Source of the DNA: Actinomycetes bacterium
GTDB taxonomy: Bacteria; Actinomycetota; Acidimicrobiia; Acidimicrobiales; RAAP-2
Length of the DNA stretch: 64,000 bases
Direction: 5' to 3'
Assembly: GCA_021827705.1 (NCBI GenBank)
Contig: JAKAUQ010000018.1
Location: 21,927 to 85,926 of the forward strand
In this document: positions 1-64,000 of the stretch, piece by piece
Layout: the number at the start of each line of letters is the position of its first letter
How positions within the stretch are numbered: position 1 is the first letter of the stretch
Position numbers and translations under genes: made by a program
Notes under the pieces: model-generated
The model's database searches: none
What the model saw: only the letters and a program-made list of their open reading frames with translations
What the model was told of the DNA's origin: nothing

Positions 1-410
1 TCGGCGTGGAGGCGCGCGGCGGGTCGGCGGTCGCCTTTGGCGCCCCCGGCGTCCTGCACGGCATGCGCTCCCTCCTGCTCCAAGACGACCACGGCCAGAT
101 CACCGAGGCCGAGTCGATCTCGGCCGGGCTCGACTATCCCGGCATCGGTCCCGAGCACGCGCACCTGGCCGCCGTGGGTCGGGCCGAGTACTACCCGGTG
201 GGCGACGAGGAGGTCATCGACGCCCTGCGCCTGCTCAGTGAGCTCGAGGGCATCATCCCGGCCCTGGAGACCGCTCACGCGATCGCCTGGCTCACGCGCG
301 AGGCGGGCCAGGGGGTGCCCCACGGCGCCACCGTCCTGGTCAACCTGTCCGGACGCGGTGACAAGGACGTCGCCCAGGTTCGCCAGATCCTGCGAGAGGG
401 CCATGACTGA
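1..410 (+). CDS. trpB: Tryptophan synthase beta chain, C-terminal part (5' end outside window)
   Basis: Motifs GVLHG, SISAGLDYPGIGPEH, EGIIPALETAHA, NLSGRGDKD; overlaps trpA start. Confidence 0.96.
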   Translation, partial: GVEARGGSAVAFGAPGVLHGMRSLLLQDDHGQITEAESISAGLDYPGIGPEHAHLAAVGRAEYYPVGDEEVIDALRLLSELEGIIPALETAHAIAWLTREAGQGVPHGATVLVNLSGRGDKDVAQVRQILREGHD

Positions 411-1167
411 GCTGGAGGCGCGGCTGCGCGCGCTACGCCCACGCCACCGCGCCTTCGTCCCCTACCTGATGGCCGGCGCCAGCCCGCGCTGGCTGGACCA
501 CCTCGACGCCTTGGTCGCGGCCGGGGCCGACGCCATCGAGGTGGGGCTGCCGTTCTCGGACCCCATGATGGACGGCCCGGTCATCCAGGAGGCTGCGCTG
601 CGGGCGCTCGCGGCGGGCACCACGCTCGAGACCGTCGCGCACGCCCTGGGGGCGCGCGACCTGGGTGTGCCCCTGATTGCGATGACCTACTACAACGTCC
701 TGTACCACCTGGGGCTCGAGCGGGCCGCGACGGTCCTGGCCGCCGCCGGCATTGGCGGTGCCATCGTCCCGGACCTGCCTCTCGAAGAGCTCGCGCCGTG
801 GCACGAGGCCAGCGCCGCCGCGGGCCTGGCCACTGTGCTGCTCGTCGCACCCTCCACGCCGCGCGAGCGGGCGGCCCAGCTGGCTCGGGCCAGCGAGGGC
901 TTCGTCTACGCCACGGCGCGCATGGCCGTCACCGGTCGCTCTGAGGAGGCTGGTGACGCACCCCGCGTCGTGGCCGCCGTCCGCGCGGCCGTCGACACGC
1001 CCGTCTACGTGGGTATCGGCATCTCGACGCCCGCCCAGGCCGCAGCCGCGGTGCAGTTCGCCGATGGAGCGATCGTCGGGTCCACCCTCGTTGCCCAGGT
1101 GCTCGCCGACGACGACCCCGCCAGCCTGGAGATCGCCGCCTCGACCTTTCGCGCCGCGATCGGCTGA
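403..1167 (+). CDS. trpA: Tryptophan synthase alpha chain
   Basis: ATG at 403 overlapping trpB end; PYLMAG, IEVGLPFSDPMMDGPVIQ, GFVY..RMAVTG, GIGIS, DGAIVGS. Confidence 0.96.
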   Translation: MTELEARLRALRPRHRAFVPYLMAGASPRWLDHLDALVAAGADAIEVGLPFSDPMMDGPVIQEAALRALAAGTTLETVAHALGARDLGVPLIAMTYYNVLYHLGLERAATVLAAAGIGGAIVPDLPLEELAPWHEASAAAGLATVLLVAPSTPRERAAQLARASEGFVYATARMAVTGRSEEAGDAPRVVAAVRAAVDTPVYVGIGISTPAQAAAAVQFADGAIVGSTLVAQVLADDDPASLEIAASTFRAAIG

Positions 1168-1172
1168 CACGA

Positions 1173-1212
1173 AGCGGGACAAAGTTCCCGGCTGTGGGAC
1201 TTTAGTCCCTAA
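1173..1212. promoter_or_regulatory. Two adjacent DosR/DevR-type palindromic boxes (GGGAC-N4-GTCCC)
   Basis: 1176-1189 GGGACAAAGTTCCC and 1196-1209 GGGACTTTAGTCCC, 20 bp apart; 1193-1212 matches TTSGGGACTWWAGTCCCSAA at 17/20. Confidence 0.6.
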
Positions 1213-1237
1213 TTTTCCCTATGACCAGGTTTGTTGG

Positions 1238-1255
1238 TCGTGAACAAGTTCACGA
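1238..1255. promoter_or_regulatory. Palindromic operator TCGTGAAC-AA-GTTCACGA (Rex- or CRP-family like)
   Basis: 8-bp perfect arms; fits GTGAA-N4-TTCAC (Rex) and GTGA-N6-TCAC (CRP/GlxR). Confidence 0.5.
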
Positions 1256-1362
1256 GTCTGGGCCATCGTAAAGATCGGGCGCGCACCGGCCCTAGTGATA
1301 AATGACTAGGTGAGCCACCAAGGTGTGGTGGTTCGCCGTGAAAACAAATTGGGGGTTAATCC

Positions 1363-1923
1363 ATGGCAGACGAACACAAGGTAGCTGACCCAGGCCCGCT
1401 CGGCTTGGCCGCGTTCGCCACCACGACGTTCGCGCTGAGCAGTGCCAATGCGCACCTGTGGGGTGGGGCGGGGGCCACTGCGGCCGTGTCACTCGCGCTG
1501 TTCTACGGCGGGCTGACACAGTTGTTCGCCGGGATGTGGGAGTTCGTGCGGAAGAACACGTTCGGTGCTCTCGCGTTCAGTTCGTACGGTGCGTTCTGGC
1601 TGTCGGTCTACGCTTTTCTCAACTTCCAGAAGGGCTCGGGCGCCTCGCTCGGGGTCTTCCTGCTGTGCTGGACCATCTTCACCGCGTACATGATGATCGC
1701 CTCGTTCCGGCTGAACAACGCCTTGATCGCGGTCTTCGTGGTCCTGTTGGCGACGTTCATCTTCCTGACCATCGGGAACTGGGGCGCTGGCCACGAGAGC
1801 ATGGTGAAGGTCGGCGGGTGGCTGGGCATCATCACCGCGGTGATCGCCTGGTACACATCTGCTGCGGGCGTCATCAACGACACCTTCAAGAAGGTCGTCC
1901 TCCCGGTCGGTCCGCGCGGCTAA
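1363..1923 (+). CDS. satP: Acetate uptake transporter, GPR1/FUN34/SatP (YaaH) family
   Basis: ADPGPLGLAAF N-terminal motif, NTFGALAFSSYGAFW, multiple TM helices; upstream of acs. Confidence 0.92.
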   Translation: MADEHKVADPGPLGLAAFATTTFALSSANAHLWGGAGATAAVSLALFYGGLTQLFAGMWEFVRKNTFGALAFSSYGAFWLSVYAFLNFQKGSGASLGVFLLCWTIFTAYMMIASFRLNNALIAVFVVLLATFIFLTIGNWGAGHESMVKVGGWLGIITAVIAWYTSAAGVINDTFKKVVLPVGPRG

Positions 1924-1960
1924 GGTACTGGGCACTGGTGGCTTGCCACCGGACCCAACC

Positions 1961-1999
1961 GCCAACAGCGCCCGGGCTTTCAGCTCGGGCGCTGTTGGC
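1961..1999 (+). terminator. Strong hairpin between satP and acs
   Basis: GCCAACAGCGCCCGGGCT-TTC-AGCTCGGGCGCTGTTGGC, 18-bp stem with one G-U pair; no U-tract (common in actinobacteria). Confidence 0.65.
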
Positions 2000-2002
2000 A
2001 TT

Positions 2003-2022
2003 CCGGGGACTGACGTCCTAGT
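2003..2022. promoter_or_regulatory. Third DosR-type box upstream of acs
   Basis: GGGAC-TGAC-GTCCT at 2006-2019, same architecture as the boxes at 1176-1209. Confidence 0.45.
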
Positions 2023-2106
2023 GTGCGCACAACGACTCCATGCGTACCGACTCACGAAGTACCTGAAACAATCTGAACAAACAATTCCATTCCAACTGGG
2101 GGATTC

Positions 2107-4074
2107 ATGACTGAAGCAAAACTGGAAGCGCTCCTGCAGGAGAGCCGGGCCTTCCCACCCACCGCGGAGTTCGCGGCCCAAGCCAACGCGCAGCCGTCCA
2201 TCTACGCAGAGGTCGCGGCCGATCCGCTGGCCTGGTGGCACAAGCAGGCCGAGCGGCTCACCTGGCACACGGAGCCGACATCCACGCTGGAGTGGGATCT
2301 GCCCAATGCGAAGTGGTTTGCCGACGGGATGCTGAACGCCAGCGTCAACTGCGTCGACCGTCACGTGGCGGCGGGTCGCGGCGACAAGGTCGCCTATCAC
2401 TGGGTCTCCGACATCGAGGGGGAGTCGCGCACCATCACCTACGCCCAGCTGCTCGAGATGGTCTGCAAGGCGGCCAACGCCTTCACCCAGCTCGGCGTCA
2501 AGCAGGGCGACCGGGTGGCCGTGTACCTGCCGATGATCCCCGAGACCGTGGTCACCATGCTCGCCCTGGCGCGCCTGGGCGCTATCCACTCGGTGGTGTT
2601 CGCGGGCTTCTCGGCAGATGCCCTGTCGAGTCGCATCCTGGACTCGGACTGCCGCTTCGTCGTGACCGCTGACGGAGCCATGCGACGCGGCACCCCGAGT
2701 CCGCTCAAGCCCGCCGTCGACGAGGCGCTGCAGAGTTGCCCGAACGTCGAGGGGGTCGTCGTCGTCAAGCGCACCGGCGCCGACGTGAACTGGGTCGAGG
2801 GCCGCGACTACTGGTGGGACGACCTGATGGCACCCCAGAGCGCCGAGCACACGCCCGACTACTTCCCGGCCGAGCAGACGCTGCTCATCATGTACACCTC
2901 GGGCACCACGGCCAAGCCGAAGGGCATCTTCCACACCACCGGGGGGTACCTCACCCACTGCGTGACCACGTACCACTACATCTTCGACCTGAAGGTGGAC
3001 ACCGACGTCCTGTGGACGGCCGCGGACATCGGCTGGATCACCGGCCACAGCTACATCGTCTACGGTCCCCTGGCCGCGGGGGCGACCCAGGTCATGTACG
3101 AGGGGCTGCCCGACTCCGGTGGCCGCGACCGCTGGTGGAAGATCATCGCCCAGTACGGAGTGACCAAGCTCTACACGGCGCCCACGACGATCCGCACCCT
3201 GATGAAGTGGGGCGAGGACCTGCCGGCCGGCCACGACCTGTCGAGCCTGAAGTTGCTGGGCACGGTGGGCGAGCCGATCAACCCGGAAGCCTGGATCTGG
3301 TACCGCAAGAACGTGGGCCACGACAACTGCCCGATCGTGGACACCTGGTGGCAGACCGAGACCGGCGGGATCATGGCGACCCCGTTGCCGGGTATCACGG
3401 CGACCAAGCCGGGCGCCGCGATGACGCCGTTCCCCGGGATCAGCCTCGACGTGGTGGACAACGAGGGCCACTCTGTGGGCAACGGCGAGGGAGGCTACCT
3501 CGTGGCCACGGCACCCTGGCCGGGCATGACGCGCGGCATCTACGGTGACCCCGAGCGCTTCTTCGCCACCTACTGGGCGCGCTTCCCGGGCATGTACTTC
3601 GCCGGCGATGGCGCCAAGCGGGACAATGACGGCGACCTGTGGCTGCTCGGCCGCATTGACGACGTCATGAACATCTCGGGCCACCGTCTATCGACGACCG
3701 AGGTCGAGCACGCGCTGGTCGGCCACCCGATGGTGGCCGAGGCCGCAGTGGTGGGCGCCTCCGACGAGACGACCGGCCAGGCGATCGTGGCCTTCGTGAC
3801 CCTCAAGCTGTCGGCTGAGGAGGTCACCAAGGATCAGGCGCCGCTCTTGGAGGAGTTGCGCCAGCACGTGGCGCGGACCATCAGCCCCATCGCCAAGCCA
3901 CGGCAGATCATCCTGACGCCCGAGCTGCCCAAGACCCGCTCGGGCAAGATCATGCGTCGCCTCCTGCGCGACGTGGCCGAACACCGCGCCCTGGGCGACG
4001 TGACCACCCTGACCGACCCCACCGTGGTCAACATGATTGCGGGCCTCTTGGAGACCGACGGGTCCGAGGACTAG
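2107..4074 (+). CDS. acs: Acetyl-CoA synthetase (acetate--CoA ligase)
   Basis: YTSGTTAKPKG, GTVGEPINPEAW, DTWWQTETG, GRIDDVMNISGHRL, LPKTRSGKIMRR (acetylation Lys). Confidence 0.97.
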   Translation: MTEAKLEALLQESRAFPPTAEFAAQANAQPSIYAEVAADPLAWWHKQAERLTWHTEPTSTLEWDLPNAKWFADGMLNASVNCVDRHVAAGRGDKVAYHWVSDIEGESRTITYAQLLEMVCKAANAFTQLGVKQGDRVAVYLPMIPETVVTMLALARLGAIHSVVFAGFSADALSSRILDSDCRFVVTADGAMRRGTPSPLKPAVDEALQSCPNVEGVVVVKRTGADVNWVEGRDYWWDDLMAPQSAEHTPDYFPAEQTLLIMYTSGTTAKPKGIFHTTGGYLTHCVTTYHYIFDLKVDTDVLWTAADIGWITGHSYIVYGPLAAGATQVMYEGLPDSGGRDRWWKIIAQYGVTKLYTAPTTIRTLMKWGEDLPAGHDLSSLKLLGTVGEPINPEAWIWYRKNVGHDNCPIVDTWWQTETGGIMATPLPGITATKPGAAMTPFPGISLDVVDNEGHSVGNGEGGYLVATAPWPGMTRGIYGDPERFFATYWARFPGMYFAGDGAKRDNDGDLWLLGRIDDVMNISGHRLSTTEVEHALVGHPMVAEAAVVGASDETTGQAIVAFVTLKLSAEEVTKDQAPLLEELRQHVARTISPIAKPRQIILTPELPKTRSGKIMRRLLRDVAEHRALGDVTTLTDPTVVNMIAGLLETDGSED

Positions 4075-4078
4075 GCCG

Positions 4079-4122
4079 GTGGGCTTCGACTCCTGGCCGC
4101 GAGGTCAGGAGTCGAAGCCCAC
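4079..4122. terminator. Bidirectional hairpin terminator between convergent acs and FAD oxidoreductase
   Basis: GTGGGCTTCGACTCCTGGCC-GCGA-GGTCAGGAGTCGAAGCCCAC, 20-bp stem with one wobble; right arm is the end of the minus-strand CDS. Confidence 0.75.
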
Positions 4123-5517
4123 GCCGAACAGGTCGAGCAGGCGCAGCCAGAGGCCGCGTCGACCCTGGTGCTCGTCGGCACGCCGGATGGCGCCTTGCGT
4201 CAGACGGATCAGGATCCAGCGCAGCGGCTCGGGCGGGAAGGGCAGCGGGCGCCGGCGCACCATGGCCAGGCCCGTGCGCTCGGTCTCGAGGCCGTCGAGC
4301 AGGTCAAGCATCGTGGCGGCGCCGAAGCGCGACGCGCCCACCCCGAGGCCCGTGTAGCCCAGGGCGTAGGCCACCTTGCCGTCGTGGGCCGTGCCCCAGA
4401 ACGGCGAGAAGCGCGTGCACGTGTCGATCGCCCCACCCCAGGCATGGGTGAAGCGCACGTCGGCCAGCTGCGGGAACGTCGAGAGGAAGTGGCTGGCCAG
4501 GGTGGCGTAGGTCTCGGCGTTGAACTCCGGCTCGCGTCGCACGCGGCCCCACAGGTTGTAGACGGCGTCCCACCCGCCCCACACGATGCTGCGGTCCGCG
4601 GTCAGGCGATAGTAATGGAAGCGGTTCCCCGCGTCGGATACGCCCTCGCGACCGGCCCAGCCGATCCGGGCGAGTTGCTCGTCGCTCAGGGGTTCGGTGA
4701 CCAGCTGGTAGTCGTAGACCGGCACCACGTACTTACGCACCGAGCGCAGCAGCGAGGGAAAGACGTTGGTGGCCAGCGCCACCCGGGGCGCGGTCACGGC
4801 ACCGTAGGGGGTGTGCACGCGCATGGCGTCGTCAACGTCCTCGAGCCACTCCACCTTGGAGTTCTCAAAGATCTGCACGCCCAGGCTCAGGCACGCGCGC
4901 TCGAGCCCCCACACCAGGCGCGCCGGGTCCACCAACGCGGTTCCGTCGGGGTCGAAGATCCCGCCGCAGTAGGTGGGCGAGTTGACGCGCGCGCGGATCT
5001 CCTCGGCGCTCAGGACCTCCACGTGGTCGCCCATCTCGTTGCGCAGGGCGGCCTCGTGCTCCATGTCGCGCATCTGCCAGGGCTCCAGGGCCGCGCGCAA
5101 CTCACCGGTGCGCTCCCAGTCGCACTGAATGCCGTAGCGGGCGATCGTCTCTTCGATGGCGTTCAGGTTCTCGCGACCCAGGCGCTCGATCACCGCCATC
5201 TCGTCGGGATAGCGGCGCCGGCCGTTGCTGAACCCGTGGGTCAGCGAGTACGAGCAGAACCCGCCGTTGCGCCCCGAGGCACCCGCCCCCGTCTCGTACT
5301 GCTCGAGGACCACGACCTGTCGCTCGGGATCACGCTCCTTGGCGATCAGGGCCGTCCACAGGCCCGTATAGCCGGCCCCGACCACGCACAGGTCGGCCCC
5401 GATCTCGCCGATCAGGGCCGAGTGCGACTCGGGCTCGAGGGGATCGCTGTCGAGCCACCACAGTTGGGGCTGCACATCGGCCAGGTGGCGAAGGACTGAG
5501 GGACTCTTGTGGTCCAT
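4105..5517 (-). CDS. FAD-dependent oxidoreductase, DAO family (PuuB/OrdL-like amine oxidase)
   Basis: VVGAGYTGLWTA dinucleotide-binding motif, GAGASGRNGGF, AWGGAIDTC, GYTGLGVGASRFGA; ATG at 5517 with GGAG SD. Confidence 0.85.
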   Translation of the reverse strand: MDHKSPSVLRHLADVQPQLWWLDSDPLEPESHSALIGEIGADLCVVGAGYTGLWTALIAKERDPERQVVVLEQYETGAGASGRNGGFCSYSLTHGFSNGRRRYPDEMAVIERLGRENLNAIEETIARYGIQCDWERTGELRAALEPWQMRDMEHEAALRNEMGDHVEVLSAEEIRARVNSPTYCGGIFDPDGTALVDPARLVWGLERACLSLGVQIFENSKVEWLEDVDDAMRVHTPYGAVTAPRVALATNVFPSLLRSVRKYVVPVYDYQLVTEPLSDEQLARIGWAGREGVSDAGNRFHYYRLTADRSIVWGGWDAVYNLWGRVRREPEFNAETYATLASHFLSTFPQLADVRFTHAWGGAIDTCTRFSPFWGTAHDGKVAYALGYTGLGVGASRFGAATMLDLLDGLETERTGLAMVRRRPLPFPPEPLRWILIRLTQGAIRRADEHQGRRGLWLRLLDLFGVGFDS

Positions 5518-5635
5518 GACGCTCCAACCTTCGGTTGGACTCACCCTCTCTAGGAAATCCCTCTTTCACCCGGTGCCCGGGTGAACGCCAGTGTCCACCA
5601 GCCTCTGAGCCCATGCTACTGGGCCCCGGGGCGCC

Positions 5636-6700
5636 TCACCGGGCTCGCGCGCGCTCCAGCTGACTGGGCCAGCTGATGTGCTCGCCGAGCGCCTCGGCCG
5701 CCCCGAGCGCCCAACGCGGGTTGCGCAGGAAGGCCCGGGCCAGCATCACCGCGTCGGCCCGGCCACTCGCCACGATCTCTTCGGCTTGCTCGGGCTCGGT
5801 GATCACGCCGACGGCGCTGGTGGGCACGCCGCTGGCTCGCCGCACACCCTCGGCGAAGGGCACCTGGTACCCGGGACCGACCGGTATCGATGCATCGGCG
5901 ACGTTGCCCCCGCTCGAGACGTCGATCAGGTCCACACCGTGCTGGCCCAGCCAGACGCCCACCTGCTCGACCTGGGCCGCGTCGAGGCCGCCCGCGGTCC
6001 AGTCGGTGGCCGACACGCGCACCAACAGGGGCACCTCGGGGCCGATCGTCTCGCGCACGGCGTCCACCACGCGCACCAGCAGCCGCGCGCGGCCCGCCAG
6101 GTCTGCGCCGTAGGCGTCGTCCCGCTGGTTCGACAGGGGCGAGAGGAACTGGTGCAGCAGGTAGCCATGCGCTGCGTGCAGCTCGATCACGTCGAAGCCG
6201 GCGGCCCGCGCGCGGCCCGCCGCGGCCGCGAAGGCCACCACCAGCTCGTCGATCTCGTCGAGCGACAGCGCTCGCGGGGTCGGGTACGTGCCGAAGGCGA
6301 TCGCGCTGGGCGCCACGGTCTTCCAGCCGCCCTCGGCCGGCGAGGCGATGAGGTGGTCGGCCCACGGCGCCATCGTGGAGCCCTTGCGGCCCGCGTGGGA
6401 CAGCTGGACCCCGATGAGCGCGCCCTGGGCGTGCACGAAGTCGACCACGTCGCGCCACGCCTCGACCTGGGCGTCGTTCCACAGTCCCGGGCACGACGTC
6501 GAGATCCGACCCTCGGGCACCACGCCCGTCGCCTCGGCCATGATCAGGCCCGCGCCCCCGGTGGCGAAGACTCCCAGGTGCATGCGGTGCCAGGCGCCCA
6601 CGATCCCCTCGACGGCCGAGTACTGGCACATCGGGCTGACCCAGCAGCGGTTCGGGATCTCCAGGGAGCGCAGGCGCAGGGGACGGAACAGGGCAGACAT
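5636..6700 (-). CDS. NADH:flavin oxidoreductase, old yellow enzyme family (NamA/YqjM-like)
   Basis: VSPMCQYSA, QLSHAGRKGS, ELHAAHGYLLHQFLSP, PGYQVPFA; GGAGG SD before ATG 6700. Confidence 0.92.
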   Translation of the reverse strand: MSALFRPLRLRSLEIPNRCWVSPMCQYSAVEGIVGAWHRMHLGVFATGGAGLIMAEATGVVPEGRISTSCPGLWNDAQVEAWRDVVDFVHAQGALIGVQLSHAGRKGSTMAPWADHLIASPAEGGWKTVAPSAIAFGTYPTPRALSLDEIDELVVAFAAAAGRARAAGFDVIELHAAHGYLLHQFLSPLSNQRDDAYGADLAGRARLLVRVVDAVRETIGPEVPLLVRVSATDWTAGGLDAAQVEQVGVWLGQHGVDLIDVSSGGNVADASIPVGPGYQVPFAEGVRRASGVPTSAVGVITEPEQAEEIVASGRADAVMLARAFLRNPRWALGAAEALGEHISWPSQLERARAR

Positions 6701-6790
6701 CACAACCTCCAGAGGGCGTAGCGTACCCGCGTCATGAAGGGGGTCGGACACCTCGGTAAACTCGTCCAACACTCGCGACAAGGAGTAGCC

Positions 6791-7639
6791 ATGCGCATCG
6801 CCTCCGTGGCCGGCCGCGCTGTCGTCGTTCGCGACGATGGCTTCGTCGACGTCGCCCTCGCCTCCGAGGGGACGCTGCCGTCGGAGACGCTCGCCCTGGT
6901 AGCCCAGCTGGACCGGCTGACGTCGTGGTACCGCCCCGACGTCGCGCTCACCGAGCGCATCGCTCTGGCCGACCTGGCCCTCGACCCGCGCGTCGGTCCC
7001 GTCGTGGCGTCGCCGAGCCAGGTGTTCGCCATCGGGCTCAACTACCGGACCCACGCGCTGGAGATGGGGCTGGTCACCCCACCCAAGCCCATGGTCTTCA
7101 CGAAGTTCCCCTCGTGCCTCACCGGGGCGACCGCCTCGTTCCCCCTGCCCTCCGACGAGGTCGACTGGGAGGCCGAGCTGGTCGTCGTGATCGGCACCGG
7201 CGGGCGCGACCTCAGCGTCGAGCAGGCCCCGGGAGCCATCGCCGGGTACTGCGTGGGCCAGGACATCAGCAACCGGGCCCTGCAGCTGCTCGGGTCGCCG
7301 GCCCAGTTCTCGCTGGGCAAGTCCCACCGCCACTACGGGCCGGTGGGACCCTGGATCACGACGGCCGACGAGATCCCCGATCCCAACGACCTGGCGATCT
7401 CCTGCCGCGTCAATGACGTCTTGTACCAGGACGCCTCCACCAGCGACATGATCTTCACGGTCTTCCAGATCGTGGCCTATCTGTCGACGGTGTGCGAGCT
7501 GCACCCGGGCGACCTGATCTTCACGGGCAGCCCGGCCGGGGTGGGCCAGGGACACCGGCCCCCGATCTTCCTGCGCTCGGGCGACGTGGTGGCCACCACC
7601 ATCGAGCGGCTGGGCAGCCTGCGCAACGTCGCCGAGTAG
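6791..7639 (+). CDS. Fumarylacetoacetate hydrolase family protein
   Basis: AGGAG SD; IGLNYRTH, PMVFTK, VDWEAEL, FSLGKS, GDLIFTGSPAGVG. Confidence 0.9.
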   Translation: MRIASVAGRAVVVRDDGFVDVALASEGTLPSETLALVAQLDRLTSWYRPDVALTERIALADLALDPRVGPVVASPSQVFAIGLNYRTHALEMGLVTPPKPMVFTKFPSCLTGATASFPLPSDEVDWEAELVVVIGTGGRDLSVEQAPGAIAGYCVGQDISNRALQLLGSPAQFSLGKSHRHYGPVGPWITTADEIPDPNDLAISCRVNDVLYQDASTSDMIFTVFQIVAYLSTVCELHPGDLIFTGSPAGVGQGHRPPIFLRSGDVVATTIERLGSLRNVAE

Positions 7640-7819
7640 CTGACCCCGAGGCAGAGTGGTGGGGTAGTCACAAAACTCAGAGGCCTTGGTGCATCTGGGC
7701 TCTGGAGGGGCCTGAAACCGGCTGCTAACAGTAATACGCTGCTCCGCTAACAGGCTGAGAGTCTGATCAGAGAAACGCTTGAGCCATGGGAGGCATGTGG
7801 GAATGTGGGCGTAACCCAC

Positions 7820-7848
7820 TTGCCCGCCACGGTCTGAGTGGGTACAAT
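7820..7848 (+). promoter_or_regulatory. Sigma70-type promoter of the TA-like operon with overlapping inverted-repeat operator
   Basis: -35 TTGCCC (7820-7825), 17-bp spacer, -10 TACAAT (7843-7848); ACCCACT (7814-7820) and AGTGGGT (7837-7843) form an inverted repeat. Confidence 0.7.
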
Positions 7849-7868
7849 GCTCTTCAAGGGAGGAATCC

Positions 7869-8093
7869 ATGACTCGACACCTCACGACAGACGCCCGGAG
7901 CCGACTGGTCCTGGCGGGACACCCGAACGAGGATTGGCTCGTCGAAGAGCTCCCCGACGGCAGTTTCCGGGTAGAGCCAGCGAAGGTCGTCAGTGCCGCG
8001 CAGCACGAGTACAACACCACGCCCGAGTTGCAGGAACTGCTCTCTCGGGCAGCTGCGTCTGGCAGCGTTGGCCGCCGCCGCACTCGGGTGTAG
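7869..8093 (+). CDS. Small protein, putative AbrB/SpoVT-like antitoxin
   Basis: GGAGG SD; N-terminal TTDARSRLVL resembles the AbrB (T/L)D.RGR.T(L/I) signature; 74 aa, upstream of a toxin-sized ORF. Confidence 0.55.
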   Translation: MTRHLTTDARSRLVLAGHPNEDWLVEELPDGSFRVEPAKVVSAAQHEYNTTPELQELLSRAAASGSVGRRRTRV

Positions 8094-8096
8094 CCA

Positions 8097-8366
8097 GTGG
8101 CGGACGAGGAGCCGGGTTATTCAGCTGTTGCTGACGAACAGCTCGATGAACTCGAATCCTCCGGGGACCCCGACCTGTACAACGACCTTGTCGAGGCGTG
8201 TGAGTCGATCCTCGAAAATCCTGGCTGGGCGCGTGAGCGTTCGGCGGCGATTACCACGAGAGACGGCATCAGGTTCCGCTACGCGGTGCCCGGGAGGGTG
8301 CCCTACAAGGTCTTCTGGTCCAGTGATGGACCCCGAATAGAAGCGGTCTTCCCTTACCCCACGTAG
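8097..8366 (+). CDS. Small protein, putative RelE/ParE-fold toxin
   Basis: 89 aa, 3 bp after partner; pattern YSAVADEQLDEL (beta-helix), long helix ending ENPG, then YKVFWS...RIEAVFPY beta strands as in the RelE/ParE superfamily. Confidence 0.5.
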   Translation: MADEEPGYSAVADEQLDELESSGDPDLYNDLVEACESILENPGWARERSAAITTRDGIRFRYAVPGRVPYKVFWSSDGPRIEAVFPYPT

Positions 8367-8379
8367 TGAGCGCCAAGGG

Positions 8380-8574
8380 CTGAGACTGCCGGGGCTCTGC
8401 GTGGCCCTGGCCATCGCGAGCGCGAACCGCCGCCTGGCGATGTCGTTCAGCCCGGAGGGAGCGGCAGAGGCGCCGCGGCGGCGCCGGCCGGGACGACCGA
8501 CCCAGCATCGCAAGCTCACCTACCGCCAGGTGATCGAAGACGCGACGTCGTCGCGCGTACTGCTCACGACCTGA
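8380..8574 (+). pseudogene. Possible C-terminal remnant of a DDE transposase
   Basis: Frame reads LPGLCVALAIASANRRLAMSF...PRRRRPGRPTQHRKLTYRQV, similar to the hydrophobic helix-N-R plus Arg-rich tail at the end of some actinobacterial IS transposases; recognition from memory only. Confidence 0.25.
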
Positions 8575-8717
8575 CGCACCCCTGAACCTCACGCAGTCGA
8601 ACTACTGGCCCCTGCACGTCCGTGCGGGGGTCTCGTCGCGTGCGGCAACGAGTGCGAGGGCAGCTGACTACGACTGAGAGGTCGAGAGGGCGACGATCGA
8701 AGTCAGACGAGCTCTCG

Positions 8718-8750
8718 GTGGGCTCAAATCACGCAGTTCTGTGAGCCCAC
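8718..8750 (-). terminator. Hairpin downstream of tRNA-Pro
   Basis: GTGGGCTCA (8718-8726) and TGAGCCCAC (8742-8750), about 25 nt past the tRNA 3' end. Confidence 0.4.
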
Positions 8751-8775
8751 GACCCGGAGTTTCGTGACTTCCTCG

Positions 8776-8854
8776 TGGTCGGGCTGGGGAGATTCGAACT
8801 CCCGATCTCTCGGCCCCCAGCCGAGCGCTCTAGACCAAACTAAGCCACAGCCCG
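8776..8854 (-). tRNA. tRNA-Pro (GGG), CCA encoded
   Basis: Reverse complement folds as a cloverleaf: acceptor CGGGCTG/CAGCCCG, anticodon arm CTCGG-CTGGGGG-CCGAG, T-arm GGGAG-TTCGAAT-CTCCC, ACCA end; -10 TAGCAT at 8870-8865. Confidence 0.97.
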
Positions 8855-8893
8855 TGAGACGACCATGCTAGCCCACGGCTCTGGCGTCGCTCC

Positions 8894-9049
8894 TCACGGC
8901 GCCAGCCGGTGACCGCCGTGCGCCTGGTCGGGATGGGTGAGCCACGCGCGAGCCTCGCACAGGAACGCCAGCGTCTCGCCAGTCGCCTGGGCGCGAATGG
9001 CGTGGAGGATGCGCTCATCGAGAGCAGTGAGCAGATCGTCAACGGGCAT
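8894..9049 (-). CDS. Small hypothetical protein (51 aa), not in the ORF track
   Basis: AAGGAGG SD before ATG; MPVDDLLTALDERILHAIRAQATGETLAFLCEARAWLTHPDQAHGGHRLAP; fills the tRNA-gltB gap. Confidence 0.6.
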   Translation of the reverse strand: MPVDDLLTALDERILHAIRAQATGETLAFLCEARAWLTHPDQAHGGHRLAP

Positions 9050-9157
9050 GAGGCCTCCTTGCGTCGAAAAGCGGGCCGACGCCGCCCCCGATGGCCAACG
9101 GCACCGGCGGCGGCCAGCCCCTCGGGCCAGCGTACGCCGAGGGATGCGCCGGCCGAT

Positions 9158-9166
9158 TGTTATACT
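9158..9166 (+). promoter_or_regulatory. Extended -10 promoter of gltBD
   Basis: TG-T-TATACT about 48 nt upstream of the gltB GTG; small hairpin GTTGCC-N5-GGCAAC (9181-9197) in the leader. Confidence 0.5.
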
Positions 9167-9213
9167 CGGCGTGGGTCAGCGTTGCCCCGTTGGCAACGTG
9201 AAACGGGAGAGCC

Positions 9214-12200
9214 GTGCTGACCCTCTACGATCCCGCGTTCGAGCACGACGCGTGTGGCGTCGGGATGGTGGCCGACCTGACGGGCCAGGCGACCAACCAG
9301 ACGATCCGCGACGCCCTGACGATCCTGGAGAACCTCGAGCACCGCGGGGCCGCGGGGGCCGACCCGGCCTCGGGCGACGGGGCGGGCATCTTGCTCCAGA
9401 TCCCGCACGTCGCGGTGACCTCCTGGTTCGCCGATGTGCCCGCCCCCGGCGGCTACGGCATCGCCGCGTGGATGGTGAGCGGCACGCGCGCGGACCTGCG
9501 CGGAGCCGTCGATGACGCGGCGGCCCGCCTCGGCCTGGCCCGCGCCGGCGAGCGCCCGGTACCCGTCGACTCGACGCTGCTCGGCCCGACCTCGCGCTCC
9601 ACCGAGCCCCAGCAGGTCATGCACCTCTTGGTGCCCACCGGCGACCTGGCTGGCGACCGCCTGGAGCTGGCTCTCTTTCTCCTGCGTCGCCTAGTCGAGC
9701 GCAGCGGGGTCGCCTACGGCGTGTCGGCCTCCAGCCGCACGCTGGTCTACAAGGGCATGCTGACCGCCCCCCAGCTGCGCAGCTACTACCGCGACCTGGC
9801 TGACGACCAGTTGGCCTCGGCGGTCGCCGTTGTGCACAGCCGGTTCTCCACCAACACGCTGCCGCGCTGGGAGCAGGCCCACCCCTTCCACTTCATCGCC
9901 CACAACGGCGAGATCAACACCATCCGGGGCAACCGCAACTGGATGACCGCGCGCGAGTCCACCCTGGCGGTGCCCGGGTGGCCGGTTCCCCTCGAGGAGA
10001 TCACCCCACTCGTCACGCCCGGCCGCAGCGACTCGGCGACCTTCGACGAGGTCGTCGAGCTGCTGGTCCACGGTGGGCGGTCGCTGGCCCACGCCGTCCT
10101 CATGATGATCCCCGAGGCCTGGGAGCGCTCCACGACCATGGACGTGGCCAGGCGGGACTTCTACCGCTACCACGCCGCACTGATGGAGCCCTGGGACGGG
10201 CCGGCGTCGGTCACGTTCTGCGATGGCCGGGTGGTCGGCGCGGTCCTGGACCGCAACGGCCTGCGCCCCGCGCGCTACTGGGTCACCGACGACGACCGGG
10301 TGATCCTGGCCAGCGAGGTCGGCGCCTTGCCCGTGGACCCGGCGCACGTGCGGGCCAAGGGTCGCCTCCAGCCCGGACGCATCTTCCTGGTCGACCTGGT
10401 TGCCGGCCGCATCGTCGAGGACGCCGAGGTCAAAGACGCCTTGGCTCACCAGGCTCCCTACGGGCGCTGGCTGGACGACCAACAGGTCTCCTTGGACAGT
10501 GTCGAGCCCCGACCCATGCTCGAGCCGAGCTTCGCCTCGGTGCGCCGCCGCCAGCGCACCTTCGGCTACAGCGACGAGGACCTGCGCCTGATCCTGGCGC
10601 CCATGGCCGCCACGGGGGAGGAGTCGATCGGTTCCATGGGCTCGGACGCGGCCCTGGCCGTGCTGTCGCGACGCCCCCGCTCGATCTTCGACTACGTCAC
10701 CCAGCTCTTCGCCCAGGTGACCAACCCACCCCTCGACGCCATCCGTGAGGAGCTGGTGACCGCGACGCGGGTGACGATCGGGGGTGAGGAGAACCTCTTT
10801 GCCGCCGCACCCGAGCACGCCCACCAGATCGTGCTGGCCTCCCCGGTGCTGAGCAGCGAGGACTTCGCCAAGCTGCGCTACCTCGACGAGAGCGAGCGGG
10901 TTCACGGATTCACGCCCGTGGTGCTCGACGGGCTCTTCCCCGTCGACTCCGACGGGGTCCTAGGTCAGGTCCTGGCCGACGCCATCACGGCCGTCGCTGA
11001 CGCGGCCGTGCGCGCCGTGCGCGCCGGGGCCACGATCGTCATCTTGAGCGACCGGCCCACCTCGGCCACCCTGGCCCCGATCCCGAGCCTCCTGCTCGTC
11101 ACCGCGGTCCACCACCGCCTGGTGGCTGAGCACCTCCGCACCCGGGCCGCCCTGGTCGTGGAAGCCGGCGACGTGCGCGAGGTCCACCACGTGGCCGCGC
11201 TGCTCGGCTTCGGCGCCTCGGCGATCTGCCCGTACCTGGCCTACGAGTCCATCGACGCCCTGGTCGCCCAGGGCCTGCTCGGCTCGTCGACACCCTTCGA
11301 GGCTCGCTATCAGTACGCCAAGGCCCTGACCAAGGGTGTGGTCAAGATCATGTCCAAGATGGGCGTCAGCACCGTGGCCAGCTACCTGGGCTCCGAGCTC
11401 TTCGAGGTCGTCGGACTGGGCCCGCGCCTGGTGGCCCAGTTCTTCCCGAATCTGACGTCACGCATCGGCGGCGCCGAGCTGGACCGTATCGCCGGCGACG
11501 TGCGGCGCTGGCACCGCCGGGCGTACCGGGACGAGCCGCGGGTTGGGGATCCCCTGGAGAACCCGGGGGAGTACCAGTGGCGCCGTGACGGCGAGCTCCA
11601 CCTGTTCAGCCCGGCGACCGTCCAGAAGCTCCAGCACGCCACGCGCGAGGGACGCTACGACATCTTCCAGGAGTACTCGCGCCTCGTCGATGACCAGTCC
11701 GCCGGGCGCCTGACCCTGCGCTCCCTGCTGGAGCTGCGCCCCGCGGCCACGCCCGTGCCCCTAGACGAGGTGGAGAGCGAGGCCGCGATCATCGCGCGTT
11801 TCTCCACCGGGGCCATGTCCTACGGGTCCATCAGCGAGGAGGCGCACACCACTCTGGCGGTGGCCATGAACCGCCTGGGCGCGCGATCCAACACCGGCGA
11901 GGGCGGCGAGGACGAGCGACGCTACGAGGTGGCCGACCCGCGCGCCAACCGGCGCTCGGCGATCAAGCAGGTGGCGTCGGGACGCTTCGGAGTGACCAGC
12001 CGCTACCTGGTCAACGCCGACGACCTCCAGATCAAGATGGCTCAGGGGGCCAAGCCCGGCGAGGGCGGGCAGCTCCCGGGGGCCAAGGTCTATCCCTGGA
12101 TCGCCGAAGTGCGCCACTCGACACCCGGCGTTGGCCTCATCTCCCCGCCGCCCCACCACGACATCTACTCGATCGAGGACCTCAAGCAGCTCATCTACGA

Positions 12201-13644
12201 CCTGAAGAACGCCAACGACCGTGCCCGCATCCACGTCAAGCTGGTCAGCGAGCAGGGGGTGGGCACGATCGCCACGGGCGTCGCCAAGGCCCACGCCGAC
12301 GTGATCCTGATCTCGGGGCACGACGGCGGGACTGGGGCGGCGCCCCTCACGTCGATCAAGCACGCCGGCACCCCCTGGGAGATCGGCCTGGCCGAGGCCC
12401 ACCAGGCCCTGGCCGCCAACGGCCTGCGCAGCCGCGTCACCCTCCAGGTCGATGGCCAGCTCAAGACCGGGCGCGACGTGATCATTGCGGCGCTCCTGGG
12501 CGCCGAGGAGTTCGGCTTCGCCACCGCTCCCTTGGTCGTGTCGGGCTGCGTGATGATGCGCGTGTGCCACCTCGACACGTGTCCGGTCGGCATCGCCACC
12601 CAGAACCCGGCGCTGCGCGAGCGCTTCTCGGGCCAGCCCGAGTTCATCGAGCACTTTTTCTCGTTTGTCGCCCGCGAGGTGCGTGAGTACCTGAGCGTCC
12701 TGGGGGTGCGCCGCCTCGACGACATCATCGGCGACGCCGCCCGCCTGGTGGCGACCCCCGACCCGGTCAGTGGAGTCGACCTGGGCGCGCTGGTGGTGAC
12801 CAGCGCCCCCGACCAGCGGCGCCGCACCAGGGACCAGGACCACGAGCTCGGCAGTGCCCTGGACTGGCGATTTCTCGACCCCGCCCTGGAGGCGGTGCGC
12901 GAGGGCCGACCCTTCACCTACCACGGTGCGGTGCGCAACACCGACCGGACCGTGGGCACCTTGACCGGCAGCGCGATCACGCGGCTCTTGGGAGCCACGA
13001 CCCTGGCGCCCGACTCGGTGGTCCTGGACCTGGTCGGATCGGCGGGCCAGAGCCTGGGGGCCTTCTTGCCCGCGGGGATGACCATCCGCCTCACCGGCGA
13101 CGCCAACGACTATGTCGCCAAGGGTCTCTCGGGCGGACGCGTCGTCGTCGTGGCCTCACCCGCGGCCCCCTTCGACCCCGAGCACAACATCATTGCCGGC
13201 AACGTCATCGCCTACGGGGCCACCAGCGGGGAGCTCTTCGTCACCGGCATCGTCGGTGAGCGCTGCGCCGTGCGCAATTCGGGGGCCACGGTGGTGGTCG
13301 AGGGGACCGGGGACCACGCCGGCGAGTACATGACCGGAGGCCACCTGGTGATCTTGGGGCCTACGGGCCGCAACCTGGCCGCCGGCATGTCGGGAGGCAC
13401 GATCTTCTTGTGGGATCCCGACGATCGCGTCCACGACGCCCTCAGTGCCGGGGTCTACGAGATCGACCCGCTGGAGGCCGCCGACGAGGCGGTGCTCGTG
13501 GGCATCCTGACGCGCTACGCCGAGGACACGGGCTCCCGGCGGGCGCGGTCCCTCCTGGAGAACTGGCGCATCTCGCGCATGCACTTCGTGCGCATCGAGA
13601 CCTCCGAGTACCAGCGCGCCCGCGACGAGCTGCGCCATGGGTAA
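9214..13644 (+). CDS. gltB: Glutamate synthase large subunit
   Basis: EHDACGVG (N-terminal Cys of the amidotransferase), HSRFSTNT, AHNGEINT, MEPWDGPA, SNTGEGGE, QIKMAQGAKPGEGGQLPG, GCVMMRVCHLDTCPVG. Confidence 0.98.
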   Translation: MLTLYDPAFEHDACGVGMVADLTGQATNQTIRDALTILENLEHRGAAGADPASGDGAGILLQIPHVAVTSWFADVPAPGGYGIAAWMVSGTRADLRGAVDDAAARLGLARAGERPVPVDSTLLGPTSRSTEPQQVMHLLVPTGDLAGDRLELALFLLRRLVERSGVAYGVSASSRTLVYKGMLTAPQLRSYYRDLADDQLASAVAVVHSRFSTNTLPRWEQAHPFHFIAHNGEINTIRGNRNWMTARESTLAVPGWPVPLEEITPLVTPGRSDSATFDEVVELLVHGGRSLAHAVLMMIPEAWERSTTMDVARRDFYRYHAALMEPWDGPASVTFCDGRVVGAVLDRNGLRPARYWVTDDDRVILASEVGALPVDPAHVRAKGRLQPGRIFLVDLVAGRIVEDAEVKDALAHQAPYGRWLDDQQVSLDSVEPRPMLEPSFASVRRRQRTFGYSDEDLRLILAPMAATGEESIGSMGSDAALAVLSRRPRSIFDYVTQLFAQVTNPPLDAIREELVTATRVTIGGEENLFAAAPEHAHQIVLASPVLSSEDFAKLRYLDESERVHGFTPVVLDGLFPVDSDGVLGQVLADAITAVADAAVRAVRAGATIVILSDRPTSATLAPIPSLLLVTAVHHRLVAEHLRTRAALVVEAGDVREVHHVAALLGFGASAICPYLAYESIDALVAQGLLGSSTPFEARYQYAKALTKGVVKIMSKMGVSTVASYLGSELFEVVGLGPRLVAQFFPNLTSRIGGAELDRIAGDVRRWHRRAYRDEPRVGDPLENPGEYQWRRDGELHLFSPATVQKLQHATREGRYDIFQEYSRLVDDQSAGRLTLRSLLELRPAATPVPLDEVESEAAIIARFSTGAMSYGSISEEAHTTLAVAMNRLGARSNTGEGGEDERRYEVADPRANRRSAIKQVASGRFGVTSRYLVNADDLQIKMAQGAKPGEGGQLPGAKVYPWIAEVRHSTPGVGLISPPPHHDIYSIEDLKQLIYDLKNANDRARIHVKLVSEQGVGTIATGVAKAHADVILISGHDGGTGAAPLTSIKHAGTPWEIGLAEAHQALAANGLRSRVTLQVDGQLKTGRDVIIAALLGAEEFGFATAPLVVSGCVMMRVCHLDTCPVGIATQNPALRERFSGQPEFIEHFFSFVAREVREYLSVLGVRRLDDIIGDAARLVATPDPVSGVDLGALVVTSAPDQRRRTRDQDHELGSALDWRFLDPALEAVREGRPFTYHGAVRNTDRTVGTLTGSAITRLLGATTLAPDSVVLDLVGSAGQSLGAFLPAGMTIRLTGDANDYVAKGLSGGRVVVVASPAAPFDPEHNIIAGNVIAYGATSGELFVTGIVGERCAVRNSGATVVVEGTGDHAGEYMTGGHLVILGPTGRNLAAGMSGGTIFLWDPDDRVHDALSAGVYEIDPLEAADEAVLVGILTRYAEDTGSRRARSLLENWRISRMHFVRIETSEYQRARDELRHG

Positions 13645-15061
13645 GCCGACCGGATTCCTGGAGTTCCCACGCCGCGGCCCGCACCCACGACCGGTCGCCG
13701 TGCGTCGCCGCGACTGGGCCGAGGTCTACGAGGACCAGACCGAGTCCGAGGTGCGCGAGCAGGCCGCCCGCTGCATGGACTGCGGCATCCCCTTTTGCAC
13801 GCAGGGCTGCCCCCTCGGCAATCCGATCCCCGCCTTCAACGATGCCGCCTACCGCGGGCGTTGGGCCGACGCCGCCGCCCAGCTCTTGACCACCAACAAC
13901 TTCCCGGAGTTCACTGGCCGCCTCTGCCCGGCGCCGTGCGAGTCGGCCTGCGTGCTCGGCATCGGCGACGACCCGGTCACCATCGAGCGCCTCGAGTACC
14001 AGACTGCCGAGCACGCCTTCGCGCTCGGCCTGCCGGTCATGGTCGTGCCCAGCCACGAGACCGGCTACCACGTGGCCGTCGTGGGATCTGGGCCCGCAGG
14101 TCTGGCCGCCGCCGCCCAGCTGCGCAGCGTCGGCCACCGGGTCACCGTCTACGAGCGGGCCGACGCCCTCGGGGGCCTCCTGCGCTACGGCATCCCGGCC
14201 TTCAAGCTCGACAAGGTCATCTTGGAGCGTCGCCTGACCGTCCTGCGCGACGCCGGCGTGGAGTTTCGTCCCAGCGCGCTCGTCGGGCCCGGGGGCCTGG
14301 CCCTGGAGGACCTCGCGCGCCGCGTCGACGCCATCGTGCTGGCCGTAGGAGCGACCCGCGCGCGCGAGCTGCCCATCGCCGGGTCCGAGCTGGGCGGCGT
14401 GCACCTGGCCATGACCTACCTCGAGGCGGCCAACCGGGCCGTGGCCACCAACCGCCCACCCACGATCGACGCCCGGGACCAGGCCGTGCTGATCCTGGGG
14501 GGCGGCGACACGGGCGCCGACTGCCTGGGCACCGCTCACCGCCAGGGCGCCCGGTCCGTCACCCAGCTCGAGATCCTGCCCGAGCCCCCGTCGACCCGCC
14601 CGGCCGACCAGCCCTGGCCCACCATGCCCCGACTGCTCAAGGTGACCAGTGCCCACGAGGAGGGCGGCACCCGCCGCTTCGCCATCGACACGCTCGCCTT
14701 CGAGGGCTCGGGCGCCTCCGTCCAGCGGGCCCGGCTGCGCGACGTGGCCACGGGGGCCGAGGAGGTCGTCGACGCCGATCTGGTGCTGGTCGCCGCGGGC
14801 TTCCTCGGACCGGACCTGAGCGCCCTGGGGCTGCCAGCGCACCACGCGACGGCGCGCTCGACGATCGCGGTCACCGACACCTGGCGCACCGGCCTGGGTG
14901 GCTCGGTGCCGGTCTTCGCCTGCGGCGACGCCGTGCGCGGGCAGAGCCTCATCGTGTGGGCCATCGCCGAGGGTCGCAGCGCGGCTGCCGCCGTCGACCA
15001 GCACCTCACCGGTCAGCGCCGGCTCCCCGCACCGGTGCGGCCCCAGGCGACCTCCTGGTAG
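13637..15061 (+). CDS. gltD: Glutamate synthase small subunit
   Basis: MGKPTGF, RCMDCGIPFC..GCP, TNNFPEFTGRLCPAPCE, GSGPAG, GGGDTGADC, GDAVRGQSLIVWAIAEGR. Confidence 0.97.
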   Translation: MGKPTGFLEFPRRGPHPRPVAVRRRDWAEVYEDQTESEVREQAARCMDCGIPFCTQGCPLGNPIPAFNDAAYRGRWADAAAQLLTTNNFPEFTGRLCPAPCESACVLGIGDDPVTIERLEYQTAEHAFALGLPVMVVPSHETGYHVAVVGSGPAGLAAAAQLRSVGHRVTVYERADALGGLLRYGIPAFKLDKVILERRLTVLRDAGVEFRPSALVGPGGLALEDLARRVDAIVLAVGATRARELPIAGSELGGVHLAMTYLEAANRAVATNRPPTIDARDQAVLILGGGDTGADCLGTAHRQGARSVTQLEILPEPPSTRPADQPWPTMPRLLKVTSAHEEGGTRRFAIDTLAFEGSGASVQRARLRDVATGAEEVVDADLVLVAAGFLGPDLSALGLPAHHATARSTIAVTDTWRTGLGGSVPVFACGDAVRGQSLIVWAIAEGRSAAAAVDQHLTGQRRLPAPVRPQATSW

Positions 15062-15118
15062 ACCTCCGACGCGGCCGCGCTGCTCGGTAGCATCGAACCC
15101 AGAGAAGAAAGGGCTGAG

Positions 15119-16738
15119 ATGCGAAGCACCATGCAGGACGCGCCACTCCTGATCCGCGACATCGTGCGCCACGGGGAGTGGCTCTACGCCAACAAGCGAG
15201 TCTTCACGGTCACCCCGACGGGCGTCCAGGAGGCCACATTCGCCGAAGTCAGCCGGCGGGCCGAGCGCCTGGCCGCTGCGCTGACGCGCCTCGGCGTGAG
15301 GCCCGGTGACCGGGTCGGCTCCTTCATGTGGAACAACCAGGCCCACATGGAGGCGTACCTCGCGGTACCCACCATGGGCGCGGTGCTGCACACCCTCAAC
15401 ATCCGTCTGTTTCCCGAGCACCTGTCCTACGTGATCAACCACGGCGGCGATCGCGTGCTGATCGTGGACGCCTCGCTGATCGGTCTGCTGGCCAAGGTCC
15501 GCGATCAGCTGACCGGCATCGAGCACATCATCGTCAACGGGCTGACCGACGTGACCGACCTGGGGCCCACCCTGGACTACGAGACCCTCCTGGCGGCCGA
15601 GGAGACCGGCTTCGTGTGGCCCGACCTGGACGAGCGCGACGGCGCCATCATGTGCTACACGTCGGGCACGACGGGCCAGCCCAAGGGCGTCGTCTACTCG
15701 CACCGCTCCACCTGGCTGCACTCCCTGGCCTCCACGACGGCCAACTCGATCGGGTTGAGCGAGCAGGACCGCTGCCTCCTGATCGTGCCGATGTTCCACG
15801 TCAACGCCTGGGGCGCGGTCTTCTCGGCCTTCTTCGCCGGGATGGAGCTGATCATGCCGCAGATGTTCTTGCAGGGAGAGCCGCTCGTGCGCATCATCCG
15901 CGAGCTGCGCCCGACCGTCTCGCTCGGCGTGCCCACCGTGTGGAACGACGTGCTGCGCGCGGCCGAGTCGGACGCCGAGGCCGACTTCACCTCGCTGCGC
16001 GGGATCCTGGCCGGTGGTGCGGCCGTGCCGCGCTCGATGATCGAAGCGTTCCGCGACCGCTACGGCCGCACGGTGGTCCAGGGCTGGGGCATGACCGAGA
16101 CGAGCCCCCTGGCCGCGGTGGCGATCCCCCCGGCCGGCACGCCACCCGAGAAGGAGATCGACTACCAGGTCCGCACCGGTCGCGTGGTGGCCGGTGTCGA
16201 CATGCGCATCACCGACGACGACGGCTCGGTCCTGCCCAACGACGGCCACACCGTGGGCGAGTTCGAGATCCGGGGTCCCTGGATCGCTGCCTCGTACTAC
16301 GGCGTCGAGGCCCCCGAGCGCTTCCACGACGGCTGGCTGCGCACTGGCGACATCGGGACCCTCGACGCCGAGGGATTCATGATGATCACCGACCGCTCCA
16401 AGGACGTCATCAAGTCCGGAGGCGAGTGGATCAGCTCGGTCGAGCTCGAGAACACCGTCATGGCCCACCCGGCGGTCTTCGAGGCCGCCGTCATCGCGGT
16501 CCCCGACGACAAGTGGCAGGAGCGTCCGCTGTGCTGCGTGGTCCTGCGTCCCGACGCGACGGCCACCCCCGAGGAGTTGCGCGCCTTCCTGGCCGAGCGC
16601 GTGGCGCGCTGGTGGGTGCCCGAGCACTGGACCTTCGTCGAGGAGATCCCGCGCACCAGCGTGGGCAAGTTCGACAAGAAGGTCCTGCGGGCCCAGTTCG
16701 CCGCCGGCGAGCTCACGGTGACCACCCTGACGTCGTGA
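15119..16738 (+). CDS. Fatty acid--CoA ligase (AlkK/DmdB-like AMP-binding enzyme)
   Basis: YTSGTTGQPKGV, VPMFHVNAWG, QGWGMTETSP, RTGDI, DRSKDVIKSGGEWISSVELE, TSVGKFDKK. Confidence 0.92.
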   Translation: MRSTMQDAPLLIRDIVRHGEWLYANKRVFTVTPTGVQEATFAEVSRRAERLAAALTRLGVRPGDRVGSFMWNNQAHMEAYLAVPTMGAVLHTLNIRLFPEHLSYVINHGGDRVLIVDASLIGLLAKVRDQLTGIEHIIVNGLTDVTDLGPTLDYETLLAAEETGFVWPDLDERDGAIMCYTSGTTGQPKGVVYSHRSTWLHSLASTTANSIGLSEQDRCLLIVPMFHVNAWGAVFSAFFAGMELIMPQMFLQGEPLVRIIRELRPTVSLGVPTVWNDVLRAAESDAEADFTSLRGILAGGAAVPRSMIEAFRDRYGRTVVQGWGMTETSPLAAVAIPPAGTPPEKEIDYQVRTGRVVAGVDMRITDDDGSVLPNDGHTVGEFEIRGPWIAASYYGVEAPERFHDGWLRTGDIGTLDAEGFMMITDRSKDVIKSGGEWISSVELENTVMAHPAVFEAAVIAVPDDKWQERPLCCVVLRPDATATPEELRAFLAERVARWWVPEHWTFVEEIPRTSVGKFDKKVLRAQFAAGELTVTTLTS

Positions 16739-16944
16739 GCGACTACGCGACCCTGGCCGACGAGGTCTCCGCGGTCGAGGGACACGTCGCCGACGCGCTC
16801 TTCGACGCGGTTCGTGCGCAACTGCGCGGCGATCCGCACTTCGCGGATCAGGAGCGTCAGTTGGCCCGCGCGCGCCGCAGCCTCCTCAAGGCCGAGGCCC
16901 TGCTGCGGGCGCTCAGCGAGGCGGCGGACCAGCGGCCCGATTGA
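16735..16944 (+). CDS. Small helical hypothetical protein (69 aa)
   Basis: GTGA overlap with ligase stop; MSDYATLADEVSAVEGHVADALFDAVRAQL...RQLARARRSLLKAEALL, coiled-coil-like. Confidence 0.6.
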   Translation: MSDYATLADEVSAVEGHVADALFDAVRAQLRGDPHFADQERQLARARRSLLKAEALLRALSEAADQRPD

Positions 16945-17866
16945 CCAGATCGATCACCCGGCGCAGTTCGGCGTAGTGGCGCCCGTCGAAGGGGAAGTTC
17001 AGCGTGCCCCCGTCCACGCTCACTTCGCCGGGCCCGCTCACCCCGGCCAGGACCTCGGCGATCCGGGTCCGGGTCGCCTCGTCGGGGGCCGTGACCAGGT
17101 CCATGCGGCCGTGGCCGTCGTGGTGGGTGAACCCCCGGTAGTTGCTGAAGAAGGTGACCACCTCGAGCTCGATGGCGGCCGCGTCGTGGCACACGCGCAC
17201 GAGGTCTCTGGCGGCGTCGTCGAGGTAGCCCGCCTCGATGATCGAGCCGGTAACGAAGTCCAGCCAGGACTCCCAGTAGCGCCCACCGTCCACGTCGGCC
17301 AGCACGATCGGCGCCGGGCTCGTCTTGCCGGTATGCAGCAGGGTCAGCAGCTCGAAGAGCTCGTCCATCGTGCCCACGCCACCGGGGAAGAAGACGAAGG
17401 CTGCGGACTCGCGGGTCAGGGCGACCTTACGGGTGAAGAAGTACTTCATCTCCACCAGGCGGGTGTCGGCCTCCACGTAGCGGTTGGCCCCCCGCTCGAA
17501 GGGCAGCTCGATGTTGACCCCGAGCGTCGCCTCCTCACCCGCACCGCGGGCGGCTGCCTCCATGATCCCGGGCCCGGCCCCCGACACGACCATCCAGCCC
17601 CGCGCAGCCAGGCGTGCGGCCACGTCTCGCGCCAGGGCGTACTGCGGGGCCGTCTCGGACACCCGGGCCGAGCCGAAGATCGTCACCTTGGGTCGATCGT
17701 GCCACGGAGAGAAGACCCGGGCTGCGGTGGCCAGCTCGCCCATGGCGCGCACGGCAACCGACAGGTCCCGCACGTCACCTCCGGAACGCTCCAGGCGGTC
17801 GACCTGCTCGAGCAGTTCGGCGCGCAAGGCGGCGCGCTCGCCGTCGTCGGGCCCGGCGGCGCTCAC
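16913..17866 (-). CDS. LOG family nucleotide phosphoribohydrolase with C-terminal extension
   Basis: KVTIFGSAR, SGAGPGIMEAA, GVNIELPFE, YFFTRK, FPGGVGTMDE (PGGxGTxxE); GTG overlaps fbiC stop. Confidence 0.88.
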   Translation of the reverse strand: MSAAGPDDGERAALRAELLEQVDRLERSGGDVRDLSVAVRAMGELATAARVFSPWHDRPKVTIFGSARVSETAPQYALARDVAARLAARGWMVVSGAGPGIMEAAARGAGEEATLGVNIELPFERGANRYVEADTRLVEMKYFFTRKVALTRESAAFVFFPGGVGTMDELFELLTLLHTGKTSPAPIVLADVDGGRYWESWLDFVTGSIIEAGYLDDAARDLVRVCHDAAAIELEVVTFFSNYRGFTHHDGHGRMDLVTAPDEATRTRIAEVLAGVSGPGEVSVDGGTLNFPFDGRHYAELRRVIDLVNRAAGPPPR

Positions 17867-20124
17867 GGCGCACCGTAGAGCGTGGAGCGCTGAACCAGCG
17901 GCCGGCCCAGGGGCGCGACGATGTCGCGCAGGTGCGCGACGTCCATCAACTGTCCGTGGACCGCGCCCGCGGCCCGGGAGATGTTCTCCTCCATCAGCGT
18001 GCCACCCAGATCGTTGGCCCCCGCGCTGAGCATGCGGCGCACGCCGGCCACCCCCAGCTTGACCCAGCTGGCCTGCACGTTGTCGATGAGGTTCGCGTAG
18101 TGCAAGCGTCCCACCGCGTGCATCAGGACGGTCTCGCGGAACGTCGGGCCCCGCCGCGCGCGTCCCCGCAAGAAGATCGGCGTCGCCATGTGTACGAAGG
18201 GGAGCGGGACGAACTCGGTGAACCCGCCCGTGCGCTTCTGCAGGTCCCGGGTGAGGCGCAGGTGCGTGGCCCAGCTCTCGACGCCCTCCATCGCACCGAA
18301 CATGATGGTCACGTTGGAGTGCAGCCCCACCTCGTGGGCCGCCCGGTGCACTTCGAGCCACTGGTTGGTCGAGAGCTTGTCGGGGCACAGCACCGCACGC
18401 ACCCGGTCGTCGAGGATCTCGGCCGCAGTGCCCGGCAGGGTCTTCAGCCCCGCGTCGCGCAGGCGACCCAGGTAGTCGGTCAGGTCGAGGTTCGCGCGCC
18501 GGGCACCCTCGTGGATCTCCAAAGCGCTGAAGGCGTGGATGTGCATCGTGGGCACCGTCTCGTGAACGGCGCGCACGACGTCGAGGTAGTAGTCGGCGTC
18601 AAAGCTCGGGTGGATACCCCCCTGCAAGCAGACCTCGGTGGCCCCGAGCTCGTGGGCCTCGCGGACCCGGGCAGCGATGTCATCGAGGGTCAGCAGGTAC
18701 GGGTCGCCACGCAGGTTCAACGACAGCGGGCCCTTGGAGAAGGCGCAGAACCGGCACTTGAACGTGCAGACGTTGGTGTAGTTGATGTTCCGGTTCGCCA
18801 CGTAGGTCACGGGCTCGCCCACGATGCGACGGCGCACGTCGTCGGCCAGCTCCACGACGGCCGTGAAGTCGCCGCCGCGCGCGCGCAGCAGGGTGACGAG
18901 CTCGTCGTCTACGAAGTCGTAGCCGGGCTCGTAGCGTGCCAGCAGCGCCTCTACCGCCGAGGTGCGCACGCGCGAGACCGGCGCCTCCGGCGGTGGCGCC
19001 TCCCCGCCCGAGCACCAGGCATCGTCGCGGGCCAGCCCGTCGACATCGGCCGCGGCCAGCACGGCCGGTCGCACCGCGGCGTCGAAGTAGGTGTCCGCCT
19101 GGTCCACGAAGGCCGGGTAGGCCGTGAGCCGCGGCACGAGCAGGAGGCCCCGGTCCTCGGTCGTGCGGCGCAGGGCGGTGATCGCGGGCCAGGCACGCTC
19201 CGGGTTGACGTGGTCGCGCGTCACCGGCGAGACGCCGCCGAAGTCGTCGATGCCGAAGTCCAGCAGCCAGCCCGGGTCGTCACTGAGGTTGGGGGGGGCC
19301 TGGAGGTGAATGTCGGCGGGCAGGACTAGACGGGCCGCCGCGATGGTCCAGTGGAACTCCTCGGCGCTGGGCGGCGCGGCGTGGGCCATGGCCGTGCCCG
19401 GCTTGGGCAGGAAGTTCTGGACGATGACCTCTTGGACGTGGCCGAACTCGGCGTGGGCTTCCCCGATGGCCTCCAGGGTCCTCAGGCGATCCTCGCGCGA
19501 CTCGCCGATCCCGACCAGCAGGCCGGTGGTGAAGGGGATCTGGAGCTCGCCGGCCGCGCGCAGCGTCGCCACGCGCCGCTCGGGTGCCTTGTCGGGGGCC
19601 AGGCGGTGCGCGGGCAGGTCGGCCAGCACCTCGAGCATCATCCCCTGGGACGCGCTGACGGCGCGCAGCTGGGCCAGCTCGTTGGCGCTGAGGGCGCCGG
19701 CGTTGATGTGGGGGAGCAGGCCGGTCGACTCCAAGACCAGCTGGGCGGCCGTGGCCACGTAGTCGATCGTCGAGGCGTAGCCCCGTGCCTCGAGCCAGCG
19801 CTGGGCCTCGACGTAGCGCAGCTCGGGACGCTCGCCCAGGGTGAACAGCGCCTCAGTGACCCCGGCAGCCTGGCCGGCCTCCGCGATCTCCATCACCTGC
19901 TCGAGTGAGAGGTAGGGCGCCTCGAGGCGCGCGGGTGCCTGGGCGAACGTGCAGTAGGCGCAGCGGTCGCGGCACAGGCGCGTCAGGGGGATGAAGACCT
20001 TGGGCGAGTAGGTGATCGTCCAGCCGTGAGCGTCGCGGGCCCGGGTGAACGCCTCGACGGCGAGCTCCTCGGCAACGCTGTTGACCAGGTTAGATACCGC
20101 GAAGTCGGTACGCGGGGAGGCCAT
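17863..20124 (-). CDS. fbiC: Bifunctional FO synthase (CofG-CofH fusion)
   Basis: Two radical SAM motifs, CRDRCAYC and CTFKCRFC; YSPKVFIPLT, TGLLVGIGE, LPGTAAEIL, NDLGGTLMEENISRAAG; ATG 20124 preferred because -10 TAAGAT lies 7 nt upstream. Confidence 0.94.
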   Translation of the reverse strand: MASPRTDFAVSNLVNSVAEELAVEAFTRARDAHGWTITYSPKVFIPLTRLCRDRCAYCTFAQAPARLEAPYLSLEQVMEIAEAGQAAGVTEALFTLGERPELRYVEAQRWLEARGYASTIDYVATAAQLVLESTGLLPHINAGALSANELAQLRAVSASQGMMLEVLADLPAHRLAPDKAPERRVATLRAAGELQIPFTTGLLVGIGESREDRLRTLEAIGEAHAEFGHVQEVIVQNFLPKPGTAMAHAAPPSAEEFHWTIAAARLVLPADIHLQAPPNLSDDPGWLLDFGIDDFGGVSPVTRDHVNPERAWPAITALRRTTEDRGLLLVPRLTAYPAFVDQADTYFDAAVRPAVLAAADVDGLARDDAWCSGGEAPPPEAPVSRVRTSAVEALLARYEPGYDFVDDELVTLLRARGGDFTAVVELADDVRRRIVGEPVTYVANRNINYTNVCTFKCRFCAFSKGPLSLNLRGDPYLLTLDDIAARVREAHELGATEVCLQGGIHPSFDADYYLDVVRAVHETVPTMHIHAFSALEIHEGARRANLDLTDYLGRLRDAGLKTLPGTAAEILDDRVRAVLCPDKLSTNQWLEVHRAAHEVGLHSNVTIMFGAMEGVESWATHLRLTRDLQKRTGGFTEFVPLPFVHMATPIFLRGRARRGPTFRETVLMHAVGRLHYANLIDNVQASWVKLGVAGVRRMLSAGANDLGGTLMEENISRAAGAVHGQLMDVAHLRDIVAPLGRPLVQRSTLYGAP

Positions 20125-20150
20125 GGCCGGCATCTTACTGGCGCCCGTGC

Positions 20151-21443
20151 TCAGGCCAGCGCGGCGACCTGGGCGATCACCTCGTCCAGCGTGTCGACAA
20201 CGATCCGGGCCACCGGACGGCCGGCGGCCGCCAGGGCCGCTAGGTCGGCGTCAGCCTGCGCCCGGTGGAGGTCGTGGAAGGAGTAGGCCCGTCCCTGAAT
20301 GCGCCGCGGCGCGCTCCGCGGGCGCACCACGACCTGGACCACGCCCACAGCCGGCCCACCCTTGTGGAGCTGGCCCGTCGAGTGCAGGTAGCGCGGGCCG
20401 AGGTTGGCAGTCGTGGTGCCGAAGCGTGCCTCGATGGCCGCGCGCGGGGGACCGAGCAGCGCGCCCGCGCTGAGGGGGCCGTAGACCTGGAGGGTGCGGT
20501 AGCCCGGGTGGCTCAGGGCCCTCTCCAGCGGCACGAGATCGGTGACCGGGGAGGTCCCACTGCGGGCCTCCGGGGTCAGGCGTGCGAAGACGTCGCGCTT
20601 GGCCCGCTCGACGTCGGGCTGGTTGAAGGGATCCACGCCCAGCCGGCGGGCCAGCCACGCCGCCGTCAGCTGGAACTCCATGATCTGGCTCGGCTCCGCA
20701 CCGGGTCCCGGGCCCGGCACTGGGACGATGCCCCGTCCGTCCTTGCCGGTGGTCTCGGCGACCAGCTGCTCGAGCCACAGGGCCGTCCCGTTCGCGGCGG
20801 GGTCGCCCCCGACGTCCAGGTGGCCAACGTCGTCGGCGATCTCCACCGCCGCCGCGCGCGCCAGTGCCCGCTCGACGACGTCTGCGCCCAGGCGGTTGGC
20901 CTCCTGGAGCTCGGCCAGCTCGTCGAGGCTCCAGCCCCCGTAGAGCGCCGGGATCAGGCCGAAGGGACTCAGGGCCGAGAAGCGTCCCCCGGTCGCGGGA
21001 TCGGCCAGCACCACCGTCGCCCCCAGCCACTGGCCGAGGGCCGCGAGCGAGGTACCCGGATCGGTGATGACGATCAGGTCCTCGGGCGCGACGCCGTTCA
21101 CCAGCGCGTGGGCCATCAGCGTCTGCACCTCGACGGTGGTGCCGGACTTGGAGGCCACGATCAGCGTGGCATTCGAGAAGTCGGTCGCGGCGATGGTGTC
21201 GGGATTCGACGTGTCCAGCACGCTGAGGGATGCTGAGCGGCTCAGCATGCGCGCGGGCGACGAGGAGCCGCCCATGCCCACCACGAGGGTCTGTTCGCGA
21301 CGCCGCGGCAGGCGCTCCAGCGTCGCGGCCAGCCACGAGCCGCCGTAGGCGACGGGGTGTCCCAGCCAGCCCAGCGCCCCAGTCGCCGTCGACCCGACAA
21401 AGAGCGTCGGGTCGCCCGCCACCAGGCGTTCGGCCTCGTTCAC
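20151..21443 (-). CDS. pgi: Glucose-6-phosphate isomerase-like protein (short, Tal-Pgi type)
   Basis: GMGGSS, SKSGTTVE, GGRFSALS, WLEQLVAETTGK, DPFNQPDVE..K, GPRYLHSTGQLHKGG; coupled to tal. Confidence 0.8.
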   Translation of the reverse strand: MNEAERLVAGDPTLFVGSTATGALGWLGHPVAYGGSWLAATLERLPRRREQTLVVGMGGSSSPARMLSRSASLSVLDTSNPDTIAATDFSNATLIVASKSGTTVEVQTLMAHALVNGVAPEDLIVITDPGTSLAALGQWLGATVVLADPATGGRFSALSPFGLIPALYGGWSLDELAELQEANRLGADVVERALARAAAVEIADDVGHLDVGGDPAANGTALWLEQLVAETTGKDGRGIVPVPGPGPGAEPSQIMEFQLTAAWLARRLGVDPFNQPDVERAKRDVFARLTPEARSGTSPVTDLVPLERALSHPGYRTLQVYGPLSAGALLGPPRAAIEARFGTTTANLGPRYLHSTGQLHKGGPAVGVVQVVVRPRSAPRRIQGRAYSFHDLHRAQADADLAALAAAGRPVARIVVDTLDEVIAQVAALA

Positions 21444-22552
21444 GCGACCTCGCGGCGGCGGGCGGCCACCGTCGCCAGGACCGACTCGTAGGCGTCAATG
21501 AAGGCTTGGACCCCCTCGGCCTCCAGCTGGGCGGCCGTGGCCGCCAGATCGACCCCCGCGGGCAGGTCACCCAGCTGGTCGATCATGGCCTGGCGCGCGC
21601 GGGCGTCGGTGAGCGGGGAGGGCTCCCAGCCCGTGCGCTGGCGCGCCGCCTCGAGAGTCGCGTCGGGCATCGTGTTGACGGTGGAGGGAGCAGCCAGGGG
21701 AGCCACGTAGGTCAGCTCGTCGTAGTCGGGGTTCTTCACCGACGTCGACGCCCACAGCGGGCGCTGGATGGGCGCACGGTGCGCCAGGAGCTGGCGCGTG
21801 CGCGGCTCCGCGCTTCGCTGGAGGAACCGGTCATAGACGGCCGCGACCTGCGCGTTGGCCGTCCGCCCCCGGCGCGGGTCACCCGGCGCCAGTTGGGCGT
21901 CGACCGCGGTGTCCACGCGCGACACGAACACCGAGGCCACACTGGCGATCCGCGCCAGGTCGTCACCGGCCGCGTCAGCGCGTTCGACGCCCTCCAGCCA
22001 CGCCGTGAACACCTGGTCGTAGCGCTCGACCGAGAAGATGAGGGTCACGTTGACGCTGATGCCGCGAGCCAGCACGCGCACGATCGCCTCGAGACCCTGG
22101 TCGGTGGCGGGGATCTTGATGAGCAGGTTCTCGGTCCCCACTGCGGCCGACAGGCGCTCGGCGGCACGCACCGTGCCCTCGACGTCGAAGGCCAGGCGCG
22201 GGTCCACTTCGAGGGAGACGAACCCGTCGGTGAATTCCGTCTGGCGCGCCGCGAAGGCCGCGCGCGACGCGCTGTAGACGGGGTCGAGAACGGCGCACGC
22301 GTCGCGGACGTCGCGAACGGCCAGCTCCTCGAAGAGCTCCTCATCGCTGCGCGCGCCCCCCGCGCGCAGGCCCGCGCTGTAGGCGTCGCTGGTGGCCAGG
22401 GCCCGCGCGAAGATCGAGGGGTTCGAGGTCACCCCGCGCACGCCCTGATCCACCAGGGAGTGCAGCGTGCCGTCGTCGAGCCAGTCGCGGCGGATGTTGT
22501 CAATCCAGGGACTCTGGCCGTGGCTGGCGAAGAGATCGTGCAGACCGCTCAT
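21440..22552 (-). CDS. tal: Transaldolase
   Basis: WIDN, GVTSNPSIF, VSLEVDP, NLLIKIPAT (Schiff-base Lys), NVTLIFS, ASVFVSRVD, LWASTSVKNP. Confidence 0.95.
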   Translation of the reverse strand: MSGLHDLFASHGQSPWIDNIRRDWLDDGTLHSLVDQGVRGVTSNPSIFARALATSDAYSAGLRAGGARSDEELFEELAVRDVRDACAVLDPVYSASRAAFAARQTEFTDGFVSLEVDPRLAFDVEGTVRAAERLSAAVGTENLLIKIPATDQGLEAIVRVLARGISVNVTLIFSVERYDQVFTAWLEGVERADAAGDDLARIASVASVFVSRVDTAVDAQLAPGDPRRGRTANAQVAAVYDRFLQRSAEPRTRQLLAHRAPIQRPLWASTSVKNPDYDELTYVAPLAAPSTVNTMPDATLEAARQRTGWEPSPLTDARARQAMIDQLGDLPAGVDLAATAAQLEAEGVQAFIDAYESVLATVAARRREVA

Positions 22553-24543
22553 GCGTGGTGCTCCAGTCGAGTGCGGACGTGCTCGACGACCGTGGCGGCC
22601 GTCATGGCGAGGTGGTTCATGGCGTAGCTGCCGGGTGCCGAGAGGCCGAAGCGGTCGATGCCGATCGCCTCGTCAACGTAGCGGTGCCACCCGAGTGTCG
22701 CCCCGGCCTCCAGGGACACCGAGGGCACCTCACGACGCAGGACGGCCCTCTGGTAGGAGGCCGGCTGGGCGGCAAAGCACGTCCAGCACGGCAGAGCCAC
22801 CACCCGCACCGCGATGCCGTCGCTGGCCAGGACGTCGGCCGCCTCCAGGCAGGTGGCGACCTCCGATCCCGTCGCCACCAGGCTGAAGCGCGCGTCGGCC
22901 TGCTCGCGCACCACGTACCCGCCGCGGGCCACGCCCGCGGCCGAGGCGGCCGCCTCGGCGGGTCCCCACACCGGAACGTCCTGGCGCGACAGGACGAGCG
23001 CCGTGGGAGGCGGCGCGGGGTCGCGCAGCAGGGCCTCGACGACGCGCAGCGTCTCGTTGGCGTCCCCGGGGCGCACCACGTGCAGGCGCGGCATGGCGCG
23101 CAACGACATGAGGTGCTCGACGGGCTGGTGCGTGGGCCCGTCCTCGCCCACGGCCACGGAATCGTGGGTGAACACGAAGGTGGCCGGGACCTCGCTGAGG
23201 GCCGCTAGGCGCAGGGCCGGCCGCGCGTAGTCGCTGAAGACCAAGAACGTGGACCCGAAGGGGCGCAGGCCGCCGTGGCTGGCCTGGCCCACCAGGATCG
23301 CCGCCATGGCCAATTCGCGCACCCCGTAGTGGATCTGACGCCCGCCCGGGTCCTCACGACTCTGGCGCGGGCCCACCAGGCGCACACCGGTGTTCTCGGT
23401 CAGGTCGGCCGAACCAGCCGTCAGTCCCCGGGTCGCCGGCGCCCAGGTGTCGAGGGCGCGCTGGAGTGCCTTGCGCGTGGCCACCCGTGCGCCGGCCTCG
23501 TAGGCCAGCGCGACCGCATCTCCGCGCAGGGCACCGGCGCTGGCCAGCTGTTCGCTCAGACGCGCTCCGCGCTCACCGGCGGCGGCCAGCGCTGCCACCC
23601 ACGCCTCGCGCCCGGATCCCTTCGCCTCACCGCTGGCGCGCAGACGCGCCGGCAGCGTGGGCTCGAGCGGGAACGGCGTGTCCGCCAGGCCCAGGCGGGC
23701 CTTCACGTCGCTAATGACCGCGGGAGAGAACGGCGCCCCGTGCGCCTCGCGTCGATCCAGCATCTCGGGGGACGGGAAGCCGATGTGCGAGCGCAAGACC
23801 ACCAGGGTGGGTCGCTCGCCCTCGGCCCTGGCCGCGCGGCCGGCTCCCTCGAGGGCGTCGAGGTCGTTGGCCGACTCGCCGAGCTCGATCACGTGCCAGC
23901 CGTAGGCCCGGAACCGCGCCGGCGTGTCGTCGGCGCGGGCCAGCTCGGTGGGGCCGTCGATGGTGATGTGGTTGTCGTCGTAGAAGACCGTGAGTCGGTC
24001 TAGTCCCCACGCCCCGGCGAGGGACGCCGCCTCGTGGCTGATGCCCTCCTCCAGGCAGCCGTCGCCGGCAATCACCCACGTGCGGTGGTTCACCAAGTCG
24101 TCGCCGTAGTCCGCCCGCAAGATCCGCTCGGCCAGGGCCAGGCCCACCGCGTTGGCCAGTCCCTGGCCGAGTGGTCCCGTGGTCACCTCGACCGTGGGGG
24201 TCACGCCCCTCTCGGGGTGGCCGGGGGTCTTCGAGTGGGGCTGGCGAAAGGCCTCCAAGTCCTGGGCGGTGACGTCGTAGCCAAACAGGTAGGCCAGGGA
24301 GTACTGGAGCATCGAGGCGTGCCCGGCGCTCAGGACGAAGCGATCGCGGTCCGGCCAACGGGGATCAGCGGGATCGTGGCGCAGCAGCCGCGAGAACAGG
24401 GTCACGCCCAGGGGAGCCAAGGCCATCGCGGTCCCGCTGTGGCCCGACTGGGCTCGAGCGGGCCCGTCCAGGGCCAGGGCTACGATCTCGCGGATGGCGC
24501 GGCCCTCCAGGTCGGTCGCCCCCGCGTACAGATCGTCAGTCAT
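22549..24543 (-). CDS. tkt: Transketolase
   Basis: SGHSGTAM, RDRFVLSAGHAS, TTGPLGQG, GDGCLEEGISHEA, YGVRE, THDSVAVGEDGPTHQP; ATG 24543 has -10 TACGCT 7 nt upstream. Confidence 0.96.
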   Translation of the reverse strand: MTDDLYAGATDLEGRAIREIVALALDGPARAQSGHSGTAMALAPLGVTLFSRLLRHDPADPRWPDRDRFVLSAGHASMLQYSLAYLFGYDVTAQDLEAFRQPHSKTPGHPERGVTPTVEVTTGPLGQGLANAVGLALAERILRADYGDDLVNHRTWVIAGDGCLEEGISHEAASLAGAWGLDRLTVFYDDNHITIDGPTELARADDTPARFRAYGWHVIELGESANDLDALEGAGRAARAEGERPTLVVLRSHIGFPSPEMLDRREAHGAPFSPAVISDVKARLGLADTPFPLEPTLPARLRASGEAKGSGREAWVAALAAAGERGARLSEQLASAGALRGDAVALAYEAGARVATRKALQRALDTWAPATRGLTAGSADLTENTGVRLVGPRQSREDPGGRQIHYGVRELAMAAILVGQASHGGLRPFGSTFLVFSDYARPALRLAALSEVPATFVFTHDSVAVGEDGPTHQPVEHLMSLRAMPRLHVVRPGDANETLRVVEALLRDPAPPPTALVLSRQDVPVWGPAEAAASAAGVARGGYVVREQADARFSLVATGSEVATCLEAADVLASDGIAVRVVALPCWTCFAAQPASYQRAVLRREVPSVSLEAGATLGWHRYVDEAIGIDRFGLSAPGSYAMNHLAMTAATVVEHVRTRLEHHA

Positions 24544-24598
24544 GGCCAAAAGCGTAGTGAAGTTCCTCTCGATGCACGGTTGACGGTAGCGTCACCCC

Positions 24599-24985
24599 AT
24601 GCTCCAGGTTCCGCCCAACTGCGACCTCAGCCTGGGACTGCGGCGTCTAGCCAACGACGACCCGTCCCAGAGCGTCTGGGTTGTCGATATCGACGAGCGC
24701 TTCACCAATCCGATGGGGGTCCTCCAGGGCGGCTTCCTGGCCGCCATCGCCGACTCGGCCATGGGCGCCGCCGTCGTCCAGGCGGCCACGGGCGCGGTAC
24801 GGGTCGCCAACACCGATTTACGCGTCTCCCTGGTGCGGCCGGTGCGCCCGGGGGCGACCTTGACGTGCGTGGCCCAGGTGCGCCGCATCGGCCGCAGCGT
24901 GGCCTTCACCGACGCGACCGTGCGTGACCAGCACGACCACCTCGTGGCCACGGCCAGCTCCACCTTCGTCGTGAGCCCCCGGTGA
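24599..24985 (+). CDS. PaaI family thioesterase (hot-dog fold)
   Basis: NPMGVLQGGFLAAIADSAMG, DLRVSLVRP, RIGRSVAF. Confidence 0.85.
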   Translation: MLQVPPNCDLSLGLRRLANDDPSQSVWVVDIDERFTNPMGVLQGGFLAAIADSAMGAAVVQAATGAVRVANTDLRVSLVRPVRPGATLTCVAQVRRIGRSVAFTDATVRDQHDHLVATASSTFVVSPR

Positions 24986-24998
24986 GTAGGCTGGCGCC

Positions 24999-25352
24999 AT
25001 GAAGGTGCCATGGTGGCGTCGCCTCTTCCCGGGCATCTCGCTGCGGCGCGACGTCGACGAGATCAAGTCGCTGCTGGGACGCTACGTTCGTGAGGAGACC
25101 GTCGAGCCGGTCAAGCGCATCGCCCGGTACGCCGCCTTCGGAGCCGTGGGCAGCGTCTTTGTGGGCTTCGGAGCCTTGATGCTCCTGGTCGCCCTGTTGC
25201 GCTTCTTGCAGCAGTTCCGGGTTCTCGATGGCTCCCTGTCGTGGCTGCCCTACCTGATCGTCGCGGTGGCCGCCCTGGCCGTGCTGGCCCTGACGGCCTG
25301 GCGCATCGTCGGCGACGCCTCGGTGCGTCGACGTCTCAAGGACCCCTCGTGA
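24999..25352 (+). CDS. Two-TM membrane protein, YqjE/holin-X-like
   Basis: Amphipathic N-terminus (LLGRYVREET..VKR), two hydrophobic helices, basic tail. Confidence 0.7.
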   Translation: MKVPWWRRLFPGISLRRDVDEIKSLLGRYVREETVEPVKRIARYAAFGAVGSVFVGFGALMLLVALLRFLQQFRVLDGSLSWLPYLIVAVAALAVLALTAWRIVGDASVRRRLKDPS

Positions 25353-25546
25353 CGACGTCGGCCACGCGCCGCGACCTGGAGCGTGCCGTGCGCGACCTGG
25401 TACCCTCCACGCAGATCCGCGCGTGGCGTGAGGACCCGGCCACCACCGCCCTCGCCGGGGCCGGCGGCCTGGTCACGGGCTTCGTCTGGGGATTCTGGCG
25501 CGCCCGGCGACGGGCCCGCACCCGCGCCCGCGCCTCGCGCCGATGA
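25349..25546 (+). CDS. Small tail-anchored membrane protein (65 aa)
   Basis: GTGA overlap with previous gene; TRRDLERAVRDL...AGAGGLVTGFVWG followed by Arg-rich end. Confidence 0.55.
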   Translation: MTTSATRRDLERAVRDLVPSTQIRAWREDPATTALAGAGGLVTGFVWGFWRARRRARTRARASRR

Positions 25547-25689
25547 TGCGCACGCTGCGATGGGCCGCGGCTCTGGCCGCCGGACGGGCCCTGCGTCGCG
25601 CCTCGCCGGCCTGGGCGGTGGTGGCCGCACTGCTGGTGGTCATGCGCCTCTTGCATCGCGCCTCTCGCGCGCGCCCCTCGCGCGCATGA
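25543..25689 (+). CDS. Small membrane protein (48 aa), not in the ORF track
   Basis: ATGA overlaps at both ends (previous gene and trmI); MMRTLRWAAALAAGRALRRASPAWAVVAALLVVMRLLHRASRARPSRA. Confidence 0.5.
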   Translation: MMRTLRWAAALAAGRALRRASPAWAVVAALLVVMRLLHRASRARPSRA

Positions 25690-26483
25690 ATGCGGACCTC
25701 AGCGCGGGGGAGCGCGTCCTCCTGATCGACGCCAAGGACCGGCGCTACCTGGTGACCCTGCAGAGCGGTGGCTCCTTCCACACCCACGCCGGCATCGTGG
25801 CCCACGACGACGTCATCGGGCAGCCCGAGGGCTCCCTCGTGGGCGCGGCCGGCTCGGAGCGCCGATTCCTGGTGCTGCGCCCCACTCTCGCCGACATCGT
25901 CCTCAAGATGCCCCGCGGTGCTCAGGTGATCTACCCCAAGGACTTGGGAGCCATCCTCCTGCGAGCCGACATCGGGCCGGGACAGCGCGTCTTCGAGGCC
26001 GGTGTCGGGTCGGGCGCCTTGTCGATGGCCCTCTTGCGGGCCGGCGCCAGCGTCCACGCCTACGAGCTGCGTGAGGACTTCGCCCACCAGGCCCGACGCA
26101 ACGTGGAGACCTTCTTGGGACCCGGAGTGGCCTACGAGATCGAGATCCGCGACGCGGGCGCGGGCATCGACGAGCGTGGCCTCGACCGAGTCCTGCTGGA
26201 CCTGCCCGAGCCCTGGCGCGTCGTGGAGCACGCTGCCGCCGCGCTGCGTCCCGGGGGCATCCTGCTCTCCTACCTCCCGAGCATCACCCAGGTGCTCCAG
26301 GTGCGCGACGCCCTGCGGGCCCACGGCTTTGGCCAGATCGAGACCGTCGAGGTCCTCGAGCGCGGGTGGCACATCGACGGCCGCGCCGTGCGGCCCGACC
26401 ACCGCATGGTGGCCCACACCGGGTTCTTGACCACCGCGCGGCGCCTGGTGCGCCCGGGGGCCGAGCTCAGTCCTGCTCGATGA
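25686..26483 (+). CDS. trmI: tRNA (adenine-58-N1)-methyltransferase
   Basis: FHTHAG, MPRGAQVIYPKD, EAGVGSGAL, DLPEPW, RPDHRMVAHTGFL. Confidence 0.95.
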   Translation: MNADLSAGERVLLIDAKDRRYLVTLQSGGSFHTHAGIVAHDDVIGQPEGSLVGAAGSERRFLVLRPTLADIVLKMPRGAQVIYPKDLGAILLRADIGPGQRVFEAGVGSGALSMALLRAGASVHAYELREDFAHQARRNVETFLGPGVAYEIEIRDAGAGIDERGLDRVLLDLPEPWRVVEHAAAALRPGGILLSYLPSITQVLQVRDALRAHGFGQIETVEVLERGWHIDGRAVRPDHRMVAHTGFLTTARRLVRPGAELSPAR

Positions 26484-26703
26484 AGATGCACTCCCCGGGG
26501 CACTCCTCGGACGCCTCGACTACCGCATCCTCCTGGTCCGGCGGCACGACGGCCACCCCCGCGGCCCCTCCGGGGTCGCTCTTGACCGTGTCGCCCTCTT
26601 TGACGTAGGCCAGCCCGTCGTCGAGCAGGGTGAAGACCGCCGGACAGATCTCTTCGCACAGACCGTCTCCCGTGCACAGATCCTGGTCGATCCACACCCT
26701 CAT
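26467..26703 (-). CDS. Single-cluster ferredoxin (CxxDxxC type)
   Basis: GAGGAGG SD; MRVWIDQDLCTGDGLCEEICP...EECPGECI. Confidence 0.92.
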   Translation of the reverse strand: MRVWIDQDLCTGDGLCEEICPAVFTLLDDGLAYVKEGDTVKSDPGGAAGVAVVPPDQEDAVVEASEECPGECIFIEQD

Positions 26704-26792
26704 GCGTCCTCCTCGGTGACAGTGCGGCCACTTTAGCGGTCGAACTCGAGACCCTCGTAGCCCGAGCCAGGAGCGAAGTCTAGGGTGAGGCC

Positions 26793-28496
26793 ATGGGCCC
26801 ATTCGATGACGACGAGCGCGACGACGAGGCGCCTAGCAATGATCGCGCCTGGCGCCAGCGGGTCGACGAGCTCGAGGAGCGCCTTCTCGAGACGCGCGGC
26901 CAGCTGGCCCAGGCCCGCTCCAACAACGAGAAGCTGAGCATCACCATCCAGCAGACCCGGGACCAGATCGCGGCGCTGCGCGACGAGGTCGACAAGCTGA
27001 CGCAGCCGCCCACCGTCTACGGCACCTTCCTCGACTTCAACGAGGACGGCACCGTGGACATCGTCTCGGCCGGTCGCAAGATGCGCGTGGCCCTCCACCC
27101 GAGCATCGACCCCCAGCAGGTCGAGCGGGGTCATGAGGTCGTGCTGAACGAGTCCTTCGCCGTGATCGGTGTGCGCGACACCGACGGGCAAGGTGAGGTC
27201 GTCACGGTCAAAGAGACGCTGGGGGACCAGCGCGTGATCATCTACGGGCACACCGACGAGGAGCGCGTCGTCGAGCGCGCCGAGTCCCTGCGCGACGTAC
27301 GCCTGCGCAGTGGCGACACCGTCCTGCTCGACCAGCGCAGCCACCTCCTCACTGAGCGCCTCAGTCGCCAGGAAGCCGAGTCCCTGATCCTCGAAGAGGT
27401 GCCCAACATCACCTACCAGGACGTCGGGGGACTGGACGCCCAGATCGAGCAAATCACCGACGCGGTCGAGCTGCCCTACCTGCACCGAGACCTGTTCGCC
27501 CGCTACGACCTGCCCGCGCCCAAGGGGATCCTCCTGTACGGCCCGCCCGGGTGCGGCAAGACCCTCATCGCCAAGGCCGTGGCCAATTCTCTGGCCACCA
27601 AGGTCGGCGAGTTGCGGGGCAACCAGAACGTGCGCTCCTACTTCCTCAACATCAAGGGCCCCGAGCTGCTCAACAAGTACGTCGGGGAGACCGAGCGCCA
27701 GATCCGCCTCGTGTTCCAACGCGCCCGGGAGAAGTCCGAGGAGGGCGTCCCGGTCATCGTGTTCTTCGACGAGATGGACTCTCTCTTCCGCACCCGGGGG
27801 ACGGGGATCAGCTCGGACGTCGAGTCGACGATCGTCCCCCAGCTGCTGGCCGAGATCGACGGGGTCGAGTCCCTGCGCGACGTCATCGTGATCGGTGCCA
27901 CCAACCGGGAGGACCTGATCGACCCGGCGATCCTGCGCCCGGGACGCCTGGACGTCAAGATCAAGATCGAGCGCCCCGACGCCGAGGCCGCCACCCAGAT
28001 CTTCTCTCGGTACCTGCGTTCGGGCCTGCCCGTCGACCCCGACGAGCAGGCGGCCCTCGGCGGCGGGGACGCCGACAAGGCGCTCCAGGCCATGATCGAG
28101 GCGACCGTCGAGGCGATGTACCGCATCGCCGACGAGAACCGGTTCTTGGAGGTGACCTACCAGGGCGGCGACAAGGAGGTCCTCTACTTCAAGGACTTCG
28201 CCTCCGGCGCCATGATCGAGAACGTGGTGCGACGAGCCAAGAAGCTGGCCGTCAAGCGCGAGATCGAGTCGGCCAGCCGCGGGCTGCGCCGCAGCGACCT
28301 GCTCGACTCCATCCGCCAGGAGTACCACGAGAACGAGGACCTACCCAATACGACCAACCCGGACGACTGGGCCCGCATCTCGGGCAAGAAGGGCGAGCGC
28401 ATCGTCTTCATCCGCACATTGGTCAGCCACACCCAGGACCAGCCACTGGCCGGCGGGCGCTCGATCCAGCACGTCGGGACCGGGCAGTACCTCTAG
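26793..28496 (+). CDS. arc: Proteasome-associated AAA+ ATPase
   Basis: N-terminal coiled coil, OB domains, [29 protein letters not shown]-terminal GQYL docking motif. Confidence 0.97.
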
Positions 28497-28499
28497 GAC

Positions 28500-29987
28500 A
28501 TGGCACTCCCCAAGGTCGTCGGCATCGAAACCGAGTTCGGCATCCGCGGGGGACCCGACGGCGACCCGGTCACGTCCTCGACGCTGGTGGTGACCGCCTA
28601 CGCCCGGCGCATGGCGGCACCCATCGCCTGGGACTTCGACGACGAGAGCCCCGGACGCGACGCCCGCGACCTGGTGGCCGGACCCTCCTACGCACCGGTG
28701 ATCGAGACGCACCTGGCCAACGCCGTCTTGCCCAACGGGGCACGCTTCTACGTCGACCACGCCCACCCGGAGTACTCGTCGCCCGAGTGCCGCACCCCCC
28801 TCCAGGCCGTCCTCTACGACCAGGCCGGCGAGAACGTCCTGCGCCACGCGATGGCCGAGGCCAACGCCGAGCTGCCTCCCGCCCAGCACATCGGCCTCTA
28901 CAAGAACAACTCGGACGGCAAGGGCAACTCTTACGGATGCCACGAGAACTACCTGGTGCGCCGGGACGTCGCCTTCCGCGACCTGGTCGTGGCGATGGTG
29001 CCCCACTTCGTGTCCCGCCAGGTGGTCGTGGGTGCCGGCAAGGTGGGGGCCGAGCTCGAGCACACCCGGGCAGCACGGCCCGCCTTCCAGCTCAGCCAGC
29101 GCGCCGAGTTCTTCGAGGAGGTGGTGGGCCTGGAGACGACGCTGCGGCGCCCGATCATCAACACCCGCGACGAGCCTCACGGCGACCCCTCCCGCTTCCG
29201 GCGCCTGCACGTGATCATCGGCGACGCGAACCTGAGCCCGGTCGCCACCGCGGTCAAGCTCGGCGCGACCGCGCTGCTGCTGGCCGCCCTCGAAGATGAG
29301 GGGCTCGGCGCCTTCCCGTCGCCGCCCCGCGAGCCGGTGGCCGCCCTGCGGTCCCTGGCCCTGGACCCCACCTTGACCGCGACCATCGAGCTCGAGTCCG
29401 GGGTGGCCTGGACCGCCTGGGATCTCCAGGACTGCCTGTGGCACCTGGCCAGCGACTACGCGGAGCGCACCGGGGCCCCGGCCGTGGCCGAGCCCGACGA
29501 GGTGGCCTTTCTCCTGGTGCAGTGGCGCGAGATGCTCGACGGCGTGCGCGACGACCACGAGGCGGTCGCCGACCGCGTTGACTGGGTGGCCAAGCGTCGG
29601 ATCGTGGACGGCTACCGCGCCCGCTACGACCTGGCACCCACCGACGCCCGACTCCAGGCGATCGATTTGCAGTATCACGACGTGGACCCCGCCCGCTCGC
29701 TGGCCGCCCGGGTGGGCCTGCGGGCCCTCCACGCGAGTGGGGACATCGCCCGCGCGGTCTCGTCACCCCCCGACTCGACGCGCGCCTTCTTTCGCGGCCA
29801 GTGCGTGGCCCGCTACCCCGACGACGTGGTGGCGGCCAACTGGGACTCCGTCGTGTTCGACCTGGGCACCGGTCCCCTCCACAAGGTGCCCACGGCCGAC
29901 CCACTGCGCGGCACCGCCGCGCTGACCGCCGACCTGTTCGCCAACGCTCCTCACGCGCGCGACCTCTTGGCGGCGCTGGAAGGGTAG
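28500..29987 (+). CDS. dop: Pup deamidase/depupylase
   Basis: GIETEFGI, NGARFYVDHAHPEYS.PEC, KNNSDGKGNSYGCHENY, RPIINTRDEPH, RRLHVIIGD. Confidence 0.95.
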   Translation: MALPKVVGIETEFGIRGGPDGDPVTSSTLVVTAYARRMAAPIAWDFDDESPGRDARDLVAGPSYAPVIETHLANAVLPNGARFYVDHAHPEYSSPECRTPLQAVLYDQAGENVLRHAMAEANAELPPAQHIGLYKNNSDGKGNSYGCHENYLVRRDVAFRDLVVAMVPHFVSRQVVVGAGKVGAELEHTRAARPAFQLSQRAEFFEEVVGLETTLRRPIINTRDEPHGDPSRFRRLHVIIGDANLSPVATAVKLGATALLLAALEDEGLGAFPSPPREPVAALRSLALDPTLTATIELESGVAWTAWDLQDCLWHLASDYAERTGAPAVAEPDEVAFLLVQWREMLDGVRDDHEAVADRVDWVAKRRIVDGYRARYDLAPTDARLQAIDLQYHDVDPARSLAARVGLRALHASGDIARAVSSPPDSTRAFFRGQCVARYPDDVVAANWDSVVFDLGTGPLHKVPTADPLRGTAALTADLFANAPHARDLLAALEG

Positions 29988-29997
29988 AACAGAGGGT

Positions 29998-30192
29998 ATG
30001 AGTGAGCAGGAACGGATCCAAAGGCCCAAAGCCACGCGCAGTCGCGAAGACGTCGTCGAGGTGCGCCCCGAGGCGAGTCGCGCCGACCAGCTGAAGGCGG
30101 ACCTCGACGACCTCCTGGACGAGATCGACGACGTCCTGGAGGAGAACGCCGAGGAGTTCGTGCGCAACTACATCCAAAAGGGAGGGCAGTGA
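29998..30192 (+). CDS. pup: Prokaryotic ubiquitin-like protein, Gln-terminated
   Basis: DDLLDEIDDVLEENAEEFVRNYIQKGGQ. Confidence 0.97.
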   Translation: MSEQERIQRPKATRSREDVVEVRPEASRADQLKADLDDLLDEIDDVLEENAEEFVRNYIQKGGQ

Positions 30193-30193
30193 G

Positions 30194-30985
30194 GTGGGAC
30201 TGCCCCTCTTTTCCGCCAGTGAGGATCCCGGCCCGAACTTCGTGCGCTTCGCCGAGGTGAGCGGGCTGCTCACCACGCCCGACCAGACCCTCGACGCCCC
30301 GCACGCGACCACGGTCGTGGCCCTGCGCTACGCGCAAGGCGTCGTGATGGTGGGCGACCGCCAGGCCACCGCGGGCTACATCGCGAGCCGCGACGTACGC
30401 AAGATCGAGGCGGCCGACGCCTATACGGCACTTGCCATCTCGGGCAGCGCGGCGCGCGGCATGGAATTCATCCGCCTGGCCCAGCTCTCCTTCGAGCACT
30501 ACCAGAAGATGACCGACGCCGACCTCACCCTCGAGGGCAAGGCCAACTACCTCTCGCCGATCATCCAGCGCAACAACCTGTCCAGCCCCCTGGTCGTGGT
30601 GCCCCTCCTAGCCGGGTGGGACCCCACGCGCCGCGAAGGCCGGATCTTCGAGTACGACGGGGCCGGCGGATGCTACGAGCGCCGGGACTTCGCGACCATC
30701 GGGTCGGGCACCCCCTTCGCCGAGAGTGCGCTGCGCCTCGGCTTCCGCACCGACCTCACGCGCGAGGAGGCCCTGGACCTGGCCGCCTTGGCCATCTACG
30801 AGGCGGGGGACAACGACCCGAGCACTGGCGGGCCGGACTTCGTGCGCGGCATCTTCCCGATGGTGGTGACCATCGACGCAGCCGGCTTCGCCGAACTGCC
30901 CACCGACGACGTGCGCGTGCGCTATGAGGCCATCAACGAGCGCCGCACGCAGGCCCAGGGGGTCGCGGGAGGAACGCTGCGATGA
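30194..30985 (+). CDS. prcB: 20S proteasome beta subunit
   Basis: Propeptide followed by TTVVALRY..GVVMVGDR, KIE, GSGTPFA, DNDPSTGGPD. Confidence 0.95.
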   Translation: MGLPLFSASEDPGPNFVRFAEVSGLLTTPDQTLDAPHATTVVALRYAQGVVMVGDRQATAGYIASRDVRKIEAADAYTALAISGSAARGMEFIRLAQLSFEHYQKMTDADLTLEGKANYLSPIIQRNNLSSPLVVVPLLAGWDPTRREGRIFEYDGAGGCYERRDFATIGSGTPFAESALRLGFRTDLTREEALDLAALAIYEAGDNDPSTGGPDFVRGIFPMVVTIDAAGFAELPTDDVRVRYEAINERRTQAQGVAGGTLR

Positions 30986-31662
30986 GCAACTACTTCTACG
31001 TCTCGCCCGAGCAGCTGATCAAGGACCGGGCCGAGTTCGCCCAGAAGGGCATCGCCCGCGGACGCGCCATCGTGGCGACCATCTACGACGTGGGCATCGT
31101 GCTGGTCGCCGAGAACCAGTCGGCCTCCTTGAACAAGATCTCCGAGATCTACGACCGCATCGCCTTCGCCGGGGTGGGCAAGTACAACGAGTTCGATCGG
31201 CTCCGGGAGGCCGGCATCCGCTGGGCCGACAGCACCGGCTACACGTACTCGCGCGAGGACGTCGACGTGCGGGCCCTGGCCAACTACTACGCCCAGCACC
31301 TGGGTGACATGTTCACCGAGGGGCCCAAGCCTCTGGAGGTCGAGATCCTCGTCGCCCAGCTCGGCGGGACCGTGCGGCCGTCCAAGCTCTACCGCATCGC
31401 CTACGAGGGCACCATCGCCGACGAGCCCCACTTCGCCGTCGTGGGGGGCGATGCCGACGCCATCCGCGCCCGTCTCGCCGAGGCCGAGCAGGAGGTCCAC
31501 GACCTGGCGACCACCCTGCGCAATGCGGTGGCCGCGCTGGCCGGGACGGACCGCGAGATTGCCGTGCCCGACCTGGAGGTGGCGGTGCTCGAGGACCGGG
31601 GCGGCCGCCGCACCTTCCTGCGTCTGACCGACGAGCAGGTCGCCGAGCTGCTGGGCCACTAG
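30982..31662 (+). CDS. prcA: 20S proteasome alpha subunit
   Basis: FYVSPEQLIKDRAEFAQKGIARG, KISEIYDRIAFAGVGKYNEF, LEVAVL. Confidence 0.96.
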   Translation: MSNYFYVSPEQLIKDRAEFAQKGIARGRAIVATIYDVGIVLVAENQSASLNKISEIYDRIAFAGVGKYNEFDRLREAGIRWADSTGYTYSREDVDVRALANYYAQHLGDMFTEGPKPLEVEILVAQLGGTVRPSKLYRIAYEGTIADEPHFAVVGGDADAIRARLAEAEQEVHDLATTLRNAVAALAGTDREIAVPDLEVAVLEDRGGRRTFLRLTDEQVAELLGH

Positions 31663-31664
31663 TC

Positions 31665-33050
31665 GTGCTGCGGCGGATCTTCGGCATCGAGACCGAGTAC
31701 GGCGTGACCTTCGCCTGGCAGGGTCAGCGTCGACTGAGTCCCGACGAGGTGTCTCGCTTCTTGTTCCGCAAAGTCGTCGCCTGGGGCCGGTCCTCCAACG
31801 TCTTCCTGGAGAACGGCGGTCGGCTCTACCTGGACGTGGGCAGCCATCCCGAGTACGCGACAGCCGAGTGCGACAGCCTCGAGGACCTGGTAGCCCAGGA
31901 CAAGGCGGGCGAGTCGATCCTGCGTGAGCTGGTCGACCACGCCGAGCGCGAGCTGGCCAACGACGGCGCCCGCGGATCGGTCTACCTGTTCAAGAACAAC
32001 ACCGACTCGGCGGGCAACTCCTACGGTTGCCACGAGAACTACGCCATCGAGCGCATCGAAGACCTCAGCCGCTTGGAACAGGTATTCATCCCGTTCCTGG
32101 TCACCCGCCAGATCTTTGCCGGTGCCGGCAAGGTGGTGACGGCGCCGCGCGGAGCCGCCTTCGCCATGAGCCAGCGCGCCGAGCACATCTGGGAGTCCAT
32201 CTCCTCGGCTACCACCCGCAGCCGACCCATCATCAACACCCGCGACGAGCCCCACGCGGATCCCGAGCGCTACCGCCGCCTGCACGTGATCGTGGGCGAC
32301 TCCAACATGAGCGAGTTCGCCACCATGCTGAAGGTCGGCACGGCGGCGATCGTCTTGGCGATGATCGAGGACAAGACGACGATTCTGCGCGACTACAACC
32401 TGGTCTCGCCCATCAGCGCCCTGCGCGAGGTCTCCTACGACCTGTGGGGCAAGGACACCCTGAAGCTGGCCTCGGGCCGCGACATGACGGCCTTGGAGAT
32501 CCAAGAGGACCTGTGCGAGCGGGCCGAGCGCTTCGTCGAGTCGCGCGAGACGCCCCCGGACTTCCCGCTCGTCGTGCGCGCCTGGCGCGACGCCCTCGAC
32601 GACTATCGCGCCGAGCCCATGCGCCTGGCCGATCGCGTCGACTGGGTGGCCAAGTACCAGATGATCGACCGGGCGATGGAGCGCGACGGGCTGGCTCTCG
32701 ACAGTCCCCGGGTGTCCCTGATCGACCTCCTGTACCACGACACCAACCTCGAGCGCAGCCTGTTCTACGGGCGCCAGCGACTCGGACACACCCGCCGGAT
32801 CGTCGACGACGCCCAGGTGGTGGAGGCCGCCTCCCAAGCCCCCACGACGACGCGGGCCCGGATGCGCGGCGACTTCATTCGCGTCGCCAAGCAGTACCGG
32901 CGCGACTACAGCGTCGACTGGGTCCACCTCAAGCTCAACGACGAGCTCCAGCGCACCGTGCTGCTCAAGGACCCCTTCCAGGCTCACGACGATCGTTTCG
33001 AGCGCCTGCTCACGTCGCTGGAGCATCGCAGCGGGCGGGCCCCGAGTTGA
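31665..33050 (+). CDS. pafA: Pup--protein ligase
   Basis: RRIFGIETEYG, FLENGGRLYLDVGSHPEYATAEC, KNNTDSAGNSYGCHENY, DWVHLKLND, KDPF. Confidence 0.97.
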   Translation: MLRRIFGIETEYGVTFAWQGQRRLSPDEVSRFLFRKVVAWGRSSNVFLENGGRLYLDVGSHPEYATAECDSLEDLVAQDKAGESILRELVDHAERELANDGARGSVYLFKNNTDSAGNSYGCHENYAIERIEDLSRLEQVFIPFLVTRQIFAGAGKVVTAPRGAAFAMSQRAEHIWESISSATTRSRPIINTRDEPHADPERYRRLHVIVGDSNMSEFATMLKVGTAAIVLAMIEDKTTILRDYNLVSPISALREVSYDLWGKDTLKLASGRDMTALEIQEDLCERAERFVESRETPPDFPLVVRAWRDALDDYRAEPMRLADRVDWVAKYQMIDRAMERDGLALDSPRVSLIDLLYHDTNLERSLFYGRQRLGHTRRIVDDAQVVEAASQAPTTTRARMRGDFIRVAKQYRRDYSVDWVHLKLNDELQRTVLLKDPFQAHDDRFERLLTSLEHRSGRAPS

Positions 33051-33107
33051 TGAGGGCCCAGCGGGCCGTTAGCCTGGACGGGTGCTGGTGACCCCCAAGA
33101 GCCCGAC

Positions 33108-33728
33108 GTGAGCGCGCCGGGGGAGGGGGAGGAGGTCGAGAGCGTCGACCCGGTGATCGACTCGACCGAGGCGCCAGCCCCGGTCGCACCCACCCGCCAC
33201 GGGCACCGCGCCCTGATCGAATGGCTCATCATCCTGGTGATCGCGCTGACCGCCTCGCTGGTGCTGCGCGGCTACGTCATCCAGACCTTCTCGATCCCCT
33301 CGGGATCCATGGAACCCACGCTGATGCCGGGCGACCGCATCCTCGTGTCCAAGCTCAGTGTGCGCTTCGGGACCATCCACCGCGGTGACATTGTGGTGTT
33401 TCACGCCCCGCCCGCCGAGCGCGGGCGCTGCGAGGGCAATACTCCCATCCTGGTCAAGCGCGTGATTGGCCTGCCGGGCGATCACCTGACGAGTCGCGGC
33501 AACACGATCTACGTCAATGGGGCCCCCCTGAAGGAGACCTGGACCCACATCGAGCCGCTCGGGCCTCCCATCGGCAACGTCACCGTGCCGGCCAACTCCT
33601 ACTTCATGATGGGCGACAACCACCCCTACTCCTGTGACAGCCGCACCTGGGGCGTGGTGCCACGCTCCGACCTGATCGGCAAGGCCTTCTTTCGCATCTG
33701 GCCACCGTCGCGCATCGGCTTCCTCTAG
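33108..33728 (+). CDS. lepB: Signal peptidase I
   Basis: TM helix, IPSGSMEPTL (Ser), LVKRVIG (Lys), MMGDN...DSR.WG. Confidence 0.94.
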   Translation: MSAPGEGEEVESVDPVIDSTEAPAPVAPTRHGHRALIEWLIILVIALTASLVLRGYVIQTFSIPSGSMEPTLMPGDRILVSKLSVRFGTIHRGDIVVFHAPPAERGRCEGNTPILVKRVIGLPGDHLTSRGNTIYVNGAPLKETWTHIEPLGPPIGNVTVPANSYFMMGDNHPYSCDSRTWGVVPRSDLIGKAFFRIWPPSRIGFL

Positions 33729-33756
33729 ACGCGACCGCCCCCGTACACTTGAGGGG

Positions 33757-34158
33757 ATGTTCGATCTCAGCCCGTTCAAGATCCTGGTGATCGTGGCCGT
33801 GGCCCTGGTCTTGCTCGGCCCGGACAAGCTGCCCGAAGTGGCCCGCAAGCTCGGCTCGAGCTGGCGGGCGCTGCGCCAGCTCCAGCAGCGCGTCGAACGC
33901 GAGGTGCGCGAGGTGATCCCGGACCTGCCCACCACCGGGGACCTCGCCCGCATGGCGCGCAGTCCCGTCTCGCTGCTCAACGAGCTGGCCCACCGTGCCG
34001 ATCCCGGTGGGGACACCCCCGCGGCTGCGGACGCGGGCGCGACTCCCGTGGTCGACACGGCCGCCGACGACGTGGGCGCCCACGGCGGCCTGATCGAGCC
34101 CCCCCGACCGTCGACGACCACGTCAGTGCCCGACGGCCCCGATCCGGCACTGAACTGA
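33757..34158 (+). CDS. tatB: Tat translocase subunit, TatB-like
   Basis: MFDLSPFKILVIVAVALVLLGPDKLPEVARKLG, long amphipathic helix, disordered tail. Confidence 0.8.
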   Translation: MFDLSPFKILVIVAVALVLLGPDKLPEVARKLGSSWRALRQLQQRVEREVREVIPDLPTTGDLARMARSPVSLLNELAHRADPGGDTPAAADAGATPVVDTAADDVGAHGGLIEPPRPSTTTSVPDGPDPALN

Positions 34159-34162
34159 CCGC

Positions 34163-34891
34163 GTGGGACGCTTCCGCAACGCCGCGACCGGCATGACGCT
34201 GGCCCAACACCTGGCTGAGGCGCGCCACCGCATGCTGGTGGCCATGACCGCCGTCTTAGTGATGGGCGTGGCCGCCTTCATCTTGTACAGCCCGATCCTG
34301 CACGTGCTCCAGCAGCCCTACTGCCGCGCCACCCCCCACAGCTGCAAGTTCCTGGCGACCAGCCCGCTCGACGGGCTCTCGCTGCGCGTCAAGATCGCCC
34401 TCTTTGGCGGCATGCTGTTCGCATCCCCGATCGTCTTCTGGCAGGTCTGGCGCTTCGTCACCCCAGGCCTGCGGGCTGCCGAGCGCCGCTACGCGGTGCC
34501 CTTCGTGGCCTTCTCCATCGGGTTCTTCGGGGCCGGGGTGCTGGTCGCCTACTTCAGCTTCGGCCACGCGATCTCGTTCCTGCAGTCCATCGGCGGCCAC
34601 ACGCTGGTCCCGTACTACAACCCCAACCAGTACCTGGGCCTCTTCGTCTTGATGATGGCCATCTTCGGACTGGCTTTCGAGTTCCCCGTGGTGCTGGTGG
34701 CCCTGGAACTGGCCCGGATCGTGCGTCCCACCCAGCTGCTGCACGCCTGGCGCTACGCCGTCATCGCCATCACCGTGGCGGCCGCCGTCTTCACCCCGAG
34801 CGGGGATCCCCTCTCGATGATGGCACTCGCCGTCCCGCTCACCGCCTTCTACTTCCTGGCCATCGCCGTGGGCAAGCTCCTGCGCCGGTGA
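34163..34891 (+). CDS. tatC: Tat translocase subunit TatC
   Basis: MTLAQHLAEARHR, WRFVTPGL..ERRY, FEFP, FTPSGDP. Confidence 0.94.
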   Translation: MGRFRNAATGMTLAQHLAEARHRMLVAMTAVLVMGVAAFILYSPILHVLQQPYCRATPHSCKFLATSPLDGLSLRVKIALFGGMLFASPIVFWQVWRFVTPGLRAAERRYAVPFVAFSIGFFGAGVLVAYFSFGHAISFLQSIGGHTLVPYYNPNQYLGLFVLMMAIFGLAFEFPVVLVALELARIVRPTQLLHAWRYAVIAITVAAAVFTPSGDPLSMMALAVPLTAFYFLAIAVGKLLRR

Positions 34892-37017
34892 GTCCCGACC
34901 CCCGGTCCGCCTTCGTCGAGAGCCTCGGCTTCGGTCTCGACGGGTTCCAGATCGCGGCTCTCGACGCGCTCGACGAGGGACGCAACGTCCTGGTCAGCGC
35001 CCCGACCGGCTCGGGCAAGACCGTCGTGGCGACCTACGCGGTGACGCGCGCCCTGGCCGCGTCGCGCCGCGCCTTCTACACCACGCCGCTCAAGGCCCTG
35101 TCGAACCAGAAGTACCACGAGTACGCCACGCGCTTCGGAGCCGATGCCGTCGGCCTGCTCACCGGCGACGTGTCGATCAACCACGGCGCGCCCGTCATCA
35201 TCATGACGACCGAGGTCCTGCGCAACATGCTGCTCACCGACGCCTCCCAGCTCCACGACGTCGACCTCGTCGTCCTCGACGAGGTGCACTTCCTCCAGGA
35301 CCCCTACCGCGGCGGCGTCTGGGAGGAGGTCCTGATCCTGACCCCGCCACCGGTGCGCTTCGTGGCCCTGTCGGCCACCATCGGCAACGTCGCGCTCCTG
35401 GGGGAGTGGCTGAGCGAGGTCCGCGGGCCTACGGCCGTCGTGGAAGAGACCCGCCGGCCCATCGTGCTGCACCATCACGTCGCCTACGTGGCGCGCGCGA
35501 CCAACGCCGTGGCCCTCGACGAGCTACTCGATGGGCCGCGACTGGCCCCAGCGGCCCGCCGCGTCGACGCCCTGGCGGCCTCGGCCCGCAAGTTCCGCCG
35601 GGGGAGCGGGTGGCACGGGCCGAGCCGCGCCACCCCGCCCGCGCCCGTGCGCCCCCCTCGACGTGGCGAGGTGCTCGAGGCCCTGGCCACTGCCGATCTC
35701 CTGCCGGCGATCGTCTTCGTGTTCTCGCGCGCCGGGTGCGATCACGCGGTGTCCGAGCTGGTGCGCGAGGGTGCCACCTTCGCCACCGCGGCCCAGGCCC
35801 GGGAGGTCGAGCTCATCAGCGACCTGCGCCTGACAGGATTCTCCAACGACGAGCTGCGGGCCCTCGACTACGGCCCCTTCCTCGAGGCCCTGCGTCGCGG
35901 GGTCGCCGCGCACCACGCGGGCATGGTGCCAGCCTTCCGCGAGATCGTAGAAACCTGCTTCGAGCGCGCCCTGCTCGGCGTGGTCTTCGCCACCGAGACC
36001 CTGGCCCTCGGCGTCAACCTGCCGGCCCGCACGGTGGTGATCGAGCGCTTCACCAAGCACACCGACGCGGGACGGCGCATGCTCAGCGCCGCCGACTTCA
36101 CCCAGCTCACCGGGCGGGCGGGACGCCGGGGCCTCGACGACGAGGGCCACGCCGTCGTCGAGTTCGCACCACCCACGACCTTCCACGATGTGGGCCGCGT
36201 GGCGCTGTCGCCTCCTGGGGACCTGCACTCCTCGTTTCGTCCCACCTACAACTTCACGGCCAACCTGGTCGGTCACGTCGACCAGCCCACGGCCTTGGAG
36301 ATCGTCCACCGCTCCTTCGCCCAGTTCGAGGCCCGCCGCACACCAGCGCGCTCGCGACGATCGCTGAGCGAGCTGTTCGGCGCCCGCCTGGCGGTCCTGG
36401 CCGAGCTGCGCTACACGAGCGGCTGGTCCCTGACACCGGCGGGCGAGCTGCTGCGTGCCCTCTACCACGAGAACGACCTGCTGGTGGCCGAGGCTCTGGG
36501 CGCGGGTGCCTTCGACGGGCTCGAGCCGGCCCTCCTGGCCGGCCTCGCCTCGGCCCTGGTCTACCAGGCGCGCCCGCACCGCCACGGCCGCCCCGGTGCG
36601 TCCCCGAGCCCACCCCGGCGCCGGGGGCCCGACCGCATCGGCGGGGAGCGGCGCGCCCTCCTCCAAGAGCGCCTGGCCGTTCTGGGGTCGCTCGCGGCCC
36701 GCGTCCACGTCGCCGAGCAGCGCCACCTCCTGCCGACCTCCGCGACGCCCGACGGCTCCTTTGCCGCACCCCTGATCGCCTGGGCGCGCGGGGTGCCGCT
36801 CGGCACGGCCCTGGACGTGGCCGACGAGACCGTCGGGCCCACCTCGCCGGGCGATTTTGTGCGCACCTCCAAGCAGGTGGCCGACCTGTGCGACCAGATC
36901 GCCCGCGTCGCGCCCGGCCCGATTGCCCACGCCGCGCGCAGCGCCAGCGCGGCCATCGTACGCAGCGTCGTGGCCTCCTCGACGGGCGTCCACCCCCGCG
37001 ACGACGAGGAGCCCTAA
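34888..37017 (+). CDS. helY: Ski2-like DEVH-box RNA helicase, shortened
   Basis: APTGSGKT, PLKALSNQKY, DEVH, LSAT, HHAGM, ATETLALGVNLPA, QLTGRAGRRG; position after tatC. Confidence 0.9.
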   Translation: MSPDPRSAFVESLGFGLDGFQIAALDALDEGRNVLVSAPTGSGKTVVATYAVTRALAASRRAFYTTPLKALSNQKYHEYATRFGADAVGLLTGDVSINHGAPVIIMTTEVLRNMLLTDASQLHDVDLVVLDEVHFLQDPYRGGVWEEVLILTPPPVRFVALSATIGNVALLGEWLSEVRGPTAVVEETRRPIVLHHHVAYVARATNAVALDELLDGPRLAPAARRVDALAASARKFRRGSGWHGPSRATPPAPVRPPRRGEVLEALATADLLPAIVFVFSRAGCDHAVSELVREGATFATAAQAREVELISDLRLTGFSNDELRALDYGPFLEALRRGVAAHHAGMVPAFREIVETCFERALLGVVFATETLALGVNLPARTVVIERFTKHTDAGRRMLSAADFTQLTGRAGRRGLDDEGHAVVEFAPPTTFHDVGRVALSPPGDLHSSFRPTYNFTANLVGHVDQPTALEIVHRSFAQFEARRTPARSRRSLSELFGARLAVLAELRYTSGWSLTPAGELLRALYHENDLLVAEALGAGAFDGLEPALLAGLASALVYQARPHRHGRPGASPSPPRRRGPDRIGGERRALLQERLAVLGSLAARVHVAEQRHLLPTSATPDGSFAAPLIAWARGVPLGTALDVADETVGPTSPGDFVRTSKQVADLCDQIARVAPGPIAHAARSASAAIVRSVVASSTGVHPRDDEEP

Positions 37018-37028
37018 CCTCGTCCCCG

Positions 37029-38645
37029 ATGCACGTCTACGCCCAAGAGACCTTCTCGCCCGAGGAGCGCGACGTCCTGCGCCGGTACTTCACGAACCTC
37101 GATGGACCGGTGTTTGCCCTGGTCAACCTGCCCGATGTGGTCAAGGGCGCCCTCTTCGCGCGCTACTCGCGCTCCTCCAAGAGCCTGCGGCGCCTCTTCC
37201 TCGACGAGTTCGCCGGGGACCTCGACCTGCGAGGCGACCAGACCGTGGACGCCACCCGGGGCCTGGAGCGCGCCGACCAGCTCTACCAGCGCATCTTCGT
37301 CGAGTACGGCGACGACTCGGTGGCCCAGCTCGGCGGCGTGCACCTGGCCTGCGAGCAGGCCAGCAACCTGCTGACCAAGATCCTCGAGCGGGGGCGCCTC
37401 ATGAGCTACCTCGAGCAGTCCACGCGCTACCTGAGCTTCGATCGTCGCCTGCCGAACGGCCACTACCGCTTCTACCGCGACGAGGAACTTCTGGAGTCGC
37501 GCCACGGGGCGCGGGTCGTGGGCGAGATGGACCGGATGTTCGACACCTACGCCGAGCTGGTGCCGCGCTTGATTGCCTGGTTGCGCCAGCGCTTCCCCCA
37601 GTCAGCCCAGGACACCGACCTCGTCTACCGCCAAGCCATCCGCGCCAAGGCCTTCGACGCCTTGCGCGGCCTGCTTCCCGCGGCGGCCCTCTCCAACCTC
37701 GGCATGTACGGCTCGGGCCAGGCCTACGAGCACCTCCTCTTGCGGCTGCGCGCCCACCCGCTGCCCGAGGCCCGCGCCTACGGCGCACTGATCCAGGCCG
37801 AGTTGGCCAAGGTCATCCCCTCGTTCCTGCGCCGTCTCGACATCCCCGAGCGGGGTGGCGCCTGGGTCGAGTACCTCGAGCAGACCCGCCAGCACGCCCA
37901 GGGGGCCGTGCACGCTCTGGAGACGGCGTCGCCCGTCCCCTCGGGCCCCACGGTACGCCTGGTGCGCTTCGACGCCGACGGCGAGCGTGCGGTGCTGGCC
38001 GCCATCGCCTTCGAGCACGGAGCCGCCTCCTACGCCGACGCCAAGGCCCTCGTCGACCGCCTCGAGCCCGCCGGGCGCGCCGCGCTGCTCGCCGCCTACG
38101 TGGGCGAGCGCCGGAACCGACGTCACCGGCCCGGTCGGGCCTTCGAGGCCACGACCTACACCTTCGAGGTGGTCTCGGATTACGGGGCTTTCCGCGACCT
38201 CCAGCGCCACCGCCTGGCGACCGTCGAGTGGCAGGCCCTGAATGCCGACCTCGGCTACGAGACGCCCGACCTGGTGCGCGAGGCCGGACTGGCCGCGCCC
38301 TACCAGGCCTCCCTGGAGCGCTCCGGGGACCTCTACCACGAGCTGCGCGACGAGTTCCCCCTGCAAGCCCAGTACGCCGTGGCCCTGGCCTTCCACATCC
38401 GCTACGCGATGACCATGAACCTGCGCGAGGCTCTGCACGTCATCGAGCTGCGCTCGGGACCCCAAGGGCATCCCAACTACCGTCGCATCGCTCACCAGAT
38501 GCTCGATCTCATCGGCGACCAGGCCGGACACCGGCTCCTCGCCGCGACCTTCACCCAGGTGGACACCTCCGAGACCGATCTGGAGCGCCTGGAGGCCGAG
38601 CGACGCGCCGAACGTGCCCGGGCCGAGACCCGTCCCGCCACCTGA
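37029..38645 (+). CDS. thyX: FAD-dependent thymidylate synthase-like protein with tandem ThyX domains
   Basis: ALFARYSRS, YGDDSVAQL, ERGRLMSYLEQSTRY, second domain DYGAFRDLQRHR and ELRSGPQGH..YR. Confidence 0.75.
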   Translation: MHVYAQETFSPEERDVLRRYFTNLDGPVFALVNLPDVVKGALFARYSRSSKSLRRLFLDEFAGDLDLRGDQTVDATRGLERADQLYQRIFVEYGDDSVAQLGGVHLACEQASNLLTKILERGRLMSYLEQSTRYLSFDRRLPNGHYRFYRDEELLESRHGARVVGEMDRMFDTYAELVPRLIAWLRQRFPQSAQDTDLVYRQAIRAKAFDALRGLLPAAALSNLGMYGSGQAYEHLLLRLRAHPLPEARAYGALIQAELAKVIPSFLRRLDIPERGGAWVEYLEQTRQHAQGAVHALETASPVPSGPTVRLVRFDADGERAVLAAIAFEHGAASYADAKALVDRLEPAGRAALLAAYVGERRNRRHRPGRAFEATTYTFEVVSDYGAFRDLQRHRLATVEWQALNADLGYETPDLVREAGLAAPYQASLERSGDLYHELRDEFPLQAQYAVALAFHIRYAMTMNLREALHVIELRSGPQGHPNYRRIAHQMLDLIGDQAGHRLLAATFTQVDTSETDLERLEAERRAERARAETRPAT

Positions 38646-38710
38646 GCCCCCCGATCCGCACGCGACCTCGTCAAAACGTTCTACACTGCCTGCGCTGCGA
38701 AAGGGCAAAC

Positions 38711-39232
38711 ATGGTACGCGACCGCGATGCTGACGAGACCTTCGACGAAGAAGAGCTCGCTGAGGGCTTCGACGAGGAGATCGACGAGGAGTTCTCCGTC
38801 GACGAGGAGGACGACGACGACGCCTTCGATGGCAACGTGCTCGAGGACGAGGGCGCTGACGAGTCCGGTGACGAGATCGGTGACGAGATGCCACTGGAGA
38901 GCCCCATCGAGACCGACGACGACGCCATCGATGACGACACCGACGACGAGGGCGTGGTCGAGGCCGATAGCCCCCCGGTCGAGGACGACGACGACCTGGT
39001 CGACGACAGCGACATCGAGATGGCCCTCGACCAGGTGCTGGCGGAGACCATCATGCGCACCGCCGTGGTCGATGATGACGACGACGGCGTCGACGTCGAC
39101 CCCGAGTCGGCGCTCACCGAGACGATCCTGCCCAAGCAGGACGACGAGTTCCGCTGCTCCTCGTGCCGCCTCTTGAAGAAGGTCAGCCAGCTCGCAGACG
39201 CGGACAAGTCGCTCTGCCGTGACTGCGTCTGA
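38711..39232 (+). CDS. DUF4193-like protein with hyperacidic N-terminal region and C-terminal Cys4 motif
   Basis: SD AAGGG, -10 TACACT upstream; ends PKQDDEFRCSSC...SQLAD...CRDCV; 71 of 173 residues are D/E. Confidence 0.8.
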   Translation: MVRDRDADETFDEEELAEGFDEEIDEEFSVDEEDDDDAFDGNVLEDEGADESGDEIGDEMPLESPIETDDDAIDDDTDDEGVVEADSPPVEDDDDLVDDSDIEMALDQVLAETIMRTAVVDDDDDGVDVDPESALTETILPKQDDEFRCSSCRLLKKVSQLADADKSLCRDCV

Positions 39233-39635
39233 GGCTTCGCCCGCTCGGGCCCTGGCGTCACGGGACGACCTGGCCGACCTGTGGGTCGCCGCCCTGACCG
39301 CCGTGCGCCACCAGCGCGGCGGGACGGCCCTGGCGCGAGATCTCGCCGCGGGGCGTTCGGATCACGCCTGGCTCGACGAGGTGGTCGCGCGAGCGAACCT
39401 CTGGCACGTCGGCGACGCCGCTCTGGCGCTGGTGGACGCCTCGACGATCCTCGGGCTCTACGTCGTGCCCGACCAGAGACGCCGCGGCTTGGCTCGCACG
39501 CTCGTGACCGCCCTCCGTGAGGCCCACCCCTCGCTGCGTGACGCCCTGGTGCTGCCCGGCGACCGCGCGAGCAAGTCGCTCTACGAGTCCCTGGGCTGGC
39601 GGGCGCGTCTGCTTACGATGGCCGAGCCGAGCTGA
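39219..39635 (+). CDS. GNAT family acetyltransferase-like protein
   Basis: LYVVPDQRRRGLARTLV (motif A), LPGDRASKSLYESLGW (motif B). Confidence 0.7.
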   Translation: MTASEASPARALASRDDLADLWVAALTAVRHQRGGTALARDLAAGRSDHAWLDEVVARANLWHVGDAALALVDASTILGLYVVPDQRRRGLARTLVTALREAHPSLRDALVLPGDRASKSLYESLGWRARLLTMAEPS

Positions 39636-40965
39636 CGCGCCGGCGCGGGCGCGCCAAGGGTGGGGGAGGGGGCACCTTTATCCCGAGCAGCGTGGCCAGC
39701 GCGGGGATGGCTCCCGCATCGCGATGCGCCAGAGCCCGGCTCTCCTCGTCGTCGGGGATCCCGGTCGGCTTGATCGTGCGCCGAATGGTCGTGGCCGCGG
39801 CCAGCGTGACGATCTCACGCCAGCGTGCCGGGTCCTGATCCGCGCTGAGGGCGGCCGAGACCACATCGATGACCTTGGTCGCCAGCTCGGCCGAGAGCTG
39901 GGTGGAGAAGTCGGGCGGGTCGGCCACCAGCTGCAGGGCGGTGACGGCGTCGGCGGCGCGGACGGCCGCCTCGATGCGCTCGATCCAGCGGGCGCGCAGC
40001 GCCTCGATCCTCGCGCTCAGCGTGGCCTGAAGCTCCTTGAGCTGCCCGCGCGCCTCGTCGTCGAGAGTGATGGTCTTGGCCGCCGTCACGACCGCGCGCA
40101 GCTCGCGCAGGCGCAATTGCCCGCGCGGGGCGGCCAGGGCGGTCGCCGCCCGGTCCTTCCAGGCGGCCACGTTCGTGCGGCCCAGGAGATCCTCGGCGAT
40201 GCGCTCGATAGTCAGTGGGTCCACCGTGGGGCGGCCCTGGACCAGGGCGTTGCGATTCTGCTCTTCGACGGCGCTGCGCACCGCAAGCATGCCCCCGCGC
40301 AGCAGCTGCTCAGCTACCGCAAGCTGCTCGGGCGCCAACTGCGCCAAGAAGGCGTTGCGGTGCACCGTGCTGGCGGCTGGAACCGTCGGGCGCGGTGTGC
40401 GCGCCCGGGCATCGCCGCGCCGGCTGGAGGAGCGCTCGGAAGCCCCGTGGTCGCCTCCGGAGCGCTCGTCGCGGCTGCGCTCGTCGCGGGCGCGAGGCGC
40501 GCGTGTCGCGGGGGCCTCACCGGAGCGAGGAGGAGCGTCCGAGCGGTGCTCCCGGGGTCGACTGGGGCCGCCCTCCCGGGGACGGCTGGGGCCGCCCTCC
40601 CGGGGACGGCTGGGGCCGCCCTCCCGGCGCGGACGGCGCTCCTCGCGGGCATCACCGCGTCGCGGACCGCGGCCCTTGGGAGCGTAGGTGACCGTCACGT
40701 CGGTCGACGGCGCCGCCCCCGGAATCAGGGTCAGGCGCTCGTTGTGCGGATCGAGCGGCGAGGCGGACTTGGCCGGCAGCACGGCCACGATCTCCAGGCC
40801 CTCCATGTACTGCTCGGCGTCGGCACGGTAGGTCGTGCCCACCGCTGCTCCTGGTGGGAGCAGCGACACGTTCACGACGCCCTTGGGCAGGCGCGCGCCC
40901 GCTGCTCGCCACGTGGCGACCTCACCGTTGACACTGGTGATCTCGATGTCGATGCGGCGCGGCAT
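39613..40965 (-). CDS. Hypothetical protein: beta-rich N-domain, Arg-rich repeat linker, helical C-domain
   Basis: Good coding bias over 450 aa; (REGGPSRP)x3 linker; -10-like TAGATT 8 nt upstream. Confidence 0.8.
   Translation of the reverse strand: MPRRIDIEITSVNGEVATWRAAGARLPKGVVNVSLLPPGAAVGTTYRADAEQYMEGLEIVAVLPAKSASPLDPHNERLTLIPGAAPSTDVTVTYAPKGRGPRRGDAREERRPRREGGPSRPREGGPSRPREGGPSRPREHRSDAPPRSGEAPATRAPRARDERSRDERSGGDHGASERSSSRRGDARARTPRPTVPAASTVHRNAFLAQLAPEQLAVAEQLLRGGMLAVRSAVEEQNRNALVQGRPTVDPLTIERIAEDLLGRTNVAAWKDRAATALAAPRGQLRLRELRAVVTAAKTITLDDEARGQLKELQATLSARIEALRARWIERIEAAVRAADAVTALQLVADPPDFSTQLSAELATKVIDVVSAALSADQDPARWREIVTLAAATTIRRTIKPTGIPDDEESRALAHRDAGAIPALATLLGIKVPPPPPLARPRRRVSSARPS
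40549..40627. repeat. 24-bp coding tandem repeat, about 3.3 copies
   Basis: Unit CTCCCGGGGACGGCTGGGGCCGCC at 40549, 40573 and 40597 plus a partial copy; encodes REGGPSRP on the minus strand. Confidence 0.9.
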
Positions 40966-41050
40966 AGGGCACTAATCTACTCGGTTTGCCGCGAGGAACT
41001 CTTCGAGGCCCCTTAGCCGGCCTTTATCGCAATGTGCTTAGCATGACCTG

Positions 41051-42376
<1,326 letters not shown>

Positions 42377-43165
42377 TCAGCGCAGGGTGGCGATCCCGCC
42401 GTCGACGGGTAGCACCGCACCGGTGATGTAGCTGGCCGCCGGCGAGGCGAGGAAGATGGCCGCCCCCGCCATGTCGGAGGGCCGCCCGATCCGCTTGAGG
42501 GGTGCGGCCTCGGCGATCTGCTCGCCGAAGGCCTCCAGGGTCGCGTGCATCATCTTGGACTCGAAGGGTCCCGGCGCGATGGCGTTGACCGTCACCAGCG
42601 GCGCGAGGGCCCGCGCCAGGTGCCGCGTCAGATGGTGGACCGCGGCCTTCGACGACGAGTAGGCGTAGGTCTCCATCTCGGGCACCCGCAAGCCGTCGAT
42701 CGACCCGATGTTGATCACGCGCGCCGGATCGGCGGGTGTGGCCCCGGTCTCCAGGGCGCCGCGCAGGAACCGCGTCAGGTGGAACGTGGCCTGGACGTTC
42801 AGGTCGAAGACGCGGGCGAAGGCCCGATCGTCGTAGTCGGCCAGCGGCGCGCCCCACGTGGCCCCGGCATTATTGACCAGGACGTCGAGCTGCCCCGTGG
42901 TCGCCAAGACCTGGTCGGCCAGCTCCTGGCACCCGGCCATCGTCGACAGGTCCGCCGGCAGGGCGGCGCAGGGGCCATCCGCGGACAGCTCGGCCGCCAG
43001 GCGCTGACAGGCCTCGGCCTTGCGCGAGGAGACAAGGACGCTGGCCCCGGCGGCCACGAAGCCGCGCACGATCATCTCACCGATGCCCCGGCTGCCCCCG
43101 GTCACCAGCACGGTGCGCCCGGCGACGTCGAAGAGCCCGCCCGCCGTGTCGGCGGCCCCGCTCAC
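42377..43165 (-). CDS. Short-chain dehydrogenase/reductase
   Basis: TGGSRGIG, NNAG, GSIDG, YSSSK (YxxxK). Confidence 0.9.
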   Translation of the reverse strand: MSGAADTAGGLFDVAGRTVLVTGGSRGIGEMIVRGFVAAGASVLVSSRKAEACQRLAAELSADGPCAALPADLSTMAGCQELADQVLATTGQLDVLVNNAGATWGAPLADYDDRAFARVFDLNVQATFHLTRFLRGALETGATPADPARVINIGSIDGLRVPEMETYAYSSSKAAVHHLTRHLARALAPLVTVNAIAPGPFESKMMHATLEAFGEQIAEAAPLKRIGRPSDMAGAAIFLASPAASYITGAVLPVDGGIATLR

Positions 43166-43167
43166 GC

Positions 43168-43575
43168 CTAACTGCCGACGCGCAGTACCGTCGTGCCCAC
43201 GGCGGTCACCGGGTCGGGCACGGTGGGATCCGGCGCGTACTGCGCCTTGATCGTCCAGTTGCCCGGCACGGTGAAGTTGAAGCCACAGATGACCCGGCTG
43301 TTGTTGACCGCCCGGAACCGGCACACCAAGTTGGGCACGCCCGCGTCGCTCGGAGAGATGGCTACCGTGCGCACGAAACCACCCGTGCCCTCAGGCAGCA
43401 CATCAACCTTCACGTTGAAGACGCCGCCGCTCACCGACGGAGCACCTCCGTTGTCGCTCAGGTCGAAAGACAGCAGAGGTGTGGGCGCCGAGGAGGAACT
43501 CGAGTCGGCCACAGCAGGAGTCGCGACGGCCACCACGGACACAACCATCGCCAGGCTGACCAGCCATCGCCGCAT
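43168..43575 (-). CDS. Secreted beta-sandwich (Ig-like) hypothetical protein
   Basis: Signal peptide MRRWLVSLAMVVSVVAVATPAVA, Ser linker, Cys pair, GNWTIKAQY motif. Confidence 0.7.
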   Translation of the reverse strand: MRRWLVSLAMVVSVVAVATPAVADSSSSSAPTPLLSFDLSDNGGAPSVSGGVFNVKVDVLPEGTGGFVRTVAISPSDAGVPNLVCRFRAVNNSRVICGFNFTVPGNWTIKAQYAPDPTVPDPVTAVGTTVLRVGS

Positions 43576-43685
43576 GGGACCACTATAGCAGGGTCCTCTC
43601 CCCTAACCGCCGATAATGTTCGTTATGTAAAGTGACGGATCAGGCAGCCCCCGGCCTGGTCACGCTCCACTAACATCACTGGGCC

Positions 43686-44111
43686 ATGGCCCCCGCCCTC
43701 TCGCTCCCGCCGCGGCGCCTGGCTGCCGTGGGCGCACTGGTCCTGATCGCGGGAGCTGCCGGGACCGCGCTGCGCGACGCCGTACTGACCTGGTGGCCCG
43801 CAGCCAGCGCGCCCCGGGCCGCCTGGCCAACGGTCATTCCCTGGGCGCTCACGGTCATCAACACGCTCGGCGTCGTCGTCGCCGTGCGCCTGCTGCGCAC
43901 GGTCCTGCGGGCCCACGACCCCAACAACCCCTGGCGTCTCGTCTGGATCACCGGCTTCCTGGGCGGATTCACCTCATACTCCAGCCTGGTGGCCGCCTGG
44001 GCCGTCGCCTGGCACCGGTCGGTTTTCGCTGGGCTGCTCGAGGCGGGACTCACGGTCGCCCTGGGGGTACTGGCCGCCCAGGCCAGCCTGCGCTGGCCGA
44101 GCCACCAATGA
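43686..44111 (+). CDS. crcB: Fluoride channel Fluc/CrcB (paralog 1, divergent)
   Basis: GAAGTALR, INTLG, TGFLGGFTSYSS. Confidence 0.78.
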   Translation: MAPALSLPPRRLAAVGALVLIAGAAGTALRDAVLTWWPAASAPRAAWPTVIPWALTVINTLGVVVAVRLLRTVLRAHDPNNPWRLVWITGFLGGFTSYSSLVAAWAVAWHRSVFAGLLEAGLTVALGVLAAQASLRWPSHQ

Positions 44112-44467
44112 CCTTCCTCCTCGTCAGCCTGTTCGGCGGAGTGGGAGCCGTTGTCCGTTTCGGCGCCGAGTACGTGACGCGCGAGCACCATCCCACGCGA
44201 CGGCCCTGGGCGACCGTCGGGGTCAACGCGCTGGGTGCCCTTCTCGTCGGCCTGGCCCTCAGCGCGCTGGCGGGACCCCGTGACGCGCACCTGCGCGACA
44301 TCGTCATCACGGGCTTCTGCGGGGGCCTGACGACATTCTCGTCGGCCTTCGCCATCCCCGCCCTCCTCCAGCGCGAGCACCACTGGGCCTACGCCGCCGC
44401 CCTGGTGCTGGCCACGCCCATCGTGGCCGGTGGGGCCTTCGCGCTCGGGCTGGCTCTGGGCCACTAG
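44108..44467 (+). CDS. crcB: Fluoride channel Fluc/CrcB (paralog 2)
   Basis: GGVGAVVRF, PWATVGVNALG, TGFCGGLTTFS; ATGA overlap with paralog 1. Confidence 0.88.
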   Translation: MTFLLVSLFGGVGAVVRFGAEYVTREHHPTRRPWATVGVNALGALLVGLALSALAGPRDAHLRDIVITGFCGGLTTFSSAFAIPALLQREHHWAYAAALVLATPIVAGGAFALGLALGH

Positions 44468-45186
44468 CCGCGCCGCGCGCGCGCGGCCTCGACCACCCAC
44501 GCGAAGGTCGGGTCCGGACGGCCCAACAGCTCGGGATGCCACTGCACGGCCAGGATCTGGCCCCCGATCGATTCGAGGCCCTCGATCTCCCCGTCGTCGG
44601 CCCGCGCGGTGACGACCAGCCCCGCGCCAACCTCGGCGACCACCTGATGGTGCAGCGAGTTCACGGCGGCCTCCTCGCCCACCAGCTGGCGCAGGTGCGA
44701 CCCCGGTGTCGTCCTGACCCTGTGCGAGGGCTGGTGACCGTCCCGGGACCACTGGGGGTGACCCCGGCCCGCCACCAGCGGCACGTCCTGGCGCAGCGAC
44801 CCGCCGCGCGCGACGTTGACCATCTGCAGGCCCCGACAGATCGCCAGGATCGGCAGGTCCCGGCGCTCGGCGGCCTCGAGCAGGGCGAGCTCCCAGGCGT
44901 CGCGCGTCGGCTCCAGGGCTCCCAGTCCGTCCTCGGGCGCGGCCCCGTAGAGCGCCGGGTCGATGTCGGCTCCCCCACTCAGGACCAGGCCGTCGAGCAG
45001 GTCGGCCACGTCCTCGACGTCCGCGTCGCGCGTCAACTGCACGGGCACGCCCCCCGCGGCCGCGACCGCGGCGGCGTAGTCGGCGAAGTGCACGTCGATC
45101 TCCAGTCCGGCCATCGCGGCCGGGACGTGCGACCCGAACCACCGGGCCGGCCAGCGCCGGCCCGTGATCCCGATCCGCGGCCTCAC
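44464..45186 (-). CDS. Gamma-glutamyl hydrolase, peptidase C26 (PuuD-like)
   Basis: LDGLVLSGGADIDP, LAICRGLQ (Cys), VNSLHHQ, AVQWHPE (His-Glu); GTGA overlap with gcvPB stop. Confidence 0.9.
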   Translation of the reverse strand: MRPRIGITGRRWPARWFGSHVPAAMAGLEIDVHFADYAAAVAAAGGVPVQLTRDADVEDVADLLDGLVLSGGADIDPALYGAAPEDGLGALEPTRDAWELALLEAAERRDLPILAICRGLQMVNVARGGSLRQDVPLVAGRGHPQWSRDGHQPSHRVRTTPGSHLRQLVGEEAAVNSLHHQVVAEVGAGLVVTARADDGEIEGLESIGGQILAVQWHPELLGRPDPTFAWVVEAARARRG

Positions 45187-46697
45187 CGCAGGCCCGCGCG
45201 CGCGGCCATGTCCTCGGTGGCGACCAGGGTCCGTGCCGCTCGGGCCTCGTCCACCCGCCCCACCGGCGTCGCCAGCGGTGCGGCGTGCACGCGCTCCGGG
45301 TCGTCGTGGGCCCGCGCGACGATGCGCTCGAGGGCCTCGGCCAGCGCCACGAGGGTCTCGGGGCTCTCGGTCTCGGTCGGCTCAATCATCAGGGCCTCGT
45401 CGACGATCAGGGGGAAGTACACCGTGGGCGCGTGGAATCCCTCGTCGAGCAGCGACTTGGCCACGTCCAGCGCGCGCACGCCCGTCGCCTCCTTGAGCGC
45501 GGTCGCGGTGACGACGCACTCGTGCATGCACGGGCGATCGAAGGCCGCCGGCAGGACCGCGGCCAGGCGCCGGCGCAGCCAGTTGGCGTTGAGCACCGCG
45601 TGCTCGGCCACCGCGGCCAGGCCCTCGGCCCCGTGGGTCTCGATGTAGGCCAGAGCCCGGGCCAGGACCAGCGCGTTGCCGTGCCAGCCGTGCACGCGCC
45701 CGATCGAGCGCGCCGGCGCCTCCCAGCCGTAGCCGTCGCCGCGGCGCACCGGGCGCGGACCCGGCAGGAAGTCCACCAGGGACTCGCCCACCGCCACCGG
45801 ACCGGCCCCCGGTCCCCCACCGCCGTGCGGCGTGGCGAAGGTCTTGTGCAGGTTCATGTGCACGATGTCGAAGCCCATGTCACCGGGACGGGCCTGGCCG
45901 AGGATCGCGTTGAGGTTGGCCCCGTCGTAGTACAGCAGGCCGCCCACGCCGTGGACCAGCTCGGCAATGGGCTCGATGTCCTCCTCGAAGAGCCCAACCG
46001 TGTTGGGGTTGGTAAGCATGATCCCGGCCACGTCGTCGCCCAGCCGCGCCGCCAGCGCCTCGAGATCAACCAGGCCCCGCTCGGTGGAGGGGACCGTCGT
46101 CACCTGGTAGCCACTGAGCGTCACTGACGCCGGGTTGGTCCCGTGGGCCGAGTCCGGGATCAGCACGCGGCGGCGCGCGTCGCCGCGTGCACGGTGGTAG
46201 GCGCGCATGAGCAGCAAGCCCGTCAGCTCGCCAGCCGCGCCCGCAGCCGGCTGCAGGGTGGCCGCGGCCATGCCGGTGATCCCACAGAGCCGCTCTTCCA
46301 GGGTAACCAGGAGCTCCAGCCAGCCCTGGGTCAAGGAGGCGTCGGCCGCCGGGTGCACGTGGGCCAGACCCGCCAGGGCGGCCACCTCGTCAGCCATCTT
46401 GGGGTTGTACTTCATGGTGCACGAGCCCAGCGGGTACGCCCCCAGATCCACCGAGTACTGGCGCGCGCTGAGGCGCGTGACGTGCCCGACCAGGTCTCGC
46501 TCGGCCAGGTCCACCGTCACCAGGCGGTCATCGCGACGGTGGGGCGCGGGGATCATGGCCTCGAGGGCGCGCGGCGCGATGCCCGTCTCGCGTAACTGAG
46601 CGGCGCTGCGCCCCGGTGAGGACAGCTCGAACATCGTGGGCTCGCTCTCGCGGCCCACCAGAGGTGCCGAGGCGGCGCGGCCGCCCGCCGCGCTCAC
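45183..46697 (-). CDS. gcvPB: Glycine dehydrogenase (decarboxylating) subunit 2
   Basis: PLGSCTMKYNPK, QPAAGAAGE, SAHGTNPAS, HMNLHKTFATPHGGGGPG (PLP Lys), MIEPTETES. Confidence 0.96.
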   Translation of the reverse strand: MSAAGGRAASAPLVGRESEPTMFELSSPGRSAAQLRETGIAPRALEAMIPAPHRRDDRLVTVDLAERDLVGHVTRLSARQYSVDLGAYPLGSCTMKYNPKMADEVAALAGLAHVHPAADASLTQGWLELLVTLEERLCGITGMAAATLQPAAGAAGELTGLLLMRAYHRARGDARRRVLIPDSAHGTNPASVTLSGYQVTTVPSTERGLVDLEALAARLGDDVAGIMLTNPNTVGLFEEDIEPIAELVHGVGGLLYYDGANLNAILGQARPGDMGFDIVHMNLHKTFATPHGGGGPGAGPVAVGESLVDFLPGPRPVRRGDGYGWEAPARSIGRVHGWHGNALVLARALAYIETHGAEGLAAVAEHAVLNANWLRRRLAAVLPAAFDRPCMHECVVTATALKEATGVRALDVAKSLLDEGFHAPTVYFPLIVDEALMIEPTETESPETLVALAEALERIVARAHDDPERVHAAPLATPVGRVDEARAARTLVATEDMAARAGLR

Positions 46698-48049
46698 GAC
46701 GCCACCGCCTCGCCCAGTGCCGCGACGTAGGCGTCGAGGTCCCGGGCCCGGTGGCGCTCGGTCACGGTCACGATGAGCACGTCATCCCCCTCTCCTCGGG
46801 TGCCGTCCCCCGGATCCAGCGCCCGGGCTGCGACCCCGCCGAGGATGCCCCTTCGCGCCATCGCGGCCAGCACCGGCTCGACCGGGCGCCCCAGGCGCAG
46901 CGCGAACTCGCGCACGAACGGGGCCTCACTGGCGGCTTGCACGCCGGGGATCTGCGTCACCCGCTCGGCCAGCTCGTGGGCGCCGCTCGCGCAGCGCAGC
47001 GCCATCTCGTGCAGACCGTCGGTGCCGAGCCACCCCAGCTGGATCGCCGCGGTCACCGCCATCAACGTCTGGTTCGTGCACACGTTCGACGTCGCGCGCT
47101 CGCGCCGGATGTCCTGCTCGCGTGCGCGCAGGGTCGTGACGAAGGCCCGCCGCCCCGCGGTATCGGCTGTCTCGCCCACGATGCGGCCCGGCAGGCGCCG
47201 CACCAGCTCCTCGCGCACGGCGAACAGCCCGAGGTAGGGACCGCCGAAGGAGAGCGCCGTGCCCAGCGCCTGGCCCTCCCCCACGAACACGTCGGCGCCC
47301 CACGAGCCCGCCGAGCGCACCAAGGCGGCCGCCACCGGATCGCCCGCCACCACCAGCAGCGCGCCGCTCTCGTCGGCCACGGCTCGCGCGATGGCGACAT
47401 CCTCTAGGTAGCCCAGGTAGTTCGGGTAGCCCACCACCACCGCGGCCAGGTCGTCACGGGCCCCCATCGGCCACGCGGTCACCCCGCCAACCAGCGGCAC
47501 CTCCTCGATCTGGTGACCCGTCCCGGCCGCGAAGGTGCGGGCCGCGGCTCGCCAGTGCGGATGGACCCCGCGCGACAACAGGACCCCCTGGCGTCCCGTG
47601 GTGCTGGCAGCCAGGTTCAGGGCCTCGACCAGGGAGGCCGCCCCGTCGTAGAGCGAGGCGTTGGCCACCGGCAGCCCGCTCAGCCGGGCGACCAGTGTCT
47701 GGTACTCGAAGAGGGCCTGGAGGACGCCTTGGGCCACCTCGGGCTGGTAGGGCGTATAGGCCGTCACGAACTCGCTGCGCGAGGCCAGGGCGCGCACCAC
47801 GGGCGGGATGTCGTGGTCGTAGGCCCCCACCCCGGCAAAGCACGTCAGACCCGCCGCGACGTTGCGATCGGCCAGGGCCGCCAGCCCGTCGAGCACGTCG
47901 AGCTCGCTGCGGCCCGCGGGGATCGGCAGGCCTCCCGCCAGGCGGACCGCCGCGGGCAGGTGGGCGAAGAGGTCCTCCAGGCGCTCCAGACCGAGGAAGG
48001 ACAGCATCGCGGCGTCCTGCTCGGCGGTGTGGGGAAGGTAGTTCGGCAC
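46694..48049 (-). CDS. gcvPA: Glycine dehydrogenase (decarboxylating) subunit 1
   Basis: YLPHT, FAGVGAYDH, FVTAYTPYQPEVAQG.LQALFEYQT, NASLYDGA, REQDIRRERATSNVCTNQ. Confidence 0.96.
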   Translation of the reverse strand: MPNYLPHTAEQDAAMLSFLGLERLEDLFAHLPAAVRLAGGLPIPAGRSELDVLDGLAALADRNVAAGLTCFAGVGAYDHDIPPVVRALASRSEFVTAYTPYQPEVAQGVLQALFEYQTLVARLSGLPVANASLYDGAASLVEALNLAASTTGRQGVLLSRGVHPHWRAAARTFAAGTGHQIEEVPLVGGVTAWPMGARDDLAAVVVGYPNYLGYLEDVAIARAVADESGALLVVAGDPVAAALVRSAGSWGADVFVGEGQALGTALSFGGPYLGLFAVREELVRRLPGRIVGETADTAGRRAFVTTLRAREQDIRRERATSNVCTNQTLMAVTAAIQLGWLGTDGLHEMALRCASGAHELAERVTQIPGVQAASEAPFVREFALRLGRPVEPVLAAMARRGILGGVAARALDPGDGTRGEGDDVLIVTVTERHRARDLDAYVAALGEAVAS

Positions 48050-48050
48050 C

Positions 48051-49103
48051 TCAGCGCGCCTTGGTCACGAAGGGCAAGGCCGTCACGACCGCCGGAGCCT
48101 CCCGGTCCCGCAGCCGCACGCGGACCGTGCGGCCCGCGGCGAGGTCCCCGGACAGCAGCCCGAGTCCGATCCCCCGCTCCAGGATGGGGCTGAAGTTCCC
48201 CGAGCACAGCTCGCCGACTTCCTCATCGTCGGCCAGCACCACGGCACCCTCGCGCAGGGGCCGCCGATCCTCGCCGATCAGGCCCGTGAGATTTCGGCGC
48301 ACGCCGCGCTCGCGCTCGGCCTCCACCGCCGCGCGGCCCCGGAAGCTCGGCTTGGACCATCCCAGGACCCAGCCCAGCCCGGCCTCGAGCGTCGTCGACG
48401 TCCGGCTCAGCTCGTGGCCGTACAGCGGCAGGGCAGCCTCCAGGCGCAGCGTGTCGCGCGCCCCCAGGCCCGCCGGCTGGATTCCGGCCTCGACCAGGCG
48501 TTCGAAGATGTCCCCAGCCACCTCGTTCGGGGCGCTGATCTCGATGCCCGGCTCTCCGGTGTAGCCCGTGCCGGCCACGCGCACCTCCACCCCGTGCACG
48601 TCGAAGCGCGCCACCCGGAAGCGCCCAACCTCTCCGAAGCGCGGGTCCACCGTCGCGGCCCGCTCGCGCGCGCGAGGTCCCTGCACCGCGAGCACGCAGC
48701 GCGTCGCGGTCACGTCGACCCCGCTCACCGCCTCCAGGACCCCGGCGGTGTTGGAGGCGTTGGGCATCACGTCGAACTCGTCGGGTGACACCCACCAGAT
48801 GATCAGGTCGTCGACCACGGTCCCCTCGGGCGTCAGCAGGTGCGTGTACTGCGCGCGGCCCGGCTCGATCTTGTCGAGGTCGTTGGTGAAGGCCTCCTGC
48901 AGCTCGGCGTAGGCACCTGGCCCGTCGCAGCGCACGGTGCCCAGGTGGCTGACGTCGAAGACCACGGCGTCACGGCGACAGGCCAGGTGCTCGTGCACCG
49001 TGCCCTCGGCGTAGGACAGAGGCATGAGCCACCCCCCGAAGGGGACAAACTTGGCACCCCGCGCTCGATGGTGATCCTCTAGGAAAGGTCGACGCTCGCT
49101 CAC
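48051..49103 (-). CDS. gcvT: Glycine cleavage system aminomethyltransferase T
   Basis: FVPFGGWLMP..Y, VFDVSHLG, TGYTGEPG.E, GLGARDTLRLEA. Confidence 0.95.
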   Translation of the reverse strand: MSERRPFLEDHHRARGAKFVPFGGWLMPLSYAEGTVHEHLACRRDAVVFDVSHLGTVRCDGPGAYAELQEAFTNDLDKIEPGRAQYTHLLTPEGTVVDDLIIWWVSPDEFDVMPNASNTAGVLEAVSGVDVTATRCVLAVQGPRARERAATVDPRFGEVGRFRVARFDVHGVEVRVAGTGYTGEPGIEISAPNEVAGDIFERLVEAGIQPAGLGARDTLRLEAALPLYGHELSRTSTTLEAGLGWVLGWSKPSFRGRAAVEAERERGVRRNLTGLIGEDRRPLREGAVVLADDEEVGELCSGNFSPILERGIGLGLLSGDLAAGRTVRVRLRDREAPAVVTALPFVTKAR

Positions 49104-49116
49104 GGCGTCACTCTAT

Positions 49117-49506
49117 CTAGGCGGCGATGACGATTCCGGGGTCCATGCCATGGCGCGCCACCAGGGCGCGAAAGTCCCGCTGGTAGACGACGGTCAGGGC
49201 GATCTCGGGGTACAGCTGGCGAAAGGTGCGCACCTTGCGGTTCTTGCGCGTCACGAGCCGCTGATCGGCCACTGTCAGCTCCACGAAGGCCCTCTGGTCC
49301 ACCAGGTAGAAGTCGGGCCGGAACCCGCGCGTGGGCCGCCCACTCTCGTCCCAGGCCAGAGGGAACTCCATGGGCTCGTAGAGCCAGGACACCCCGTAGA
49401 GCGAGAGCAGGTCGGCGAAGAGTCGCTCGCTGGGGTGGGCGAAGCGCAGGTCGACGCGCGGGCGTCCCGCCGGGTGGTGGGCGCCCTCGACCGCGAACCG
49501 GTTCAC
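49117..49506 (-). CDS. Small PD-(D/E)xK-like (restriction-endonuclease fold) protein
   Basis: GTGA overlap with MerR stop; FAHPSERLFA..L..YG..W.YEP, F.PDFYL.....VELT, RKNRK. Confidence 0.6.
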   Translation of the reverse strand: MNRFAVEGAHHPAGRPRVDLRFAHPSERLFADLLSLYGVSWLYEPMEFPLAWDESGRPTRGFRPDFYLVDQRAFVELTVADQRLVTRKNRKVRTFRQLYPEIALTVVYQRDFRALVARHGMDPGIVIAA

Positions 49507-49949
49507 GCCGAGCGTTTCTCCCTCTCCGACTCTGTGGTGTTCGCGAGCGTGCTGGCCAGTGCAGCCACCACCCCTCCCAAGGGCACGATGTTGAAGACGC
49601 CCTGGCCACCGCGCAGCAGGTCGACCAGGTCGCCGTCGGTGCGCGCGAGCACCGAGCCGCGCTCGCTCAGGACCAGGCTCGCCGACTTCAGGTCGGCGCC
49701 CAGCGCATCGCGCAGGCAGGCGACGGCCTGGCGGGCCCGCGTCAGCGACACGCCCGCGTCCAGCAGCGACTTGATGACCTTGACCTCCAGCACGTCCTCG
49801 TAGCTGTAAGAGCGCTTGGTCCCGCTCCCCCGGGCCTCCTGGATCGAGGGCGTGATCAGCCCCGTGCGCGACCAGTAGTCCAACTGTCGGTACGTCACCC
49901 CGGTGAGCCGGCACACGGCCGGTCCGCCGAAGCCCATCGAGCGATCCAT
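49503..49949 (-). CDS. MerR-family HTH regulator (Rv1830-like)
   Basis: GFGGPAVCRLTGVTYRQLDYWSRTGLITPS...GSGTKRSYS..D. Confidence 0.9.
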   Translation of the reverse strand: MDRSMGFGGPAVCRLTGVTYRQLDYWSRTGLITPSIQEARGSGTKRSYSYEDVLEVKVIKSLLDAGVSLTRARQAVACLRDALGADLKSASLVLSERGSVLARTDGDLVDLLRGGQGVFNIVPLGGVVAALASTLANTTESEREKRSA

Positions 49950-49975
49950 CCTGCCTCCCGACTCTGGGCACCTCC

Positions 49976-50005
49976 ATCGTAGCCAGTGAACTACAGCCGT
50001 GTCAT
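49976..50005 (-). promoter_or_regulatory. Candidate merR promoter with 18-bp spacer and dyad
   Basis: Minus strand: ATGACA-18 nt-TACGAT, with GTAG-N8-CTAC running across the spacer into the -10. Confidence 0.35.
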
Positions 50006-50039
50006 TCGGGCCGGTCGCTCTGGGGCCGGTGCGGTCAGG

Positions 50040-50804
50040 TCACAGTGGGGTCACGTAGGCGCTGGAGATGCCCCCGTCGACCAGGAAGGTGGCTCCCGTC
50101 ACGAAGGATGCCTCGTCCGAGGCCAGGAAGAGCGCCGCGTTGGCGATCTCCTCGGGCTCGGCGAAGCGGCCCAGGGGGACGTGGACCAGGCGCCGGGCAG
50201 CCCGCTCGGGGTCCTTGGCGAACAGCTCGCGCAGGAGGGGTGTGTTGACGGGGCCCGGGCACAGAGCGTTCACGCGCACGTGCTGGCGGGCAAACTCCAC
50301 GGCCAGCTCCCGGCTCATCGACAAGACGCCCCCCTTGGAGGCCGAGTAGGAGATCTGCGAGGTGGCCGACCCCACGAGGGCCACAAAGGATGCGGTATTG
50401 ATGACCGACCCACCACCCCGCTCCAGCAGCAGGGGGATGCCGTAGTGGCAGCCCAGGTACACCGAGGTCAGGTTGACGTCCTGGACCCGGCGCCACGCGT
50501 CCAGGCCCGTGGTCAGGATCGAGTCGTCATCGCTCGGGGAGATCCCGGCGTTGTTGAAGAGCACGTCGAGCCCGCCGAAAGCCGTGACGGTGGCCGCGAA
50601 CATGTCGCGCACGCTGGCCTCGTCAGCCACGTCGACTTCCACGAACAGGCCGTCGATGGACGCGGCTAGCTCACGCCCGGTCGCGGCGTCGATGTCGGCG
50701 ACCACCACCGAGGCTCCCTCGTGGGCGAAGCGGATGGCCGCTGCGCGCCCGATGCCGCTGCCCGCACCGGTGATCACGCAGATCTTGTTCTCGAGTCGTC
50801 CCAT
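50040..50804 (-). CDS. Short-chain dehydrogenase of the gamma-glutamylamide pathway
   Basis: TGAGSGIG, NNAG, SATSQISYSASKGG; TAATG overlap with ALDH. Confidence 0.9.
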   Translation of the reverse strand: MGRLENKICVITGAGSGIGRAAAIRFAHEGASVVVADIDAATGRELAASIDGLFVEVDVADEASVRDMFAATVTAFGGLDVLFNNAGISPSDDDSILTTGLDAWRRVQDVNLTSVYLGCHYGIPLLLERGGGSVINTASFVALVGSATSQISYSASKGGVLSMSRELAVEFARQHVRVNALCPGPVNTPLLRELFAKDPERAARRLVHVPLGRFAEPEEIANAALFLASDEASFVTGATFLVDGGISSAYVTPL

Positions 50805-52174
50805 TACTCCTCCGTCGCTATGAAGACGTTCTTCTCTTCGCTGAAGGCCAGCAGGGCATTGGGGCCGAGCTCACGACCCAGGCCGGACTGCTTGAAGCCG
50901 CCAAAGGGCGTCGCGTAGCGCACCGACGCGTTGGAGTTCACCGACAGCGTCCCGGTCTCCACGGCGCGCGCCACGCGCAGGGCCCGACCCACATCCCGGG
51001 TCCACAGCGAGCCCGAGAGGCCGAAGGGGCCCTCGTTGGCCAGGGCCACGGCCTCGGCCTCGTCAGCAAAGGGGACCACCGACACCACCGGCCCGAAGAT
51101 CTCCTCCTGGTAGGCCCGGCTCGCCCGATTCCCGACCAGGACCGTCGGGGCGTACCAGTAGCCTGCGCCACGGGGCCGCGAGCCCACGAAGGCCACGTCG
51201 GCCGAGTCGACGTAGGCGGCCACGGTCTCGCGGTGCGCCCCGCTGATCAGGGGGCCCATCTGGCTGCGCTCGTCGGCCGGATCCAGCACGCGCACTGCCT
51301 TGACGGCGGCCTCGAAGAGCTCCATGAACCGCTCGTAGGCGCGCTGCTCGACCAGGATGCGCGAGCGCGCGCAGCAGTCCTGGCCCGCGTTGTCGAACAC
51401 CGCGTAGGGCGCCTGTGCCGCGGCCCGCTCGATGTCGGCGTCGGCGAACACGATGTTGGCGCTCTTGCCTCCGAGCTCCAAGGTGATCCGCTTCATCTGC
51501 GCGGCACAGCCCGCCATCACCGTGCGCCCCACGGCAGTGGACCCGGTGAAGCAGATCTTGCGCACCGCCTGGTGCGAGACGAGCCGGCCGCCCACCAGCG
51601 CCCCGTCGCCCGTGACAACCTGGAAGACGCCCTCGGGCAGACCCGCCTCCAACGCCAACTCACCCAGGCGCAGGGCCGTCAGCGGCGTCAGGGTGGCGGG
51701 CTTCAGCACGACAGCGTTGCCGGCCGCCAGCGCCGGGGCGAACCCCCACGACGCGATCGGCATCGGAAAGTTCCACGGGGCGATCACCCCGACCACGCCG
51801 AGTGGCTCGTGAAAGGTCACGTCGACGCCGCCAGCCACGGGGATCTGCTGGCCCGTGAAGCGCTCGGGGGCGCCCGCGTAGTACGCCAAGACGTCGCGGA
51901 CGTTGCCCGCCTCCCAGCGCGCGTTGGTGATGGTGTGGCCGGCGTTGGCGACCTCCAACTGCGCCAGCTCCTCGACGTGAGCGTCGACCACCTCGGCGAA
52001 GCGCGAAAGCAGGCGAGACCGGTCCACGGGCGTCACGCGGCGCCACGCCGGCGCCACGTCGGCCGCGCGCGCGATGATCGCGTCGACCTCAGCCAGGGTG
52101 TGCCGAGGAACCGCCCCGATGACCTCCTCGGTTGACGGGTTGATGATGCTATGCGTGTCGCTCATCTCGCTCAC
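50804..52174 (-). CDS. NAD-dependent aldehyde dehydrogenase (gamma-glutamyl-aldehyde type)
   Basis: PWNFP, KPA, FTGST, LELGGKS, AGQDCC (catalytic Cys), EEIFGP, PFGGFKQSG. Confidence 0.93.
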   Translation of the reverse strand: MSEMSDTHSIINPSTEEVIGAVPRHTLAEVDAIIARAADVAPAWRRVTPVDRSRLLSRFAEVVDAHVEELAQLEVANAGHTITNARWEAGNVRDVLAYYAGAPERFTGQQIPVAGGVDVTFHEPLGVVGVIAPWNFPMPIASWGFAPALAAGNAVVLKPATLTPLTALRLGELALEAGLPEGVFQVVTGDGALVGGRLVSHQAVRKICFTGSTAVGRTVMAGCAAQMKRITLELGGKSANIVFADADIERAAAQAPYAVFDNAGQDCCARSRILVEQRAYERFMELFEAAVKAVRVLDPADERSQMGPLISGAHRETVAAYVDSADVAFVGSRPRGAGYWYAPTVLVGNRASRAYQEEIFGPVVSVVPFADEAEAVALANEGPFGLSGSLWTRDVGRALRVARAVETGTLSVNSNASVRYATPFGGFKQSGLGRELGPNALLAFSEEKNVFIATEE

Positions 52175-53538
52175 AGTCTCTCGAATCCGCGCACGCGCTC
52201 CCAGTCGGTGACCGACGCCTGGAACGCCTCGAGCTCCCCGCGGGCGGCGCGCCCGTAGTGGGCCACCACGTCCTGGCCGAAGGCCGCGCGCGCCAGCGCG
52301 GAGCCCTCGAACAGCTCGATCGCCTCACCAAGGGTCGTCGGGACGCGCGCGACGTCGGCCTGGTAGGCGTTGCCGGCGTAGGCCGGAGGCGCACTGAGCC
52401 CCTCGTCGATGCCGGCCAGGCCGGCCGCGACCAGTGCGGCCTCGGCCAGGTAGGGATTGACGTCTCCGCCCGGGATGCGGCACTCCACACGAAACGAGCC
52501 GCCGTGGCCCACCACCCGGAAGGCGCAGGTTCGGTTGTCGAGACCCCAGGCCAGGGCCGTGGGAGCAAACGACCCGGCCACGAAGCGCTTGTAACTGTTG
52601 ACGTTCGGGGCCAGCAGCAGCGACAGCTCGCGGACGTGAGCGATCAGACCGCCCAGGAACGCCGAGAAGATGGGCGACTCGCCGAACGGGCCGTCACCGG
52701 CGAACACCGGCCTTCCCGCCTCGTCGCGCAGTGAGAGGTGGATGTGGCACGAGTTGCCCTCGCGCTCGTTGAACTTGGCCATGAACGTGACACTCAGGCC
52801 CTCTTGGGCAGCGATCTCCTTCACCCCCAGCTTGAAGAGGCCCTGCTCGTCGCACTTGTCGACGAGGTCCGCGTAGCGAAAGGCGATCTCGTGCTGCCCG
52901 AAGTTGCACTCTCCCTTGACCGACTCGACCACCATGCCCGCGCCGCGCATGGCGCGCCGCACGCGGCCCAGGAACGGCTCCACGCGCCCCGTGCCGAGCA
53001 GGGAGTAGTCCACGTTGTACTGGTTGGCCGGCGTCAGGTCGCGGTACCCCCGCGACCACGCGTCCTCGTAGCGATCGGTGAAGACGAGGAACTCCAGCTC
53101 GGTCCCGGTCACGCCGGTCCAGCCGCGCTCGGCCAAGCGCGCCACCTGGCGCTGGAGCACCTGGCGCGGGGAGACGGTCACGTCGGCCCCCGCCGTCGAG
53201 CGCACGTCGCAAAAGACGATCGCCGTGGCGTCGTGCCAGGGCACCAGGCGCGTCGAGTCCCAGTCCGGGACCAGCACCACGTCGCCGTAGCCCTGGTCCC
53301 ACGAGGTCAGGGCGAAGCCGTCGAGCGTTCGCATGTCGACGTCGGAGGCCAGCACGTAGGCGCAGGCCTCGACGCGGTCGTCACCCGACTCTTCCACCAA
53401 GAACCGCGCATCCATGCGCTTGCCCTGCAGGCGTCCTTGCACGTCGGTCACCGCCACCAGAACGGTGTCGATCGTGCCCTCGGCCACGGCCGCCGCCAGG
53501 GACTCGCGCGTCAGCCTCCCGGTTCGCTGATCACCCAC
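52171..53538 (-). CDS. Glutamine synthetase-like gamma-glutamylamide synthetase (GlnA4-like)
   Basis: AAGGAG SD before GTG 53538; DVQGRLQGKR, GTELEF, KGECNFGQHEI, KEIAAQEG...FMAKFNEREGNSCHIHLS, RVECRIPGGDVNPY. Confidence 0.88.
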   Translation of the reverse strand: MGDQRTGRLTRESLAAAVAEGTIDTVLVAVTDVQGRLQGKRMDARFLVEESGDDRVEACAYVLASDVDMRTLDGFALTSWDQGYGDVVLVPDWDSTRLVPWHDATAIVFCDVRSTAGADVTVSPRQVLQRQVARLAERGWTGVTGTELEFLVFTDRYEDAWSRGYRDLTPANQYNVDYSLLGTGRVEPFLGRVRRAMRGAGMVVESVKGECNFGQHEIAFRYADLVDKCDEQGLFKLGVKEIAAQEGLSVTFMAKFNEREGNSCHIHLSLRDEAGRPVFAGDGPFGESPIFSAFLGGLIAHVRELSLLLAPNVNSYKRFVAGSFAPTALAWGLDNRTCAFRVVGHGGSFRVECRIPGGDVNPYLAEAALVAAGLAGIDEGLSAPPAYAGNAYQADVARVPTTLGEAIELFEGSALARAAFGQDVVAHYGRAARGELEAFQASVTDWERVRGFERL

Positions 53539-53597
53539 ACCGGCTCCTTGCTCGTGCTGATCGATCGTACCGGCCCCCGGTACGCCCATCGCGCGGG

Positions 53598-54686
53598 TCA
53601 GTCCTCCTCGACGTCAACGCGCCCATCGCGCGGCGAGACCAGCACGTCACGGGCCACCACCGAGAGCGCCACGCGGTCACCGTGGTTGAGGTCCCGGGCC
53701 ATGTCGCTGCGTACGTCCACGCGGACCTCGGCCGACTCCACGCTCACCGTGACGCGCGTGATGGCCCCGAGGAAGCTCTTGTGCACAACGGAGGCCGGCC
53801 CCGCCGGATCGATGACGATGGCCACGTCCTCGGGCCGCAGCACCGCGTCGACGTCGCGGGCGGTCAGGTCCGCGTTGCGAACCGTCACCTCCTGGCCCCA
53901 CAGACCGACGGTCGCGCCGTCGCGACGTACCGGCACCCGGCTCGACACCCCGACGAAGTGCGCGACGAAGGCACTGGTGGGGCGGGAGTACAGCTCGGCG
54001 GGCGTGGCCGTCTGCTCCCCACGCCCCTCGCGCATCACGCAGACGCGGTCAGCCATGGAGAGAGCCTCTTCCTGGTCGTGGGTCACGAACACGGTCGTGA
54101 TCGCGAGACGCTGCTGGAGCGAGCGGATCTGATCGCGCAGGCCAGTACGCACCTTGGCGTCCAGCGCCGACAGGGGCTCGTCGAGCAGGAGGACGCGCGG
54201 CTCGATCGCCAGGGCCCGGGCCAGAGCGACGCGCTGCTGCTGGCCGCCCGAGAGCTGGTGTGGGTACTTCTCGGCGTGCTCGTGGAGGCCCACCAGCTCG
54301 AGCAGCTCGTGAGCCTTGTCACGGCGCGCCGTCGAGCGCACGCCCCGCATGCGCAACCCGAAGCCGACGTTGTGGAGGGCACTCATGTTGGGAAACAGCG
54401 AGTAGCTCTGGAAGACCATCCCCATGTCGCGATCCTGGGGCGACACGCGCGCCACGTCGTGCCCGTCGACCAGCACCTGGCCGTGGTCGACCAACTCGAA
54501 GCCGGCCAGGGCCCGCAGCGCCGTCGTCTTGCCGCAACCCGAGGGCCCGAGGAGTGCAACGAGCTCACCGGGCTCGACGTCGAGGGAGAACCCGTCGAGG
54601 GCCCGCGTGCGGCCAAAGACGCGCACCAGCTCGCGCAGCTCGACGCGTGCGCCACTGCTCCCACCGTTGGCTTGTGCTTGGCTCAC
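53598..54686 (-). CDS. ABC transporter ATP-binding protein (PotA-like, TOBE domain)
   Basis: [33 protein letters not shown]. Confidence 0.93.
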
Positions 54687-55504
54687 GCCACCTCCGCCTT
54701 GCGTCGGGACCGCCGTGACTCGGACCGGTCCAAAGAGACCATCACCGTGATCAGCACCCACGTACCGATCAGCGACAGCATCGACACCATGGTCGCGATG
54801 TGCCCGTCGGTCTGCTGGAACTGATAGATCCACACCGGCAGCGTCGTCCACAGGTCCAGGCTGGCCATGGTGAACTCACCGAGCACCAGGGCCAGCGTCA
54901 GCACTGACGCTGACAGGATGCCCGCGCGCAGGTTGGGCAGGATGACGCGCCACAGCGTCTGGGGCCCGTTGGCTCCCAGCGACCGGCTGGCCTCGACCAG
55001 CGTCTTGAGATCGATGGCGGAGATCCCGGCGTCCAGTGAGCGGTAGACGAAGGGCATCGTCAAGATCACGTACATCAGGCTGAGCAGGTACGGCGACGCC
55101 TTGAGCCAGATCGGCGCGGCCCGCAGCACGCCGAGGATGAGCACGATGGGCGGGATCACGATCGGCAGCACCGTCACGAACTCCAGGAGGCGCCGCACGC
55201 GCGGCAGATGCAGGTGGACGTAGATGGTGGTCGGCACCATCAGCACGAGGGTTCCCACGAGGGTCGTGAAGGCCAGCTTGATGGAGAGCCAGAACGCTCC
55301 GGTGAAGCCGATCTGGGAGGGAATGGCGCGCAGCGCGTAGAGCGACCAGTGTCCCGCATCGTCCTGGAACGAGAAGCGCAGCCCGGCGTAGAGCGGGATG
55401 AGAAAGTACGCGGCGGCTATCCCGAGGACGAGGCCGCGCCACACGCGCACCCGGTGGCGTCGCGGTGCGGGGGCCACACCGGCAGCGGAGGTCAGCGCAA
55501 CCAT
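54683..55504 (-). CDS. ABC transporter permease (PotC-like)
   Basis: TM helices; LVEASRSLGA (EAA motif); overlaps neighbours. Confidence 0.9.
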   Translation of the reverse strand: MVALTSAAGVAPAPRRHRVRVWRGLVLGIAAAYFLIPLYAGLRFSFQDDAGHWSLYALRAIPSQIGFTGAFWLSIKLAFTTLVGTLVLMVPTTIYVHLHLPRVRRLLEFVTVLPIVIPPIVLILGVLRAAPIWLKASPYLLSLMYVILTMPFVYRSLDAGISAIDLKTLVEASRSLGANGPQTLWRVILPNLRAGILSASVLTLALVLGEFTMASLDLWTTLPVWIYQFQQTDGHIATMVSMLSLIGTWVLITVMVSLDRSESRRSRRKAEVA

Positions 55505-56424
55505 TTCGACGCCCGTCGCTGGATGAGCCCGTAGAGGATCATCGTCACAGCCAGCACCACGAACATGCCGAAGCCGATCGCGTAACCGATGTTCTCCTGG
55601 CCCGAAATGGCATTGCCGTTGAGCAGGTTGCCGATCTGGATCGGGGCCAGGGTCACCGTTCCGGCAGTCAGGGTCTCCGCCGTCGCGTAGGCGGCGAAGG
55701 AGCTCCCGAACAGCAGCAGCATGCCGCCCAGGACCGACGGGAACAGCACCGGCAGGCCGATGTGGCGCCAGAAGCGCCAGGTCGAGGCGCCCAGGTTCGA
55801 AGCGGCCTCCCGCCACGCGGGACGCAGCGCACCCAGTGCCGGAGTGATCACCAACACCATGAGGGGAACCTGGAAGTAGAGGTAGACGAAGGCGACGCCG
55901 TAGAACGAGTAGAGGTTGAACCCAAGGTTCCAGGGGTTCAGATGGATCGCCGCCAGCCACGACGTGAGGATCCCGGTGGACCCCAGCGTGGCGATGAACA
56001 TGAAAGTCAGGTTGATGCCCCCGAAGTTGGCCAGGACTCCCGACGCGGTCGCGATCATCCGGCGCAGGAAGGGGCTGCGCGATGTGGCGATGGCGTAGGC
56101 CAGCGTCAGCCCCAGGAATCCGGGGATCACGGAGGTGAGCGCCGCGAGCAGGATCGAGTTCTCGAAGCCCAGCAGATAGGTCCCGTGGGTGATGGTCGAC
56201 ACATTGGCCAGCGTTAGGTGGCCCTTCGGATTCCGGAATGCGTAGTCGATGACCGCCAGGATCGGAATGCCCAGCCCCAAGAAGACGTAGACGATGAAGG
56301 GCGTGACCGCCGCGGCACGCCTCAGGCCACGCCACCGCCGGACGCCCGACGCCACCCGCGCGGCTGACAGTTCGTCAGCCCCACGGGTGGCGTCGGCGTC
56401 CCCCGCCAGACCGGACTCACTCAC
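55492..56424 (-). CDS. ABC transporter permease (PotB-like)
   Basis: TM helices; WREAASNLGA (EAA motif). Confidence 0.9.
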   Translation of the reverse strand: MSESGLAGDADATRGADELSAARVASGVRRWRGLRRAAAVTPFIVYVFLGLGIPILAVIDYAFRNPKGHLTLANVSTITHGTYLLGFENSILLAALTSVIPGFLGLTLAYAIATSRSPFLRRMIATASGVLANFGGINLTFMFIATLGSTGILTSWLAAIHLNPWNLGFNLYSFYGVAFVYLYFQVPLMVLVITPALGALRPAWREAASNLGASTWRFWRHIGLPVLFPSVLGGMLLLFGSSFAAYATAETLTAGTVTLAPIQIGNLLNGNAISGQENIGYAIGFGMFVVLAVTMILYGLIQRRASKWLR

Positions 56425-57585
56425 CTACGGGCCTGAGGTGACCTCGGTTGGCCACAGCTTGGACACGACGGTCTCGGCCTTGAGGATCTGGGCCTGGGTC
56501 GGGTACTGCACACCCGTCGTAGGCGCCGGCGGCAGAGCTGCCAGCCACTTGGCGTTGGCCAGGTGGTGCGCCGACATGAAGGGGAGCTCCACCGGTCGGG
56601 CCATGCCCGCCAGCCACAGGTTCTGACCCTGGTTCGAGTAGAGGAACTCCTCCCACAGGCGCGCGGCCGCCGGGTCCGGGGCCGACGCGCTGATGGCCTG
56701 GGTGTAGTACTCGGCCAGCGCCGCGTCCGAGGGGATCACAACCTTCCACTTGTGCGTGTAGCCCGGCAGCGCCTTGACCTCACTGGCCTGCAGGTAGTCC
56801 CACCAGACCACGATGTTGGTCGCCCCGCTCTGGACCGTGGATGGGCCCGCCACGGTGGCCACGAAGTTGCCGACCTTGTTCATCGTCGAGAAGTAGTTGA
56901 CTCCCGGCTTGACGTTGTTCAGCGATCCGCCCGAGGCGATGGCCGCGGCCATCACCGCCGCCAGAGCCGACGACGACGCCGTGGGGTTGTTGTTGATCCC
57001 AATCTTGTAGCCCTGACCCGGCTTCAGCATCTGGGCGAACGAGGTGGGACAGTGCTTCACCACGGTGGTGTCGCACCCGATGGCCACGAACCCGCCGTAG
57101 TCGTCGAACCAGTACCCCCCGGGTTGCTTCAGCGCCGCGGGAATCCGCGACCACGTCTGCACGCGGTACGGGGACAGCAGGTGTCGCTGCTGAGCCGTGA
57201 TAGCGAAGTTCGTGCCCACATCGATGACATCGGGCGCGCTCGTGCGGCCTCGGTCCGCGATGATCGCGTTGATCTCGTCCTGGCTCGAGCCATCCGGGTT
57301 GTACGAGTTCACCTTGATGCCGTACTTCTTCGCGAAGGTGTTGATCAACGCCCCGTAGTTCGCCCAGTTCGGCGGCAAGGCGATGACGTTGAGCTTGCCT
57401 TCCTTCCTCGCCGCGGCGATCAGTGCGCTCATCGATGTCGGCCCCGACTTCGACAGCGTCTGCACCTTGGCCCAATTGACGGCGCCGGCTCCGCCGGCTG
57501 ACCCCACGCTGAGCGTGGCGAACGACAGCAGGCTGATGGCCGCCGTTCCCGCTGCGAGCGCTGCTCTCAGGTTCGCAGATCTCAT
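56425..57585 (-). CDS. ABC substrate-binding protein (PotD/AfuA-like class)
   Basis: Signal peptide, ARKEGKLNVIALPPNWANYG, APDVIDVG, VVWWDY, AARLWEEFLYS..GQ. Confidence 0.9.
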   Translation of the reverse strand: MRSANLRAALAAGTAAISLLSFATLSVGSAGGAGAVNWAKVQTLSKSGPTSMSALIAAARKEGKLNVIALPPNWANYGALINTFAKKYGIKVNSYNPDGSSQDEINAIIADRGRTSAPDVIDVGTNFAITAQQRHLLSPYRVQTWSRIPAALKQPGGYWFDDYGGFVAIGCDTTVVKHCPTSFAQMLKPGQGYKIGINNNPTASSSALAAVMAAAIASGGSLNNVKPGVNYFSTMNKVGNFVATVAGPSTVQSGATNIVVWWDYLQASEVKALPGYTHKWKVVIPSDAALAEYYTQAISASAPDPAAARLWEEFLYSNQGQNLWLAGMARPVELPFMSAHHLANAKWLAALPPAPTTGVQYPTQAQILKAETVVSKLWPTEVTSGP

Positions 57586-57734
57586 GGATTGCCCTCACGT
57601 TCCCGCACGAGTGTGCTCGAGCCGTCCCCCTGACGGTCCGAGCGTCACAGTATCCGAGTTGCCTGTCCGGCGTGTGACCGGGGCGCACCAGTCTCGTGAA
57701 GAGTCGCCCATGCCCTCACCGGTAGGGTGACCTC

Positions 57735-58553
57735 GTGGAACCTCGCTGCGCCTTGACCATCGCGGGCTCCGACTCCGGGGGCGGGGCCGGAATCCAGGCC
57801 GACCTGCGCACCTTTAGTGCATTCGGCGTTCACGCCACGACCGCGCTCACGGCGGTTACCGCGCAAAACACCCGCACGGTGAGCGCTGTTGTCCCGCTCC
57901 GGCCCCGCGACGTGGTCGCCCAAGTTGACGCGGTCCTCGAGGACTTCCCCATCCGTGCGGTCAAGACCGGCATGCTGGCCGAGCCCGGGATCGTGCTGGC
58001 GGTGGCGCAACTGGCCGAGCAGAATCGCCTCGCGCATCTCATCGTCGACCCCGTCCTGGTCTCCTCGACTGGGTCACTGCTGCTCGCCGACGGCGGGATC
58101 GAGGCCTACCGCGACGCCCTGATCCCGCAGGCTGAGCTGATCACCCCCAACCTGCCCGAGGCAGCTGCTCTGGCCGGCGTCGACGTGCGCGACCTGCGTG
58201 ACGTCGCGTCCCTGGCAGCGGTGGCGCGAGCACTCCAGCGTCTGGGCGCACGGGCCGTCCTGGTCAAGGGGGGCCACGTGACGTCGCCGGGGGCCGCCGT
58301 CCACTCACCCGACGTCCTGGTCTTGGCCGACGAGGTCGTCGTCTTGGAGGCCGAGCGCGTGGCCACCGTCAACGACCACGGCACCGGGTGCTCCCTCTCG
58401 GCGGCCATCGCGGCAGGACTCGCCCTGGATCGCTCCCTGCCTGACGCCGTCCGGGACGCCAAGGCGTTTGTGCTGGCCGCCTTGCGCGGAGCGGAGCGGT
58501 GGCACCTCGGTGGCGGGCACGGGCCCATCGATCACTTCGGATGGGGGACGTGA
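57735..58553 (+). CDS. thiD: Hydroxymethylpyrimidine/phosphomethylpyrimidine kinase
   Basis: [49 protein letters not shown]. Confidence 0.95.
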
Positions 58554-59101
58554 GCCAGGAGCGCCCACCGCTGACCACGACCACCAGCCTCTGGCCGGCG
58601 GCCGTAGTCGTCGGCCTGGGCGCCAGCATCCTGGCGATCTTCCTGCTCATCAACGCCCTGGCCAATCCGACCGTCACCACGACGACGGTGCCCGTGGTGG
58701 TGGGAGGCCTCCCCGCGGCGCACTCCAATGCCGTGGTCACGGGCTGCCAGCAGCCGGGCACTCCCCCGCCCAACATCGCCAGCGCCTTGATCGTCCCGGT
58801 GCGCACCGCGCCAGGGGGCCCCGTCGTCCACGCCAACGGCGGCGCCGGTGACTACGACTGCTACCGCTCGCTGGTCACGCGAGCGCCCAGCAGCCAGATC
58901 CTCGGCTTCTACCGTGCTCGCCTGAGCACCACGGGCTGGGCACTCTTCTCCTCGGCCCAGGCACCCACCGGTCCCGAGATGCTGTTTCAGAAGGCCGGAT
59001 CCGACACCTTCTACTGGGTCGTGGGTATCGCGATCCTGGGGCACCACGGGTCCCAGACCAAGTGGCAGTTCCGCATCTACCAGAACTCGGCGTCGATCTA
59101 G
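58550..59101 (+). CDS. Single-TM hypothetical protein with Thr-rich linker and extracytoplasmic domain
   Basis: GTGA overlap with thiD; TM helix, VTTTTVP linker, Cys pair, FY..RL...GW motif. Confidence 0.7.
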   Translation: MSQERPPLTTTTSLWPAAVVVGLGASILAIFLLINALANPTVTTTTVPVVVGGLPAAHSNAVVTGCQQPGTPPPNIASALIVPVRTAPGGPVVHANGGAGDYDCYRSLVTRAPSSQILGFYRARLSTTGWALFSSAQAPTGPEMLFQKAGSDTFYWVVGIAILGHHGSQTKWQFRIYQNSASI

Positions 59102-60396
59102 GCCTCCGACATCGCGGCGACCGCCTCGACGGCCGGCTCGCGTACCGGACTCAGGCACCACGCCCACACCAGCAGGTTCAGCGGGTAGATGACGTAGCCG
59201 ATCCGGGTCGCCGACGCCGCCAGGATGACGCCGATGAAGAGCACCGCGACCGCCCGCAGGGCCCGCGGCGTGCTGAGGGGCCAGTGCTGCCGAACGTGTC
59301 GCCACCCCCCCAGGACCACGGCGATCAGCGTCAAGGGAATGAGCACGTGCCCGAGTGCGGGAACCGCATCGGTGAGGTAGTGCCCCGGCAGAGGAGAGGC
59401 CGCCGGTGACGCCACGCCCGAGAGCCCGAGCGGGAAGGCCACGACGTTGGCCAGGAAGGCCCGCGGAGACAGTGCGGCGAAGGGTGCCGCCGTCACCGCG
59501 ACGATCCCCGCCACCAGCGACGCCACCCGCATCCAACCGCGATCACCCCGCCGGCGCGACGCCACGACCAGCACCAGCACCGCGACGACGGGCCACGCCG
59601 TCAACTTCATGGCCGCCGCCACACCCAGGGCCACCCCGGCAGTTCGCCAGGCGCGCCGCTCCAGCGCCACCACCCCGAGCAGCAAGAGGGCGAGGATCGG
59701 CATGTCATCACCACCGGTGGACAAGAACAGCGCCCCGGTGGGCAGCACCGCCAGCATCTGGGCGACCCGCAGGCGCCGGTCCGGCGGCGCGCGCAGCAGG
59801 GCCAGGGCGCCGAGCATCACGAGCAGCGTGGCCAGGGACATGATGATCCGCGCGTCGGTCAGGCCCGTCGACTGGTGCGTCGCGGCCGAGGGCAGCCCAA
59901 AGACGCTCATCAGCGGCAGGTAGGGGAAGAACGAGGCGTAGGCCGGCAGCCCCTTGACGGCGTTGACCACGCGCCCGTCATTGACGTAGGCCCGATAGGG
60001 ATCCAGGCCCTTCGTGACCAGCGCCGCCGAGCGCTCGATCACCCCGACCTCGGGCTGCGCGTAGGCCAGGCCCGGGTCGACGTGGCGCCACCGCGCCTCC
60101 AGCCCGAGCGGGATGGCTAGCACCCCGACGCCGACCAGGGCCGTGAGGGCAATGCGCGCGACGAGGGCGCCCCGTCGGCGCCAATGCCGCATGCCCACAG
60201 CGACCAGGGCCCCGACCGCGTAGGGGGCAGCCGCCAGCCAGCCCCAGTCCCGTTGAGCCGGCTGGGTCGTGACGATCGCCAGCCCGAGGGCGAAGGCGCT
60301 GGAGGCACCGTAGAGCCAGGCGTCCCGGGACCACGGAGAGAGCGCGCCCCAGAAGTCCATGATGCGGGCGCGCGCAACCAAGAAGCGCGCGTTCAC
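59098..60396 (-). CDS. GT-C fold polytopic glycosyltransferase (GT87/DUF2029-like)
   Basis: Many TMs; QPEV, G.DPY, FFPYLP, GGDD, MKLTAWP. Confidence 0.75.
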   Translation of the reverse strand: MNARFLVARARIMDFWGALSPWSRDAWLYGASSAFALGLAIVTTQPAQRDWGWLAAAPYAVGALVAVGMRHWRRRGALVARIALTALVGVGVLAIPLGLEARWRHVDPGLAYAQPEVGVIERSAALVTKGLDPYRAYVNDGRVVNAVKGLPAYASFFPYLPLMSVFGLPSAATHQSTGLTDARIIMSLATLLVMLGALALLRAPPDRRLRVAQMLAVLPTGALFLSTGGDDMPILALLLLGVVALERRAWRTAGVALGVAAAMKLTAWPVVAVLVLVVASRRRGDRGWMRVASLVAGIVAVTAAPFAALSPRAFLANVVAFPLGLSGVASPAASPLPGHYLTDAVPALGHVLIPLTLIAVVLGGWRHVRQHWPLSTPRALRAVAVLFIGVILAASATRIGYVIYPLNLLVWAWCLSPVREPAVEAVAAMSEA

Positions 60397-60405
60397 GTTC
60401 CGAGC

Positions 60406-61197
60406 CTACTGGCCCCCAGGTCCCGGTGGCGGCAGCGCCCGCCGGAGAGGCTGGCGTGTCTGGGGGACCGCGGGCCCCCGGAGAAACCCCTCGATCAGCT
60501 GGGCGCACAGCGCGGGGCGCTCCGACAGCACGACGTGCGAGGCTCCCGGCACGATGGCCAGCTGTCCCCGCGGCAGTGCCCGGTACAGCGTGACCAGGTG
60601 CTCGAGCCGGGTGGAGTCGTCATCGCCTCCCATCACCAGCGTCGGGTGCGTCACGCGCTGCATGTCGCTCTCATCGAGGGATGGCTCGGTGGCAAAGAGC
60701 CGCAGGGACTTGCGCGCCACGGCGCGCGCGTGCCCTGGACCATCCGGCGACAGGCGCCCGAAGCGCTCGGCCCACTGGTCGAACACGGGTCCGTGCAGGG
60801 GGAACGGCGTCATCTCCTCGAGGCCCGCCGGGGAGAGATTGCCCCCCACCACGACGAGGCGCCGCACGAGCTCGGGCGTGCGCAGCGCGACCAGCAGGGC
60901 CACGATGGCCCCGTCACTGTGGCCCACCAGGTGGGCCGGGCGCCCCAGGTGGCGCAGGAACGCGATCGTCTCGCTGGCCATGTCGTCGTAGTGGAACGGG
61001 GCCGGTGTGTCGGCGGTGCGACCGTGGCCCCGCCGGTCGAAGGCCGACACGCGGTACCGGTCGTGGAGGCGACCCCCGATGCGACGCAGCAGTCCCCCCG
61101 ACGAACTCAGCCCCCCGTGCAGCAGCACGAGGTCAGGCCCACGGGTGCGACCCACGGAGACCCACGTGGGATGCCCATCGAGGGTCAGCGTCCCCAT
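60406..61197 (-). CDS. Alpha/beta hydrolase
   Basis: LLHGG, FDRRGHGRT, GHSDGA nucleophile elbow, PGASH. Confidence 0.9.
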   Translation of the reverse strand: MGTLTLDGHPTWVSVGRTRGPDLVLLHGGLSSSGGLLRRIGGRLHDRYRVSAFDRRGHGRTADTPAPFHYDDMASETIAFLRHLGRPAHLVGHSDGAIVALLVALRTPELVRRLVVVGGNLSPAGLEEMTPFPLHGPVFDQWAERFGRLSPDGPGHARAVARKSLRLFATEPSLDESDMQRVTHPTLVMGGDDDSTRLEHLVTLYRALPRGQLAIVPGASHVVLSERPALCAQLIEGFLRGPAVPQTRQPLRRALPPPGPGGQ

Positions 61198-61231
61198 GCC
61201 GTCATCGTAGGCACGCTCGTAGGCTGGGTCG
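61198..61231. promoter_or_regulatory. Back-to-back divergent leaderless promoters
   Basis: -10 TACGAT (minus, 61209-61204) and -10 TAGGCT (plus, 61220-61225), each 6 nt from its start codon. Confidence 0.6.
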
Positions 61232-62212
61232 ATGCGAGCATTCCAGATTGACGAGACCGACGGGCTGCGCTGCGAAGTCGTCGAGGTGCCCACTCCCCAC
61301 CGCGGGGACGGCGAGGTCCTGGTCGCCGTGCAGTGGAGCGGCGTCAACTACAAGGACGCGATGGTGGCTGAGGCCGGCAGCCGGGTGCGACGTGCGTCGC
61401 GTCTGATCGGCGGTGTCGACGCCGCGGGCGTCGTGGTGGCCAGTGACGACCCGGACCTGCCCGACGGCACGACCGTCGCGGTCCACGGCGGCGTCCTGGG
61501 CGTGGCCCGCGATGGTGGCTTCGCCCAGTACGTCTCGGCCCCGCGCGCCTGGATCTCCCCCCTGCCGGCGGGACTCTCCTCCCACGACGCCATGGCCATG
61601 GGGACCGCCGGTCTGGCGGCGATGGCCAGCGTCCTGGCCCTCGAGGATCGTGGGACCCTCGACGGCGAGATCCTGGTCACCGGCGCTAGCGGCGGCGTGG
61701 GATCGATCGCGGTGAGCCTCCTGGCCGCCCGGGGCCATCAAGCCGTCGCCTCCACGGGCTCGGCGTCGGCTGCCGAGTGGCTGCGCACCAGGGGCGCCTC
61801 TCGCGTCATCGGCCGTGACGACGTGGCCGACCGACCCGACCGCGTCCTGGGAACGCCCCAGTGGGCCGGGGCGATCGACTGCGTGGGCGGCACCACGCTC
61901 GCCAACATCCTGCGCTCGCTGCGCTACGGCGCCGCCGTCGCCGCGAGCGGGCTCGTCGCTGGAGCGGAGCTGGCCACGACGGTCTACCCGTTCATCACCC
62001 GCAACGTCGCGCTCCTCGGCATCGACGTTGTGGAGGCGCCCCCTGAGGTGCGCGGGCGCCTGTGGCGCGAGCTGGCGACCACCGTGGCCCGCATCGACCT
62101 CGCAGCCCTCGTGGAGCGGACGATCGGGCTGGCCGATCTGGCCGGCACGCTCGACGATCTGCGGGCCGGCGCCGTGCGCGGCCGGGTCCTGGTGGACCCG
62201 GCCGCGCACTGA
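61232..62212 (+). CDS. MDR oxidoreductase, YhdH/AcuI (acryloyl-CoA reductase) family
   Basis: SGVNYKDA, GVDAAG, GGFAQY, GTAGLAA, VTGASGGVGS, PFITRNVALLGID. Confidence 0.88.
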   Translation: MRAFQIDETDGLRCEVVEVPTPHRGDGEVLVAVQWSGVNYKDAMVAEAGSRVRRASRLIGGVDAAGVVVASDDPDLPDGTTVAVHGGVLGVARDGGFAQYVSAPRAWISPLPAGLSSHDAMAMGTAGLAAMASVLALEDRGTLDGEILVTGASGGVGSIAVSLLAARGHQAVASTGSASAAEWLRTRGASRVIGRDDVADRPDRVLGTPQWAGAIDCVGGTTLANILRSLRYGAAVAASGLVAGAELATTVYPFITRNVALLGIDVVEAPPEVRGRLWRELATTVARIDLAALVERTIGLADLAGTLDDLRAGAVRGRVLVDPAAH

Positions 62213-62239
62213 CACTGCGCGCACGGCGCCGCTGGCCGG

Positions 62240-63727
62240 CTACTCGTCGGCCACGATAGAGCCGACGCGATCGCCGACCGCGGGGTCGCGCGCCACGAGG
62301 AAGAAGGCGTAGATCACCGCGAGGAAGATCACGACCAGAGCCGCCCACGGGAACCAGCTGTACGGCTGGAGCTGACCCGGCTTGGCCAGGTAGTACAGCG
62401 GCACCAGGATGGTCAGCACACCCAGTCCGGGCAAGACGCCGTGACGGAACGCGTTGAAGCGATCCGGGTGGTGACGCCGGTAGTAGAAGGGCAGCGCCAG
62501 GTTGCTCAGCCCGTAGACCACCAGCACCAGGATCGTGCCGAACGTGGAGGACTCGGCAAAGAAGTTGACCGCGTTCATCCCGGCGGACGCCCCGTGGCCA
62601 CCCAGCAGGTGCCCGAGGCCCCACGCCAGGATGATCAGCAACGTGCCGCCCAAGAAGACCATGAGTGCCTTGACCGGTGTGCGACGCTTGGCGTGCACCT
62701 GCCCGATGAATCCGGGAAGCAGACCCTCGCGTCCCGCGTTAAACACCAGTCGCGCCTGGGAGTTCGTGCCGGCGATGAGAGCCCCGAGCGTCGACGTCAT
62801 GCCCGCCAGGAACGCGAAGAACGCCGCCGCGCCCACCACGCCCTTGGCAACGGTGATGAACGGGATCAGGTTATTGCTCAGCTTGGTCACGTTGCCGGCG
62901 AATCCCACCACAGTCGAGTAGGCGAACAGCAGGTAACTCACGAGCATGATCAACGTCGAGGTGAACACGGCTCGCGGAACGTTGCGCCGCGGGTTGTTGG
63001 TCTCCTCGGCCAGTGCCGCCGAGTTCTCCCATCCGATGAACAGGTACACCGCGAGGGGGAATCCTGCCGCCAGGCCCCGGAACCCGTTGGTGATGTTGTG
63101 CGGGTTGAAGGGCGCGGCATTGATGTGCGCGTGGTACTTGACCAGCGCCACGATGCTGACGACCACCAAGACCAGCATCTCGAAGGCGAAGAAGAATCCG
63201 GCGATCTTGGTCGAGACCGAGACTCCCCGGATCATCATGAAAGCCGCGAAGGCCAGGAAGACCAACGTCCACACGAACCACGGAACGCTCTCGAGTCCGC
63301 TGACGTTGTAGTTCTGCAGCAGGATCTGGAAGAAGCCCCCCACGATCGCGACGACCGACGCCATGGCGGCGATGTAGCCCGTGCCCGTGAGGAGTGCGGT
63401 CGTCACGCCCGTGCGCGGGCCAAAGGTCTTGCCCACGAAGGTGATGAATCCGCCCGTTGACGGCATCACCTTGGTGAACTCCGACAGGGTGTTGGCCAAG
63501 AACAGGATCGTCACCCCCGCCGCCACGATCGTCAGTGGCGACGCCACTCCCGCTGTAAGGGCCAAGGTGCCGAACCCGAAGAAGAACGACATCGCCGGCC
63601 CAATGTTGGCCATCGTGGCAGCGGCGATGTCGAGGAGTCCGAGGACCCCTCGATGCAGCCGTTCGTGCTCACCCGGAACCGCGGGAACCTTGGCTCCGAG
63701 TGACTCGGGCGTGAAACCCTCGCTCAT
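62240..63727 (-). CDS. APC family amino acid/polyamine permease
   Basis: About 12 TMs; ANIGPA, STGGF, FIGWENSAALAEET.NPRRNVPRA; GGAGGG SD. Confidence 0.9.
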   Translation of the reverse strand: MSEGFTPESLGAKVPAVPGEHERLHRGVLGLLDIAAATMANIGPAMSFFFGFGTLALTAGVASPLTIVAAGVTILFLANTLSEFTKVMPSTGGFITFVGKTFGPRTGVTTALLTGTGYIAAMASVVAIVGGFFQILLQNYNVSGLESVPWFVWTLVFLAFAAFMMIRGVSVSTKIAGFFFAFEMLVLVVVSIVALVKYHAHINAAPFNPHNITNGFRGLAAGFPLAVYLFIGWENSAALAEETNNPRRNVPRAVFTSTLIMLVSYLLFAYSTVVGFAGNVTKLSNNLIPFITVAKGVVGAAAFFAFLAGMTSTLGALIAGTNSQARLVFNAGREGLLPGFIGQVHAKRRTPVKALMVFLGGTLLIILAWGLGHLLGGHGASAGMNAVNFFAESSTFGTILVLVVYGLSNLALPFYYRRHHPDRFNAFRHGVLPGLGVLTILVPLYYLAKPGQLQPYSWFPWAALVVIFLAVIYAFFLVARDPAVGDRVGSIVADE

Positions 63728-63821
63728 GTCCCTCCCCTGCTCGCGTGCGCGTCGTTGCGCACTGGCGCTCGTGGCGCTTCCGAGCACGGTAGTCCAGCGT
63801 GATGCGGCGAACGGGTATTTT

Positions 63822-64000
63822 CTACGAACCCACGGGGAAGAAGGGACTTACCAGGAGGCGCCCGCCGGAGCACGGCGTGAAGGTGTAGGTGCTCGCTGTC
63901 GTCAGTCCTGGGCCTGCTGTCGTCCCGACGCGGATCGCCCCGACCGAGGGGCAACTGGCCCCATTGGCGGCGGGTACGTCAGTGAACGCGAAGTCGAAAC
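63822..64000 (-). CDS. C-terminal fragment of a secreted DUF4232-like protein (5' end outside window)
   Basis: Frame reads FDFAFTDVPAANGASCPSVGAIRV...YTFTPCSGGRLLVSPFFPVGS*; Cys pair and L.VSP ending. Confidence 0.5.
   Translation of the reverse strand, partial: FDFAFTDVPAANGASCPSVGAIRVGTTAGPGLTTASTYTFTPCSGGRLLVSPFFPVGS

Follow-up and report, generated by a model that had tools for sequence, protein, structure and literature searches.

A mobile two-gene cassette of Actinomycetota as a probable type II toxin-antitoxin module with a divergent RelE/ParE-like candidate toxin

The window, that is, the whole stretch of 64,000 nucleotides that we analysed, contains two small adjacent genes, ORF1 and ORF2, with a Shine-Dalgarno sequence, a promoter and a putative operator in front of them (Table 1). 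A sequence-only reading had described two open reading frames of 74 and 89 amino acids lying 3 bp apart, and both were confirmed at 7869-8093 and 8097-8366, with intact reading frames. The strong Shine-Dalgarno sequence claimed there is GGGAGG, and the promoter of their own was recovered by the promoter scan: TTGCCC-17-TACAAT is the sole promoter of this kind between 7550 and 9250, for which shuffled sequence gives 0.1. Compared with the closest relative, a soil-metagenome contig (L163), dN/dS is 0.10 for ORF1 and 0.13 for ORF2, so the two are real, constrained genes, and both are under purifying selection.

Table 1. Features of the gene pair, its upstream region and the two proteins (positions in the window; residues where marked "res")
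Feature	Position	Strand	Remarks
Transferred cassette: upstream block, promoter/operator, ORF1 and ORF2	7661..8369	+	shared stretch, low GC
Promoter and putative operator of the window	7796..7848	+	promoter scan, family consensus
TGGG-N4-TGGG	7798-7809	+	part of the putative operator
Inverted repeat GTGGG/CCCAC	7805-7819	+	just upstream of -35
Sigma-70-like promoter TTGCCC-17-TACAAT	7820-7848	+	promoter scan
-35 box TTGCCC	7820-7825	+	
Outer right half-site TGGG	7839-7842	+	
-10 box TACAAT	7843-7848	+	
Shine-Dalgarno GGGAGG of ORF1	7858-7863	+	5 nt 5' of ATG; kept in L163/L165
ORF1, putative antitoxin and autorepressor	7869-8093	+	ATG start, 74 aa
ORF1 N-terminal beta domain	res 1-41		motif TDxRSRxVLxGH...DGS...P
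ORF1 two helices	res 43-63		
ORF1 Arg-rich tail	res 64-74		
ORF2, putative toxin, RelE/ParE-like fold	8097-8366	+	GTG start, 89 aa
ORF2 acidic helical hairpin	res 10-40		model and charge
tRNA-Pro(GGG)	8776-8854	-	3' end faces islet; context, outside the module

The placement of the pair in an accessory islet, also proposed from the sequence, agrees with the base composition, the nearby tRNA-Pro(GGG) gene and the failure to find the pair in three congeneric species. The GC content of 7661-8369 is 61.4% versus 70.5% for the window, and around the pair it stays at 61-64% versus 70-73% in the flanks. On the other side, the islet is bounded by a fumarylacetoacetate-hydrolase-like gene, named from reading its translation. 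An Rfam scan of 7500-9300 matched the tRNA alone, and when the surroundings of the islet were searched for direct repeats of att type and for inverted repeats at its ends, only short imperfect matches appeared. In one congener (G029) the position downstream of this tRNA-Pro is occupied by a different gene; left-flank synteny is not kept in this or two other congeners (G260 and G305), where the hydrolase gene is on another contig, and because of this loss no clean empty site can be demonstrated among them. When the window was compared with three soil-metagenome contigs (L163-L165), 7661-8369 was the only stretch in common (84% nucleotide identity), and their flanks are unrelated to those of the window. 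Since nothing beyond this stretch is shared with them, the mobile unit is about 709 bp, comprising an upstream block, the promoter and the two genes.

We scanned 185,579 species genomes and obtained 119 loci, 80 of which were kept; all of these 80 belong to Actinomycetota. Acidimicrobiia, Mycobacterium, Actinomyces, Arachnia, Nitriliruptoraceae, Micrococcales, Nanopelagicales and Nocardioides are among the taxa with the pair, and its carriers make up under 1% of the genomes sampled: 2 of 201 genomes sampled from the order of the window and 3 of 401 from the phylum. The genome of the window (1.78 Mb, 97% complete) has one copy, and some metagenome-assembled genomes (MAGs) hold two. Besides, six mycobacterial plasmids carry the pair under the annotation "hypothetical", with hosts including M. 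avium, M. intracellulare and M. paragordonae; on pMyong1, for instance, it is flanked by a tyrosine recombinase and ParB. The neighbours vary by locus, helicases, transposases and another toxin-antitoxin pair being among them, and a few loci adjoin tRNA genes. The distribution is patchy and mobile, extending over plasmids, islets and, for relatives of ORF1, phages. The family tree clusters broadly by class with some interleaving, the MAG labels in it being too loose for proof of transfer, and the window forms a long branch.

The relatives of ORF2 fill more than 300 protein clusters (90% identity level) that are 60-91% identical to it; those with a name are almost all "hypothetical", and none has a Pfam domain. 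An exhaustive profile search with ORF2 gave 128 clusters at 50% identity, which makes the family a compact one. The first search with ORF1 returned three relatives, and reading the DNA upstream of ORF2 homologs revealed many more. Wherever this DNA was present (about 85 loci scanned, L056 included), an ORF1 homolog lies directly upstream of ORF2. Both genes could be placed in 72 loci, and in 55 of these they overlap by 4 bp. Two small adjacent genes, often overlapping, are a generic trait of type II toxin-antitoxin modules. The linkage reaches beyond the tight family: members of more distant sister families of ORF2 are likewise accompanied by ORF1-like proteins, in which the N-terminal motif recurs and the tail is basic, and in L205 a distant ORF2 relative stands head-to-head with a clear ORF1 homolog (99.7%, E=1e-26). 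That the pairing persists despite the flipped orientation argues for functional coupling. Head-to-head variants do without translational coupling, which counts against a toxin-antitoxin reading. One apparent fusion protein (P0189) was also seen; like the linkage kept after inversion, it is an indirect sign that the antitoxin would neutralise the toxin by direct binding.

The upstream regions of the pair have a conserved pattern of their own. We aligned the 130 nt upstream of ORF1 homologs, and it turned out that CCCA-N3-TGGG occurs no more than 80 nt from the start codon in 32 of 39 loci, versus 0.012 expected per 80 nt. The family consensus, tCCCA.TTgCCCAT.gTGGGAAa.TGgG.TA...T, can be read as an extended palindrome with four CCCA/TGGG half-sites, in which the -35 box falls within the left arm and the -10 box directly follows the right arm. 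In about a third of the loci the -10 box is only some 6 nt before the start codon, and the mRNA is therefore probably leaderless there; in the remaining loci a leader that includes a Shine-Dalgarno sequence precedes the gene. Of this pattern, the window retains the outer half-sites and the spacer of 17 nt. It lacks the inner palindrome, which has diverged, and this counts against the toxin-antitoxin reading; immediately upstream it has an additional TGGG-N4-TGGG and the GTGGG/CCCAC inverted repeat, and the variant is common to its nearest relatives. Judged from the sequence, the predicted operator has the layout expected of an autorepressed toxin-antitoxin promoter.

For ORF2, the sequence-only reading had suggested a RelE/ParE-like order of secondary structure elements. 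The AlphaFold (AF2) model, made with 47 homologs (pLDDT 83, pTM 0.70), has a short N-terminal strand (residues 7-8), three helices (10-22, 25-40 and 42-48) and four strands (50-54, 57-63, 71-75 and 80-85), which agrees with the RelE/ParE superfamily fold, where an N-terminal strand and a helical hairpin precede an antiparallel sheet of 3-4 strands. Foldseek on the predicted structure, a check that the same reading had proposed, found RelE/ParE matches with TM up to 0.66: going by the PDB descriptions as we read them, RelE, ParE, YoeB, RelK, HigB or YafQ toxins make up about 45 of the top 50, and no match has an E-value below 0.001 (best 0.068). A comparison of the model with viral structures was uninformative. 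At the level of profiles, ORF2 and 47 relatives had no significant match in Pfam, NCBIfam or PADLOC, the same was true of ORF1 and of the alignments of both families, and PDB sequence searches with three profiles of ORF1 and ORF2 gave no match. Distant ORF2 relatives show full-length matches to PF05016 that stay below threshold (E=0.002-0.02, 16-19 bits versus a cut-off of 23). For hhalign, the comparison profiles were built from genuine members of each family that occur in genomes of the same class or phylum. With PF05016, the broad ORF2 profile gave an alignment in a sensible register (P=1.4e-4, 52%), and the tight family by itself gave P=0.0098. With YoeB, the tight family gave P=0.27 and the broad profile P=0.038 (0.2-1.4%), and the positive control, PF05016 against YoeB, gave P=3.5e-8. 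ORF2 is thus an outlier of the fold, since it is farther from PF05016 and from YoeB than these are from each other.

The value of P=0.27 also rules out ORF2 as a member of YoeB. The motifs GKPE, EHR and RYHY, which are conserved in the YoeB members retrieved, have no alignable counterpart in ORF2, and a tentative register of ORF2 on the catalytic residues of RelE/YoeB, which is not used as evidence here, found no backing in hhalign. The earlier remark that canonical catalytic motifs are missing agrees with this and with the lack of a Pfam match. The tight family has conserved residues of its own: S49, R61, K71 and E82 are invariant, R80 is nearly so, Y or H occupies position 87, the third from the end, and in the model the conserved polar residues are located in or beside the beta-strands. 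Taken together, the model and the profiles support a RelE/ParE-like fold for ORF2, one that would be very divergent and without known catalytic motifs.

In one rival reading the pair is likewise a toxin-antitoxin module, with an ORF2 that is ParE-like, poisoning DNA gyrase or another DNA or protein target and cutting no RNA. The best Foldseek E-value is that of a ParE (6xrw_A) and several more ParE structures were matched, the sole Pfam signal is PF05016 "ParE_toxin", and the pair on pMyong1 has ParB and a recombinase as neighbours, an arrangement known from classic ParDE stabilisation cassettes; an acidic surface would also be easier to reconcile with a protein target or with mimicry of DNA than with RNA. 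However, the ORF2 model superposes better on YoeB, RelK and YafQ (TM 0.60-0.66) than on the majority of ParE chains (0.37-0.59), PF05016 includes RelE-type RNases too, and the R, K and E residues kept on the strands point to a site for catalysis or RNA binding. The activity of ParE toxins depends on an extension at the C-terminus, and ORF2 stops right after its last strand. On balance we hold a ParE-like action to be quite unlikely. An RNase is favoured, because of the compact size, the better superposition on YoeB and RelK and the conserved basic and acidic strand residues.

ORF2 is unusually acidic. The acidic N-terminal half noticed in the first reading is a trait of the family, in which residues 1-44 have a median net charge of -9 and the C-terminal half has one of +2. 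The median pI is 4.5, versus 9.8 in the PF05016 (RelE/ParE-type) members of the same class. An RNase that binds the ribosome would not typically have a pI of about 4.5, and the acidity of ORF2 argues against classical binding in the ribosomal A site. In a more far-reaching proposal, ORF2 would have a new mode of action: its acidic hairpin would engage a basic target or mimic nucleic acid, the A site and gyrase would not be involved, and the Arg-rich tail of the antitoxin would restrain it. The family would then take part in phage-host conflict, with temperate phages of Gordonia and Mycobacterium carrying the antitoxin-like gene for defence or counter-defence. We regard this proposal as unlikely.

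The N-terminus of ORF1 had been called AbrB-type, which received moderate support. In the AF2 model of the monomer (pLDDT 82, pTM 0.43), a first strand is followed by a long conserved loop, two more strands and two helices, and the tail is disordered. Foldseek with this model gave noise only and matched no AbrB structure, which is unsurprising for a model of the monomer if the true fold is a swapped-hairpin dimer. Neither ORF1 nor any of 36 relatives matches PF04014 (AbrB/MazE) at E<=10. With hhalign, a narrower profile of the N-domain aligned with real members of PF04014 at P=7e-4, and the ORF1 profile joined by two sister-family sequences at P=7.6e-5 (62%, 33 columns); unrelated controls gave P=0.07-0.68. 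The alignment spans the domain and has a 7-residue deletion where the helix of AbrB sits. Phd/YefM (PF02604), a candidate prompted by the order of secondary structure, was rejected at P=0.13-0.16. These profile comparisons weakly suggest an AbrB/MazE-like N-terminus.

ORF1 carries a charge of about -1 in the N-domain, -4 in the helices and +5 in the tail. The tail and the acidic hairpin of ORF2 are complementary in charge, a further indirect sign that ORF1 would neutralise ORF2. At the same time, a basic tail beside an acidic ORF2 is the opposite of the usual acidic antitoxin and basic toxin. The roles might accordingly be reversed, with an Arg-rich ORF1 that is harmful, e.g. by binding nucleic acid, and an acidic ORF2 that neutralises it; a toxin with an AbrB fold exists in SymE. 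Against this reversal, ORF1 is upstream and has a DNA-binding-type domain, as is normal for antitoxins, its phage homologs bear the annotation antitoxin, one of them (gp39) is without the basic tail, and the toxin fold belongs to ORF2. Such an exchange of roles is very improbable.

The phage proteins in question bear on the claim that the pair could be assigned to no named family, which holds for ORF2 and fails for ORF1. All 36 ORF1 family members examined match phrog_19414, "antitoxin from a toxin-antitoxin system" (best E=8.5e-7), and the window's own divergent ORF1 reaches E=0.3 only. The label is a bioinformatic annotation, and we found no experimental work in the literature on the pair family or its phage relatives. 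ORF1 relatives occur in 61 phage records, 52 of Gordonia and 9 of Mycobacterium, the listed hosts of the latter being M. abscessus strains. For instance, the ORF1 family aligns by hhalign with gp39 of Gordonia phage Haley23 (97%, E=7e-11). This gene is located in the part of the phage genome that controls lysogeny, with the integrase on one side and the immunity repressor on the other. It is arranged head-to-head with gp38, whose resemblance to the broad ORF2 family is weak (23%, P=9e-4), and it is a weaker case than L205 of linkage kept in this orientation. A tblastn search of ORF2 against phages gave no match.

Such a location in lysogeny control fits a regulatory role: ORF1 might be a repressor and ORF2 an inactive, toxin-derived co- or anti-repressor, the non-toxic pair being kept for regulating mobile-element genes. 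The missing canonical RelE/YoeB catalytic motifs, an acidic charge that is unusual for a toxin and the occurrence of head-to-head arrangements would fit as well. However, the varying neighbours include no conserved third gene or target regulon, and the operator was looked for, and detected, at the promoter of the pair itself. Moreover, the strictly kept R61, K71, R80 and E82, the patchy spread and the carriage on plasmids fit a selfish addiction module instead. We therefore consider a purely regulatory pair distinctly improbable.

The gene anatomy, the linkage, the distribution, the fold resemblance and the conservation of the operator are best explained, in our opinion, by a type II toxin-antitoxin module in which ORF1 is the antitoxin and autorepressor and ORF2 is the toxin, and we give this reading a probability of about 65%. 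For such a module we infer that ORF1 binds DNA and forms a complex with ORF2, and that ORF2 is toxic and has a cellular target. The helix-less AbrB/MazE-like beta domain of ORF1, presumably a dimer, would most likely bind the four-half-site operator; covering the promoter from the -35 to the -10 box, it would shut the operon off. The two helices and the Arg-rich tail (net +5) would most likely wrap and neutralise the acidic hairpin of ORF2 (net -9). ORF2 itself would most likely cut RNA in the manner of the RelE/YoeB kind, at a site made up of R61, K71, R80, E82 and Y/H87, and its strongly acidic charge means that the target may differ from that of the RelE/YoeB kind. If ORF1 were degraded or the cassette lost, free ORF2 would arrest growth; such an arrest would stabilise plasmids, prophages and islets, and it could abort phage infection. 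Within the toxin-antitoxin reading, our rough odds put RNA cleavage by ORF2 first, at somewhat less than an even chance; action on another target is rather unlikely, gyrase poisoning of the ParE kind slightly more so, and an ORF2 that is not toxic comes last.

If toxicity is confirmed, the pair adds a toxin-antitoxin family specific to Actinomycetota. The family is present on plasmids of clinically relevant non-tuberculous mycobacteria, yet it is annotated "hypothetical" there, and profiles for both proteins would label several hundred genes in annotation pipelines. The target of ORF2 could widen the known range of the RelE/ParE fold, and small proteins with a well-defined 27-bp operator make the system easily testable. 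The gain would be incremental and would bring no new principle.

Among known systems, E. coli PrlF-YhaV is a studied example of an AbrB protein paired with a member of the RelE superfamily. In the count of Makarova et al. (2009, PMC2701414) there are 27 neighbour pairs of AbrB/MazE and RelE, a combination that was called under-represented. The pair described here is predicted to share their plan, with a small upstream protein of DNA-binding type whose C-terminus binds the toxin and a downstream toxin of RelE/ParE fold. It differs in that neither protein reaches a curated model, the beta domain of ORF1 has no AbrB helix and is followed at the end by an Arg-rich tail, and ORF2 is strongly acidic and without known catalytic motifs. 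The ORF2 model superposes best, over its full length and with TM 0.62-0.66, on YefM-YoeB and M. tuberculosis RelJK (RelBE3; 6l8e, 2a6q, 3oei), whose toxins are close to ORF2 in size (84-89 aa for YoeB/RelK); in contrast to them, ORF2 has no profile relation to YoeB and ORF1 is not Phd/YefM-like. The gap in pI (4.5 versus a median of 9.8) separates ORF2 from the PF05016 members of the same class.

ParD-ParE (PF05016; 6xrw, 8c26, 8c24) shares with the pair the sole Pfam signal and, on pMyong1, the context of plasmid stabilisation. ParD is an antitoxin of the RHH type and ORF1 is not; besides, the PF05016 scores of ORF2 remain under the cut-off, and its TM to ParE chains is 0.37-0.59. The phage genes of phrog_19414, such as Haley23 gp39, are homologous to ORF1 over the beta domain and the first helix, but the phage version lacks the Arg-rich tail and is arranged head-to-head with its probable partner gp38. 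In conclusion, the family is real and unnamed, its antitoxin side being labelled in phage annotation and its toxin side not, and it is set apart from these systems by a candidate toxin without a recognised model, a reversed charge pattern, a truncated AbrB-like domain, a four-half-site operator and head-to-head variants in phages.

The pair of ORF1 (putative antitoxin) and ORF2 (putative RelE/ParE-fold toxin) is also found in a second architecture, namely the divergent arrangement on a metagenome contig (L205), in which an ORF1 homolog and a distant ORF2-family gene are transcribed away from each other and the ORF1 homolog is full-length, with the Arg-rich tail included. In Gordonia phage Haley23, gp38 and gp39 stand head-to-head, flanked by the integrase and the immunity repressor. 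The gp39 protein, which belongs to phrog_19414, is homologous to ORF1 but lacks the basic tail. From its sequence, gp38 may be a remote relative of ORF2; if so, gp38 would be the unannotated partner of gp39. Coordinates are collected in the table.

Features in the window and in related loci
Feature	Location	Strand or orientation	Remarks
Conserved upstream block	window 7661-7800		about 140 nt long, 5' of the promoter
57-aa Arg-rich ORF	window 8401-8574		sole ORF in the stretch from ORF2 to the 3' end of the tRNA (8370-8775)
51-aa ORF	window 8894-9049	-	flanked by tRNA-Pro and the glutamate synthase gene
gp38 ("hypothetical") and gp39 ("antitoxin")	L220 1947-2719	head-to-head	Gordonia phage Haley23, MK875797
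ORF1 homolog and distant ORF2-family gene	L205 490-1240	divergent	metagenome contig
PemK/MazF toxin gene	L087 8203-8466		metagenome contig
PemK/MazF toxin gene	L170 1171-1494		plasmid pMYCSM03
Phd/YefM-type antitoxin gene	G000 contig C28:64007-64204		window's own genome, outside the window; E=2.5e-19

Judged by sequence, the protein P0189 reads as the C-terminal half of the antitoxin joined in frame to the toxin. Another protein, P0226, looks like an ORF2 homolog with a scrambled middle, which is perhaps due to frameshifts, and this protein could be a decayed copy.

The block upstream of the promoter is conserved in the soil-metagenome contig L163, where it belongs to the stretch of 84% nucleotide identity. 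It carries a repeated GCTAACAG motif and TGATCAG, with no ORF and no Rfam match within it, and is possibly the boundary of the cassette or an additional regulatory site. In the upstream regions of related loci, the -10 box lies in some cases about 6 nt 5' of the start codon, and these loci are probably leaderless, while other loci of the same family have a leader of 16-32 nt with a Shine-Dalgarno sequence.

For the rest of the low-GC islet, no integrase was recognisable in 8370-8775 of the window, and a search of the islet for att-like direct repeats of the tRNA end found none. Beyond tRNA-Pro, the 51-aa ORF has a strong GGAGG ribosome-binding site immediately 5' of its ATG, as read off the plus-strand sequence.

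Besides the Phd/YefM-type antitoxin gene, the window's own genome had no match to PF05016 (ParE_toxin), PF04014 (AbrB/MazE) or YoeB at the thresholds used. In two related loci, L087 and L170, a PemK/MazF toxin gene is no more than a few kb away from the pair, which suggests that toxin-antitoxin or defence genes cluster.

Follow-up and report, generated by a model that had tools for sequence, protein, structure and literature searches.

Two adjacent gene units in the 64,000-nucleotide stretch of DNA analyzed here (the window) probably encode, between them, a route that leads without B12 from an amino alcohol taken up by the cell to one-carbon units, with ethanolamine as the most likely starting compound. 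The locus comprises 13 contiguous, co-oriented genes on the minus strand (44464 to 57585; Table 1), as a preliminary description of this DNA had reported, and all 13 were found where it had placed them. In the first unit, the genes of an ABC importer are followed by those of a GlnA4-type ligase, an ALDH, and an SDR; a MerR-family regulator, a small open reading frame (ORF), gcvT, gcvPA, gcvPB, and a C26 hydrolase make up the second. Convergent crcB genes mark the boundary of the cluster.

In the route that we infer from these genes, the amine would be imported by the PotD/PhnS-class ABC system and joined to the gamma-carboxyl group of glutamate by the ligase in an ATP-dependent reaction. The SDR would oxidize the alcohol to an aldehyde, which the ALDH would convert to gamma-glutamylglycine, and the C26 hydrolase would then release glycine and regenerate glutamate. 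GcvP, GcvT, and GcvH would turn the glycine into CO2, NH3, and methylene-THF. Because an SDR and an ALDH are present without an oxidase or transaminase, the chemistry fits an amino alcohol.

Table 1. Features of the locus, with positions numbered from the first letter of the window
Feature	Position	Strand	Evidence
C26 gamma-glutamyl-amide hydrolase, predicted gamma-Glu-Gly hydrolase	44464..45186	-	Pfam Peptidase_C26 (PF07722), 1.7e-57
gcvPB	45183..46697	-	NCBIfam NF003346, 669.9 bits > 441; single copy
gcvPA	46694..48049	-	NCBIfam NF001696, 506 bits > 364; single copy
gcvT aminomethyltransferase	48051..49103	-	NCBIfam NF001567, 351.9 bits > 300; only genome copy
Conserved 129-aa ORF	49117..49506	-	GTGA overlap with MerR
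MerR-family regulator, first gene of gcv unit	49503..49949	-	Pfam MerR_1, 3.8e-14
Sigma-70-like promoter match	49976..50005	-	ATGACA-18-TACGAT; inside 90-nt SDR-MerR gap
SDR alcohol dehydrogenase, predicted to oxidize gamma-glutamylethanolamide	50040..50804	-	NCBIfam NF004713 (PRK06057), 438 bits > 404
ALDH, predicted gamma-glutamyl aldehyde to gamma-Glu-Gly	50804..52174	-	Pfam Aldedh, 1.3e-153
GlnA4-type GS-like ligase, predicted gamma-glutamylethanolamide synthetase	52171..53538	-	Pfam Gln-synt_C, 2.7e-93
ABC ATPase with TOBE domain	~53598..54686	-	Pfam ABC_tran + TOBE_2
ABC permease 2	~54683..55504	-	Pfam BPD_transp_1 on long ORF; start inferred from relatives' calls
ABC permease 1	55492..56424	-	Pfam BPD_transp_1; 92% identical to called gene in L021
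ABC substrate-binding protein, PotD/PhnS-like	56425..57585	-	Pfam SBP_bac_6, 4.2e-18

The ligase has the beta-grasp and catalytic domains of GS without being a true GS, and it stays below the cut-offs of the NCBIfam models for the PuuA-type ligase and for the GS equivalogs of types I and III. Its best PDB matches are 11zs and 5dm3 (the latter at 1.2e-112), and we take 5dm3 to be the Chromohalobacter salexigens enzyme. In a phylogeny constructed without SCO1613 and Rv2860c themselves, the ligase belongs, with 100% support, to a clade of 88 GlnA4-type ligases encoded in such clusters, those of Streptomyces, Nocardia, and Amycolatopsis included. Outside this clade lie PuuA, the organism's own GS, and the second GS-like ligase that congeners encode. 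The Streptomyces and Kitasatospora cluster ligases that share the clade are 59 to 62% identical to the ligase of the window. A comparison with the metal, ATP, and glutamate residues listed in section 12 of PMC6529630, which covered the positions other than D50, found the GlnA4 model residues E147, E149, E210, E217, E260, G261, H265, H267, R318, F324, R341, E352, and R354 in place, with F324 a Phe where the GS flap residue is E327, as in the GlnA4 model. By tree, synteny, and model residues, the enzyme is GlnA4-type, in agreement with the resemblance pointed out in the preliminary description, which had proposed a phylogeny against PuuA among its checks, and ligation of ethanolamine is predicted. 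Counting against the inferred route, a 2026 study reports that M. tuberculosis GS4 uses ethanolamine poorly (PMC13740247).

The two dehydrogenases fit the same type of cluster. The ALDH is 62 to 76% identical to ALDHs of GlnA4-type clusters (at least 70 loci), and the SDR, which matches PDB entry 4wec at 1e-106, follows the ALDH in the order conserved in such clusters. A search of the genome, which is 97% complete, found no EutB, FGase, second GS-like ligase, or APC permease, nor an Fe-S serine dehydratase or thiG.

This type of pathway has already been described, and its docking beside gcv is a variant of known biology. GlnA4 is required for growth of S. coelicolor on ethanolamine, and the steps after it (dehydrogenase, ALDH, hydrolase, glycine) are only proposed for actinobacteria (PMC6529630). 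The GlnA4 (SCO1613) cluster of that organism, SCO1610-1615, resembles the present locus in its ligase model residues and in the ALDH and dehydrogenase that follow, and a hydrolase has been proposed there to liberate glycine and glutamate (PMC6529630). It differs in that uptake is assigned there to an APC permease and here to an ABC importer, in its EpuRI-type regulator, which is missing here, and in its hydrolase, which here stands outside the ligase unit, closing the gcv operon, and comes from a sister C26 lineage. A gamma-glutamyl ethanolamine pathway has also been predicted for Chromohalobacter salexigens, according to the citation in PMC6529630. In Phaeobacter sp. MED193, the eto operon encodes a gamma-glutamylase, two dehydrogenases, and an amidohydrolase that lead to glycine (PMC10132767). 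This proteobacterial pathway follows the same four-step logic and has a dedicated binding-protein-dependent importer, as the ABC system may be here, although that importer is a TRAP system (EtoX), and the hydrolase family may differ. With the route published (PMC6529630, PMC10132767), the novelty that the preliminary description saw in a complete route of this kind with an ABC importer and glycine cleavage in one locus is too strong a claim. The text of PMC10132767 does not mention glycine cleavage, and we found no paper in the literature searched that links GlnA4-type or eto clusters to gcv.

The E. coli Puu pathway (PuuA, PuuB, PuuC, PuuD) shares the strategy of gamma-glutamylation by means of a GS-like ligase, an ALDH, and a C26 hydrolase. 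However, the ligase described here is only 31% identical to PuuA, lies outside the PuuA branch, and scores 191.6 bits against the NCBIfam putrescine-ligase model (GGputSyn), for which the cut-off is 650. The C26 hydrolase similarly falls short of the PuuD equivalog (95.5 bits, cut-off 266), and the cluster has no PuuB-type oxidase.

The importer bears on the identity of the amine. Its binding protein reaches only about 40 bits against the NCBIfam PhnS models, far under their cut-offs, and has the unnamed entry 5t1p as its sole PDB relative. The closest NCBIfam model to the ATPase is PhnT2 (382.8 bits, below the cut-off of 457.7). The start of permease 2 was taken from 273-amino-acid gene calls in two related loci (L021 and L023). 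Homologues of the binding protein with 62 to 73% identity sit in other, unrelated gene contexts, which counts against a route from ethanolamine to one-carbon units; these contexts are heterogeneous and uninformative, and we dropped them as a clue to the substrate. Congeners have an APC permease in the place of the ABC importer, and the idea that this is an Eat-type ethanolamine permease was set aside, its best NCBIfam model (TIGR00907) being below the cut-off.

We regard it as improbable that the pathway is real and handles a different amine (3-aminopropanol, yielding beta-alanine, another amino alcohol, a polyamine, or a 2-aminoethyl compound, for example phosphoethanolamine or aminoethylphosphonate), its proximity to gcv being incidental. 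The closest curated ABC families are in fact aminoethylphosphonate and polyamine importers, all below cut-offs, and JGI names the binding-protein homologues putative spermidine/putrescine binders, one of which, at 73% identity, adjoins a class-III aminotransferase and an ALDH. GS-like ligases are also often promiscuous (PMC13740247). An SDR and an ALDH with neither oxidase nor transaminase do not fit diamines, however; the ligase clade matches that of S. coelicolor GlnA4 (PMC6529630), SCO1613 itself being absent from our tree; and a neighborhood of gcv and serine dehydratase genes, recurring in other actinobacteria (see below), points to glycine.

The second unit holds the only gcv operon of the genome. 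Glycine cleavage T, P (PA and PB), and H proteins are all encoded, with gcvH on the same contig about 20 kb away, just outside the window. SHMT is encoded elsewhere. Within the 15 kb from 43500 to 58500, a single sigma-70-like site was found, by consensus match only, and it lies upstream of MerR. Since this is the sole such site and the small ORF is separated from gcvT by only 13 nt, the unit most likely starts at MerR and not at gcvT. Thus, of the earlier proposal that gcvT has its own promoter and that there are at least two transcription units, the two units stand, while the promoter-like site precedes MerR instead. An Rfam search of 43000 to 59000, at E values up to 0.1, returned neither a glycine riboswitch nor any other RNA. 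The position of MerR before gcvT is conserved across the genus. Most congeners have the 129-amino-acid ORF between them, which G021 and G165 lack; it has no match in Pfam, NCBIfam, or PDB, and we have therefore dropped the label "nuclease-like" given to it in the preliminary description.

The C26 hydrolase carries the motifs of a Cys-His-Glu triad (Cys117 in ICRG; His-Glu in WHPE), and its start overlaps the stop of gcvPB in the sequence GTGA. Its placement with gcvPB rather than with the ligase operon, noted at the outset, is real. It is the sole true C26 of the genome and, with no FGase encoded, the sole candidate hydrolase, located five genes downstream of the ligase-ALDH-SDR unit. A C26 gene lies downstream of gcvPB throughout the genus, which is the outcome, at the level of the genus, of the synteny comparison proposed in the preliminary description. 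In the C26 tree, the genus forms a clade that is sister to the C26s of GlnA4-type clusters and not nested among them, and the basal branches of this clade are the gcvPB-adjacent ones. Its nearest outgroup (G028) has an uninformative gene context. The possibility that the cluster's own C26 moved to gcv is rejected by this tree. Instead of the terminal hydrolase joining the gcv operon here, as had been suggested, C26 was already beside gcvPB genus-wide, and a ligase operon without a hydrolase was inserted later.

The gene is found in 139 of the 146 congeners that have the ligase and in 30 of the 48 that do not. These 30 ligase-less carriers, together with a C26 lineage that is not nested among cluster-borne C26s, count against a route from ethanolamine to one-carbon units. 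In most congeners, C26 adjoins an island of P450, second-ligase, and ring-cleavage genes, suggesting that the hydrolase may serve other gamma-glutamyl amides; some of the ligase-less carriers also lack a second-ligase island beside C26. Alternatively, C26 could have an accessory role in glycine cleavage or in folate metabolism, for example on folate gamma-glutamyl tails or scavenged gamma-glutamyl peptides, and not act in the ligase pathway. Its retention beside gcvPB in congeners without the ligase, such as G017, G021, G022, and G165, and the gcvPB-adjacent basal branches would be expected in that case. We nevertheless consider this very improbable: the genome would be left with a ligase pathway lacking a hydrolase, and three congeners (G073, G077, and G103) have, within ABC-C26-ligase-ALDH-SDR operons, C26 orthologues that fall in the genus clade. 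Moreover, we know of no bacterial C26 that serves as such an accessory.

To place the ligase-gcv adjacency in the history of the genus, we compared 194 congeneric genomes. The ligase operon lies beside gcv in five species, all of one clade (5/146 ligase-bearing genomes), where thiD and thiG flank the inserted ABC-ligase operon. G150, G079, G074, and G089 keep the fused layout, as do two metagenome contigs, with ligase identity down to 80%, and the layout represents a single evolutionary event in the genus. A draw of 24 congeners had made the adjacency appear unique to this genome, which was overturned by the whole-genus search and contig look-ups. Across the genus, gcvPB and C26 are separated by 0 to 30 kb, most often by 7.3 to 7.9 kb. 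Such a pattern could arise from neutral juxtaposition, in which it was a matter of chance that the ABC-ligase operon was inserted between thiD and thiG, C26 adjoins gcvPB for no other reason than the absence of a variable island at that spot, and the units are unrelated in function and regulation. The restriction to one clade, the variable interval, and the separate promoter-like site before MerR are all compatible with this explanation, which we nonetheless judge unlikely in view of the relocation of C26 to the ligase operon elsewhere in the genus and of what is seen outside it.

In Amycolatopsis, a ligase-C26-ALDH-SDR cluster is followed by a tandem glycine riboswitch, gcvP, gcvT, and sdaA; in Streptosporangiaceae, a ligase-ALDH-SDR-C26 cluster is followed by a riboswitch, gcvT, and sdaA. 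In both groups, the gcv operon immediately downstream of the GlnA4-type cluster is the sole one and is under riboswitch control, and the genome has no canonical gcvT besides the docked copy. Counting the present genus, docking of a cluster to gcv arose three independent times, at separate points on the ligase tree and each time on the same strand. Three separate dockings, each on the sole canonical gcv operon, are hard to reconcile with neutral juxtaposition, for which we roughly put the chance expectation at about 1% per lineage. The repeated, independent linkage to the sole gcv operon, accompanied in two of the groups by a serine dehydratase gene, supports glycine as the pathway product.

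Taken together, these observations allow a broader reading of the route from ethanolamine to one-carbon units, which we offer tentatively and rate as somewhat less likely than not. GlnA4-type amino-alcohol clusters may have docked repeatedly, at least three independent times, onto the single actinobacterial gcv operon to form supra-operonic ethanolamine-to-C1 units in which glycine from the pathway would switch on its own disposal, through the glycine riboswitch in Amycolatopsis and Streptosporangiaceae and through the MerR-headed unit in this Acidimicrobiaceae genus. The glycine-releasing C26 would then be a permanent part of the gcv operon in the genus, common to more than one gamma-glutamylation pathway. 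For abundant, streamlined Acidimicrobiaceae of soil and peat, the locus suggests that phospholipid-derived ethanolamine could be a source of nitrogen and one-carbon units without B12 or microcompartments.

The riboswitch-controlled gcv operons of the other actinomycetes and the operon described here share the order of a GlnA4-type cluster followed by the sole gcv operon; here, in contrast, MerR heads the unit, separate gcvPA and gcvPB genes encode the P protein, and C26 is appended. Amycolatopsis and Nonomuraea are culturable organisms in which the route could be tested, and the glycine riboswitch that follows the cluster there could act as a built-in reporter.

All 13 co-oriented genes of the preliminary description are present on the minus strand of the window (contig C18, 21927-85926), which comes from a 1.78-Mb, 97% complete assembly and has a local G+C content of about 72%. 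By its named relatives it belongs among Acidimicrobiaceae MAGs recovered from soil, peat, and fen environments. MerR and the 129-aa ORF share a GTGA overlap, 13 nt separate this ORF from gcvT, and gcvT, gcvPA, and gcvPB abut or overlap by their ORF coordinates. A sigma-70-like match occurs in no gap but the 90-nt one between SDR and MerR, and no terminator-like site was found between the two halves of the row. Given this sole match and the tight gene packing, we read the locus as two putative units, one running from SBP to SDR and the other from MerR to C26. The promoter formerly assigned to gcvT was not seen directly 5' of that gene, as the only sigma-70-like match precedes MerR, and the label "nuclease-like" finds no basis in the 129-aa ORF, which lacks matches in Pfam, NCBIfam, and PDB. 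This ORF is conserved, although G021 and G165, two congeners, lack it and have MerR directly 5' of gcvT. A CrcB (fluoride channel) gene pair is convergent with C26, a flank kept with C26 genus-wide.

Features of the locus and of related loci (positions without a prefix refer to the window)
Feature	Position	Strand	Remarks
Importer genes	within 44464-57585	-	SBP_bac_6 family binding protein, two permeases, ATPase
Ligase group	within 44464-57585	-	GS-like ligase, ALDH, SDR
gcv group	within 44464-57585	-	MerR regulator, 129-aa ORF, gcvT, gcvPA, gcvPB, C26 hydrolase
C26 gene	44464-45186	-	end of row
129-aa ORF	49117-49506	-	
SDR-MerR gap	49950-50039		
Sigma-70-like match	50005-49976		
thiD	57735-58553		
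CrcB gene pair	43686-44467	+	
Glycine riboswitch aptamers, tandem	L044:14332-14519; L076:14401-14595; L059:14206-14405		between cluster's last gene and gcvP/gcvT
Glycine riboswitch aptamer, one reported each	L049:14271-14368; L070:14531-14632		between cluster's last gene and gcvP/gcvT
thiG of L023/L024	L023:13508-14320		
Island of G005	L003:3200-11300		
gcvPB pieces of G023	L010:4443-5679		

The ligase scores below the NCBIfam cutoffs for both true GS and putrescine ligase, and its closest solved structures are 11zs (E 1e-117) and 5dm3 (E 1e-112). The suggested likeness to GlnA4 agrees with a tree of 103 GS-like sequences, in which the ligase falls inside a 100%-supported clade of 88. This clade holds the ligases encoded in ligase-C26-ALDH-SDR clusters of Streptomyces, Kitasatospora, Nocardia, Amycolatopsis, Kribbella, Nonomuraea, and others (59 to 65% identity); E. 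coli PuuA, the congeners' second GS-like ligase, and the genome's own GS lie outside it on long branches. The ligase has a counterpart for every residue examined of those that the GlnA4 model of S. coelicolor specifies (PMC6529630, section 12), and has Phe324 at the position of the GS flap glutamate, as in that model (PMC6529630). The SDR exceeds the PRK06057 equivalog cutoff (PDB relative 4wec, 1e-106), and gcvT, gcvPA, and gcvPB, each single-copy in the genome, exceed those of NCBIfam. gcvH lies on the same contig just past the window edge, and an SHMT gene is found elsewhere in the genome.

The chemistry of the locus would follow that proposed for S. coelicolor and for the Phaeobacter eto operon (PMC6529630, PMC10132767). 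As the route itself has been published, the novelty formerly claimed for its combination with an ABC importer and GCS in one locus is overstated. New relative to the known route are the ABC importer, a hydrolase gene that closes the gcv operon, and repeated docking beside gcv; our literature search found no paper tying GlnA4-type clusters to gcv operons. The importer's nearest curated families are aminoethylphosphonate and polyamine importers, all below cutoff. Close SBP homologs occur in other gene contexts: at loci L117 and L119, one (73% identity) adjoins a class III aminotransferase and an ALDH, and another (62%) adjoins glycerol kinase and a GlpD-like dehydrogenase. Because these contexts differ, the family may transport varied small amines or glycerophospho-compounds.

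To follow the history of the locus, we covered the whole genus (194 species genomes), finding the ligase in 146, gcvPB in 181, and a C26 ortholog in 169. The usual layout is thiD / thiG-MerR-ORF-gcvT-gcvPA-gcvPB, followed after 0 to 30 kb by C26 / crcB. The GlnA4-type ligase-ALDH-SDR operon normally lies away from gcv; in the one-contig assembly G006 it is 1.3 Mb off, with a divergent APC permease and without C26. Only in this genome (G000) and G150, G079, G074, and G089, all members of a single clade (ligase identity 80% or more), is the ligase about 5.5 to 6.3 kb from gcvPB. The adjacency is thus not unique to this genome and, since the gene order recurs on contigs L021 and L023/L024, not confined to this assembly. 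L023/L024, an 80%-identity relative, retains thiG between SDR and MerR, and in other congeners thiG lies between thiD and MerR. No thiG was found anywhere in the window's genome (97% complete), which keeps thiD. Because of the thiG retained in L023/L024, we place the insertion of the 7.7-kb ABC-ligase operon between thiD and thiG; G000 lost thiG afterwards.

The C26 protein carries both the Cys and the His-Glu motifs and is the genome's only true C26; no FGase-family hydrolase was found in this genome. C26 is present in 139 of the 146 ligase-bearing congeners (the seven without it are 75 to 94% complete) and is kept in 30 of the 48 without ligase, including streamlined genomes with no second ligase island beside it. 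In G073, G077, and G103 (L105, L106, and L107), the single C26 sits inside an eight-gene operon, SBP-permease-permease-ATPase-C26-ligase-ALDH-SDR, whose importer is of the same ABC family as that of the window (63 to 70% identity). These copies are nested in the genus C26 clade (97% support), which is sister to the C26s of other taxa's GlnA4-type clusters (85% support) and not nested within them; its nearest outgroup has an uninformative gene neighborhood. For C26 as the candidate hydrolase of the ligase pathway, its being the sole C26 of the genome, its presence in nearly all ligase-bearing congeners, and its place inside the three eight-gene operons count in favor, whereas the sister position of the genus clade, the uninformative outgroup, and the retention of C26 in ligase-free congeners count against.

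C26 lies within 200 nt of gcvPB in at least 26 genomes; in 82 more it is found 1 to 30 kb downstream on the same contig, most commonly at 7.3 to 7.9 kb. The hydrolase had been described as having joined the gcv operon, and it is indeed the last gene, overlapping gcvPB by GTGA, but since gcvPB-adjacent copies form the basal genus branches of the C26 tree, this adjacency probably arose before the island and before the insertion of the ligase operon.

Most congeners carry a 7- to 8-kb island between gcvPB and C26 (L003 of G005, and also L001, L005, L006, L012, L020, and L113), absent from the window's genome. The island, as in G005, encodes a MarR regulator, an acetoacetate-decarboxylase-like protein, a LigB dioxygenase, an ALDH, an FAA hydrolase, a second GS-like ligase (30% identity to the window's), and a P450, and resembles a route for aromatic amines that is linked to gamma-glutamylation. 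In G023, gcvPB matches as two or three pieces with C26 about 200 nt beyond, which suggests a broken gene or an assembly error.

In two more groups among 80 named loci that carry ligase relatives, the cluster is succeeded by gcv genes on the same strand. The order in five Amycolatopsis loci is ligase-C26-ALDH-SDR, tandem glycine riboswitch aptamers, a 956-aa GcvP, GcvT, L-serine dehydratase, and a GntR regulator. The other group comprises eight loci of Streptosporangiaceae (Nonomuraea, Sphaerisporangium, Streptosporangium, Microbispora, and Sphaerimonospora) with ligase-ALDH-SDR, usually C26 next, then GcvT at once or 5 to 7 kb downstream, with a riboswitch 5' of GcvT in those examined in detail. 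The loci with aptamers (L044, L049, L059, L070, and L076) belong to these two groups, and in L044 and L049 an L-serine dehydratase gene lies downstream of gcvT. The adjacent gcvT is the sole canonical one in five of the docked genomes of these two groups. MerR heads the unit in the window, where an Rfam search of 43000-59000 (E up to 0.1) found no riboswitch; MerR-headed control in place of a riboswitch would likewise be new here.

Because the three docked groups are separate well-supported clades of the ligase tree, with lineages lacking the adjacency between them and differing gene orders, we count three gains of the docking. By our rough estimate, a given operon falls within 10 kb of gcv by chance in about 1% of lineages; over some 25 family-level lineages, three chance gains would, by inference from this rough figure, be unlikely. 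Two Pseudonocardia-clade loci, L065 (a MAG) and L068 (Pseudonocardia), and L080 (Thermoleophilaceae) have ligase-C26-SDR without ALDH, and a distant GcvT-family gene (28 to 32% identity) lies a few kilobases upstream on the opposite strand.
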